DNA of 64,000 nt from Rhina ancylostomus (Eukaryota), in assembly GCA_030265395.1 (NCBI GenBank), contig JARFYF010000065.1, positions 16,022,365-16,086,364 of the forward strand, written 5' to 3'. The notes beneath the pieces are model-generated. The model was not told where the DNA came from and searched no databases. It worked only from the letters and a program-made list of their open reading frames with translations. Position 1 is the first letter of the stretch; each line of letters starts with the position of its first letter. The translations under genes were made by a program, and so were the position numbers. This document shows, piece by piece, positions 1 through 64,000 of the stretch.

Positions 1-253
1 TTTCTTACCTGCATCTACCTATCAACATCTTGTGCCCACCCCGCCTCCCCCCTTTTGTCCACCTATCGCTGCTCTGCTTTATCCTCCTATATATTGGGCT
101 TCCCCTTTTCCTATCTTCAGTCCTCAAGAAGGGTCCTGACCTGAAACATTGACCGCCTGCTTTTCTCCATAGATGCTGCCTGGCCTGCTGAGTTCCTCCA
201 GCGTCATCATGTTTTTCATTTAGATTCCAGCATCTGCAGTCCTTTGTCTCTCA
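1..253 (+). mobile_element. Penelope-like element 3' terminal region with degenerate hammerhead-like core
   Basis: Carries the agatgctgcctggcctgctgagttcctccagc...agattccagcatctgcagtc tail also seen after the GIY-YIG remnant at 13.7 kb; core-like motif at 118-155. Confidence 0.65.
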
Positions 254-2299
254 GAGATTGATTTAATAGTTTTATCTGTATCCCTGAACGATAGCTCATT
301 TATGGTGCCCAGCAGAATGCATCATTGGAGATTCCTTGCTGTTGCTGCTACCTTGTTCTAGACGCTTTGCATGCATTCCATTGTATCAAGCACATTGTCA
401 TCTTTTTGTTCTGATCATATTTATGTCCTTGCACACATCCAGTTGTATGCAGCTCGCAATTTCTTTTTCGTGAGAAGCAGCCACAATGTCTCTGAAAGTA
501 CTGTGCCCTCTCCAGGGCATGATGGGAGAGAAAAGACATTTTGAGTGAAGGTCCTTTGATCCTTTAGTGTTCAGTAGCATAGTAATCAGACCATAATGGA
601 AAACCTCTGCTCTGTCAAAGAGGTGGAAAGGGAAGGATTGGAGTTGGAAGGAGGATCAGACAAACTGAAGGGGAGGGTAGTGAGAATAGAACAGACGACT
701 GAAGGAATGATGCTTTGTGAGCACAAGAGGGTGAACTGAATTGTGACTGTGAAACCCCAGTTTATTGGTTAGGTATTGATTATTGAATACAGGGTGGGCT
801 TGGCAATTAAAACTTGGGATGAACATGCCAACTAAGTTCCAATCTAAATTTTATCCATCAAAGCCAGGTGCAATTTGAACATAGTCTGTACTCTTCATCA
901 TCTTCTAAACCCTGATCAAACCTCCCTTGAGTGTTCACTACTCTGAAGTCCAGAATCCTAGCTCCTTCACTCTTTCTTAAGAACCAAGAAGCCACGAGGA
1001 GGTTCATCCTCTGGACAGTCATGCATCTAAGGCAGGTTGGAGGTGGAAGATTAGGAAGATGGACACATGGTCAATATCACATGGGGACATTCTGCATCCT
1101 ATAAACAAGTAAACAATCAGAATCTGGCTCATTGAGCAAAGTTTTTGTTTTAGGTGCTTCCAAATTGCAACATACAAAAGAGTTTCCTCACCAATTTTAT
1201 ATTCAACCTCATTTGTATATCCATCAAATACAATCTGCCCAGGACCTGCGAATCATGTGTGATAGAAGTAATTACTTTTTACATTAAAGGATGTTATTTA
1301 ATGTGTTTAAAGAAGTTTGATTGTTAATACAGCTGAAAATTGGTTTATCATTAAAATAATGTAATTTTACCAATGTCATTTACCAATCTGATTTTAAATA
1401 ACTGGAAATAATACTTAAACAACAGAAAACCAGTTTCTAGTTACTTTGTACACTAATCTGTTTGGTAATCCATTTTAAACTACATTCAAAAGGTTTTGAA
1501 ATGTGCCAGCAAATATCCCTATATCAAAAAAAAATTGGTTTAATTTTAAGCATCTCCTCAAGGCCCACAAATGGGAACAATTAGCAGACACCCCCCCCAG
1601 GGTGATGAATTAAATTAGGAGATGTGACCAATTTTGTGGGTGGAACCACTTCCAGTGTGACATCTCTTTACTCAGCACAAAAGATCACGCTTTAAGTTTC
1701 TGCAGTCTTTTATGCTAGTATTTGGCTACATTCTGATTAGAAAAGAAACTTGATCTAGTGGAAACTGCATTCATCCTGCCTCTTGTAATAATTAGTCTGT
1801 TTAATTGACTCCCCGTCTTTGGAAAATTTAAGATTTCTGCAGACTCTGGGAATTACCAGTGGTGGTTTGCAAAACGAACACGTGAATTTTCACTTATTAA
1901 CATCCTAGAGCCCAGCAATTCCTTGATATACAAACATTACTTTTTGAATAATTAACTCTTTGGGATATATCTTTTGATTTACAAAGCTATTTTTCACAAG
2001 AACGAATTGCACACCATTTTACACACAGAAGAATGCTCTGTGCCAAAAAGCCCATGTTGCCTTTTGCCCAATCTTCAATTTACAAAATATCATTTTATGA
2101 AATATTTTCTAGGAATCCATCACTTTCATAAATCAAAGAATAATTGCAGTCAAATTTGTTGGATTGGAATTAATATCATTTGAGCAAGGTCACTTGGAGA
2201 TTTTTGAGGGTTTTTCAAGATTTCTCTCGACGGCCTGCAAGAACATGAAGCACAGTGAAGGGTTTTACAAAATTGTCTACATAGTTCGAGGGTGACCTA

Positions 2300-2640
2300 C
2301 TTCCACTCCAGTTCTGAGGAGACTAATGAGGCCACTGTGGGCCCTGCCAGTGGTTCCCCAGGTGGGGCAGGAGGTGGCTGGTGGAGTGGGTACGTGAGTA
2401 GTTTGTGAGGTGGTCCTCTCCTCCTGCTTACGCAGGGCCTCTGGATGCTGCTGATACATGAGCTCCAGGCTCTCAATACCATCTGTAATGCTTCTCCACT
2501 CTGAGTAGCCATGGGCTGGAGATTCCTGGAAGGTTGTATTTCAAGAAAGCTATGAGCACATCCTTGAATCTTTTTCTGTCTGCATAGTAACCTCTTCTCA
2601 TCACAGACTTAAGAATAAAATGTCTGTTCATGGAGCTGTT
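2300..2640 (-). mobile_element. Decayed RTE-clade LINE 3' fragment
   Basis: Minus strand reads approximately RQKKIQGCAHSFL (frameshifted), resembling the recalled RTE RT C-terminal GGQRKRFKDVLKASLK motif. Confidence 0.45.
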
Positions 2641-2669
2641 TGCAAAACTTTATCCATGACCTTTGATTT

Positions 2670-5463
2670 TGTGTAGACAAAATAGCAGTGAAATGCTGTT
2701 CCTACAAGATGCGAGAAGTCAGGGAACCTCGTGGTCTCCCTGATGACTACATCTGTGGGAAGTGCACCAGCTGCAGCTCCTGACAGACCAGCTCAAGGAA
2801 CTGGAAATGCAGGTGGATGTACTCAGGATCATCCAGGAGGTTGAGGATATCATAGATGAGAGTTTTAATAAGGTAGTCAAACCTAAGGTGCAGGCTACAG
2901 ATAGATGGGTAACTGCCAGGAGAAGTGAGGGGAGTAGGCACACAGTGCAGTGTTCCCCTGTGACCGTTCTCCTCAGTAACAGGATACTGTTTGGGGAGGT
3001 GGGGTGTGGATGACTTTTCAAAGGCCAGCAGGAGCCAGGTTAGTGGCACTTTGCCTGGCTCTGAGGCAAAAAAGGGAAGGATGAAGTCAGGCAGAGTGAT
3101 AGTGATAGGGGTCTCAATAGTGAAGGGCACAGATAGGCATTTCTGTGGCCACAATCGAGACTCCAGGATGGTGTGTTGCCGCACCAGGGTGTGTTGTTTC
3201 CCTGGTGCCAGGGTCAAGGATGTCTTGTAGTGGGTACAGGACATTCTGAGAGGGGAGGGTGAGCAGCCAGTGGTCGTGGTCCATATAGGTACCAATAGCA
3301 GGGATGAAGTCCTGCAAAGGGATTTTAGGGATCTAGGAAGTTAAAAAGCAGGACTTCCAGTGTTGTAATCTCAGGATTACTGCCATGCCACGTGTTAGTG
3401 AAGTGAGAAATAGGTACATAGTGCAGTTTAATATGCGGCTAAGGAGCTGGTGCATGAGGGAGGGCTTCAGATTTATGGACAATTGGGCTCTCTTCCAGAG
3501 CAGGTGGGATCTGTACAAAATGGACAGTTTATATCTGAACTGGGAGGTTTACTAATGCTACGTGGGAGAGTTTAAACTAGTGTGGCAGAGGGATGGGAAC
3601 CTCAGCAGCAGGGCAACAGGTGGTAGGGCTGAGGGCAAGAAAGATGGTATTACAAGTAAGGCTGAAAGGAAGAACAGCAAGGGGCAGGCCAATAAACATG
3701 GTGGGACTGATTGGCTGACATGTGTTTATTCCAACACTAGAAGTATTATGAGTATGAACTTGGAGTCTGGATCAGTACATGGAATTATGATGTTGTTACC
3801 ATTACAGAGACCTCGTTGCATGAGGGACAGGACTGGCAGCTGGGGCTTTGACAAAGATCTTTGTGTCCTCACTCGCAACAGGCGAGGCCCCAGAAGAGTC
3901 AAGAGTAGAAAATGGTGTGCCTTTGTTCAAGAAAGGAAATAGGGATAATCCAGGTACCCATAGGCCAGTGAGCCTCACACCAGTGGTAGGGAAGCTATTG
4001 GAGTGGATATAGAGGGATAGGGTTTATGTATATTTGGAAAGGCATGGCCTGCCTCGAGGCAGTGAGCATGACTTTGTGTGGGGCAGATCATGCCTTACAA
4101 ACTTGATGGAGTTTTTTGAGGGGGGGACAAGGGAGTTTGATGAGGGTAAGGCAGTTGGACATTATCTACATGGACTTCAGTAAGGCATTTGATAAGGTCT
4201 GTCATGGTAGGTTGATTCAGAAGATAAAAGTGCATGGGATCCAGGGTGAATTGCAAGTTTGGATTCAGAAGTGGCTTGCCCATAGAAGGCAAAGAGTAGG
4301 GTAGAAGGCTGTTTGGCTGGAGGTCTGTGACCAGTAGTGCTAGGACCTTTGTTGTTTCTGATATATTTCAATAATTTGGATGAAAATGTAGATGGATGGA
4401 TTAGCAAGTTTACAGGTGACACCAGGATTGATGGAGTTGAGGACAGTGTAAATAAAGGACTATCAAAGAATACAGTGGGATATAGATCAGTTACAGATAT
4501 GGGCAGAAAAGTGCCAGATGGAGTTTAATCCTAGCAAGTGTGAGCTGTTGCACTTTGGGAGGTCAAATGAAAGGAGAAAGTATACAGTTAATGATAGGCC
4601 CCTTAATAGCATTGAAGTACAGAGGGATCTTGGGGTCCAAGTCCATAGTTTACTGAAAGTAGCGACACGTGGATAAGGTTGTAAAGAAGGCATATGGCAT
4701 GCTTGCCTTTATTGGTAAGGGCGTTGAGTATAAGAGTAAGGAGGTCATGCTGCAGCTGTATAAAACTTTAGTCAAACCTCAATTGGAGTAATGTGTGCAG
4801 TTCTGGTCGATTATTGGAAGGGTGTGGAGAGGGTGCAGGAGAGGTTCACCAGGATGCTGCCTGAATTAGACGATATGAACTATAAGGTTGAACAAACTTG
4901 GGTTGAGGGGAGACTTGATAGAGGTTTTTTAAAATTATGAGAGGCATAGATAAGGTAGACAGTCAGAATCTGTTCCCCAGGGTAGAAATGTCAAACACCA
5001 GAGGATNNNNNNNNNNNNNNNNNNNNNNNNNNNNNNNNNNNNNNNNNNNNNNNNNNNNNNNNNNNNNNNNNNNNNNNNNNNNNNNNNNNNNNNNNNNNNN
5101 NNNNNNTAAAATTATGAGAGGCATAGATAAGGTAGACAGTCAGAATCTGTTCCCCAGGGGAGAAATGTCAAACACCAGAGGATATGCTTTTAAGGTTAGA
5201 GGGGTGAAGTTTAAAGGCGATCTGAGGGGCAAGTTTTTTTACACAGAGAGTGGTAGGTGCCTGGAATAGGTTATGAGGGGTAGTAGTGGAAATAGGCAGT
5301 TTAGTGGAGTTTAAGGGGATTTTAGATAGACACATGAATATGAAGGGAATGGAGGAATATGGATGATGCACAGGAGGAACACATTTAGTATAAATTGGCA
5401 TCAAGATCAGCACAATATTGTGGGCCGAATGACCTGTCCAGTGCTGTACTGTTCTATGTTCTA
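2670..5463 (+). mobile_element. CR1-clade LINE, near full length, with internal deletion and multiple frameshifts/stops
   Basis: ORF1 remnants: Zn-finger/coiled region, SGNH-esterase-like VIVIGVSIVKGTDRHFCG...FPGARVKDV and VVVHIGTN. APE start LTCVYSNTRSI. RT motifs RPVSLTPVVGKLLE and DIIYMDFSKAFDKVCHGRL, LGPLLFLIYFNNLD. 3' tail gtgctgtactgttctatgttcta. Confidence 0.9.
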
Positions 5464-5753
5464 GTGTTTATATAACATGCCTTTCCAAGGCAGTTTCAAG
5501 TGATTGCTGCACTGTTGGAGGCACAGCCTGTTGGATGAGACATTAAATTCCTTACTCAACAGTACTGTGGCAGCACCTTCACCGGATGAATTTAAAGGCT
5601 TACCATCATGTTCTCGAGCAATTAGTGAGAGATAATAAATGCCAGCCTTGCTAATGATACTTATATCCCATAAAAGAGGTTATGAAAATATCTCTTGGCT
5701 GTGTGTTGATCTGATGTTTCACAGCTAATTAATGGTTAAAATTTCTTCTGTAG

Positions 5754-6050
5754 CACAAGCCACAATGGCTTCCACTAGCAGCACGGGTGCAGCAAGACCA
5801 ACCACAGTCACCACCACAACCACCACCAGGAAAGCCCCACTTACCACCATCGCCGTGGGTGCAATTAACCAGCTGGTCCCAGAGCAGCACCCCATCACTC
5901 CTAACGTCCCCTTCACGAGTCGGACACCTCTATCCAACCAGCTGCCTTCGCCGCAGAGGTACTGTGAACCGACTGAGACCAGGGGCATAAAGTGGCCATC
6001 GACACAGCAAGGTGTTCTAGTGGAGCGACCGTGCCCCAAGGGGACCAAAG
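5754..6050 (+). CDS. ADGRL1: Latrophilin-1 exon: Ser/Thr-rich linker and start of hormone-receptor (HormR) domain
   Basis: Acceptor tttcttctgtag|, donor AAAG|gtaggc; phase 1 to phase 1. Translates ...[16 protein letters not shown]...[30 protein letters not shown]. RxAPLTTxxVGAINQL matches recalled ADGRL1 rather than ADGRL2/3. Confidence 0.93.
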
Positions 6051-6752
6051 GTAGGCAGGCAGTTTTGGTAAATTGGAGAAGTGAATGACATACTGATTGG
6101 TGGCATAGCTTGGTGCTGCTTAGATCTGCTAATGTTCAGAAATCTATGAATAGGTAGTCTTCAGACTGATGGAACATGCACAATTCTTGCCTCGCTGCAC
6201 TGCCTGACATATGGTGCCTGACCTGAGTGCTGATTGGCTCCAGGTGCCCTAGCCCTGGCACTGTGTGCCCTGCCATACAGATCATCCACCATCTTAACCA
6301 AGTACTNNNNNNNNNNNNNNNNNNNNNNNNNNNNNNNNNNNNNNNNNNNNNNNNNNNNNNNNNNNNNNNNNNNNNNNNNNNNNNNNNNNNNNNNNNNNNN
6401 NNNNNNAAGTACTTCCCCCCCCCTTCACCCACCAGCGTACACTGCCTGTGGTACCCACTGTCTGTGGCATATAGTACAGCAATACATGCAGGCTTCTTTG
6501 TCAGCACTTCCTCCCAAACACCTGATCTCCACTGCCAGAAAAGCAAGGATCGTGGTTTGAGGGAATGCTTGGGCGCAGATAAAACGTAGCACCTAGTATT
6601 CATTGCCCAAGATTTAATCTTGGTCTTAATTCCTCCACTGATCAAGTAGTGTTCATCTAACCCATCAGTAAATGAGCACCAAGTTGGCAATGCTTCTGTA
6701 TAGCTACCTAAGAAGTCGCGATGTACCCGCTATAAGCATCTCTGTGTTGCAG

Positions 6753-6856
6753 GTATAGCCTCCTATCTCTGTTTGGTTTCACTCGGACTCTGGAGCCCAA
6801 GAGGACCTGATTTCAGCAACTGCACCTCACCCTGGGTAAACCAAGTAGCACAAAAG
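6753..6856 (+). CDS. ADGRL1: Latrophilin-1 exon: HormR domain C-terminal half
   Basis: tctgtgttgcag| ... AAG|gtaatt; encodes [35 protein letters not shown]; 104 nt, phase 1 to 0. Confidence 0.95.
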
Positions 6857-9340
6857 GTAATTACAGCTGAGCAGAGAGACATTTGCTACAAATGCTAAAA
6901 CTTAGTAGTTGAGTAAAAAGTAATTAAAGCCAGTAAATAACTATTGGGTTTCATTTCAAAAATCTGGAAAACAAAGTCAGGGAGGTTAGGGAAGTTATAT
7001 AATGCTCTGTTTTGTCCAGTGTTCTCTGCACTGCAGCAGGATGTGTTATTTGTGAAGTTTCAGCCCCGATTCATCAGAGGGTGACTGAGACTGAACAAGT
7101 TAAATTGTGGGGGTGGTTTGAATTGATAGGTCTTGTACTCTGTTGAAAAGACAAAGGGACAATGTAATTGATCCATTTGAGATGGTTATTGGAGAGGATG
7201 GAATAAATTGGGGGGAGGGGCAGGTAGTAAAATCCTACCTTCTAGTCAGAGAGTGCAGTGGCAGCCCTAAAATTTAGAACTAGGCCATTAATGTGTGATG
7301 TGAGGAAGCACCTCTTCAAACAGAGGAATGTGAGACTCCTTTTCCCCAAAGTGCTTTTGTATTAGGGGGTCAAATAAAACTGTCAAAATTTAGATTGGCA
7401 GAGTTTTATTGGGCAAGATTATTAACTGTTGGAGAACCGAGGGGAGGAGGCCAGGTTCAGATGTAGAATAACCAGTATCAGTCAGGCCTGTTCTTACAAA
7501 GGGAGAGAAACGTCATGATGTTAATATAGAGAAGGTTAGCTGGCCTGGTTGTTCTGATACATGCAAATTGCCAAGCATACTGCAGCCAGAAATATCGAGT
7601 CACCAAATGTCAGCTAAGCTAATGGAGTAATTTTGTATCATTATTTCTGGTTGATGTAAGTATTTTAAAGGAGAATAAATATTAGGTTTAAGCATTAACG
7701 TATTAACAAAACTTGGCTGATTATGGCCCTATGAATTAGTGGCCGGCAGTCTACTCCCTAAACTTACCACTACATTACAAAGGACTGTACTTTCTTACAC
7801 CCTCCTCAAGGAGAATCTGTTGCAGTTTCAGTCTCAACAATGAGACCTTGTGCCTTGTGGGGGGAGTAGCAGAACCAGCAACACTTGCAAAACCATTCAG
7901 AAAGGTTTATATAGCTGAGCCACCCACCTGGTTTCACTTGGCTATCAGTCTGAAGCAACTTGAATGTTTCTGACTTACAAAAGCATTCAAAAACTATTTT
8001 TAAAAAATCAGCCTATTAAAATTTGAAAATTTATTTTAAAAGTTTATTATTAAAACACCTTATATTTAAGTACATTTGAACAATCAAAAACAGTCTGAAA
8101 ATATACTAGGACCCGGGTTAAGTTTTGAAATGAACAACCAAATATATGGCAACTGGGGAATTTATATTAAACATTAAGTAAATGCGGAATGTAAAGTGAA
8201 ATTGGTCAAAGTGGCCATGAAGCCACCAGACTGCTGTTAAAATCCCACCTAGTTCCCTGTTGTATTTGAGGAAAGCAATTCTGCTATCCTGTCCTATATG
8301 TGACTCTGGACCTACCACTGTGGTTAACTCTTAACCTCAGCTTAGTTCTGGGGCAGTTAGGGGTGGACATTAAAGCCAGTATTGCCAACAGTATTCCAAA
8401 TCCTGCAGATGAATGTTTGCATTTTCAATGGAGGAACTCTCCTTGTTCCATCGAAAGTGAATTCACAGTTGTAAATTTGGGGGATTATGTAACTTTCACC
8501 TGCCCTGTTGGGGCAGTTCAGCCTGCAAGTGCAGTTGGGAATCTGCTGGCAAACAGCTCCCAGCAATTTCAGGACTTGCTCTGTGGAAATTCCACTCTTG
8601 GTTGAACTTGGTAAATGACAGTGAGTACGTGTGGAACTGCTGACATTTTGCCTCAAAATCCATCCAGTGTTTTGAAATCCAATTAATTGAAAAAGAAATA
8701 CTAAAGTGTGATTAATCTGCTGATGGGTAAGATAACCCAGTAACTCTGGTACTGGGTGAGAAAAGGAGAGGTCACAAGTCAAATGTCACCACACTGAGAG
8801 AAAGCAGGGGGAAGAAGAGGGGAACCTTCTTGCACAGTGTGCTGAGTAATCTCAATGTGGAATATACTTTGTATTTACTGGTATCAATGTAGCCATGTTG
8901 CAAGTTCCACCATGCTAGTCTTGACATTGCCAACAGTTTGCTTGGTTTCTTGTGAGCACTGCTGGTCCATTAGAAGAAGCTGCTTGTTCTTGGTGTTATG
9001 TAGCCACCTTAAATTTTTTTCCTCTTTGCTTTGTGATTGATGTAAATATTCATCAGGATGGTTATTGAACCAAGCTAACCAAATGGTCTCATTGGCTGAA
9101 GATTTCTATTGAATTTCCTTCCATACTGTAGCAGATACTGAGATTAAGATCTTGAGTTAGTAGGAGTTCAAGAGCTATTTGACATCTGGGTCTCAGATAT
9201 GGGCACAGAGTTACTGAGTCTGCTTGTTTCTGAAATATCCACAGACCTCGTAAGAGTTTGATGATTTTTTTTCTGGTGCTGACTTGCACCCCCTTGAATC
9301 TTTCTGTGCTGACTTGTGACACTTCACCATTACTCTGCAG

Positions 9341-9526
9341 ATTAAGAGTGGGGAGAATGCAGCCAATATCGCAAGCGAGCTTTCCCGACACACCAGAGGC
9401 CCCATCTATGCTGGTGATGTCAGCTCCTCAGTCAAGCTGATGGAGCAGCTACTGGATATCCTGGATGCTCAGCTGCAAGCTCTGAGACCCAGCGAGAAGG
9501 AGTCAGCAGGACGGAGTTACAACAAG
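9341..9526 (+). CDS. ADGRL1: Latrophilin-1 exon: GAIN subdomain A
   Basis: tactctgcag| ... AAG|gtttga; 186 nt encoding [62 protein letters not shown]. Confidence 0.96.
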
Positions 9527-10487
9527 GTTTGAATAACTTCTCTTCACGTTAATTCCGGTGCCAACTGGTATAATCAGCATGCTGAAGATCTAAGGGTCAG
9601 GACTGGGGAGAAGGTGAATCCAGACAGGGAGAGAAAATAGAGAGAGAAAGAGTGAAGGAGGAAAGACTAGAAGGGGGAAGGATGAAAAGCAATAGCAGAG
9701 AAAGGGATTGAGGGCCACTTATAACCTCACCAAAGGAAAATGGGTGGCAGTAGTTCAGCTACAGAATTAACTCCTCACTCCATCCTACTGGCTGTGCCTC
9801 CTCCCTTACTCTACTCCCATCTCGTCCCACTACACCACTCCCCATCCCTCATCTCTACACCCTACCTCAGCTGAGGATGTGGAAGAAGAATACAGATTCA
9901 TGTGAATGATCCTGAGGCTTGGGAGGGGCAGGGTATGGTTATTGTGAGGTCAAGTTGCATAAACATGGTTGTATCTGATTGAGATTGGAAGATGATTTAG
10001 AAGGGTAGGTTAAGAATTTATTGCTGATGGGTAGTGAATCCAGAACAAGAAAGGACTTCCTATTAAGATAACACTAGGCTTGTCAGGAAGCAATTTTTCC
10101 CACACAGTTTGGTGGCAATCTGGAAGTCTCTTCCCCAAGCACTGTGCCAGTTTGGTGCTTTCATTGTGTTTGATTTATATCAGTTAAAGAGTATAAAGAA
10201 TATGAAGACAAGGTAATGGATTAGGTGCAGATAAACCTTGGTCTGTTAAATGGCATAGCAGTGTTTAAAGGACTGAGTAACCTGCTGCTGTTCTTGTTTT
10301 AAGTGTCACAAATGAGACCTTAAAACAGAATTTCGAAGGAAAGAGAATCTGGTCAAAGAGTTAACATTGCAAGATGTTGTTTTATTTGGTAGTGGGACCT
10401 TGTGCCATGCATGCGTTAGGATGGGTGGCTTCTGAGGTTTAATGAAGTACATTCTGTTCCTTCTCTCCCTGCATGGAACGGGCACAG

Positions 10488-10526
10488 ATTCAAAAACGGG
10501 AGAGGACCTGCAGAGCATACATTGAG
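10488..10526 (+). CDS. ADGRL1: Latrophilin-1 39-nt exon in GAIN subdomain A
   Basis: ggcacag| ... GAG|gtacgt; encodes IQKRERTCRAYIE, homologous to the recalled latrophilin xxKRERTCxxYxx segment; phase 0 to 0. Confidence 0.92.
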
Positions 10527-10969
10527 GTACGTGAGCTTGCAAATTCGTCGGTGTTCAGCTCTGATTAATCTTTTTATCTCTTGTGCGGAAGATTTGAGCT
10601 TGGTTCCTTCTCTACTTTCTGTCTTTCCAGTAATGTGGCTCCCTTTACAATTCTACTTCTCCACTAAAAAGTTATCTTGACTCTTGAGTATTTGAAAGTG
10701 GTGAATGGAAGCTCATTTAATATAACCTAAAAAGGTACTTCAGAGATCATTGTGGGACCAGGCTGTGCTAGCATCCTCTCATGGGAAGGCCAGAGTCGGA
10801 TCTTCTGTACTTATGACTTTGTTTCCATAATGACAAGTGAATTGCATTATTTACTTAACAAAAAAAGCACATCAGAGATCTGTAATGGCTCAATGCATTG
10901 TCACCTCTGCGTAGGTCATTTATGGGTTAAAATTGCACTTGTCAATTCAAAATCCATACTTGTATATGA

Positions 10970-11230
10970 GTGCTGTGCTTAGGGAGCGCTGCATTGTCTG
11001 AGGTGCCATCTTCCAGAACAGGTGTTGAACAAAAGTCCCATCTGCCCTGTCAAATGGACACACAAGGCTCCACAACGATGTTTACACAGTGTTATCCCCA
11101 GGGCTCTGGCCAATATCACTAACGGTAAATTATCCCTTGTTATCACATCATTGTCGGTGAGAGGCTGATGTGTCAAAGTGGTCATTGCATTTCCCACAGC
11201 AGCTAAAGTATGTAATTTTCTGTAAAGCAG
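10970..11230 (+). mobile_element. Deu-domain SINE (SacSINE1/AmnSINE-like), decayed
   Basis: gggagcgctgcattgtctgaggtgccatctt...ctggccaatat...ttatcacat resembles the recalled DeuSINE consensus; similar copies near 19410-19730, 26790-26945 and 47660-47930. Confidence 0.55.
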
Positions 11231-11432
11231 CTTCTTATTCTCTCAAATATTTTTATAACTTTTGAAAAATGTTTATAGTAGATGAGAATCATTTCAATGC
11301 TCCTGTGACTTTTCTCTCCAATTTCGCTTGTGACAGTGAGCTTGGAGATCATTCACCATCTCAGAGACCCGAGGCCCATCCTGGAGGGTTAGCTACTCAA
11401 TCCTAATAAGTACGGCTGTGGTTTGCTTTCAG

Positions 11433-11616
11433 GCAGTGGTACAGACTGTGGATAACCTCCTGAGACCAGAAGCTCTGGAATCTTGGAAAGATATGAACAC
11501 AACAGAGCAAGTTCATACGGCAACCATGTTATTGGACATTTTGGAGGAGGGAGCATTCTTGCTGGCAGACAACCTGAAGGAGCCGGCAAGAGTCAATGCC
11601 ACCACTCAGAACGTTG
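11433..11616 (+). CDS. ADGRL1: Latrophilin-1 exon: GAIN domain
   Basis: tttgctttcag| ... G|gtgagt; encodes [61 protein letters not shown]. Confidence 0.96.
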
Positions 11617-12578
11617 GTGAGTATGCCCTAGCTGCTCAAAAGCTCCAGCTTCTCGGTTAGATACGTCCCTTAATTTGGATGTTTTGAGGACCTGACCTAC
11701 TTCCCAACTCTGTTATCAAACCAAAGGCTTCTAATGTGCTGCAGTCTAGATGTTGCCTGCAGTCCAGTAACTGTGTATGGTATTGATCCTGAAACCCAAT
11801 GACTCTGTCTGACATTGAGCCAAATGATTTTTTGATCTTGACTCCCCAGCTGAGATGCCATTTAACAGGAAGTCCCAGTGGCTCAGTGGGACTCTGTCAG
11901 TCTGCTCAGTTTATTTTCCTCCATCTATTCCTCAAGCTTCTTGAATAAGTCATTGTCACTTGATGCTCTTGCCTCCTTTTTCAAATTCCACCCCCCCCCC
12001 CCAGGCTAATACCAGGTTAATNNNNNNNNNNNNNNNNNNNNNNNNNNNNNNNNNNNNNNNNNNNNNNNNNNNNNNNNNNNNNNNNNNNNNNNNNNNNNNN
12101 NNNNNNNNNNNNNNNNNNNNNNNNNNNNNNNNNNNNNNNNNNNNNNNNNNNNNNNNNNNNNNNNNNNNNNNNNNNNNNNNNNNNNNNNNNNNNNNNNNNN
12201 NNNNNNNNNNNNNNNNNNNNNNNNNNNNNNNNNNNNNNNNNNNNNNNNNNNNNNNNNNNNNNNNNNNNNNNNNNNNNNNNNAGGTTAATTGGCCAGTGTA
12301 AATTACCCCTTGGTGTAAGTAAGTGGCAAAAAGAACCAAAGGGGTGTTGATGGTCACGCAATACAGGGGACACGTGGGGCTACAGGCAAAATCAGAGCAG
12401 TGCAACTGATGGGATTGCTCTGTCAGTAGCTAGTATGGACCAGATGGGCCAAATGGACAACAAAAGCCTCCAGTGACCAACTAATCCTACTTACGTATTC
12501 TGTCACATTTCCCCTGTCACTTGTTACCAGACCTGTCATCAGATTTCCTTCCTCCCGCTGCCCCTCTGTACCCCAGTC

Positions 12579-13770
12579 CCAAATAAAAATAGAAAATGCT
12601 GGGAAAAAAAACTGTTAATGTCTAAGATTCTTTGGCTTCCTCTCTTTCCAGATCTGACAAGTTCTATGTAAGTTAACATTCACTGTGCAGACAGAAAATG
12701 AGGTGTTGTTTCTTAACCTTGTGTTAGGCCTCATTGTAGTAATACAGGTTCTTTCTGAACTATGGGTGCCCCTCCACCATAGTGGACAGAGCCCCTGGCT
12801 GTATCTCAATCTATTTCCCTGATCTCTACTTTTATTCCCTCTCCTCCTATATAAAGTAAAAACACATTTCACTTCATCCTCACCTCCCACTCCACCAACC
12901 TCCATGTCCAATAGATCATCCTTCACAATTTCTGCCAGCTNNNNNNNNNNNNNNNNNNNNNNNNNNNNNNCCTTCCTGTCCCCCTTTCAGCGTTTCAAAG
13001 GGATCGCATCCTTTGCAAATACATGCTCCGCTCTTCAATCCCCACCAACCACTCCCTGTCTATGGCACTTCCCTATGCAACTGCAGAACTTGCAACACCT
13101 GTCCTTTCGCTTCTTCCCTTCCTATATCAGGGACCAAAACAGTCCTTCCAGGTGAAGCAGCGATTCACTTGCACTTCCTCCAATCTAGTGTACTGCATTT
13201 GCTGTTAACAATGTGTCCCTTTTACATTGGAGAAAAGAAACACAGATTGGGTGACCACTTTGTGGAGTGCCTGCAATCAATCCACAGGAGTGACACTCAG
13301 CTTTTGGTTGCCTGCCACTGTAATTCCCCATCACACTCTGACCTACCTGTATGTGACCTAGTCTTCCATGTGGGTGCATTGCAACCTTCCAGACTCCATA
13401 TTTGAATTTGCCAACTTTAGGTAACCCACTTTCTTTCTGTCCGGTTCAGAACTGGCCAATTTCTCTTTCCATTAGTCTAGCCCTCTGGGCATTTCCCACC
13501 ACCCTGCTCATAGCAACACAAAGACGTATAATGTGCTTCTAACTGCTGCATTAACCCTATCAGAGATATCCCCTTGGTTTTACCCATCCCTCCTCCACCT
13601 TCTCTGTAAACAACTTGTCTTCGCCCTTTCCCAAGATCTGATCAAGTGTCTTGGACTTGAAATGTTAACTCTGTTTCTCTTTCCATGGATGCTGCCTGAC
13701 CTATTGAGGGTTTTCCCAGAATTTTCAATTTTTATTTCGGATTTCCAGCATTTGCCGCTTTATTTTTGAT
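12579..13770 (+). mobile_element. Penelope-like retroelement fragment with GIY-YIG endonuclease remnant
   Basis: QGPKQSFQVKQRFTCTSSNLVYCICC (frameshift) FYIGEKKHRLGDHFVECL is the PLE GIY-YIG signature. It is followed by a 3' tail with gatgctgcctgacc, and an inverted copy of the tail sits at 12579-12607. Confidence 0.82.
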
Positions 13771-14654
13771 TTTCAAACACCCTATCCCACCTTCCCATCA
13801 GGTTCACCAATATCCTCTAGGAAGGGAGACATGCCAGATTTACTCAGTCTGGCCTGTTTGTGGCTCTGGACTTGTAGTAGTGTAGTTGACTCTTCACCTG
13901 CTCTGAAATGACCCAGCAAGCAACTCATTTGCTTCAATCACATTACAGACCTGTTTTCTAATACTACCGTGGGAGTGTTTTGTGGATTCCAAAAAAATAA
14001 GTCACTACTGTATTAAATTATGGATGCTGACCTTACCAGTGACCCCACATCTAATGAATAAATAATAGTTTTTTTAAAAAAAACAAACACATTTTGTTCC
14101 ACCATGTATAGATGTATCCCCCTTTCCTCACAAACCCTGCTCATACCTTGCCTTTTCTGTACTTCAATGAATCTGATACCTCTGTCTCTTTCTATGATTA
14201 TGAATGAAGTGTTGGACCTCAATTATGCATTGGTACAGGAAACAAAAGTAAATCTTGCCATCTCTTTGCCTCTTGCATGATTCATTTTAACCACCTTGTT
14301 CTCACTATTTTGTTTTCTCACTATGCCTCTTGCACTGAAATCATTTTTATTTATATACCCTGCCCCCCCCCACCTTAATTCTGGAACATTTCCTTTTACA
14401 ACTCCTCTTCTGTTGCCAATCATGAGGATGTTGTTTCACCCTTTCTCCTGTTCTATGTGTTGCCTGGATCCTTGCATCCCTCATTCACCACCTTGCTTTT
14501 GGACTCCGCTCCCGGATTTCTTCCTTTTGCATTTCACCCTCCTCCTCATGCTCTTCTTCCTCCTCCTCCTCCCACCTCCACCCCCTCCTTCCCCCACCCT
14601 TTATAAAAAGAATAGTTCTCATCTTTCTTTCTCTTTTTCTCTCTCTCTCTACAG

Positions 14655-14777
14655 TGTTGGAAGTGTCTGTGCTCAATACTGAAGGGCAGGTGAAGGAGGT
14701 GACATTTCCACACAGTTATCTAACGGAGAGCTTTATCCATATCTCCCCAAATACCATCAAACAGAACAGCCGTAATG
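14655..14777 (+). CDS. ADGRL1: Latrophilin-1 exon: GAIN subdomain B
   Basis: Long pyrimidine tract then ctctacag| ... G|gtaagt; encodes [41 protein letters not shown]; phase 1 to 1. Confidence 0.95.
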
Positions 14778-15799
14778 GTAAGTGTGAGCATCTTTAGACC
14801 GTTCCTTCCTTTGCTTGTGCTGGGTGAGCAACTGGTCAGTTTAACAGCCAGCATTTGCTATTCTTCTGCAGCATGTCCAGTATCATAATTTCACCCCACC
14901 ACTCATTGAAAATCTTCAACCATCAGGGCATTCTTGAGTGGACCTTCTTGCATGAAAAGATCCAGTTGTTTATATTTGATCTTAATGGGGTTCCTGCACA
15001 TTTGAAAGGCCTCTCCGAATTTGGCAGCTTGAGCCAGAACCTTAAGCACATGACCCTGAAAAACGCTTCCTTTGTTCCCTTCACAAACCCTTCCAGGTGA
15101 AAGGCTGAAACACATGCTGACAATTCCTTCCATTCTCTATTTGCATGAATGGAATTATGAATGTAAACTAAAATTGGTTCAGTTTCCACCACAAATTGAG
15201 TTAAGCGGTCTTCCCCAATCTTTAAAATTCACTTAGGATCTGAATGTCACTAGTAATTCTGATGTTTATTGTCTATTTCCATTGCCTAATAATTAGTTAG
15301 GAGTCAACCGCACTGGAGCATCTGGAGTCGCATAACAACCAGACCAGTTATCGATGGCTGATTTCCTTCCCTTGAGGCCACTGTTGAACCAGGTGGTTTT
15401 TTTTTTGCAAGAATCTGATGGTTTCATGTTTGCAGTTACTGAGACCAGTTTTATTTTCCACATTCCGAATGTATTTAATTACTTCAAAGTAAATTGTCCA
15501 GCTGTCTTGGTGGAATTTAAACTTGTGTTTCTGGATCTTTGGTCCAGAACTCTGGCTGTTAGTCCAGAAACTTGACCAATACTCTACTGTATCCTGAATC
15601 ATTGCTGGCCTCACGGACAGAACCAAAAATAGCGGAAATGCTCAGCAGGTCACAGAGCAATGATTGATTATGTGGGTCTGGGGAAATGGCTGCTCCTGGC
15701 AATAGTCTGTCACCTTCAAAGAGATTGTCATCAGAATACCATTGGGGATAAAAGAGTTGGATCAGGAGTACAAATTAATGAATTTGGCTTCTGTGTTTT

Positions 15800-16750
15800 G
15801 TAGGTTAAGGAATAATCTTCTAGCCATCTATTTCTTCCTGGCCTGTTCATCCTGTCTGGTGTCTCATGTCTTTATATTTAATCTCCCCTTGGTCTTCCAA
15901 AGGAAGTAAGACCAATCTAACCAGTTAGTTTCCTTAACTAACATTTTCTGGTCCGTGGGATATCCTCATAAACATCCTCAGCAGCCCCTGCTGTATGGTG
16001 ACTTGAACTGGAGAGAGTACTCCTAGCTGTAGTCTTACTAGTGTTTTATGGTTCTAGCATGACCTTCCTGCCATGGCCAATGTCCTGAATGCCTTCCTAA
16101 TCACCTTCCCTATCCAACTCGCTGCCTTCAGTGATCTGTGGGCAGATGTACAAACCATGTGTTCATCTATACTTCTTACCACCTGACTATTTATCATGTA
16201 TTCCCTTTCCTTGTTTCCCTTCCCTAAGTGCATCATGTCACACTTCTCTAGATGTAATTCTATTTGTCACTCCATGCTCACCCAACCCATCCTACTTCAA
16301 ACTACTGATGTTCATTTCATTTACAATCTTCAGTTAAATCCAAGTATATCCCAATGTTCACAAAAAAAGGGTCCTATTACTGAGTACTGTATAACTCCAT
16401 TATATACAGCTCTCCAGTCAATAAAACTCCCATCTGCCATCCTCCTTTGCTTTATCCCACTGAGACAATTTTTAATCTAACTTGTCACTTTCCCTTGTAT
16501 TTCATGGGCTTGTTTTTTTATTTTCCTGATCACCTTTCTGAAGACTCATCAGATTTGCCAGCTTCACTAACCCTCCGTGTTACCACCTTCAATCAAGTTA
16601 GTCAGACGTGACTTCCCTGTAACAAATCCTTGTGGACTGTCCTTGATTAACCAATGCCTCTCTAAATGCTGATTTATGTTCTCCCTTAATGTTCCAATAA
16701 TTCATCTGCCTTTAATGTTTGGTTAATAGCCCTGTATTTAGTTGGTCTAT
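15800..16750 (-). mobile_element. Decayed CR1-clade LINE fragment
   Basis: Minus strand MMHLGKGNKEREYMINSQVVRSIDE...VIRKAFRTLA and aacaaatccttgtggactgtccttgattaacc (reverse complement of the LIKDSxQGF RT region). Confidence 0.7.
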
Positions 16751-17425
16751 CTATTTCTCCATCCTCTCAATCACTCCATAATAACCTTTGTACCTACCGC
16801 GTTGTTACTCTAGTCACACCCAGATTATGATCCTGTGCTATTACCACAATACCCTCTGCACCAGTATCACATTCCCATCCTACCCTCATTCTTTCATTCC
16901 AGAAGTTGTTAGTTTTTTAACATTGTTCCTCTGCAAGACCATGTATACAAAGGTGCAGGTGTTGGGGATAGGTGGGACAGCAGGGAAATCGAGAGGTAAT
17001 GGAAGTGAGTGAAGGGAGAGGGAAGAACAATAAGGAAGTGGGTAAGTTGAGGGGTACAGAAGTAGGGAAACAAAGCAGCATTTTGGTCTTAGAACAGCGT
17101 GGAGGTGTTTAACATTATAACTGTTTGATTGAGAGAAACTGTTTTCACCCTGATTGGGGAGTGCAGAAGAAAGGGGTTAAAGTTAGTGCTATGCCATCCA
17201 CTGGTTGTGTCAGAAAGCATTTTTTCTTGTATGGAGAAGCAAAGTTGTCAAGACTGAGGTTGGTAGAACTTTGTTGTGCTTGCGTGGTGCAGAGATAGGC
17301 AAGTGGAGTTAAGGTACAGATGCACCATGGTTAATTTCATGTGTGGAACAGGCTTGAGGGACAGATTGGCCATGTGGGTTAGGTAAAAGTAGACATAAAG
17401 GGCACCTGCAATCATTGGGTATTAA

Positions 17426-17712
17426 TATTGGTTTATTATTGTCACTTGTACTGAGGTACAATGAAAAGCTTGTCTTACAAACCGATCATACAGGTTAATT
17501 CATTACACAGTGCAGTTACACTGAGTTAGTACAGAGTGCATTGATGTAGTATAGATAAAAACAATAACAGTACAGAGTAAAGTGTCACAGCTACAGATAG
17601 AGTGCAGTGCATAAGGTGCAAGGTCACAACAAGGCAGATCACGAGGTCATAGTCCATCTCATTGTATAAGGGAACTATTCAATAGTCTTATGACAGTGGG
17701 GTAGAAGCTGTC
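17426..17712 (-). mobile_element. Rex1/Babar-type LINE 3' end
   Basis: attggtttattattgtcacttgtactgaggtaca...aagtgtcacagctacag... is repeated at about 30775-31130 and 51571-51830; the 31 kb copy runs into Rex1-like RT coding sequence. Confidence 0.65.
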
Positions 17713-17873
17713 ATTAAGTCATTTGACCCCACTGTACCTGCAGTGTAAGAACTCCCTCTATATTGTGTAAGGAGGAGCAAAAGGTCCTGAGGCTTGTACA
17801 AGCCTCAGTAAACTGATTCCATCCTGAAGCAGTTGAAGTGGAGCATTGCTGAAACCTGTTGTACTTTCTGCAG

Positions 17874-18162
17874 GNNNNNNNNNNNNNNNNNNNNNNNNNN
17901 NNNNNNNNNNNNNNNNNNNNNNNNNNNNNNNNNNNNNNNNNNNNNNNNNNNNNNNNNNNNNNNNNNNNNNNNNNTAATTCTCTACAACAACCTTGGCCAG
18001 TTTCTGTCGACAGAGAATGCAACAGTGAGGATGGGAGCAGACATCAGCAGCCAGGGCACCTCCATTGTTGTCAACTCTCAGATCATCGCTGCCTCCATCA
18101 ACAAGGAATCCAGCCGGGTCTTCCTCACCGAGCCGGTGGTATTCACCCTGCAACACCTTGAT
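17874..18162 (+). CDS. ADGRL1: Latrophilin-1 exon: GAIN subdomain B (interrupted by 100-N gap at 17875-17974)
   Basis: Acceptor tactttctgcag|g immediately before the gap. After the gap it reads [62 protein letters not shown]|gtaggt. The 5' boundary is inferred. Confidence 0.88.
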
Positions 18163-18713
18163 GTAGGTATTAAAGAGGTGGGATCTCACCACACTCGAGC
18201 ACTACTCAGGGAATCCTCTGTAACACTGATACACATCAACAGCAACATAGCATCTCTATTCATTGCTACTCAAACAGTAACATAATTTCCTGAAACTTTG
18301 GGATTGATTCTGTCTCTATCCCAGCATGGAGCATGAAATTCCAGAGGGTTATTCCCAGAGATTAGTGGGACTGTTTCACTCTGTTACCAATTTTTTTGCC
18401 ATGAGCTCATCAGCAAACTCCCAGTTTCCAGTTTATTACTCTCAGAGAGCGAACTTCCAAACCTGAATGAAGAACCATTGTTTCTCCGCTGCCAGCTATT
18501 ACCTGTTGGAAATTTTATCTTTTGGCCATTAAAATATTCTGGGTGCAGATAATCTTTGCACTGAACCACCCAGCCTCTTTGTCATGGGGTGTAGATGATA
18601 GTAAAGCCAGTCTGAATGTTCAGCAATTAATCCTCTGAAATGAATTAACATGGCACATCATGAATAATATTGTCAAGTATTTTACAAGCTTTCAAAACCA
18701 TTTAGTTATAATA

Positions 18714-19150
18714 AAAGAACTTGCATTTGTATAGCACCTTTCACATCCTCAAGAACTTCAAAGACAGTGTACAACCAACGAATTACTTATGAAACGTATT
18801 ATTCACTGTGATGTGAGTGGGAAACATTGAAGGGAAATTATGCTCTACACAAACAATGTAAGCAGAAAGATCAAACGTATTTATTTTCTTCCACCACTTT
18901 TGCACAGCAAGATCCCATTTAACACAATGTGTGAATGACCAGTTAATCTGTGCTTTTGGTGGAGGGTAAGATATCAACTGGGAGAAGAGACAGATCGAGC
19001 AATAGTTTAATGTCTCTTCCAAAAGGTGGCACCCACAAACTGAGAACTCCGCGAGGTAGGGGGAGGTACAGAGCACTCCCATGCCAGGAAACGTATTCCA
19101 CTAATGCTGCAATAGTAAAGCCATTTCTGGGTGTACAAGCCTGGTGTAGC
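18714..19150 (-). mobile_element. Deu-domain SINE copy (reverse)
   Basis: Starts aagaacttgcatttgtatagcacctttcac, the reverse complement of the recalled gtgaaaggcgctatataaatgcaag SINE tail. Confidence 0.55.
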
Positions 19151-21299
19151 TCGGTGCAACATCAAACAATAACTACTGGTTTCCTTTAGCTGCTGTAAAC
19201 TGTGTTAGGAAACTGGCCCAAGATCAAATCTGCTTGTCAAATATCAACTATAGTTCAGCACTTAAATTTTGAAGTCCATGCAATCTTTTTGGCTACTTCA
19301 TCTCCAGTATGTGACTGAATTAAGTGTGAAGTGAGGGTTAATGTCCATTACTATGCAGATATATTGTGTGTCGCTTCAGTTTATTTCAGTCAGAACTCTC
19401 TCATCTCGGTCTGGCACTGAAGCATGCAATCTAGGCTGATGTCACCACAAAGTACTGAAGGAGATGCCACCTCAGTTAAAGGAAGCCAGCAGGTTTGACT
19501 GTTCTAGTGGACATAAATGTTCCCCTTGGCCCTAATTTAAAACCAGCTGGAATTCCCCAGTTGTCCTAGCCTATCAACTAATGTTGTCAAAGCAAATTCA
19601 TTGGTTATTGATCTTATATTTGTTTGTGGACTCTCAGTATGCAATCATTAGGTGCTATACATTCATCTATATAACAACGATGACACAAAAGGTCATTGGC
19701 TGTGAAGCACTTTAGCTTGCTATAGGTATTAATTTCACATTGTTCCATTGTCTAATAAGGTTCAAAAGCAGCATTGCAAGACCCAGTTTTTTTCATGTGC
19801 ATGAACATTTCTTGCAGTCCTGCCATTAGAACAGGCACTTCCTGGACTGATTCATCTCACCCCAGTGTCATCTCCCCATCATAGTTCGGATGTGTGCAGA
19901 ATGTATTATTTACTTAATAACAGAAGTTGGATCAAAAGATCACAATTTACAATTACGATATTAACACATGCAGTTCAACAAGGCTAAAGGGAGTGAAGTC
20001 TTGATTTAACTTGTTTCCCCTTCCCCTGTGCTGAAGTATTGTTTGATGTGTTGAAAATCACTGCTACAATTTTTTATTTCTGTAAAATTTCATTGTCAGT
20101 CATCCTCTCTATAAACAGGGATGTCTGTGAGTTGATGAGCGTGATTTACGGCTCCCACCCACGGCCATGTCTGAGTTGTTTCTGTTCCCTGCCCCTTCTT
20201 CCCACCCCATTTCTTCCCCTCCTTCCCATCTGGTTTTTCATGATACCCTGCTCCATTTGATCTTCTTTCCTTAGTTGCCTGGGGCTACTATTGGAGAGAT
20301 CATTTTAATGGCACTGACTCCTTTCATGTAGTCCATTTTCAAGTGAATTTGTTACTACCGGTCTGGCAAGTAGGTGTGTGTGTGTGTAGTACACAGGTCT
20401 TTTAAAGTACATACGCAAATTACAATAATGCTTAAAGCAAATTTTCTCAATTTTCACCATTTTTGGTGAATTCTGATGTAGCATTATGGTTTCTCCTAGC
20501 AAAACATTTAGTGCACTAAAAATGCATGCCATCCAATTGCTAGACATTTGTTTCCTCCTCCCAGTTGTTTGCAGAATGCCAAGACAATGGGAGCCCTCAC
20601 ATCCCAATGCTTCTCTGCAGCCCGCAAGTTAATCGATGTTAGTTTGGCTTTCTTGGCAGTACTCCACGTCAGAAGCAGAAGTTGTAGGTTCAACGCGCGG
20701 GGGGNNNNNNNNNNNNNNNNNNNNNNNNNNNNNNNNNNNNNNNNNNNNNNNNNNNNNNNNNNNNNNNNNNNNNNNNNNNNNNNNNNNNNNNNNNNNNNNN
20801 NNNNNNNNNNNNNNNNNNNNNNNNNNNNNNNNNNNNNNNNNNNNNNNNNNNNNNNNNNNNNNNNNNNNNNNNNNNNNNNNNNNNNNNNNNNNNNNNNNNN
20901 NNNNNNNNNNNNNNNNNNNNNNNNNNNNNNNNNNNNNNNNNNNNNNNNNNNNNNNNNNNNNNNNNNNNNNNNNNNNNNNNNNNNNNNNNNNNNNNNNNNN
21001 NNNNNNNNNNNNNNNNNNNNNNNNNNNNNNNNNNNNNNAGTTGGAAGATTAAACAGTTTCTTAAAGGATATGAATGGGAGGAATTTACGGTAATCTTAAA
21101 AAATGGAATTAATGCCAAAGGCTAGGGTAAGCCTTTTGATATGTTTGGGAATGGAGTGATGGGAAGGCATCTGAGGCAATGGTATTCTGTAAGAGCACTA
21201 AAGAGGAAGGGGACGATAAACCTACAAGATGGTGAGAAAGGGGTTGAGCCACAGTTGAAATTATACCACTGAGATTTAAATGGCATTGTCCTCTTTCAG

Positions 21300-21473
21300 T
21301 CAGAAAACCATTTCAATGCGAACTGCTCATTCTGGAATTACTCTGAGCGCTCCATGATGGGATTTTGGTCAACACAAGGCTGTCGACTGATCGAAAGCAA
21401 CAAGACTCACACCGCTTGTGCCTGCAGTCACCTCACCAATTTTGCGGTGCTCATGGCTCACAGGGAGATTTTG
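21300..21473 (+). CDS. ADGRL1: Latrophilin-1 exon: GPS motif with autoproteolysis site and tethered agonist
   Basis: ctctttcag| ... TTG|gtaagt; encodes [45 protein letters not shown]|[13 protein letters not shown]. The cleavage site falls at codon boundary 21434/21435. Confidence 0.97.
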
Positions 21474-21539
21474 GTAAGTTGCTTTGTTACTTTTGAACTA
21501 TAGAGCCTGACTTTTATCGTGTGTTTTTTTTGATGTGGG

Positions 21540-23600
21540 TAACTGTGCAAGACTGCTGACCAAATTTTCAGAGCTATGGGCTGACAAGTCTCTAGTTCCT
21601 GATGGACTGCATTCTATGGTCTGAGAAGTAGTTGGAGAAGTGGTTGATATATTGGTATTGATCAATTCAGGGCAAATGTTATTAGATTGGAAAGTAACGA
21701 GTTACTCATTTATTCAACAGGCAAGTGAGCTTAGCATTCATCATAGTGAAAATGTTGGAAGCTACTATTAAAGGTGTTATTATTGAGGCACTTTGAAAAG
21801 TTCAAGGTAATCAGGCAGAGTTAACATGGTTCTGTGAAAGGAAAATCATATTTGATTGGTTTATTGGAGTTCTTTGGGGGGGAAGTGCTGTGGATGAAGA
21901 AGAACCAGTGGATGTAATGTACTTAGATTTGAGGTGTCACATCAAAGGCATTGCAGAAAATCAAAGCTTAAGGTGTTGGAGGTAATGTATGAGCATGGGC
22001 AGATGATTGGTTGGTGAACAGGAAAAGGTGAGTAGGCATAAATGGGTCTTTTTCTGGCTGGCAAGATGTAATAAATGGTATGGCACTGGAATCAGTACGG
22101 GGGCTTCAACTTTTTACAACTAATATAAATGACAGGGATGATATTGCTAAATTTGGTGATTTCACAAAGATGGGTAGGAAAGTAGAGACACAAGAGACTG
22201 CAGACGCTGGAATCTGCTAGAGCAACTCTGGCCCAAGCAACATATGTGGGTTGGGGAATGAATTGTCAATGTTTCGGGTCCTGATGCAGGGTTTCAACCC
22301 AAAACGTCGACAAATCCTTCCCNNNNNNNNNNNNNNNNNNNNNNNNNNNNNNNNNNNNNNNNNNNNNNNNNNNNNNNNNNNNNNNNNNNNNNNNNNNNNN
22401 NNNNNNNNNNNNNNNNNNNNNNNNNNNNNNNNNNNNNNNNNNNNNNNNNNNNNNNNNNNNNNCAGATGCTACTCAACCTGCTGAATTCCTCCATGGAGTA
22501 CAAAAGGGTAATGGGTACTTTGGGGATGGAAGAACAGACCAGTAAGTCATAAAAGGACTTCCCTTCCAAGTGCTGACAGAGGAGGAAGGGGAAGATGTGG
22601 TTTGATGATAAAATATTGTTGAAGCTGGTGGAAGTTGCAAAGGATGATCCATTGAGTAAGGAGGCTAGTGAGCAATAAACTATATCATTCGTAAAGGAAT
22701 TGAGTACAAAATTAGGGAGATTATGTTTCATCTATGTAGAGCATTGGTGAGACCACATCTGGAGTATTGTGCACAGTATTGGCCTCCTTGTATAAGGATG
22801 CCAATGTGTTAGAAACAGGGCAGCACAGTGGTGCTACTGATAGTGCCACAGTCTCACAGCCCCAAAGACCTGGATTCAATTCTGACCTCCAGCATTGGCA
22901 GTGTGTAGTATGTTTGGTCTCCCTGTGACAGTGTGGGGGTTTCCTCCAGGGGTTCAGGTCCCAAGTACATAATGGTTGATAGGTTAATTGGTGACCGCTA
23001 ATTGTGTAAGTGGCTGGGAGATTCAGGGTAGTATTAATGGACACGAGAGAGAATAGGTTGCAAGTGAATATCTGGTGGATGGGTTACTCTGAGAGCCAAC
23101 AGGGACTTGATTGCCAAATGGTCTCCTATGTTTTGTGTGAATATGAGTTTGGAGAAGATTTATTGAGTAATAACTGGAATAGGTGGGTTGTCTTAAGGGG
23201 AGAGGTTCAACGGGCTAGGCATATCCTCTGGAATTTAAACTGAGAAGGGGCTTGATTGAAACAAATAAGATCCTGAGGTCTCAACAGGGTGGATCTGGAG
23301 AGGATGTTTCTTGTGAAACGATCTAGAATTAGAGGTCACTGTTTAACAATAAGGAGTCACCTACAGTATTTAATGTAGGTGAGGTGAATTTTTCTGTCTT
23401 TGTATCTCTCTTCAAAGGGCAGTGGAAGCAGAGTCTTTGAATATTTTTAAGGCAGAGGTAGATGGATACTTGATAAGCGAGGGAGTGAAAGCTTACTGTG
23501 GGTAATGAGGACTGCAGGGTTGAGGTTGTAATCAGATCAGCAAGGATCTTATTAAATGACAGAGCAGGCTTGAGGGGTTGAATTTTCTATTCCTTGCTAT
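21540..23600 (+). mobile_element. Decayed CR1-clade LINE ORF2 (RT and 3' tail) with nested insertions
   Basis: Degenerate RT motifs (PVDVMYLD, IAKFGDFTK, LVRPHLEYCAQYW) and CR1-like tail; interrupted at about 22185-22492 and 22818-23146. Confidence 0.8.
22818..23146 (+). mobile_element. tRNA-derived V-SINE (HE1-like) nested in CR1
   Basis: gggcagcacagtgg head with B-box-like gattcaattc and V-domain-like gggtttcctcc...ggttaattgg; CR1 sequence resumes on both sides. Confidence 0.7.
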
Positions 23601-26600
23601 CCTGGGGTCAGAATCAATCTCAACAAAAGAGTCGCACCAGATCACAAAAGGTGTCACTCCCCAGAGGATGTCAGTAGGTCCATTTGTTTGATAATCCAAC
23701 AGTTTTCCTGCTTTGTTTCCTGGTGCCAATTCACCAGATTTATTATATTAGGTTTCATAATTTGTGTTCATGACCTCTGCTGGTTTGAAATGATAACTCA
23801 CAAGCTGGCTTACCTGAAAGCAAATCGTAGCTGTCACTTCAAACTGCTACTAAATATAAAAAATATATACTTGTATAGTGTCTTCAGGATATATCAATTC
23901 TCTTTGCAACCAAGGACTTTTAAAATAACATTTTGCAGTTTTGCAGCTAAATGCTGACGTTTTCCTGCTAAATCCAGGTCAATGTTTTATGAATGACAAG
24001 TGTCTTCTTAATATAGAAAGGGAAAATCCAAGTTTATGAGGAGTGTGGCTTGGATAGTGGCAAGGTTACTTTGATTTAGTGGACTTGGGATTTGATCTGG
24101 ACATCAACCTCTACAGTCTTACTGAACCTTTGCAGCTACCATTGTCTCCCAGACATCCCATCAGCAGTGCGTACTGCAGCTTGGATATTTGCTCCATCCT
24201 GATGCTCCTCTTCCTGCACAACATTATCCAACCCTCGCTGTGTTTGGGATGCTCAGTAGACATTCTTGGGAGTAGCATATGGAAGCACTGCACTGAAACA
24301 GTCAAGGCAGCTGTGAGTTATTTCCATTGGCTTGCTCTGTGTAAATTTGAATAAGAGTGAGCTTCACTAGTGGCACCCCAATCCTTGATTTTGTTTTTGG
24401 CATCCAGGTTACCAGCCAGGTTTAGCAAGTAGCCTTTGTCCCTAAGTAGATGGCTTTTAATNNNNNNNNNNNNNNNNNNNNNNNNNNNNNNNNNNNNNNN
24501 NNNNNNNNNNNNNNNNNNNNNNNNNNNNNNNNNNNNNNNNNNNNNNNNNNNNNNNNNNNNNCCTAAGTAGATGGCTTTTAATAGAGTCATACAGCACAGA
24601 AACAGGCCCTTTGGCCCACCGTGTCCATTGCCAACCATTAAGTACTCAATCTACTTGTAGAAATAAATGGAATGGTGAGGTGGAGTGCAGTAGAATGAAG
24701 GACTGGTGGCAGTGTCTTAGACACTTTGTCCATACCTGGTATAATGGATTCCTGTGGTAACAAGTGGAGTATTAAATCCTTGCAAGTTCTGAATCCCTAT
24801 ACCATCAGGAATCCATCCAAAGCAGCAAATCCACATGACCTCCCATTCTGCCTTGTACCATCACATCCCACCATGGCATGAAATCGAATGCAATAAATCA
24901 GGTGATGTGTGAGCTAACACCAGAAAACAAAGCATGAAAGCTGCCAGATTGTTGACCCAACTGATCTGTTAATGCTCTCCAGGGAAGGAAACCAGTTGCT
25001 TGACCTTTTCCTGGCCAATGTGACTTTAGTCCTACATGGTACACTATTGAGGTTGATGTACATACCATCCTTTGCAAACAAGGCATCTAATATCAGTTTG
25101 TTATATTTATGTGAGGAGGATTGTAAAATCCTGCAGGAATCTCCAGCTAAATTAAGCCAAAGAGTAAAAGTTGAGGGCTTTGATTACTGACAGTGTGTGT
25201 GCACTGGTTCATTAGTCAGCAAGGAACTGCAAAGTTCTGCCACCACCTGACCTGATGGCCTGAGACATTATTCCAGCAGAAAACTGACTCTCAGTCTGTA
25301 GACAGTGGGTCTGATCTCAGCCTATATTGTGAACCTTCCTCTGTCTTTACAACTGCATTGGGTCAACAGCAGAGGCTCTTGTGATTGTCCAGCCACTTCT
25401 CTGGGTCCTACAGTATTGCTAGAGGTCTGCTAACTACAGAAAGCAAGGTTATAGATCCAAAATCAAACAATAAAACAGAAAATGCTAGAAATACTCAGTA
25501 GATTAAGCAGCATCTAAGGAGAGAGAAACAATTTTTTTTCACCTTGATGATTTTCCATCATACAATTAGGAAAGCAAATGATACATTCACCTCCTATGTA
25601 AAAAAAAATCTTTGTACATGGTAAAGACATCTTACTGCAGTTACATAGGACCTTGGTAGAACTGCATCTAGAATATTGTGTCAACATTTGGTCTGCCTAC
25701 CTGAGATGAATAGATTTTTAGGTATTAATGAAATCGAGGGGTATGAGTTAGTGCGGGAAAGTGGAGCTTTTGTGGAAAATCAGCTGTACTCTTATTGAAT
25801 GGTGAAGCAGGTGTGAGAGTCTGAATGGCTGCCTGCTGCTTTTATTTATGTTCTTATTCTTTCCAAAAATATAGATGCTCAACAACAAGCTTAACATTGA
25901 TCCATTCAAAACTTCCTCCAAAGTTGACACAGGAAAGAGCCAGTTCCTGTGAACAAAACATTCCGGGAGTTATTCTAGAGAACAGGTGTGAAGCTGTATT
26001 ATTTATAGTGAGATTACACTATCGACATCTCACCTCCCATTCAGTGACTCTCCAGACTCTCCCGAAAGAGAGAGTTTCACTGGAGAGTTCCAGTGAAATC
26101 CATGTACCCTGGATTAAGTATCTAAGGAGTTGTTAAAAGTCACTCTTCATGGGGTGATTTAATATAATTAAATTAGCAATCTGCAGCTCTTGTGGGAATA
26201 TTCAATGGCAAACTCAGGATAAATCTGGGTCGACAGGTTTGTGTTGCATGTCCAACTCTTTAACTATCAGTGGATTAAAATCCATTCCACCTCTCCCAAG
26301 CCGCTAAAACCAACCTATCCTTGGGAGTTAAAGTCTTACCCTTGTGCCTCCAGTTGCACACACCCTTATTAATTGACTAAAACCAGGGCTTTGTCAGCTC
26401 ACCAGGCTCAGTAAGACTGCACTACTCTAGACTGATGAAAGCAGAAAATTCTGGAAACACTCAACAGGTTGAGCAGCATCTGTGGAAAGAAATAGCATTA
26501 ACTTTTCAGGTCGAAGACGCTTTATCAGAACCCAAGATTGATGTTCTGTTTGACTGGACCAGACCAAGATAGAGATCCAAATGCAATGTGGCTGAGCTCA

Positions 26601-27974
26601 GCAGTATACAGTAGATATTTCTGAAAATGCCTTGTTCATGGGAGCCAAGATTCAAGTATAAAGAGGCAGCATATTAACAGACAGCTCCACTGGTAATCCT
26701 GCGTGAGAGCAGGAAGATTTTGAGCTCAGTCTGCATGAGTGCTGTATTCACGGATCTCATCTGGGGTAACAAAGGGGCTTAATGCTCACTGGCAGCATCT
26801 GAGTCAGAGTTTTGGGAACGAGTCCCACTCCAAAAATATTGAACACACTATCCAGACTGACTCTGGCAATGCAGTACTAAGGGGGTGCTGAGCTATCCAA
26901 GGTGCCATCTGATAGATGAGACATTGGGCAAAATCAATCTGCACTGGGCTCATCAGACAGAAGAGAGGGTCAAAATGCACTTCACATCCAACTCTGAGCT
27001 TTACACCAGGGATAGCTAGTAACCAAATAGTGATCCCCCTACGTTTGTGTTGCCAACTTGTGGTTAGAGGGAATAGAGTTATCTCGCTCTAATTTATTTT
27101 ACTGTTTTTTTAAATTTTAGAGTCTTCTTATTTTAAACATTTTGTGCTGTTTGTAAGCTGTATTTGAATAGATTTTAAATGTCTGTAACAGAGACGTGTA
27201 CAAACAGTTCAGAATCATGTTGTCAAAGAGTGCCAGAGCCCTCCGGGACAGGGCCTCAGGGTACATTGCCTGAAGCCTTCTTGCTGCTCAGTGCTCACTC
27301 TACTTTGGGAGACATCTCTCTGTTGCAGCCCAGCAACTTGTCCAGCTGTCCTCATCAAGATAAAGCAGGTAAAGTTCAGGTGAGTGCTACCTGCCTGACA
27401 GTGCTTTTGAATCTGGCAAAAGCCAGCCCAAAAAANNNNNNNNNNNNNNNNNNNNNNNNNNNNNNNNNNNNNNNNNNNNNNNNNNNNNNNNNNNNNNNNN
27501 NNNNNNNNNNNNNNNNNNNNNNNNNNNNNNNNNNNNNNNNNNNNNNNNNNNNNNNNNNNNNNNNNNNNNNNNNNNNNNNNNNNNNNNNNNNNNNNNNNNN
27601 NNNNNNNNNNNNNNNNNNNNNNNNNNNNNNNNNNNNNNNNNNNNNNNNNNNNNNNNNNNNNNNNNNNNNNNNNNNNNNNNNNNNNNNNNNNNNNNNNNNN
27701 NNNNNNNNNNNNNNNNNNNNNNNNNNNNNNNNNNNNNNNNNNNNNNNNNNNNNNNNNNNNNNNNNNNNNNNNNNNNNNNNNNNNNNNNNNNNNNNNNNNN
27801 NNNNNNNNNNNNNNNNNNNNNNNNNNNNNNNNNNNNNNNNNNNNNNNNNNNNNNNNNNNNNNNNNNNNNNNNNNNNNNNNNNNNNNNNNNNNNNNNNNNN
27901 NNNNNNNNNNNNNNNNNNNNNNNNNNNNNNNNNNNNNNNNNNNNNNNNNNNNNNNNNNNNNNNNNNNNNNNNNN

Positions 27975-28220
27975 CCTACAGCACAATTCAGGCCCTCCAG
28001 CCCACAAAGCTGTGCCGAACATGTCCCTACCTTAGAAATTACTAGGCTTACCCATAGCCCTTTTTCTCAGCTCCATGTACCAATCCAAAAGTCTCTTAAA
28101 AGACCCTATCATATCTGCCTCCACCACCGTTGCTGGCAGCCCATTCCACGCACTCACCACTGTCTGAGTAAAAACTTACCCCTGACATCTCCTCTATACC
28201 TACTCCTCAGCACCTTTAAC
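27975..28220 (-). mobile_element. CR1 LINE 3' end (reverse)
   Basis: cagcacaattcaggccctccagcccac...atccaaaagtctcttaaaa...ccattccacgcactcaccac is a reverse-oriented CR1 tail. Confidence 0.7.
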
Positions 28221-29950
28221 CCTTTGATTCTTCTGTTCTAATAGAAGACACAACCTTGGCACTCTTGAGTGTTCTGTCCCTGCACTGTTTGTGTGTCATT
28301 TGTCATGTTTCCAAACTGTTTCTGTTTCAGATTTCCAATATTTCAAGACTTTTTGCTACTTACGTTTTATGGCAATTGAGAGCAAAAGGCAAATGGTGGC
28401 CTCTCGAACTTGCTGCTGATTTTCTGAAGTTTAATGCTTGACAGGCTATAGTCATTGGCCTGTGATGTCATGAGGGTCTTGGATCTGGTCCCCATGTGTA
28501 CATCAAGATTTAACTTCAGCTCTTAAAGCAATTATAGTTGTACCAACGGGAAGCAGGTAGGGAAGTGAGTGATTTGCCTCAGGCTATGCAGGCTCCCTTG
28601 GTAAATTCCTTTATAGAATTAATAATGGCTCGGCACCAATACAAGAGAGAAGGGCAAGCCAGGAGTTGACAAAAATCAAAAGGTTTCTTGTCGGGATTCA
28701 GAATTGGCTCTGACTTATTTCTCAAGTTGTCTAGGGATGTTTTCCCAGAAGTTGCAGGGAGTTAAAAATCACTTTGGAACTGGCAATGCTGTACAAGCCA
28801 GATCTGAGTTTGAGTAGACAAAGATCTGGCTGATAAAGTATGATGTGAGGACATTTGAAATTGTCCATTTTGGCAAGATTACTTTTCCTTTTAAAAAAAA
28901 CTGCTATGTGGCGAGAAATTGCAGCACTCTGACATGTAGAGGATTCTGGGAGTCCAAGTGCATGATTCACTAAAGACTAGTATGCAGGTCGAACAAGTAT
29001 TTGGGAAAGCTGGCAGGATGTTGTTGTTGTTGGGCCAAATAACTACAACATTAGGGAGATTGTTCTTCAGTTACGTAGAGCTTTGGTGACACCACATAAG
29101 GAGGACCATGAACAGGACTGGTCTCAGTGAAGGAAGGAAGAATGTAAATGAGTCATTCCCTCTCCCTCTCCATCTCCCTGAGTAGAACTGTTCTTGTTTG
29201 ATCCACTGATCTACCTTGAGGGCTCTGGAATTTTGGCTTCCTTGAAGTTGCTGAGTTCCAGAATTTGAGCTGGTGCAAGGTTGGCCTTTGATTCATGGGC
29301 ATCATTCTTTCCAACCCAACCACCGGGGAAGCTTGACTACAGTCTGGAAGTGGATCCTGGGCCCACCCATTGGGTGTGTGTGTCATTGTTTCTGGAGAGA
29401 TGGAACAAAATGTATAATAAAGGTGCAGTATTGAGGCTTGGCAGTTTTCATGTTTCCTCAAAATTAAATGTATTAAAAGCAGAGCAACAAACAAAATGCT
29501 GGAGGAACTCAGCCGGTCAGGCAGCATCTTTGCCTACATTAAAAGTAGTGCAGGAGGAGGCCCTATTATTTCCAAAAGTAAATATCTTAGCTGGTAGGGT
29601 ACTGAGTCAGGTGCACCAGGCAGCTTTTTTCCTCTTGCTGTGCTGAGTAGCTGATTAGTCTGGATGTCAGGGCATCTGCACTTCATCCTTGGAGTCTTGC
29701 ATTGGAGCGAGATGTTTAGTTTGGCCAGATACTAATGAATTGCCTCTCCCCCAGAGCATGTTACCTATTTCACTGTGGGGCAGGTTTATGGAATATCAGG
29801 GGGTTTTTTTTAGGTTTGGGCAGACAGCAGGAACAATGGAAAGCCTGGCTGAACTTGTCTTGGCTCAGAATCTCTCTCCAGCTCTCATTATCACTTCTGT
29901 CTTATTTAGTGCTGTGCTGACCTTTCACTGAGTTTCTGCTTTCCCACCAG

Positions 29951-30160
29951 TATGAAGACAGAATGCACAGACTACTGCTGTCCGTAATCACCTGGGTTGG
30001 TATCGTTATATCGCTGGTCTGCCTCACCATCTGCATCTCCACCTTTTGCTTCCTTCGAGGGATCCAGACCGATCGCAACACCATCCACAAGAACCTCTGC
30101 ATCAATCTCTTCATTGCTGAGCTTATCTTTCTAATCGGCATCAATAAAACCCAATACCAG
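29951..30160 (+). CDS. ADGRL1: Latrophilin-1 exon: TM1-TM2
   Basis: ttcccaccag| ... CAG|gtgggc; encodes [70 protein letters not shown]. Confidence 0.97.
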
Positions 30161-30469
30161 GTGGGCATGGCCATTCCCCAGATATGAGGAAAGAGTAAGT
30201 AATAAAGGTGTGAGGTGAAGAAAAACGTTAATGGCAGGTGGAGGTCTAAAGTTCAGTAGCAGGTTCCCACAGGGTAAAGGTCAGGGATAGGCTGAAGGTT
30301 CACGAGTCATTTGCAATGTTGAGGCCTGGTAAATGTGGAAGGGTGGAAGAATCTCTTCAAATCCAGATACTACCTTTGAACCAATGATTAAACACTGATG
30401 AAATTCAGCAGGACTTAGCCAGTGTAAGTGGGCCTGATTTTAAACATTTACAGGCCATACCCCGGTTTC

Positions 30470-31330
30470 AAAGTCAGAGATAATTGTTATATGCACAAAT
30501 GCATCTATATGCAGGTGCAATAGAAAGGCTTCCTAGTAGCAACATCACAGGCACATAGCATCATATAAGTAGTATTCACAAGAAAAACATGAATTAAAGA
30601 TAAATTATACACAATTTTTACAAGAACACAATTAGAACAAAAACATGTCGATTTTCGTGCAAAGTGGTTGTAGTATTGCTAAACTGTAGTGATTAAGGTT
30701 GTGTCGGTTGGTTCAAGAACCAAATGGCTGAAGGGAAAGAGCTGTTCTTCAAGCTGGTGGTGTGGGATTTCAGATTGGTATTGGTTTATTATCGTTACTT
30801 GTACCGAGGTGCAGTGAAAAACTTGCCTTGCATACCAATCATACAGGTCAATTCATTACACAGTGCAATTACATTGAGTTAGTACAGTGTGTATTGAGGT
30901 AGTACAGGTAAAAACAATAACAAAACAGAGTACAGTGTCACAGCTACAGAGAGTGCAGTGAGAGGTAANNNNNNNNNNNNNNNNNNNNNNNNNNNNNNNN
31001 NNNNNNNNNNNNNNNNNNNNNNNNNNNNNNNNNNNNNNNNNNNNNNNNNNNNNNNNNNNNNNNNNNNNAAAAACAATAACAATACAGAGTAAAGTGTCAC
31101 AGCTACAGAGAGTGCAGTGAGAGGTAAAGACAGAGTCCATGGAGGGGAGGCTTGTGTCCACGACACACTGGGCTGGGTCCACAACTCTCTGCGGTTTCTT
31201 GCGGTCCTGGGCAGAGCAGTTGCTGTACCAAACCGTGATGCATCCATCTATGGTGCATCAATAAAAGTTGGTGAGTGTCAAAGGGGACATACTGAATTTC
31301 TTCTGTACCTCCTGCCCGATGGTAGCTGAA
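30470..31330 (-). mobile_element. Rex1/Babar-type LINE fragments (two adjacent 3' ends plus RT C-terminus)
   Basis: Minus strand KFSMSPLTLTNFY*CTI...GCITVWYSNCSAQDRKKPQRVVDPAQ matches the recalled Rex1 RT C-terminal motif LTNFYRCTIESIL..CITxWYGNC. Confidence 0.75.
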
Positions 31331-33779
31331 AGAAGATGGCATGGCCCAAATGGTGTGTTAAAATTGGTTAAAGAGGCATTTGGGATCCTTTGCTTTATAA
31401 ATACAGGCAAAGGCAAGGAAGTTGAGATGAGCCCTTATCTGGTTCATCTGTAATCAGAGTTGGGTACTAAACTTTAAGAAAGATGTCAAGGCTTTCCAGA
31501 GTAGGCAAAAGAGATTTACCAAAGTTATTCCAGGAAGGAGAGATTTGGTGATCATTAGGGACTGGAGAAACTGCGGTGGTTCTCAGTGATAGAGAGAAGG
31601 TTGAAGATATACTTAAAATGTGGAAGGCTATAAAAAGAGAGCAAGTAGAGGGAGTAGATGGAGAGAAAGTGTTTCCATTGGCTGGAGAAGGGTCAAGAAC
31701 CAGAGACTAGAATGAAGACAGTTGGCAAAAAAGGCTAAACGTGAGGAAAATCTCTCTCTCACAATAAGTGGTCAGGTTTTGGGATCCCCTCATGTGCCAG
31801 TGGAGGCAGAATCAATTGTTGGGTACGAGAGAGAACTGGATAAGTATCTGAAAGAGTTCGTAGGCCTATAGGGGGAATGGGATTAGCTGGATTACTCTTA
31901 TAAAGAACTGGTACAGACCTAAAGGGCTCAGTAGCTGCTTTCCATATTGTAACCACTCTTTGTTTTCCAATTCATCAGTGGTTACAACTAATGAGTTGGA
32001 TCTTGTATGGTTACGCCCAGTCCAGTGAGTCTAATGTAAATACACCTAATTCATTAAATCTTTGTTAGTCACAACCTCAAGCCATTATTTCTAAGATATT
32101 TTCTGTCAGTCAAGAGAACTTAAGTGGAAGTCCCTGGGATGTTGAATAACATTTCATAATCAGTGGAGGAGAGATGAACAAATAGTAGTTCAGCTTCTTG
32201 GATCCAAGTTGTATGCTGAGCCTGTCCAATGGTTCTGGCGTAGCCACTTCCAATTAATGTGGTTATCTACCTGCGTACTGATGCAAAATAACACTCTGTG
32301 ACATCTTTGTGTGATGGGAATGCTCCCCTGCTCGGATCCAAACTTGGAGGAATGCGAACTGTCAATAAATGGGCAGTTGAATGTTGTACCAGTGTAGCGT
32401 ATTACATAATCTCCGTATGTAGCTACCTATTGATATGCCCAGAAATCGTATCGTATGATTTATCTTTTCTTAGTGTGCAGAACCGCTGCCATAATCTTAT
32501 TCTGAAATGTTTTTAAATAGGGTGATGTTATTAAAAATAGCATCAGCCATCTGTCTCTATTTCAGACTGAATGTTCTGCAGTACTAGGGGCTGATCCATG
32601 AATCTGCCTACAAATAGGGCCAGCCACTGTTGGATAGACTGGGAATCTTGGGTGCTAAATTTTCATCTGGTTGACAGGATTCATCAGATTAATCTTAATG
32701 AATCAGTTAGGCAGTATGGGTAGCTATGCTAAACATCTATTTGTTGGTGATTACTGTCCAGTCTGCAAGTTCCACAATTCTTCCATCACTTTGCATAAAT
32801 TGATCATGCCGATAGCAACTTCAAAATGTAGATCTAAATGTTCATTTTGCAGAAATGGGACATATCTTTTGTAGCTCGGTGTCAATTTAATTTGATAAAG
32901 TGCTTGGGAAGGTTTTATTGCATCAAGTATACTCACTGAGGGTTGTTCACAAATATCACTGAAGATAATTCCCAAATTTGTGTGGCTGAAGATCCTTCAG
33001 AGGGAAAAGCTGGGAAGTACATCTAGGTTCTCTCTGCATCTAAACCAGGACTGACACAGTGTAAACATCAAGGAGCAGAGTTTCTGCTTTGGATACATTA
33101 AAAAAATCCAGCACATATCTTGGCCAAAGTTGCGCTGATTTTGAGTACTTTCACCCTCCTTGGCAGATGTTGTGGCAACAATATGCAATGAACCAGCACA
33201 ATTGAAAAATATATCATAAATGTTCTGGTAAACAATTAGTTAATACCATCCACCACCTGTGTGTGAACAAGACTTTCTAACAGAAATTAAGTATTAAACA
33301 AGAGGTGAGTAACACCAGTGGTCACTAAGATTCAGCAGACCCTGAGATTGACATTAAAACTGTTTCTCAGTTCTGTTGGGATACAATCCTGAGTACCAAG
33401 CAATATATTTTTAAAGCATCAGATGGTTTCCTGGGATGAATTGCTCATATTATTTGCTATCATCATTTCCTTTGCAGGCCCGATAAGGCTGTAGCAGTAA
33501 GTTCCTTGAAGCACGGTAATGAACCAGTTAGGTTTCTTCAACCGCCCAGTAACTTTAGGGGTCATTTTTCGATGCCACCATACAAAGGAATAGATTTATT
33601 GAATTCCATTTCATAACTTGAGTGAGTGAACTGGGTTATTAATGGAGTGTCATTTCACTGGGCTACATTACCCAACCAACGTATAAATTCTCAGCACAGT
33701 AATTGGACAGATTACATCTGTGCATTTCAATCAGAGGCTCTATTATACAAATTCAACGATTCATTAGCAAAAGGTGTAC

Positions 33780-35400
33780 CAGTGGATTGCTAATGTAATA
33801 CCTATGTTTAAGTGGGAAGATAGAACATCTCTTGGGGTCTACAGAGCAATTTAAATGCTAGTCAGGGTGAAATGGTTTGCCACACTTGATTCTTGGGGTC
33901 AACTTAAATAGACAAAAAGAAAAGTAATCAAATCTCTGCTGACAAAATAGAAAAGCATTTGGAAACCAAAAGTTTCCCGATAAGTAGCCTTTCTAAGTGA
34001 AGTCTTCCATGTTCAGCCTGAGTGAATTCCTAAAGGAGGTAATGGAGAGATTAGACCAGGGTGGTGCAAGGGATAACATTTATTTACTTTTCCCAAAGGC
34101 TTTTGATAAAGTGCCACAGAATTAACAAGTAAAGTCAAAGATAGGGAGCTAGTAGCAGAATGGTTAGCTAGCTGGCATCGAGAGAAAGCAAGAGTGGTCA
34201 GCTACCTTTCATCCGAGCAAAGTAGAAAATGGAGTCCCATAGTGTTCCACATTGGGGCCACTGTCGTTCATAACGCATATAAATGATTTAGCTTTCAGAA
34301 TGAAAAAAAGTTTAAGTTTATAGATGACACAAAACTGGTAGTCAGTGATGAGAAAGAATTCAACAGTGTTGCAGCTAATAGAGCCGCTGCCTTAGTGCCA
34401 GTGACCTGAGTTCAGTCTTGACTTCATGTACTGTCTGTGGAGTTTGTACGCTCTCTCTGTGACCATGTAGGTTTCCTCTGGGTGCTCCGATTTCCTCCCA
34501 CATCCCAAAGACATGCAGGTTGGTAGGTTAATTGGCCACAACAAATTGCCCCCAGTGTGTAACTGAATGGTAGAATTGACAAGAATTGTGGTGAGAGTAT
34601 ATAGAAAGAATTAACGTAAGATTATTGTAAATGGTCGGTGTGGACTTGCTGGGCCAAAGAGCCTGTTTCCATGCTGTAAACTCATTCTGATTACATAACA
34701 TTAATCTGTGGACATGGCAAATGAATTCAATACCATACCTGTGCTGAAATTTGTGGAAGAGAAAATGAGCAAGTTAGATCCTTATGTTCTAAGTAATATG
34801 TAAATAGGATTCAGAAGCAGATAGGCAAACATGAAAGTAGTAGTACAGTGCAATGCATCTGTCATGAAAGCAAACCAAACACAAAGGGTTAAAGGATAAA
34901 ACTGAAAAGTAGAGAAGTTGAACCTGTTTCAGAGCTGGCATTTGAAGTACTGTATGCAGTTACATAATGTAAAACGGGCAGAGACACTGGACAGAACATA
35001 AATTTAAAAAAAGTTATTATGTCAACACCAGAAATGCAACATTACACCTTTTCAGAGGAGGTTACAAGACTTGGGTCTCTTTCCTCTTCAAAAGCAGAGG
35101 GTGAAATATGATCAACTAAGGTCTTTAAAATTGCTTGTGTGTAAAATCTACTAAATCATTATGGGGAAGACAAAAACACATTCAATATAAGGTGGGAGCT
35201 CAAGCAAACAAGTAGGGAATTCTAAAGTAACAATTATCTAGGATCAGTACAGATCTATTTAAAGGGAGGTTAGATCAGTATATGAACAGAGGATTATTAG
35301 ATAAGGAAAAATGGAAAGAGATTCAAATGCAACATAAATTTTATATCGACTGGTCAAGTGAAATGGCCTTTTTCCATGTTATCTACTCGAGATTGCAATA
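33780..35400 (+). mobile_element. Old CR1-clade LINE RT fragment
   Basis: WIANVIPMFKW, FPKAFDKVP, LGPLSFITHINDL and FIDDTKL motifs in broken frames. Confidence 0.7.
34363..34690 (+). mobile_element. V-SINE (HE1-like) nested in CR1
   Basis: gtggagtttgtacgctctctctgtgaccatgtaggtttcctctgggtgctccgatttcctcccacatcccaaagacatgcaggttggtaggttaattggcc closely matches the recalled V-domain, followed by a CR1-like tail. Confidence 0.8.
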
Positions 35401-36820
35401 CACGGTGTCCAGTTGGCAGGTGTACTGAAAGCTTGAAGTCTGAACTGTATGATCGTTCAATTTTTTCTTCCTCAATTACATTGTAATAACCAGGCAAGCA
35501 ACATAATCCATAAGGCCAGTTGCGCTTGGCCCTGTACTAGACCATATCATAGGGGAATGTTTGTTGTTTCTGGGATTAGGAGTTGGGAAGCTTTTGAATC
35601 AAGGTACATTAATCTCATTGTAAATGAGTTTGGGCCACTTCAGTCTACTTCATAATATGCTCAAACTCTGCAAGACATAATTGTTAGAACTCGCCAACTT
35701 CCAAGCGTTAGCAAGAATGGAAANNNNNNNNNNNNNNNNNNNNNNNNNNNNNNNNNNNNNNNNNNNNNNNNNNNNNNNNNNNNNNNNNNNNNNNNNNNNN
35801 NNNNNNNNNNNNNNNNNNNNNNNNNNNNNNNNNNNNNNNNNNNNNNNNNNNNNNNNNNNNNNNNNNNNNNNNNNNNNNNNNNNNNNNNNNNNNNNNNNNN
35901 NNNNNNNNNNNNNNNNNNNNNNNNNNNNNNNNNNNNNNNNNNNNNNNNNNNNNNNNNNNNNNNNNNNNNNNNNNNNNNNNNNNNNNNNNNNNNNNNNNNN
36001 NNNNNNNNNNNNNNNNNNNNNNNNNNNNNNNNNNNNNNNNNNNNNNNNNNNNNNNNNNNNNNNNNNNNNNNNNNNNNNNNNNNNNNNNNNNNNNNNNNNN
36101 NNNNNNNNNNNNNNNNNNNNNNNNNNNNNNNNNNNNNNNNNNNNNNNNNNNNNNNNNNNNNNNNNNNNNNNNNNNNNNNNNNNNNNNNNNNNNNNNNNNN
36201 NNNNNNNNNNNNNNNNNNNNNNNNNNNNNNNNNNNNNNNNNNNNNNNNNNNNNNNNNNNNNNNNNNNNNNNNNNNNNNNNNNNNNNNNNNNNNNNNNNNN
36301 NNNNNNNNNNNNNNNNNNNNNNNNNNNNNNNNNNNNNNNNNNNNNNNNNNNNNNNNNNNNNNNNNNNNNNNNNNNNNNNNNNNNNNNNNNNNNNNNNNNN
36401 NNNNNNNNNNNNNNNNNNNNNNNNNNNNNNNNNNNNNNNNNNNNNNNNNNNNNNNNNNCGTTAGCAAGAATGGAAATAATATTATCTTCATTATTTGTTG
36501 TTATTGTACACAGCTCGTAATGTGACATGTTTTGTGTGCAAAGTCAGGCCCAGTCCACTCCAATCTCAGGCTCAAATCCACCACTAACCTTCTATCTGAA
36601 TCAAGGCTTCAATCCAATTCAAGTTTCAGGTTCAATTAGCCCCAACCCAGATGTTGATCTCAATCAGAGGGCTGTATTCCAATTTAAGTCAGTCACACTC
36701 CAATTTGTTATTTCTTCCTAAAATGCTTCAATCCTGCACCTAATTGAAATGGCAATTTTTATCCCCACCCTTCCCGGCATCCCAGACCCCGATGTCACTT
36801 ACTCTGTCTTTCTCTTTCAG

Positions 36821-37041
36821 GTTGTCTGTCCAATAATCGCAGGCTTCCTCCATTTCTTCTTCCTGGCTGCCTTCTCCTGGATGTGTCTTGAAGGCGTCCA
36901 TCTCTACCTCATGCTAGTTGAGGTCTTTGAGAGCGAGTACTCCAGGAAGAAGTACTATTACCTCTGTGGTTACTGCTTCCCGGCATTGGTGGTGGGAATC
37001 TCTGCAGCAATAGACTACAGGAGCTATGGAACTGAGAAAGC
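36821..37041 (+). CDS. ADGRL1: Latrophilin-1 exon: TM3-TM4
   Basis: tctctttcag| ... GC|gtaagt; encodes [74 protein letters not shown]; phase 0 to 2. Confidence 0.97.
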
Positions 37042-38639
37042 GTAAGTGAAATGGAATGAACTGTCTTTATAAGAGTGTGTGAGAATTCCAATATAAAGTA
37101 GTTAAAGAATCAAGATTGGTGTGTCAAACACAAAGCTAGATCTGAGTGAGGAAGGAATATACATTAAATTGATTGGCAAAGATTAAGTACTTAGATTTAA
37201 TTAAATAAATAAATAGGAGATGGATAAATCTAACTCTTGGAATGCCGTGCACAGTTCTGATCTCATGCTAAAAAAGGAATATAGATGGGGCAAAAAAAGA
37301 TTTACAAGGTTGGCATGAAGTATACATTAGGAAAACAATACAGAATGAGACTTCGCTGTTGAAGTGAAGATAGGACAAAGACCTTATAATTGAAGTCTTT
37401 AAAACATGAATGGTCTTGGTAGAATATAAAACTGTAAACTATTCATATGAGGTAGTTGTCACTAAATCCAAAAAGGAATTTGGGAGGAACCTCTTTACCT
37501 GGAAAGTGGTGGAATGTGGAATTTGCTGCCATTAGGAACAACTGAGGTGAACAGCAGATACATTGAAGGGGTAACTAGAGAAGTACATGAGGGAGAAGGG
37601 AACAGAAAGATGTGCACTTGAGGGGAAATGAGTATGTGTGGGTGTGGTAGGAGGCTGATGCTGAGCATAAACACTAACATTGACCAACTGGGCCAGTTAC
37701 TGTTCCTGTGGTGTAAAATCTAAGCTATCCTATGACATCGCAAAAAGTCCCATCTCCTGTCAAATGTCAACGAGCTGTGAAATTATTGCAGTGATGTAAA
37801 GCAGTTTTTAAGAAACCTGTTCCGCCTCCTACATAATGGATTGAAATCCTGACCTTGATTGTTATTCAGATATTTCAGTCAAACTCTGGATCCGTTCCAG
37901 TAGTTTTAACTCACAAGAGGAATTGTGATGATCATCATATTCTGATTCAGCACTGTGTCTAAATTANNNNNNNNNNTTCACACTGGGGTATGGTTGGGAA
38001 GTGATTTTGTTACTGGACTAATAATCCACTATTTAAAACCCATAATGGCGAGTTGAGAAGAGATTTGAATGCTTTTCAAATTCCCAGATAATTCACCAAT
38101 GCCCTTTGTGGGGAGGGAAGGATGTGTCGTCCATACCTAGCCCAGCCCGTACCCAACTCCAATACCACACCCATCGTAATGGCCCACATGACTTACTGAG
38201 CCACAATGTGTGAAACTACTGCCAGTGGTTCAAGTTAGTGGCCAACCACCACCAGCAGGATCAGACTGGGTGATTTGGAAAGCAGCCTTGCCAACAATAT
38301 TCGCACATCAAGGGTATGGTTTAAAAAAATATGAACAAAATGGAAAGAGATACAAACATTGGTTTTCTTCCTTGGCCATTCCCTGTGACAAAGCAATCCC
38401 TGCTCCAACACCTTCGTAAAGGAACTTTTCTAGCTTGCTTTCGGTGGGAAGTTTGATGTCCCCTTGTCTTTCACCTTTAAGATTGACCCTTGACCTCCAG
38501 GGTCATCCTGCAGGTTGTTTCCCACCGAGATGCTCCACCTTGCTGAAGTGAATCGAATGTTTCAGTGTTTAATGTTAGCAGCAAGCATATACTTCTGGAT
38601 TCTTAATAACAAAGTAATAAATGCTACCTGAGGTGATGC

Positions 38640-39430
38640 AGGACCAGTTCAAATTCGAGTCATAGGTCATGGAATTGTGAAATTTTCCATTTTGATATAA
38701 GGAAAAAGAAGCATGTTGTTATAACTGGGGAGAGGTTGCAGAGCTCTGAGGTGCAGAGAGATCTGTGTGTCCCAGTACATGATTTGTAAGTGGCTAGTGA
38801 GCAGGTACAGGAAATTAGGAAAGTCAATAGAATGTTAACATTTACTGATGGAACAATTGAAAACGTGGGGTGATTATGCTTCAGTTATACAGGGCATTAG
38901 TGAGACCACATTGTATTGTGGTCTGTGTATTGTGTACAATATTTGTCTCCTTATTTACAGGATTGGTCTCCTTAAGTAAGTTAATACTTTGGAAAGCAAG
39001 AGAAAGTTTACGACACTAGTAACTGGAATGAGTGAGCCGTCTAATGAGGAAAGACTGAACAGCCCGGGCTTGTAACCCAGATTAGAGGCATGACTGAAGC
39101 ATACATGATGCTGAGGATTCTCAACAAGGTGGATATGAAGAGGAAATTTCCACTAATAGGAGAATCCAGAATTAGGAGTCACTGTTTCAATGAGGGGTCA
39201 CCTATTTAAAAGAATGGAGAGGCAAGATTTTTATTTCTTTTGGGGTTGAGTGTTTGGATCTCCCTTCCTCAAAGGGCAGTGTGAGTAGAATCTTTGAATG
39301 CTTTTAAGGCAATAGTAGATTCTTCATAAGCCAGGTGGCAGCAGGTTTGAGGTTACTGTGGGGAAAGATGGGAACCCTGTGCAGGCTGAAGGGGCCAAGT
39401 GGCCTTCTCCTGCTCCTAATTCATACATTT
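38640..39430 (+). mobile_element. Decayed CR1 LINE 3' fragment
   Basis: CEIFHF, QRDLCVPVHD and QLYRALVRPH motifs, and tail ggctgaaggggccaagtggccttctcctgctcct. Confidence 0.7.
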
Positions 39431-40922
39431 GAACAAATGAGAGATGTAATTCAATCTGCATTTTAAGATAACGCATTCTCTACTTATTTTATGTATTTCT
39501 ACCAAGGATTCCAGTCTGTATGTGTGTAATAGAAGCTGAATGTTAGCATCCTGCTGATTTGAACCCCTTTGGTGGATTTTCAGTAATGTTCCCTTTTAAA
39601 GAGTGTTTTGGTACTTTGATAATCATTCAGTCTGTGGTCCTTTTCGAGAATCACTGAAAACAGCCACTTATCAGAATGAAATTTGTCCTTCAATAATACT
39701 CAAGATTGCAGTTTGCCATAGCAACAACAAAAGTGTTGTGGGAACTTGAGTCCTATTTAGCTTTTGAAATAGCTTTGTCTACACAGCTCCAAAAATTGTT
39801 AAGTAGAGTAGATATTTGTAAAGGAGGCACAGCATGGGTAATTGGTGTGTCATAAGTGTGTATTGGAAGACTTCATTTTGCCTTGCAACTGTAGGGTTGA
39901 TCTAGACACATGCCGTCAATGAGTGCCACATGGTAGAAAACTGTACATCCCAGATGGTAAACAGAAGGGCAATGTTAAGCCATTTCTCCAGTCTCCTCCC
40001 TCCTTTAATATAGCCCCTAAAACATTTTTTGTTCAGTTTTCTTTCTGGTCATCTGCACTGTTTCAGTTTGCGGAAGGTTCCAGAGGAATGCAAGTCAGCA
40101 TTGCTTTGGGACGGGGCATAAAAACAGAAAATACTGGAAACACTCAATAGGTCAGGCAGCACCTGTGGAAGGAGAAACAGTTAACTTTCAGGTTCAAGCT
40201 TCCATTGTACACATGGAGACAAGAATGTTTGCTACCACATAATGTTAAATCGTGGTCTGAAGTAAATCTGTTATTTATTCAAACATATATTAAGAGCAGG
40301 CAGCTTGAGCCTGCTCTGCCATTTAATCAGATCACAGCTGAAATAGGTTCAGAGGGTCTCAGACCTGAAACATTAACCCTGATTCTGTCTCCACAGATGC
40401 TGCCTGACCTGCTGAGTGTTTCCAGCATTTTCTGTTGTTATTTCAGATTTCTAGCTGTAGTGTTTTTTTGATTTTTCAGACTGGACTGTCTGACTTCAGA
40501 GATGGGCTGCTCTAAGCTACAAGTTTCCAGCCTTTTAGATTGAGTACTTTGCACTAAACCAGTCAAGTTCCTGAGTAATATTCCCCTCTAAGCTTCAGGG
40601 AGAAGGCCATTGACGGGTGCTAAGTTTTGTTTCAATGTTTTATTTAAGTGATAAATGCCTCTGTGCCTTGTCACAGTTGATATTTAAGGCAGGATATCCA
40701 TCACCAGTGAGGGGGCAGTGAATGAGGCTGACTGTGGCACATTTATCACCAACATTATGTTTCACTCCATCTAACACACTAGGCTAATGCTTTTTCTCTG
40801 CTCTCTTCCTGCATTTATCATCTCCACAATTTTTTTCCTCTCAATGTCCATTCCTTTTCCACTTTTTCATTCGTTCCTCCTAACTCTCATCACCCATTCC
40901 TCCCACCCCTCCACCCCCGTAA

Positions 40923-41030
<108 letters not shown>

Positions 41031-41866
41031 TAGATCTGTGTCAGTTCATTCATAGGCCTTTATTGGTGGGTGCCTGTGTGTTCATACTTGTCTGTCGAAT
41101 GCTTGGATATTTGTTATTTGAAGTTCATCCATTGACTTGCCTCCGCCACAGAGACATCCTGATTGCAGTGTGGACCATCTACAGACTGTAGCAAGGTGCT
41201 GTTTCACAGCAAATCTTCAAGGCTTCTTCAGCAACACTTCCCAAACCCATGGCCTCCATTACTTAGAAAGACAAGAGAAACAGATGCATAGCAATGCCAT
41301 TAACCCCAAGTTTGTCTTTGAGTTTCACACCATTCTGAGTTGGAGATGTGTTGCATGTCAGTCTGTTTGTGGTGACTTTAGTAGAAAGGATTATTGTCCA
41401 GAACACTATAAATGCTCTTGTCCTTCAAAGTGGAATAATTGAATATCCAAAGGGTATTTGGGACTTCCCGTATGAAAGGTACTTCCAACAGTGCAGCACT
41501 CCCTCAGTACTGCACAGGAGTGTCAGCCTTGTCCTTGGTTTGGAGCAGAGGGTAGTAAAGAGGAAGTCAGCCCTGAATTCTAAAAGATTTGATGTGGGTT
41601 TCTTTTTTTTAAATTGAATTTCAACTTGCCAAATTATTCAGCTAATGGAGCAGGATTTGGTTTGGAATTATTTAAAACAAGTTTCTGACTGGATCACAGA
41701 TATCTGAAATGTTTTGGAGTGTCCTCCTTAAGTATATATAAAACGCAGACAGCCTCTGCTCCACACATGATCTTGCTATAGTTGTGCTTCCACTGATGCT
41801 ATCCCTTCATTCGTTGCATGAATGATCCACCTGAGTGTGTGACTTAGTCTGGTTTTCCTCTGGCAG

Positions 41867-41958
41867 ATGAACCTGGTCTTCCTCATGATCACGCTGCACA
41901 AGATGGTCCGGAGCAACAGTTCACTGAAACCAGACTCCAGCCGGCTGGAGAACATCAA
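41867..41958 (+). CDS. ADGRL1: Latrophilin-1 exon: end of TM5 and ICL3
   Basis: ttttcctctggcag| ... AA|gtaagt; encodes [30 protein letters not shown] plus 2 nt (phase 2). Confidence 0.96.
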
Positions 41959-44202
41959 GTAAGTGACCTGACAGTAAGGTGGCTGGGGTCTGGAAGGGAA
42001 GATGGGATTGGCAGGTGGAAGGAAACCAGAACGGGTGGGAGAAGGAGAGACGGTGAGGAAGAATGGAGGAGTAGTGGGGGAGAGAATACAGAAAGAGGAC
42101 ACGATGTGGATAGAGGGGTGGAGCATGCAATCATCGAGGGGAAGAGCTTGTCGTTGATTGTGGGCAGCTCGGGAGGATGGCAGGAGGAAGCAGGATGTCA
42201 TTGGCTACTTCACAGCATGATCAGGTCTGGGAATTTTATTCAATCCCAGATTATGGGGAGAAGGCATGGGTTCCATTGGCTGGGTGAATGAAGCAGCGTG
42301 GAGAGAGATTTCATTGGTTGCTGATTGGGGAGATGCACAACAGCATAAGTCTGTTAAATATTGGATTGCAAAGGGCATTTCTAGGATTTACTGCAGGAGG
42401 AGATAAAACCTTATTAATGAAGCATGAACCAACAACTGAACCCCTGAAAAGAGACCAAACAGCTCACATTNNNNNNNNNNNNNNNNNNNNNNNNNNNNNN
42501 NNNNNNNNNNNNNNNNNNNNNNNNNNNNNNNNNNNNNNNNNNNNNNNNNNNNNNNNNNNNNNNNNNNNNNACTGCAGGAGGAGATAAAACCTTAGTAATG
42601 CAGCATGAACCAACAACTGAACCCCAGAACAGAGACCAAACAGCTCACATTTCACAGGAACAATGAACTCAGCCAGTACTGAGTATTGCTACAGGGCCGA
42701 TATTTCTCCCACCCAGCTTGTCACAGGCCCACCCGTCTTCAGACTTTTTTTTACCAGGAAGTCAAACTAGGGGACAAGGGGTCCACAGACCATAATCACC
42801 TGTCCTGATATCCAAGTCTTTCCGTCCCTAAAGTGGAGGGCAGCTGATTGGGCATAGGACCAGTGGGAGGTGGATTGTCAGCAAAGTTGAGCCATCCTTG
42901 CCAACTGTGTCAGTAGGGATGTGAATGGACTTGGGAGATCTACACAAGGCAGAGCCAACAGTTGCTGAAGGTGCCACCCTGCAGACTCCACCACATTTGC
43001 ATTTGGAAATTGGCTGCTGTCTGCTTAGCTATAGGATCAGGGCTATTCCAATGTTCTTGGTTCCGTTTGCTTCTTTAAATTGGGCTTCTCTTAGCCTTCC
43101 AGTTCGTCAGTGACAAAGGTCATTGTGACCTCCCAGACTCTCTCAAGTTTTTATTTTCTGAAATACCACCAGTGACTCGCTGTATTGCATTTCTTCTCTT
43201 GCATTGGTCTTGTCCATTGTTCTCTTCTGCATGTTTGCAGTGCAGAATTGATGCTGCTGACATCTGCCAACCACGCTTGCCAATTCCATCAAAGCAGCCA
43301 ATGGCTATCCTGGGAATGGAAAGAAAATCCATTCAGATGGACAGACCTCCACCCTGAGCCAGCTGGCAGCTGACCAAGGATCTCCTGTCTCCACCTTGTA
43401 CCTCTACTTGGATGTCATTGAAGCCTAGCTCTGACATCTCTGCTTCTCAAGTCAGGGAACTCCTGCTGTAGACTACAGGAACCTTGCCCACAGTCAGGCT
43501 CTCGCCCATGGTAGTCCTGTTGCCTGGCTGTGAAAAACACCCTCATTTTTTATGTTGGCATGTAGCTCAGCAGTTAGGTATGATCCAGTGACATACCAGG
43601 TAAAAGAGGCCCCGGTATTGTCAGTTGTTGCCTCTTCCAGCCAGACTTCAGGACCGACAGAAGTCATGTTCTTTGCTGCTTAGGTCATCACAGTTAGAGC
43701 ATAGAATAGTACAGCACAGGAGCAGGCCCTTCAGCCCACTATGTCTGCACCGAGCATGATGCCAAATTAAACTAAATCCCTTCTGCCTGTACGTGATCCG
43801 TATTCCTCCATTCCCTGCATATTCAGTTGTGCAGGATATGCTGGATGAACCAGTGCATCAAACAGAAGGAAGGATATTAACTCTATGAAAGCTCAGGTCT
43901 TGTTGAAACATAGCGTCATGGATGTTGAGTTATAATTGTCGAATGGACAATGCACTACTCTTATGGGGCTACCAATTCAAGGAGACAGATGCCTGTGGTG
44001 CCAGATACCAGGCATACCCCAGACCCCTGAAGGCAAGGGTACAACGTGTATTTGGGAAGTGTACAGGAGACAGATCTCTGCCTCTCCATTTGGTTCAGTC
44101 GCAGGAGGGTGTATGTGCTATTTTAGTGTGGAATAAACAGACCTACAGAGCATATCTGGGGGCTAGAATTTCTTCTCGCGATGCAGTAGTGAATAGGGAC
44201 TG

Positions 44203-44460
44203 GGGCAAAAGAGGGGCCCGGTTAGTAGAGTCACTGCCTCACTGCTCCAGCAGACTGGGTTCAGTCCTAGTCTTGGACGTCTTCTGTGTGGAGTTTGCAT
44301 GATCTCTGTGTGACTGCATGAGTTTCCTCTGGGTGCACTGGTTTCCTCCCACATACGAAAGACTTGTGGCTTTCCAGATTAATTGGCAGCTCTAGGTGAG
44401 TGGTAGAATGTGGGAGGCATTGATGGGAATATGGGGAAAATTAAAATGGGATTGGTGTAA
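44203..44460 (+). mobile_element. V-SINE (HE1-like)
   Basis: tgtgtggagtttgcatgatctctgtgtgactgcatgagtttcctctgggtgcactggtttcctcccaca V-domain. Confidence 0.75.
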
Positions 44461-44759
44461 GGACCACTAAAAGCACTGGAGGAACTCAGTGGGTCAGGCA
44501 NNNNNNNNNNNNNNNNNNNNNNNNNNNNNNNNNNNNNNNNNNNNNNNNNNNNNNNNNNNNNNNNNNNNNNNNNNNNNNNNNNNNNNNNNNNNNNNNNNNN
44601 GGGAAAATTAAAATGGGATTGGTGTAAGGGCCACTAAAAGCACTGGAGGACCTCAGTGGGTCAGGCAGCATCTATGGAGGGAAATGAACAGTAGATGTTT
44701 CAGGCTGAGACCTCCATTCTGGTATAGCTGCAACACAGGGCTCCTTCATTAATAAGCAG

Positions 44760-46380
44760 GATGCAATAAGTTGATCCCATAACCAATAGACCAGAGTGGT
44801 ACTCTGCCGTGCCATCATGTCCACTCATAAAAGATAATGAACAGTTAAGGAGCTAACAAGAAGGGGAGGCTCCAGGAGCATGCCCATCCTCGTCAATGAT
44901 GGAGCCCAGGAAATGAGGGTGAAAATGAAGTCTGAGATTACCTGATGCAACTATCATTACTTGATGCAAAGTAGTTGATTCTTTTTGGCTCCTTCCTTAT
45001 AATCCCACCGTCACAGAAACCATTCTTCATCCAATAGGATGCCAAGAAATGACCGAGAACACTGGCTAGAGCAGAGATTACGGAACCAGACGAGCACAGT
45101 TGTAGTGCTGGAGACTCGGGCTCCCAAATCTGCTGTCCCAATACAGTTATATAACACTGGCATCTACCTGAGGTTATAGGGCATTGTCCTGTTTGCTCTT
45201 TGCACAAAAAATACGACAAATCAATAATCACCTCCCTCTGTGTTTACCCTGACCTCAGTAAACTGAAGGAAAGTGCTGTTGACTGTGTATTAAGTATCAC
45301 TAACTCACCATAGCCATTCACTGGTGAAGATTTACACTTCATCTCAAATGTGGACAAAAGAACCAAACTCAGGAGTGAGAGTGACTGCCTTTGACACTAA
45401 GGCAGCATTGAACTGATTGTGGTATCAAAGAGGACAGATCTGAAGTCAGTGGCATCAAGGGGACAGCACTTCTGGTTGGAATCTTATCTCAGAGGAATGA
45501 ACATGGTTGTGGAGGAGATTGGTCATGTCATCCCCAAGGCATTGCTATGGGAGCTCCTTAAGCAGTTTCTTTGGTCCAACCAGCTGCTTCACCAATGACT
45601 GTCTTTCCATTTAAAAGGTCAAAGGTAGGGATGGTCACAGATGATTGCACAATACTCAACTGTGCTGGTATGTACCAAGACAATATCCCGGCTCATAAAT
45701 ATTGTGACATTCTCACCACACTAATGCAAGGCAATGACCATCTCCAACAAGGTAGAGCCAAACACTGACCCTTGACATTCAATGGCATCCACTAAGTTCA
45801 CCATTAGTAACCTCCTAGGAGTCTCATAACTATAAAGCAACCCACACAAGTGCCATGGCTCAATGAGCAGGTCAGAGGCGAGGTGCCTTGCTTCCTGACT
45901 CTTCAAAGCCTCTCTGCTATTTAAGTCAGTTGTGTGATGACATGCTCTCCACATACCGTGGCTGAGTGTAACCCCAATTACTCTCAGTTAAATCTAGAAT
46001 GGCACAGCTCACTTGATTGGCACCCAATATACCACCATCTCCCTCCACCACTGATGTATCGCAGCTGCAGTGTGTCCCGTCTACAAAATGTACTGCAGTT
46101 ACTCGCCCTGCACCTTCAAATCCGACAGCTTCTACCACCAAGGAAGACAAACAACAGGCACAAGGAAAGGCCACCATCTGCAGGCTCCCTATCCAGCTGC
46201 ACATCTCCCTGACTTGGAAATATGTCACTGGTCCTTCGTTGTCACTGGGTCTAAATCCTGGAACTCTGAACCAAGCAGTGCTGTTGGAATACCTTCACTG
46301 GAATGACTGCAGAGGTTTAAGATGGTGGATCACTGCCATCTTTTTGAGGGCCATTAAGGAAAAGCCCATATCGTATAAAT
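44760..46380 (+). mobile_element. Decayed non-LTR retrotransposon (CR1/L2-group) RT and 3' UTR
   Basis: TAFDTKAALN*LWYQ and WLESYL in broken frames, plus TDDCTI. Its 3' region recurs as short copies near 5560-5670, 41130-41440, 50550-51260 (-) and 61480-61800 (-). Confidence 0.65.
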
Positions 46381-47163
46381 AAATAGTGAAAGAATAGTTA
46401 CTTAAGAATAATATTTTGAAACAGTTTGTGCAGGAAGACACTAGAGGGCAGCCCTTGCTAGATTTTTGTAATAAATAATGAGCTGGATTTAGTGAGCAGC
46501 CTTGTGTTCAGTGGTTGAATGTTTGTCTAATTGTGATCAAAATATGAATGTGTTCAATGTGTTAACGAATGCAGAACACCTATTAAGAGTCGAGGTTTAG
46601 CTTGAGCTGACTTCAACAGAGTGAAGGCTGTGAGGTAAAGCGGGCAAATCTGCCAGTAGGCAAACATGCCAATGGATTGAGGAGGTGCTCAAAAACAATA
46701 TTCAACACACCTACTTGCTAGAAAAGGCACAGGTGATTGCAGAGGTAAGGAAGAACACAAACTACAAGAAAATGTGTACTAAAAGGCACAAACGTGCAAA
46801 ATAAATCTCCATGGGGAGAAATATAAATGAAAAATATTTAATAACAGTAAGAAGGGAGAGGAGAGAAAACTTGCAAAGGATATCAAAAATATTTCACAGC
46901 TATATCCAGGAAAAAGCAGAGTATGGGTAGTGTAGGCCCCTTGAAAACTGATGATGAATGAAAATGCAAAAACAATGAATATTTATTGTTTTATCCATGA
47001 ATACAGATGTAGAGCTGTCATGCTGGACAACCTGAGAAAATAATTCTGACTCAAGATGGAGACCAGCCTTGTGCCAATGTAGGTGCACCTTGCACCTGAA
47101 CTCAATATTTGGGCTGCAGACTCTATTAAATGTATATCAGGCCTTTGCATGTACCCATTGGAG

Positions 47164-47257
47164 CCTTAAAGGTCATATAATCCTCTGTTGACATGATCCT
47201 AAGGTTGGTTCTGCAGCCTTAGGATCATATCAGCAGAGGATTATATGACCTTAAAGG
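47164..47257. repeat. Near-perfect inverted repeat (44-bp arms, 6-nt loop)
   Basis: ccttaaaggtcatataatcctctgttgacatgatcctaaggttg gttctg cagccttaggatcatatcagcagaggattatatgaccttaaagg: 40 Watson-Crick pairs, 2 G-U pairs and 2 mismatches by manual alignment. Confidence 0.92.
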
Positions 47258-48589
47258 TATCTCCAATCTTGGACTTTGAACAGTGAGGTAGATCATGCCT
47301 CATGCCTGAAGAAACTGAGCTGGCTGCAGTGACTGATGTCACCAGTAGATGGTAGCACCAACTGTACAACTGGCAGACTGACTCCATTCCCCAAACCTTT
47401 CCCCTCTCCGCTGTACATCTGACAACACTTCCTCATTGACCTCTCCCTGTTTAGTTCTGTGCATGTTCAACAACCCTGAATTCAGAATATCTAATCTATA
47501 GAGCTCTTCACCTGCCCCCAGTCCTCTCTTCTGCAGCAAGCAGCCAGGAGCAGTCTTGAATCAGGACAGAATTGGCCTGATTTTTCCATAGACTAGGTGA
47601 GAGCCACTTCCCCGTCCCACCCCATTGTCAGTCACGATTCGGTTGCATCTGTGTGACAGCTCATTGTTGATTCAAGCCCTGCCTCAGAGATTTTGGCACA
47701 TAACCAAGGCTGACACTGCTGGTCACCCCTCCCTTATGCTGAGCAGGTGCCCGTTGTGTTAAAGAGCAGGGAACTTATCTGGCCAGACTTTATCCTCAAC
47801 TAATGCAATTTCAAGCAGTTCTTCTTGCTGTCATTGTGTTGCAGTTTGTGGGAGCTTTCTGTGCACTGTGTCACTTTCATTTACTTCATTTACAGCAGTG
47901 ACTGCTATTTTAAACTAGTTCAAATGCTTCAGAAATCCTCCTACATTCATGTTTGGGCCTGAGGGAGCTTGCACTCTATTCTTGCCTGGTTTATACCCTC
48001 CACTATTTCCCCTATCATCTACTCGGTCTTCTTCCCCACTTCTGACCCTCCCACTGTCGTCTGCCCCTTCCTCTCCCATCACCCTCACCCCACCCTTTCA
48101 CAGACCCCTCACCACTACTCTCTCCACACCATCACCCTCCCCTTCTCTCTCTTTACCGTCCCCTCATGTTTCCTTCACCCTCGGCCTCTCTTTGCCCTTC
48201 CCTCTGCCCTCCCACTCTCCCCCTCTTGCACCTGCTCCTCTCCTGGCCTTGTTCCTGTCTCCTCTGCCCTCCATCCATGGGCCCAGGCTTTAAGGTGGCC
48301 TGTGTGATGGTCACTGAGTTTCATAGCAGAGGCAGAGGGCGTTAATTACATCCACCGGAGAGATTGCTGCAAACCCACAATAAAACACTTCAGGGAAGCC
48401 TTGCATGACTACCACCTATGCAGCCTCTATTCATTTTGTTTTGAACTTTAGCCAGAATTGGCAAAGAGCTGATTCCTCGCCCCTGGTACTGGTTAGTGAA
48501 ATGGCCTGAACTGATCTCTTTGAATTCCAAAGGGGAAACTTTCTAGTTTCGGGTAACTGATATCCATCCACCCCCCCCCCCCCCACCCC

Positions 48590-48800
48590 CAGATTCTACC
48601 ACTTGCCCTCACTCTAGGGGCAGTTTACAGCAGCCAATTAACGTACCAACTTGCACATCTTTGGGATGTGGGAAGAAACCGGAGCCCCTGGGAGAAACCC
48701 ATATGGTCCCAATCTCCACACAGACAGCATCTAAGGTCAGGATTGGACCTGGGTTGCTGGATCTGTGAGACAGCGGCTCTGCCAGCTAGGCCACTGTACT
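48590..48800 (-). mobile_element. V-SINE (reverse)
   Basis: gccaattaac...tctttgggatgtgggaagaaaccggagcccctgggagaaaccca...ctccacacagaca is the reverse complement of the V-domain and tRNA-like head. Confidence 0.78.
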
Positions 48801-49328
48801 GCTCTTGAGGTGGTGAAAATTAATTCCTTAAATGATTTTAAACGAGAGTTGGGCAGTTCCTCGTAGTGTGGAGCCTTCAGGTGTACAGACAAAACACTGG
48901 GCTGTGAGACTAAGTGCAACTGTTCTTCCAAAGAGACAACAATGAGTGATAATCTCTTGGTGTGAGCTTCTGTCCTTCTGTGACTGGAGAAGTAATGTNN
49001 NNNNNNNNNNNNNNNNNNNNNNNNNNNNNNNNNNNNNNNNNNNNNNNNNNNGATGGATTGCCAGGGGATTGATAGACTGGGTGCTGAGAGCATGTTTCCC
49101 CCTAGTGAGACTGTCTAGAATTGGGGTCATGGTTTCAGAATAAGGGGTCACCCACTTCAGATGGAGATGAAGAGGTATTTCCTCGCTTAGGAGGGTCAAG
49201 ATTCTTTGGAATTCTCTATGAGAATTGGAGGCAGATGGAGACTGACAGAAATGTAGATAACAAGGAAATCAAGGGATGTGGGGAGCAGAAAAGTGGCGTG
49301 GAGGCCAAGATTAGATCAGCCATGATCT

Positions 49329-49618
49329 TATAGCCAAGATATCTTTACATGTGCATCGAAACACATTGAAATGCATCTTTTGCGTCGAGTATTCCGGGGG
49401 CAGCTCTCCAGTGTCGCCACACTTTTGGTGCCGACATAGCATGCCCACAACTTCCTAACCTGAACATCTTTTGGAATGTGGGAAAAAACCCATAGAGATA
49501 TGGAGAGAATGTACAAACTCCTTACAGACAGTGGCCAGAATTGAACCCGGGTCACTGGCGCTGTAATAGCGTTACACTAACTGCTATACTGCCGTGCCTG
49601 CCCGAATACACTACCGTA
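49329..49618 (-). mobile_element. tRNA-derived SINE nested in a CR1 3' tail
   Basis: ggccagaattgaacccgggtcactggcgctgtaatagcgttacactaac is a reverse tRNA-like head. The CR1 tail (agatcagccatgatctta ... aatgaatg...ggcctactcc) flanks it on both sides. Confidence 0.68.
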
Positions 49619-51835
49619 CATTAATGAATGTAGGAGGAGGCTCAGTGGGCAAAGTGGCCTACTCCTATTTCAAATGTTCTTCTGTGTTGCTGCTCTTAAG
49701 AGCAAGCCTTAAGAAGCACCACTATGGAAAATATTGAAGGCTTGAAAGGAATCAGCCCTCCCACCTCAAGTTACTGGCTACCGGAAGAGATTCCCCTCAG
49801 GAACACACCCACTAAAGCCTCTGCTCTCTTTGACTGAAGTAATCCACAATATTGTGGACATCAGAATCAGGTTTATTATTACTGACATACCTTGTGAAAT
49901 TCATTGTTTTGTGACAGCAGTACAGNNNNNNNNNNNNNNCTTAGGATAAATTACAAAAATAAATAGTCCACCTGGCTCCTGGAGCAGCCTCACCCAGCCT
50001 TAAAGCATTCTGCTGAACCTCTGGGCTGCTTTCACCCCACCAGTCTCGTCCCTCCCTCTATCAGGAGCCATCTCCAGCCCCATTGGTGTCTGACATTTCA
50101 GCAATTCCAACTCCGGCCTTTTTTTAATCATTGATATTCATCAACCCTATATGGATGATGTCCTCCATTGCTGATCTCCATCTTCCCCCTCCCCTGCGGA
50201 CAAGAGAAAAAGATTTTAAAAGTTATAACTTTAAATCTCGTTTAAAGTTTTGCGCAACCCATATCTGCAAATTTAGGAAAATCACAAAATAATAACTTAT
50301 TGCTGGGGATATTTTAATTTTTTTGATTTTTAAAAAAAAAATTTTATTTTGTTTTTGGGATGTGGGTGTTACTAAGAGGTAAATACACAAAGGTGCTGGA
50401 GGAACTCAGCAGGTCAGGCAGCATCTATGCAGGGAGACGGACATTTTTGGGTCAAGACCCTTCATCTGTACTGGAAAGATAGAATGGCGATAGCTAGTAT
50501 AAGATATCTGCTGGCCCTCTCTTTCTCACATGGTGACCATTACTGAGAAGTGTCAGGCTTTATTGCCCATCCATACTTAGCTTGAAGGTGGTACTGAGAA
50601 CCCTTTTCAGATTACCTCAAACCTTGTGGTGAATACCTGTGCTAATGACTAGGGAGTTCATCGATTTGCACCCAGTGGTGGTAAAGGAGCAGTGGGTCAG
50701 GATGGTGTTTGTCTTAGAAGGGATCTTGCAGGTGATGGTGTTTCCGTCTGTCTGCTGACCTTAACCTTGTAGGCGTGAGAAGGATGAGAGCAGTGGACAG
50801 ATGATTTTATGTAAGGGTGGAGAATCTCTGGAATTCTCTACCCTAGAGAGTTGTGGAGGTGAGCTCAGTAGAAGTACTTAAAGCGGAGGTTGATATATTT
50901 TTGGAGGAACGGGATAGAGGGCTATGAGGAACGGGCACAGAGGAGATGAGGCCTAAAGCAGAGCAGACTTGAGGGGCTGAGTGGCCCATTCCTGCTCCTG
51001 TTCCCTTGGGTACACTCTGCAGCCATGATGAAGAGGTGGTGGATGGAGCGCCAGGCAGGAAGACTGCTGTGTCCTGGACGGTATTGAGCATCTGGAATGC
51101 TGTTGGAGCTGTGCTCATTCAGTCAAGTGGATGGCATTCCGACACACCCCTGACTTGTCCAGCTTCAATAGTGGAAAGGCTCTGGGGAATCGAGAGGTGA
51201 ATTACTCATCATAGATCACCCAGCCTCTGACTTTTGTAGCCACAGTATTGATAGTAGTGCAGTTGAACACCAAATAAATATCCAAGATAGTTGCTTGGGG
51301 TAAAACAAACAACATTAAAGGGCGGAGAACAAACTGAAGAGTGGGTTATGCTGAGGGCCTCGGAGAACAGTGAAAGCAGAGGTTGGTTGTTTATTCCTGT
51401 GCTGTGCGTGGTATGATTCCACATATGATTGGCTTTAATCTCTTTAGCCTGTTCAGAGGTGTATCACATATGTAATGTCAGTCCACTCTGTCTGTCTTTG
51501 CTGTCAGATTTTGGAACTGCAAGTAGCTTTTCCTCTTAGATTGTGCTGATGAGTTACAGCGAAGTAGCTAATATTGGAATTGGTTTATTATTGTCACATG
51601 TACTGAGATACAGTGAGAAACTTGTCTTGCGTACAGTTCATACAGATCAATTCATTACACAGTGCATCAAGGTAGTACAAGGTAAAACAATACAGAATGC
51701 ATTATAAAGTGTAATAGCCACAGAGAAAGTGCAGTGCAGGTAGGCAATAAGGTGCAAGGTCATAACGAGGTAGACTGTGAGGTCGAGTCCATCGTATCAT
51801 ACTAGGGAACCATTCAATAGTCTAATAGTTTAATA

Positions 51836-52135
51836 GATTGGCTGCCCCACAGCTCCAAAGACCCGGATTCAATCCTGACCTCCTGCGCTATCTGTATAGC
51901 GTTTGCACATTCTCCGTTAACCTCTGGATGCTCCGGTTTCTTCCCATGTCCCAAAGATGTGAGGGTTGCTAGGTTAATTGGCCGCTGTAAATTGCCCCTA
52001 GTGTGTAGAATCTGGGAGGAGTCAATGGGAATGTGGGGAAAATTAAGTGAGTTATGGTAGGATTAGTGTAAAACTTTGATACTTGTGGGCTGAAAGGCCT
52101 GTTTCCATGCTGTACCTCTTTATGACCCTTTGACT
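51836..52135 (+). mobile_element. V-SINE (HE1-like) adjacent to a Rex1-type tail (51571-51830, minus)
   Basis: gacccggattcaatcctgacc...gctccggtttcttcccatgtcccaaagatgtgagggttgctaggttaattggcc...ggcctgtttccatgctgta. Confidence 0.75.
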
Positions 52136-52694
52136 AATTCCCCTCCAATGGGTTCAGGGGTGTTAGAGCATTGATCTCCATGGTGTGTGAGTAAGTGAGT
52201 TTGTACACAGCCGGCCTTGATGTCTTCCCTCGAATGCAATGTCTGAATTGGGCACTTCATTCCACGTCAGGCCAGATGGTGCACTACAGCTACCTGCTTG
52301 CTGTAGCACTGCCTGTGCTTATATACCCAAGGGTCCCTTAGCTTGACATTAACAGCCTTATTGGTGACCTGCCACTTTGAAAGGTTTGTGTCTGGAGCCT
52401 CAGTACTGTGGTTCCACATCCTTTCAAAGTTGTATCATTTGGATTGTGAGAGTAGCTTGAAATGGAAAGGCCAGTGTTTGAGAAAAGGAAACCAGTCGTA
52501 ACACCAGCCAGTATTGGAGGAAGCAGCGAATCTGAGTGTTCAGAGAACATGAGGATGACAGAAGATATGTTTTTTTGGAAGAGGTGACATAAACCTGTTG
52601 GTTGGTGAGATGGGGAGAGTTGAAATTGGGTCTTATTTTTCTAGTGAGCCTTCACAATTTATGCAAACAAGCCGGCATCAAAAATGTTTGAACA

Positions 52695-53020
52695 GTCAGC
52701 ACTGCTGCTTAAACAGCTCTACAGACCCAGGTTAGATCCTGACCTTGGGTGCTGTATGTGTGGAGTTNNNNNNNNNNNNNNNNNNNNNNNNNNTCTGGTG
52801 ATCCCCTGGCTTTCCTCCCACATCCCAAAGGCGAGCGGGTTGGTAGGTTAATTGTCTGCTGTAAGTTGCCCCTAGTGGGTAGGTGGCTGGAGAACAGGGA
52901 GTTGATGGGCATGTGAGAGAAAATAGGTCAGAGGGAAATAAGTGAGGGAATGGGAATGATGGGATTGCTCTGAGAACCAGTCTAGACTCAGGGGGCTGAA
53001 TGGCCTTCTATACTGTCATG
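52695..53020 (+). mobile_element. V-SINE (HE1-like), partly gapped
   Basis: gacccaggttagatcctgaccttgggtgctgtatgtgtggagtt...ttcctcccacatcccaaag...ggtaggttaattg. Confidence 0.72.
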
Positions 53021-55260
53021 AAATACAACAAAAAATGAAAAACCTAATGCTTGTTGCTAACATGACAATGGCATCAACAATTGAAACAGCTGAGGAACTA
53101 CACAGAAGATCAGGACAATGCATAAAGATTGGCAGATGGGTAACAGTAAGTGCAGAGCATGACAAGCTGGTTAAGTACCATGTGAGCTGTGCTGAGCTAC
53201 TTGGAAGCAGCAGCTGGAAGAGATGGGGTGCCAGGGTACAACCATTGTGGAGGCAGAACTGGCAGAACACTGAGTGATGCTATCCATGGCTAAGAGAGAA
53301 GGTAGAGATTGTTCTGTATGGACCTTCAGCACTGCATTCAGTTCTAGTCAACAAGACAAAAGGCAAATATGTAAGGACTGGTGCAGGGAATGGTTCCTAG
53401 TCACATGGAGGGTTGGATTTTAACAGCCCTGGAGCGCACAGCTGGAGAGCAGGTAAATGAGGGACAATATGCAACAGGGCCAGTTAATGTTAAATACTGT
53501 TTCAAATTAAACCATGACTTCAGGACAAGGGGGTACAGCTACAATCTGGTGGAAGGAGAGATTGATAATGATATCAAGCTTGAAGACCTCTACGTAAAAT
53601 GCCTGGAATTAGCAGTGAAGATACAGTTGCTGACCTCTATGATGGACCTTCATCCTCCAGGAAATAACAAGGAGACTTCTGGGAGAGAAATCAGAGAGGC
53701 ATTAAACATTTTATTTTCATTTTGTTTTAAAACATGAGTATTAATNNNNNNNNNNNNNNNNNNNNNNNNNNNNNNNNNNNNNNNNNNNNNNNNNNNNNNN
53801 NNNNNNNNNNNNNNNNNNNNNNNNNNNNNNNNNNNNNNNNNNNNNNNNNNNNNNNNNNNNNNNNNNNNNNNNNNNNNNNNNNNNNNNNNNNNNNNNNNNN
53901 NNNNNNNNNNNNNNNNNNNNNNNNNNNNNNNNNNNNNNNNNNNNNNNNNNNNNNNNNNNNNNNNNNNNNNNNNNNNNNNNNNNNNNNNNNNNNNNNNNNC
54001 CCAGATGATGCATGGGAGGAAGTCCAGTTCCTGCAGTAGGGTGAGCCAAATGAACCCAGTCAGCTGGGGTTGGAACAATGGCCAAAGGATCAAGAGTTTG
54101 CATGTCAGCAGGGCCTAGGTCATTTCTTTGGAGATTTAATAAGACCTGTAAAATTATGATGGCTAGAATGTTTACAGACCTATTTCCTTTAGCAGTGAAC
54201 TGAATAGAAGAGCATTGATAGATGGTTTAAAGGAAATCTCCTTCACCCAGGCAAGATAGAGAGTCGAGAAATGCTGGAAGCAGGAACACATCACCTTTTG
54301 AAAAGCATCTGTTTGGTGAACATGTCACAAGGCCATGGACTGGGAGCTGGGATGCAAGATTATCCCACGTGGCTCCTTGATGTGAATGGCTTCCTTCTGT
54401 GTCATAAATTTCTGTGGATGACCTTTGTCCCAACTGTACTATTCTTAATTTGCTGTGATTAACCAGAGTGAGGAATTCGGGGAGTCTGGGCTGGGGGATG
54501 CTTTCNNNNNNNNNNNNNNNNNNNNNNNNNNNNNNNNNNNNNNNNNNNNNNNNNNNNNNNNNNNNNNNNNNNNNNNNNNNNNNNNNNNNNNNNNNNNNNN
54601 NNNNNGGGATGCTTTCAAAGACAGGCCACAGTTCTCAAGTTACCCAATTCATTGGGTAAGAGTGATACCTGTTAACCATTCCCTCTCTCTCGGGTTCTGA
54701 AAACGTAATATGGAACGATGAGTGACATGGATTAAAAGCAAGGAGTTTCACGGTTCCTCTAATTGACTTGTTTATCGTTGCTGATCAGAATCACATGTCA
54801 TCTTCCAAAAATATTTTTAACTTTTATTCTGAATGAAGGGATCATGTGATTTCATGGTTAATGTGATTGTTTAAAAGTTACTGCTTTTGTCATTGTTAAT
54901 TATCTAGTTCGCACTTGTGCCTGGATCCGTACCATATCTCAGGCCTCGACTTTGCCCGGATCTCCTAGGTTTTTGTTGGCCCTGGGCCTGACGTTTGCCC
55001 TGTGCCTGTTCACTAATTCATGGGACCTTCCCCACTCCAATACCTATCTCCTATCGGTGGGCCTGCATCCATCCCTAGGGCTGTCTCTTACACTTGGGCT
55101 ATCCCATGGACTGCCTACTTTGTAGGCCCAATGAGCCTGATGCCCAGTTGCCTCATGACTGATCCACTGGCCCTGCTTTGGGTTAACCAGGATTATTTGT
55201 TGAAAGTGTGGAAGTAACGAGATGGGAGTTTGTGGATGAGCGAGCTCCTATCCAATCTGC

Positions 55261-55351
55261 TGCATGCTGCATGTTCAGAGTGAGTTAACTTTATCATCCT
55301 TCTTGTTTCTCTCTCCCTTTTCCCTTCCCTATTAATTTTCATGCTTGCTAG
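55261..55351 (+). promoter_or_regulatory. Candidate splicing-regulatory 3' splice-site region of the mini-exon
   Basis: Two TGCATG (RBFOX-type) motifs at 55261-55266 and 55268-55273, branch-like gttaac near 55284, pyrimidine tract about 55296-55330, and TGC motifs at 55342 and 55346 just before the AG. Confidence 0.55.
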
Positions 55352-55393
55352 TTACCCCATATGTGATGGCTACTATAGTATGGATTTGCCTGG
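55352..55393 (+). CDS. ADGRL1: Putative alternatively spliced 42-nt ICL3 mini-exon
   Basis: Long pyrimidine tract, then catgcttgctag|T TAC CCC ATA TGT GAT GGC TAC TAT AGT ATG GAT TTG CCT GG|gtaaga. Phase 2 to 2 and in frame with the exon ending at 41958, giving (N)YPICDGYYSMDLP(G), similar to the recalled ADGRL2 loop insert NYRVCDGYYNTDLPG. Confidence 0.82.
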
Positions 55394-56899
55394 GTAAGAA
55401 AACCAACCAGTGCTTTAAGTTCAGAGCTTGTCTTCCTCATTGTCCATCCGCTGGAACGTTGGTTAACACACAGAGCTGGATCCATGATGTGTGGGTGGAA
55501 GAGCCCATTTCTGTGCTGTATGCCACATCAATGGTCGTCATTAAAAACTATTTCCTGGAATTGGTCTGTTAAAACCTGATTCTGTTCACGATCCTAATTA
55601 CCTGTGGCCTGGAAATCAATGTTTTTTGTTCTCCAGCTTCCCGTTCCCCTGCCCGATACGCTTCAATGACAGCAGTCTCACACACCCAACGACAGTGATG
55701 CCTTGTGATCCAGTGTTGCCTGGACACACAATCCAATGATCCTCGAACTTATCAAATGCTAGGAGTATAATAAGTCTGGATCCAGAATTGTGTGTGAATC
55801 TGTTCCTAACACATCCTTTAGGGGAATGTTTCATGAAACAAATTCTCCTGTTGGTGATGTGTTGCACTCAGATGCTTGTGTGTTCTCGGAGATTTCTCAC
55901 GTGAGGAATTAGCAGTGATGGCAATTCTGATGAAAAGTTAATGTTTACTGGTTACCAGGTCATTAACTAACCATATGCTTCATGATCCTTGCTTTCGACA
56001 GCCATACCAAACAATGGGCAGTGGGCCCCTGTACATGGTCTCACTGCACTACCCCTCAGCCCACTCTCTGTCCGACTAAGGAAGCCTCTGCATATTAAAC
56101 ACAGCACAGTAGGCGGTGTTCTTCAGGACCCTGGAGCCACTGATACGAGTTCAAAAGGGCAGTCAGCACCCTTCAGCTTTCAATACTGTAGGCTTGAATA
56201 AGTATTGGTACACAAGGGATCTCTTCACCTGTAGGTCACACAGTGTGGGGCAAATATGTACAGTGCAAATGAAACACACAGGATCAGTACAGAGTGTAAC
56301 TGGGAAGGCTGTGTCCACGGCATCAGTACTGAATCTTGGAAGGGTCACTTAAGGTCAATGCTGAGCTAGAGGTTCATTCCAGAGTCTGGGGGAGGTCATG
56401 TAGATTCAAACCCAATGTGTGAAGGCTGTATGGGGTCAGAATCGAGTGTCTGGAATCACAGGGTCAGCATCAAATGGGGGATTGTGTAGCTTCATTTCCT
56501 GGTAGGGGGTGGGAGTCACATCGGGTTAGTTCTTGTGTTGCGAGTCAGTAGGACCCATCATAATAGAAGTGCCTGCATGTGTGACGTACCAGATGGGGTG
56601 GGGTGATCACACAAGGCGAGGGAGGGGCTGGGGGTGGATCAGATTCTGGTGGTGATCACGAGAGGGAAGCAGTGATTGCTCCTTTGGGCCAGTAAGAAGT
56701 AAGGGTGGTTCCACGGCAGACAGTGGAGGAGGGTTGTGAAAGGATAGCAACCACATCAGAGGTCGCAGGGAGGTAATCGAGAACGAGGAAGATAATGACT
56801 CATAGTCATGGGGAATGGTATGTGGAACTGATTAGTGCCATGGATGATGACTGAGGGTAAATGGGGCTGAAGAGACTGGGTAGATGAAATGGGGTTGAA

Positions 56900-57720
56900 G
56901 ATCAGCCGTGATCCTATGGAATAGCAAATCAGATGGAATGGGAAGAGAACCCAAGGCCTCATCTAGAATCCATTTCTTTTGTCATTCCAGAAGGATAGAA
57001 GTGTTGGAGTTGATTCAGAAATGATCACAGCATTGGAACAGGAGATAGCAGGGATAGAGTGTAATTAGGACACTGTTTATATGTGGAGCAGGATTGGCAT
57101 GGGCCTTCAGCGGGATGGGGTCTGTGCTTGAGAAGAGGGAACCTCTAAGGCCAATGGGTGAGAAATGGAGAGGAGTGACCAGAAGTTTATTGGGAATTGA
57201 TTTGAAGGAGTGGGAGGAGGGTCTCTTGGATGAATTGAAGTTAGGGAAGTGTGGACAAACCAGAGAGGAAGAGGAAGGGTAGAGCGGACTGGACTGGAGA
57301 GAGGTTGGTGGGCAGGGAGTGATCATCAGCTGCTGTCTCCATCTCAGTGACTGAAATCCTTCACGTTGCTAAAAATGTTAAGGGATTCAAGGGGCTAAAG
57401 TTGTGGAGAACAGAACCTGGAGTTGTTTATTCCCCCTGTCCCTCGCAGGAATGGTCCTGGGTTAGATTATTCAGCATTTTTGGCCAAGAAATTTGACAGC
57501 ATTTGACATGGATGAGCCAGATCAGTAAAGAATATTGTTTGTATTTGAGGGAAGGATGGGGGCTGTATCAGGGAAAAGATCAGGATGGGAGATAGAGCCA
57601 TCTTTTCCAGGGAAAAGAGCCTTAACTCTGGCAAGACCATCTAAAGACATAGGGTCAGCATCTATAAATACGTTTTTCACATCAAGCTCCACATCTCCAC
57701 AGCTGGTTTCCATCTTCCTC
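56900..57720 (-). mobile_element. Highly decayed L2-like LINE fragment
   Basis: Purine-rich plus strand; the minus strand shows weak RT-like traces (gctgatgat ADD-like codons; ctgtgatcattt, FxxVDH-like). Confidence 0.4.
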
Positions 57721-59199
57721 TCCTGTAGCAGTTGGGTGGGACTGACCCAATGCATTCCAACAAGTCCTGTTTTTCCCACTCCTGCACCATTCTGGGAGAA
57801 TCGTCATTTATCCTTGATTACTGCCACCTTCCCCACCGCACCCCGAGCTCTGCCTCTTGACCAACTCCCTTTTAGTTCCTAGCCAGGTTTATCTTCAGTG
57901 AATTAAAGCCATCGCCATCGGCCCACACCACAAACTCTAAACCTTTGCAACCAATTCCATCACTTTTTTTAGGTCACTGGCTTGAGTTGACTATTTCCAT
58001 TCTCATCCAACAATCTGCTAGAAGAACTCAGCAGGTCAAGCAGCATCTGTGGGAGGAAGGGAATTGTCGATGTTTCAGGATGAAACCCTGCATCAGGGCT
58101 TGTGACCCCGTTCTCATCCTGGTTAATCTAGGCCAGGCTTCATATTATCTTCTCCAGCACAAAGTCTATTTGTCCTCTCCCACCTCTGGCCAATTATCCC
58201 AATATGGACTCACCCATGCATGGATATTGTTGTAACAATCCTACAGATAACACCAGCCTCAGATGGGACCAGTGTTTCCACCTCTTACCTTTAGTCAGTC
58301 TGGCAAGAATCCCTACATTGGAATATATACCAGTGTGAGAGCAACTTTCTCAAGGAACCTTGTAGGAACATCAGACAATTCAGCCCCTTGAGTCTTTTTA
58401 ACCTACCAGAACTTCATCTACTCATGCAAGTTTCCTATCCCATAATTTGTGGTGCAGATTCTCTTTTTGGGAACTGAGCTTTGGTAAAGGACACAAAGTG
58501 CTCAAACAGACAAGACCACTGGAGCAGAGGGATGTTACAGGAACATGAAGCATTTGGTGCTTACGCTAACCTGTAGCATCTAATGGATGTGTTGCACAGA
58601 AATCTTACATGAGGCTTGTTGTTATAATTGCAAAGCTGGCTACTTTTTTTGAAAGCTTGTTATGTATCTGGGGCTATCTGGATTCCTTAAGGCTTTTTAA
58701 GAGAAGTTGATGAAATTGAGAGAATTGCACAGAATTTCACACCACGATAACCAGGAATTTTTTCCAATCGCTAGATGGTGCTATTAGGCTCCATATGAGC
58801 CGCCTCCTCACCCCCACCCCCATCTCTCCTTGGGGAGAGGGTTCCTTGCTGAAGAGAGGTTACTAAAGAGTGAGTCAATTGAAGAACTCCTCACTCAGCT
58901 GCATGAAATACTAAATTAGCATACAATGGGCAGATGTACTCAGCGTAACTGAGGCGTGCATGAGCCCTACCTTCTGTCCATTTCAAGCCCGTTCCTGACT
59001 GACTGGTTGCACTCACTGGAAGAGGGGTGGGTGTATGGTACCAGCACTCCACCTTGGCAGACAACCCCTGACGAGTCCTCCAGCTCCCACCGATGTGCAC
59101 CTGCAAGACACTTGCAGAGTTTGTTGGGACCCAAGTTGTATTACTAAGTAAAGGATCGGGAGCTTTGATGAGGGGGGGTTAGCATTGATTATTTCTGCT

Positions 59200-59520
59200 C
59201 ATTCTCAAGAACCCAAGAAAATAGGAGCAGGAGTAGGCCACTCTGCCCCTCAAGCCTGCCCCACTATTCAATATGACAGTGGCTGATCTATGCTGTCCTC
59301 AACTCTCTTCTGTGACTTTTCCCCAGAACCCTCAATCCCTTGACCTTTTCAAATATTTATCTATCTCCACCTTAAATCTATCTAATGATCTGGCCTCCAC
59401 CACCCTCAGGTGCATATATTAACAACCCTCTGAGAGAAGAAATTTCTTCGCACCTCAGCTTTAAACAACCAGCCCCTTATCTTGTAGCAATATCCCCTTA
59501 TTCATGGGTGTCTCACTTCC
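59200..59520 (-). mobile_element. CR1 LINE 3' end (reverse)
   Basis: aagaaataggagcaggagtaggccactctgcccctcaagcctgccccactattcaatatgacagtggctgatct is a reverse CR1 tail. Confidence 0.75.
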
Positions 59521-62239
59521 CAGAGCTGGTTGAAATCCATCCAGCGTGGTTGCTGCCTTATCTGTGTTAAGACCTGGCATGTGGCGAGCAGGGTGGCTCT
59601 CCCGCTGTGCCCTTTGACCCAGACGACATTTGTATCATTGTCCAGCGAACTCCCTCATCCCTGTCCTCTTTCCCATCCCGGACCTTGGCACAGGCCAGTT
59701 GTACCACATGGTCATTCACTAGCTGTTATTGTCCCTTCTGCCAACAGCCAAGCAATTTGGCTGCCAAATTCCCAACCAGTGGGAGGCGAAGTGAGAGTGA
59801 GAGCTGGTGAGTCCGTGTGTGAGTGCATGCCTGTCGGGATGTTTGTACACATGCAACTGCAACAAGGTGAAATTGAAAAATTGTAGCAGTTTGATCAACT
59901 TCATATCACAGAGAGAAACCCAGAGGCACAAGATAGCAACTTGGAGATCTAGAGTGAGCAAGGAACATCGGGCAAGCAGCGAAAAGATCAAGTCACATTT
60001 ATTCCTCCATCCTTAGTTCTTCTGACTGAAAGGGTCACCTCCCAGAGCACTTAGCCACAAATTGCACTGGAGTCACTAAATCAGACTGGGTTGATGGAGT
60101 GGTAAGAGGGATTCCCCCGCCGCATAATAGATATCAGTGAACCATTTTAGGTATTTACAGTAATTTTTTTTCTGGAGTCAGTTCACAAATGATCACATTC
60201 ATAGAACTTGAACTCCAAAATAGCACATTGAAGTGCAGAGGTGTTCTNNNNNNNNNNNNNNNNNNNNNNNNNNNNNNNNNNNNNNNNNNNNNNNNNNNNN
60301 NNNNNNNNNNNNNNNNNNNNNNNNNNNNNNNNNNNNNNNNNNNNNNNTGTTCTTTATGTAAGAAAAAGTTGTTAGTGTCCAATAAAAATAGTTCAGTGAT
60401 TATTCATGTAATTATTTTATGGAACTTGAAATCGTTCTGCTGTTAATCCAGTGCCATGACTGCTAAACTACCTCTTCTCAGGTAGTTGACGCTCTCATAA
60501 CCCCATCACCCCAGCCATACTGCTTGGGTCTATAAGTGTGTGTGCGCATGCGTGTGTGCACCTCAGTCTGGGACGGTGTACTTGGGGGTTAACGTGTGGG
60601 GGCTAATCATGTCCTCGCACCTCAAATGGCTCCATGAAGCTTTAACTGGTTTGTGGTGAAAAATTAAATTGGAAAGAAAAGTTTAGTTATTTCAAAAAAG
60701 CCTTAAAGAGTGCATCGGCAAGAAGCCCCAGGTTTGAGCTGCTTATGTGCTTGTTGATGCCTGTGGAGTGGGTCGACACTTGTGCTGACATGTTCCCATA
60801 ACGCAATCTAACATTTCACTCAATGCAGTTGCTGCTGACGATAAATATTTCACTATGTCTTCTGTGCTGAATGTGTCTGTGTAACCCAATGGGCCTTTGC
60901 ATCTGTAGGCTATGGGAAATCACTGAGAATCACTAAGAATGAAACAGCATGGAAAGAGACTGTTCAGCATACCATGCCTCTTTAATAGAGACATCCAGTT
61001 CATCTCATTTCCATAACCCTGTAACTTGTTCCTTCTCTGAAAATTCCAATTAAATCTGTTTTTGCTACCTTTAAAAGCAGTGCATCCCATATAGCAACAC
61101 ACTGTGTAAAAATATTTCTCTTTTTCATCTATCTTGAACCTGTATCTGTGAGTATTGAACCTCTTGCCAGTGGAAAGACTTGTTCCTTATTGCCTCTTTA
61201 GAAACCAACCATCATTTTGAACATCTCTATTAAATCTGCCCTTAACATTGCCTTTTCTTTGAGAACAATGCTAATTTAACCTCATAACCACATAAATTCT
61301 AAAACACAGTTGCGACAGGGAGTCAGTGGCAAGCAGGTTGAATTTAGCTGCAGCAGTGTTTGGATTTTTGAAGTAGTCCACTCACTTTCCAGTAAAGGTG
61401 ACCTTTAAGGAATCCAGTGCAGCCGTGCGACTGGTGTAGGTAGTTCCTTGTAGAATAGCTTGCTTCCCACAACAGCAAGCTGCCAATATTATTTCTTGGG
61501 ATATAGGTGTCACTGTCAAGGTAGGCATTTTATTGCCCAAACTTCATTGGCTTTGAGGTGGTGGATGTACTCAGACAACTGTAATCTATGCAGTAAGGGT
61601 ATTCCTTCAACGGTATTGGATAGGGAGTCCCTAGATTTGACCCCATGACCATTAGCAAAATGGCAGCATGCGTCCAGGTTAGGATGGGGAACGAAGAGGG
61701 GACTTGGTGATGATGTTTCTCTTAGTGGCCTACTGCTTTAGATGAAGATTGTGAATTTGGGACTTGAATGACCTTGCTAATTTCAAGGCCTGCTATATTC
61801 TTGTGGATTTTCTAGATTCTTTATCTCCTCCGAGACAGTTTCAGGTCACACTGATACCTTGTCAAGCAGACACCGGTTACAGTGGATATTCAGGGATGGC
61901 CCAAGACTTAAGTATGAATTCATGGAAGGGCCCAGTTGGGCAGGGAGTGCTTCAACAAGGAAGAATAGTGTTAACATTATTAAACCATGCAGCTGAAATG
62001 ACATCTTAAGTGAGATGAAAATGTTTCCTATCAAACAATTAAACTGTTCAAGTGGGTGATGTCATCATTAGGAATGAGGTTGTCCATTATTTCAACGAAA
62101 ATAGGAATGTTACTTAATTTGTTGAAATTAGTAATTTTTTTGTCCCTTGTATATACCTATATAGTTGAAACATCCTTCAAAAACTTCGCTTTGCACCACT
62201 TTTAATTTTTGTATTAACAGCAGGCTCTCCTAGACGTGG

Positions 62240-62465
62240 GTGGCACAGGTTAGATACACAGTGAAGCTCCTGGTGCACTGTCCCGTCAGACACTCCTACA
62301 CAGATACAGCAAGGTTAAATACAGAGTAAAACACTCTCTTTACCTTCCATTAGATATTGCCTGAGGCAGATGCAGCATGGGTTAGAGATGAGATAAAGCT
62401 TCCTCATCACTGTCATCCCCATCAAACACTCCCAGGCCAAGTTAGACCCAGAATAAAGTTCCTAT
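62240..62465 (+). repeat. Degenerate tandem repeat, about 65-70 bp unit, 3-4 copies
   Basis: Recurring ggttagatacacagtgaagctcc / ggttaaatacagagtaaaacact / gggttagagatgagataaagcttcc / agttagacccagaataaagttcc, with ctgtcccgtcagacactcc / ctgtcatccccatcaaacactccc in between. Confidence 0.7.
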
Positions 62466-62949
62466 GTGCAGCACAGATTAGAGTGTGACAGTAATCTTTT
62501 CATGAGATCAACTTCCAGCTGTGGTTGAGTAACATTTTCACTTCCTGCCCCAGCATCATCTGTGGTATCTGGAATTACCCAGGCACCTTGTAGATGGTTC
62601 TCTCTCGACCACGTTCCCTGGAAATAGACCATGTGCCACAGAAGATGGTACGGATGCAGCCTTCCATGGCCATTGTGCCTCAGAATGTATTAAACTGAAA
62701 GGGAGAAGACAGGTGACTCTGTGACATGTCCCCATACAGCCCAGGACTGAGTACCAGCTAACTAACCACACTGCAGGAAGCTGTGTTTATCCAGCAGCTG
62801 TGTACTTGGGCTGTCTATCCTGTGGTTTGTGTATCCATCAGGAGCATTGTAACTGGTGGACTGTCACCTGAAACAGTTCATAGCCCAAGATCATATTTCC
62901 CAAACTCCGTCCTCAACCTGGTTTCACTAAATCTTTATAAACCACTGGA

Positions 62950-63340
62950 CAGGTCATACCTATTGGGAGGTTTTGCAGCCTTAGGAGGACATTGAGGAGA
63001 TTTGCTTGGCTGGTAACAGTGATACTGGTCTTGAGTTACATGGACAGATTGCATTTGTTCTCCAAGAGGAGAAGATTAAGGGGGACTTAATAGAGCCACT
63101 TAAAGTTCATGGGGACCAAAGATGATGAGAAACCAGTATTTTGCACAGTAAGTTGCTGTGATCTGGAATGCACTGTATGACCAGGTGGTGGAAGTAGATT
63201 TGGTAATGAAAATTGAGTATAGATTTGAGTAGTAAGTATTTACCGGTCCATGGGAAAGACCAAGTGAGGGAGGCTAATTGCAAAGGTCTCTAAGTGAGCC
63301 AGCATGTTGACAATGGGTCAAATGGCTCCCTGTTCCACTC
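62950..63340 (+). mobile_element. Decayed CR1 LINE 3' fragment
   Basis: RRLRGDLIE (agaagattaaggggggacttaatagag-like) and tgtgatctggaatgcactg...gtggtggaagtaga CR1 tail motifs. Confidence 0.6.
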
Positions 63341-64000
63341 CAATAATTCTGAAGCTCCATAACCCAGAGAGGGTGTCTTCTCCCATGTACTGCATATCTC
63401 TATAACATGCATATAGGTGACTATTTTTTAACATGTCCCTTGGTAAACCGAAGGATTGGATGCAACCTTTGCTCCATTTCCCCCACCAGTGTCACTCTCT
63501 GCTAAAGTCAACAAACCAAACAAGGCATGTAGGGTCTGTATTCCACCCAATCCAATAGGATTCTGGTCCATCAAATTTGGTTAAAATTCCCTCCTACATA
63601 TCCCCAGAAGGGTTTGATATTTCTCGTACTTTGCATCCTGGCATCTCCAGAAAGTTGTGCATCTTGGAAGCTGCAAATCACAGGCCCTGTAAGGATATAG
63701 TTGCAGTGAGAGGATGGGGGTTAATATAACCAGGGACATCAAAGATCAGCTGGATTGTCTGCCATCATTCACTGCGAAGATTCTGATACGGCTCCTTGAA
63801 TATTCAAATCTTTCCTCACAGAAAGCTTCTCCGTAACCCACGTGTGCAGCCAGTCCCACCCTCAGACAACGGTTCCTCCGTTGTTCTCAGCCTGTGATGC
63901 TGGCCACCCTCATCACCACACACACAGCCCATCCCTCTCCCAGGTATAAAATGAAGAACAGTACAGTACAGCACAAGAACTGACCCTTCAGCGCACAATA

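Follow-up and report, generated by a model that had tools for sequence, protein, structure and literature searches.

An ICL3 exon in ADGRL1 of Rhina ancylostomus: counterpart of the ADGRL2 insert, shared by sharks and rays

Introduction

Does the latrophilin ADGRL1 of a ray carry a splice insert in its ICL3, and if so, is that exon new, ancestral or borrowed from a paralogue? According to three papers, mouse Adgrl1 splicing is limited to one extracellular exon (PMC13108381), Lphn2 is spliced at the Lphn3 E24 site and Lphn1 is not (PMC10830413), and ICL3 varies in Lphn2 and Lphn3 only (PMC6629964). A preliminary description of a 64,000-nt stretch of Rhina ancylostomus DNA (the window) had proposed a hidden ADGRL2-type exon inside ADGRL1. 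Its statement that mammalian ADGRL1 has no ICL3 insert agrees with PMC10830413 and PMC13108381. Here, we present the exon (exon A), its distribution and its probable history.

Results

Position, frame and splice signals

Exon A occupies positions 55352-55393 of the window, 42 nt without a stop, preceded by AG at 55350-55351 and followed by the donor GTAAGA from 55394. It lies between the TM5 and TM6 exons of ADGRL1, 13,394 nt from the end of the TM5/ICL3 exon; its length is a multiple of 3 and its phase is 2-2. The coordinates (~13.4 kb into the intron), the AG/GT bounds, the frame and the spliced peptide given in the preliminary description were all borne out. With exon A, the spliced reading is RLENIN-YPICDGYYSMDLPG. 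Inclusion adds 14 residues just before TM6, or 23 together with a second cassette, exon B. The whole-protein tblastn did not recover the small exons A and B, and both were placed by a scripted scan. The features are:

5747..41003, plus strand: upstream ADGRL1 coding exons in the window, by tblastn of Hemitrygon ADGRL1 X1 (linker/HormR, GAIN, GPS 21300-21473, TM1-2 29951-30160, TM3-4 36821-37041, and 40928-40994)
41867..41958, plus strand: upstream TM5/ICL3 exon, ending in ...RLENI plus AA, phase 2
55261..55273, plus strand: two TGCATG hexamers, starting 91 and 84 nt before exon A; across the window such hexamers have a background of 0.51 per kb
55298..55351, plus strand: acceptor region of exon A, with pyrimidine tract, TTAAT element, two TGC trinucleotides and AG
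55352..55393, plus strand: exon A, the 42-nt ICL3 cassette in phase 2-2, which encodes (N)YPICDGYYSMDLP(G) and corresponds to mouse Adgrl2 exon 23
55394..55399, plus strand: donor GTAAGA of exon A
L002:1199-1225: cassette exon B, 27 nt, YEDDKPFLK, ~1.2 kb past the window end and 9.8 kb downstream of exon A
L003:3818-3986: constant TM6-7 exon, beyond the window end

The pyrimidine-rich tract upstream of exon A spans ~55298-55329. The three paralogues have five ICL3 cassette exons in the R. ancylostomus genome, and each is followed by the donor GTAAGA. A TGC near the acceptor was likewise found in five of five cassette exons, but also in two of six constitutive exons, a weak hint at a putative regulatory role of these elements. 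In SRRM3/4-dependent neural microexons, which are very short, UGC closely precedes the 3' splice site; at 42 nt, exon A is longer than the strict 27-nt class. The TGCATG hexamers are presumably an RBFOX-type site.

Elsewhere in the window, a short GAIN-domain exon (~13 residues, ~10488-10526) corresponds to Adgrl2 exon 14 / Lphn3 E15, which is alternatively spliced. Reading frames at ~3800-5270 are broken; we take them to resemble CR1/LINE reverse transcriptase. A short repeat at ~41480-41530 was matched by many contigs of related runs.

Exon A among chance candidates

The TM5-to-TM6 intron (35,859 nt) holds 2,088 stop-free phase-2 candidates of 9-90 nt bounded by AG and GT, so splice signals alone are no proof of exon A. 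It is singled out by its homology to the ADGRL2 insert. Exon A scored 72 against that insert; the next candidate (28) was a piece of exon A itself, and the next unrelated one scored 27. A degenerate DNA pattern for C-D-G-Y-[YF]-x-x-D-L-P-G had two matches in the 2.2-Gb genome, exon A and the ADGRL2 exon, and the reversed-pattern control had none. The score and the two genome-wide matches uphold the homology to the ADGRL2 ICL3 insert that had been claimed earlier.

Exon A could in principle be a pseudo-exon, dead or due to chance, and absent from all transcripts: AG/GT bounds are cheap, with 77 candidates of exactly 42 nt in this intron, and inclusion was seen in no read or contig examined, being known from database models. 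However, sharks and rays agree at 14 of 14 residues, and both pattern matches in the 2.2-Gb genome fall in latrophilin ICL3 introns, so that a pseudo-exon is hardly credible. Exon A is almost certainly a real exon.

Gene identity

The assignment of the gene to ADGRL1, also part of the preliminary description, was supported. In a tree of the GPS-7TM-proximal-tail region with inserts removed (34 rows; gar ADGRL1 and lungfish ADGRL2 were dropped at the cutting step), it fell among batoid ADGRL1, in an ADGRL1 clade supported by 98/99. Grouping it with ADGRL2 was rejected (p-AU 6e-72, 19 rows). The linker exon (5762-6049) was 97% identical to ADGRL1 of Amblyraja, 96% to Hemitrygon, 84% to Scyliorhinus and 72% to Callorhinchus; against ADGRL2, the matches listed reached 52-64%, over at most about half the query. 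Hemitrygon ADGRL1 X1 aligned exon by exon to the window and its flanks (tblastn). Separate ADGRL2 (G000:C63) and ADGRL3 (G000:C104) loci, assigned by their TM5/ICL3 sequence, are found in the same genome.

Synteny is only suggestive for ADGRL1 identity. The neighbours of ADGRL1 in human 19p13 include the ADGRE cluster. The scaffold of the ray gene has ten more adhesion-GPCR TM6-7 exons, 10-16 Mb off (G000:C65:0.14-0.68 Mb and 5.7-6.2 Mb; L022-L027), and the one examined was closest to ADGRE5, which suggests an expanded ADGRE cluster on the ADGRL1 scaffold. A search for ASF1 gave a match to a small contig only.

Two cassette types in three paralogues

Exon A is not of the Lphn3 E24 (B) type (27 nt, YEDx[KR]PF[IL]K), whereas exon B of the same gene is. 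The preliminary description had cited an ICL3 micro-exon of ADGRL3; that micro-exon corresponds not to exon A but to the 27-nt exon B, which ADGRL1 also has and which, lying beyond the window, had escaped the preliminary description.

The ADGRL2 gene of the same genome has both an exon A (45 nt) and an exon B, only ~0.3 kb apart, and ADGRL3 has exon B only:

G000:C63:5257417-5257373 and 5257057-5257031 (L030), minus strand: ADGRL2 cassettes A and B
G000:C104:29119435-29119409 (L034), minus strand: ADGRL3 exon B

The best 14-residue score for an A-like exon in the ADGRL3 intron (14,968 nt, of which 645 bases were unreadable) was 24, versus 85 for the true exon. Between ADGRL1 and ADGRL2, 31 of 42 nt of exon A are identical, and the flanks show no clear similarity over 100 nt. 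The ray ADGRL1 acceptor TAG aligns with TAA, the first three exon bases of ADGRL2 exon A; the 3-nt length difference between the two exons would fit an acceptor shift. As separate observations, the ADGRL2 cassettes of this genome have Gly and His where Arg and Phe are usual, and its ADGRL3 exon B has Cys in place of the Tyr of mouse and of the solved ADGRL3 chains.

Exon A in existing elasmobranch gene models

The identical 14 residues, YPICDGYYSMDLPG, were found in RefSeq ADGRL1 of two batoids and two sharks, Hemitrygon, Rhinoraja, Heptranchias and Chiloscyllium (XP_072925353.1, XP_072925365.1, XP_078285580.1, XP_067828954.1 and XP_043550659.1; records P0002, P0058, P0060, P0066 and P0072). 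Sharks and rays diverged more than 200 million years ago. In Hemitrygon akajei X1 (XP_072925353.1) and X11 (XP_072925365.1) and in Heptranchias perlo (XP_067828954.1), the same insert sits at the same junction and is followed by the B insert. The GPS-7TM-proximal-tail protein of the window gene is 100% identical to that of Hemitrygon over 384 columns; with an insert that does not differ at the protein level, the elasmobranch RefSeq models hold the same exon in a close relative.

The chondrichthyan ADGRL1 records listed numbered 25: at least five with A and B, at least nine with B only, at least ten with neither, and one without the region. The A+B records (two from Hemitrygon, one each from Rhinoraja, Heptranchias and Chiloscyllium) cover at least four of the nine species among the records listed. 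These exon A counts are a lower bound, as 15 of the 73 members of the main ADGRL1 cluster were among those listed, and all models with exon A are automated predictions. The Hemitrygon models show all three forms: A and B, B alone, and neither. Exon A was in none of the three chimaera records with the region, among the records listed, and it may therefore be limited to elasmobranchs. Exon B was present in chimaera, shark and ray ADGRL1 records and in no bony-vertebrate ADGRL1 record.

Thus, exon A is real, highly conserved and already in automated annotation. The preliminary description had called it hidden, and had named beforehand its presence in existing ADGRL1 annotation as removing the novelty; with RefSeq models of four elasmobranchs including it, that claim falls.

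The proximal tail of the same models varies as well. Ray ADGRL1 models carry 13 additional residues there, a possible donor read-through (L004:133-171), and unrelated sequences also extend the junction, by 9 residues in sturgeon and by 45 in rodent, the latter probably at splice site B. This splice site may be older than rodents.

Splicing and transcripts

Exon A is very probably alternatively spliced. A spliced contig of run X6, from a relative, joins the TM5 exon directly to the TM6 exon and represents the skip form, and contigs of runs X5 and X6 show splicing from the preceding exon into the TM5/ICL3 exon. Over 55290-55460, the possibly-RNA runs X2, X4, X5 and X7 of relatives gave no contigs, which is no evidence either way.

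PMC13108381 reports that mouse Adgrl2 exon 23 adds 15 ICL3 residues, with an inclusion of ~74% for glutamatergic, ~49% for GABAergic and ~7% for endothelial cells. By analogy with this paralogue, and from weak motif hints, exon A is probably neuron-biased. The exon tables of the paper, compared by eye, show Adgrl2 exon 23 to be of the A type (45 nt), whereas exon 24 is of the B type (27 nt) in both Adgrl2 and Adgrl3. Its text equates Adgrl2 exon 23 with the ICL3 exon of Adgrl3 as homologues; by its own tables, the match is Adgrl2 exon 24.

Distribution outside cartilaginous fishes

The bony-vertebrate ADGRL1 set consisted of 138 protein annotations from bichirs, sturgeons, paddlefish, gars, medakas, coelacanth, lungfish, amphibians, reptiles, birds and mammals; many are isoforms of one gene, and the teleosts are Oryzias only. 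The junction was present in 128 records and the region missing from 10. None of the 128 had exon A or exon B: 124 junctions were plain, among them those of 15 Oryzias records that were read separately, and four were odd predictions. The ICL3 continuations of these four (P0210, P0216, P0219 and P0351) are unlike A or B and were taken as prediction errors.

When the insert-bearing sequence was used as query, the best 120 of 522 matches comprised one ADGRL1, from a stingray, and 119 ADGRL2-type proteins. A lamprey record (Lampetra, XP_078733095.1) has a 14-residue A insert with the ray-like Pro, followed by a B-like piece. In the trees, cyclostome genes fell outside ADGRL1+2 (support 89/96 with 34 rows, 100/98 with 19 rows); placing them with ADGRL2 (p-AU 0.056) or outside all three paralogues (p 0.079) was not rejected in either case.

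In latrophilin-like proteins of invertebrates, the same place in ICL3 is occupied by inserts unrelated in sequence (Antedon P0402, P0560 and P0561; Branchiostoma P0395; also P0403, P0406, P0417, P0419, P0435 and P0450). Antedon isoforms have 0, 10 or 16 extra ICL3 residues, as if there were two cassettes. The unrelated crinoid and amphioxus cassettes suggest that tuning exons have been sited in this intron for a long time.

Discussion

Ancestry and loss of the cassettes

Both ADGRL1 and ADGRL2 carry exon A, and so does a lamprey gene; from these sequences, and barring transfer, exon A would therefore predate the ADGRL1/ADGRL2 split. The preliminary description had gone further and placed the cassette before the latrophilin duplications. 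This stands for the ADGRL1/2 split but not for that of ADGRL3, which has no exon A in its readable intron, and the trees allow the lamprey gene more than one place. The common ancestor of ADGRL1 and ADGRL2 would have had both exon A and exon B. Elasmobranch ADGRL1 would have kept both, ADGRL3 would have B only, and ADGRL1 would have lost both on the bony-vertebrate stem. We consider such ancestral retention with loss in bony vertebrates likely.

Alternatively, gene conversion or exon shuffling might have brought a copy of the ADGRL2 exon into chondrichthyan ADGRL1, and exon A might never have existed in bony-vertebrate ADGRL1. This would account for its absence from all bony-vertebrate records without any loss, and the lamprey + ADGRL2 clade was not rejected (p-AU 0.056). 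However, the ADGRL1 insert has 14 residues and a Pro near its start, as in the lamprey and unlike the 15-residue ADGRL2 insert, even that of the same genome. Identity to the latter exon is only 31 of 42 nt, with no clear likeness of the flanks over 100 nt. Moreover, two cassettes 9.8 kb apart would both need to be transferred, and exon B is found in all three paralogues. Copying is thus quite improbable.

A clean loss would also be mistaken if exon A were present in bony-vertebrate ADGRL1 genomes and missed by annotation. Short exons are often overlooked, several of the listed shark and ray species have no A-containing model, and the bony-vertebrate absence rests on protein records rather than on introns. 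We nevertheless regard this as unlikely: the same pipelines annotate A and B in ADGRL2 of gar, sturgeon, Xenopus, lizards and birds, and the stingray is the sole ADGRL1 in the best 120 of 522 insert-query matches. In addition, long-read and single-cell analyses of mouse Adgrl1 report no ICL3 splicing (PMC10830413 and PMC13108381).

Returning to ancestral retention, its broader form seems rather likely to us: an early vertebrate latrophilin with a two-cassette ICL3 switch (A then B), a mammalian pattern (both in ADGRL2, B in ADGRL3, none in ADGRL1) that mostly reflects differential loss, a single stem loss in ADGRL1, and sharks and rays that keep A unchanged. Our literature search, which excluded most subscription papers, found no paper on ICL3 exons of shark, ray or lamprey latrophilins, and the parts of PMC4765045 and PMC8584163 that could be seen hold nothing on exon A. 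The loss history (A and B ancestral, kept in elasmobranch ADGRL1, with probably one bony-vertebrate loss) may be new, a modest point.

Proposed signalling role

Support for a signalling role of exon A is indirect and comes by analogy from LPHN2. Human LPHN2 variants v13 and v14 differ solely by a 16-residue ICL3 insertion, with which agonist-driven G13 activation was lower and arrestin-3 binding severely impaired (preprint PMC12236479). Judged by its length and place, the v13 insert would be an A-type exon, although the papers give 16 and 15 residues. The ICL3 of ADGRL2 contacts a QQQ patch on G-alpha-13, according to PMC12663980, and the deposited ADGRL2-G13 chain 9e51_A has no ICL3 insert. 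No solved structure with the A insert was found: three distinct chains were matched, two with B only and one with neither.

In the insert-free ADGRL2 structure, a short ICL3 contacts G-alpha-13; the longer loop would displace it and, by prediction, would loosen the ICL3-G13 contact and hinder arrestin. Insert-free non-neural receptors would then be expected to signal more through G13. Whether exon A dampens G13 and arrestin in ADGRL1 as it may in LPHN2 is, in our estimate, evenly balanced. The reading as a whole, an in-frame ICL3 exon homologous to ADGRL2 exon 23, likely alternative, mainly neuronal and predicted to weaken tethered-agonist-driven G12/13 and arrestin-3, is one we hold with good confidence.

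The published Gs-versus-G12/13 switch concerns another cassette: according to PMC10830413, exclusion of Lphn3 E24 shifts coupling from Gs to G12/13, and E24 is a B-type exon, not A. The same paper reports that the abundant mouse Lphn1 variants, which have no insert, prefer Gs; a loop insert is therefore not needed for Gs coupling of ADGRL1.

The insert could also act as a tyrosine-phosphorylation or trafficking motif rather than by sterically altering the contacts with G protein and arrestin. Two tyrosines and YYSM occur in the ray peptide without variation among four species, and YYSM presumably fits YxxM / Yxx-hydrophobic. Across homologues, however, neither tyrosine is invariant (FY in lamprey, YF in herring), and ADGRL2 has YYNT at the same place. 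Since C-D-G and D-L-P-G are invariant and the aromatics are exchangeable, a structural role is favoured over a phosphotyrosine role, and the motif explanation appears rather unlikely. For the same reason, the conserved CDGYY core proposed earlier survives in its C-D-G but not as a strict YY, which is better written as two aromatics.

Implications

The absence of ADGRL1 ICL3 splicing in the mouse literature is true of the sampled bony vertebrates, but not of sharks and rays. Once confirmed in genomes, the loss would date the simplification of ADGRL1 splicing and give a matched pair, with and without the A insert, on which the effect of that insert could be tested. Shark ADGRL1 would then be a natural test of a loop-based G13/arrestin tuning that ADGRL1 gave up elsewhere. 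The comparison also tells apart two exons regarded as homologues in one paper: the match of the Lphn3 switch exon is Adgrl2 exon 24 and not exon 23. These points are useful to adhesion-GPCR specialists and do not describe a new system.

Comparison with known systems

ADGRL2/LPHN2 exon 23 (mouse numbering, PMC13108381) occupies the same intron in phase 2-2, has the C-D-G-Y-Y-x-x-D-L-P-G core and is followed by a 27-nt cassette (exon 24). It belongs to a different paralogue and measures 45 nt (15 residues) as against 42 nt (14 residues) in ADGRL1 exon A; the ADGRL2 insert has an extra Asn, and Arg or Gly where ADGRL1 and the lamprey have Pro. ADGRL3/Lphn3 exon 24 is likewise an ICL3 cassette in the same intron and phase, whose inclusion shifts coupling towards Gs, as PMC10830413 reports. 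This 27-nt exon is of the B type and matches L002:1199-1225, not exon A. ADGRL1 exon B is thus the counterpart of the exon reported to shift Gs versus G12/13 coupling.

The Lampetra fluviatilis record, 'ADGRL2-like' X1, resembles the ray form in its 14-residue A with Pro and its B-like 9-residue insert, and an insert-free record exists too. It differs in having FY where the ray has YY, and the trees are compatible with more than one relationship to the gnathostome paralogues. Mammalian ADGRL1/Lphn1 is the orthologue of the ray gene and its intron agrees in position and phase (mouse exons 21/22), but it has no ICL3 cassette. Exon A is therefore a known element, the counterpart of the studied ADGRL2 exon, already in automated shark and ray models.
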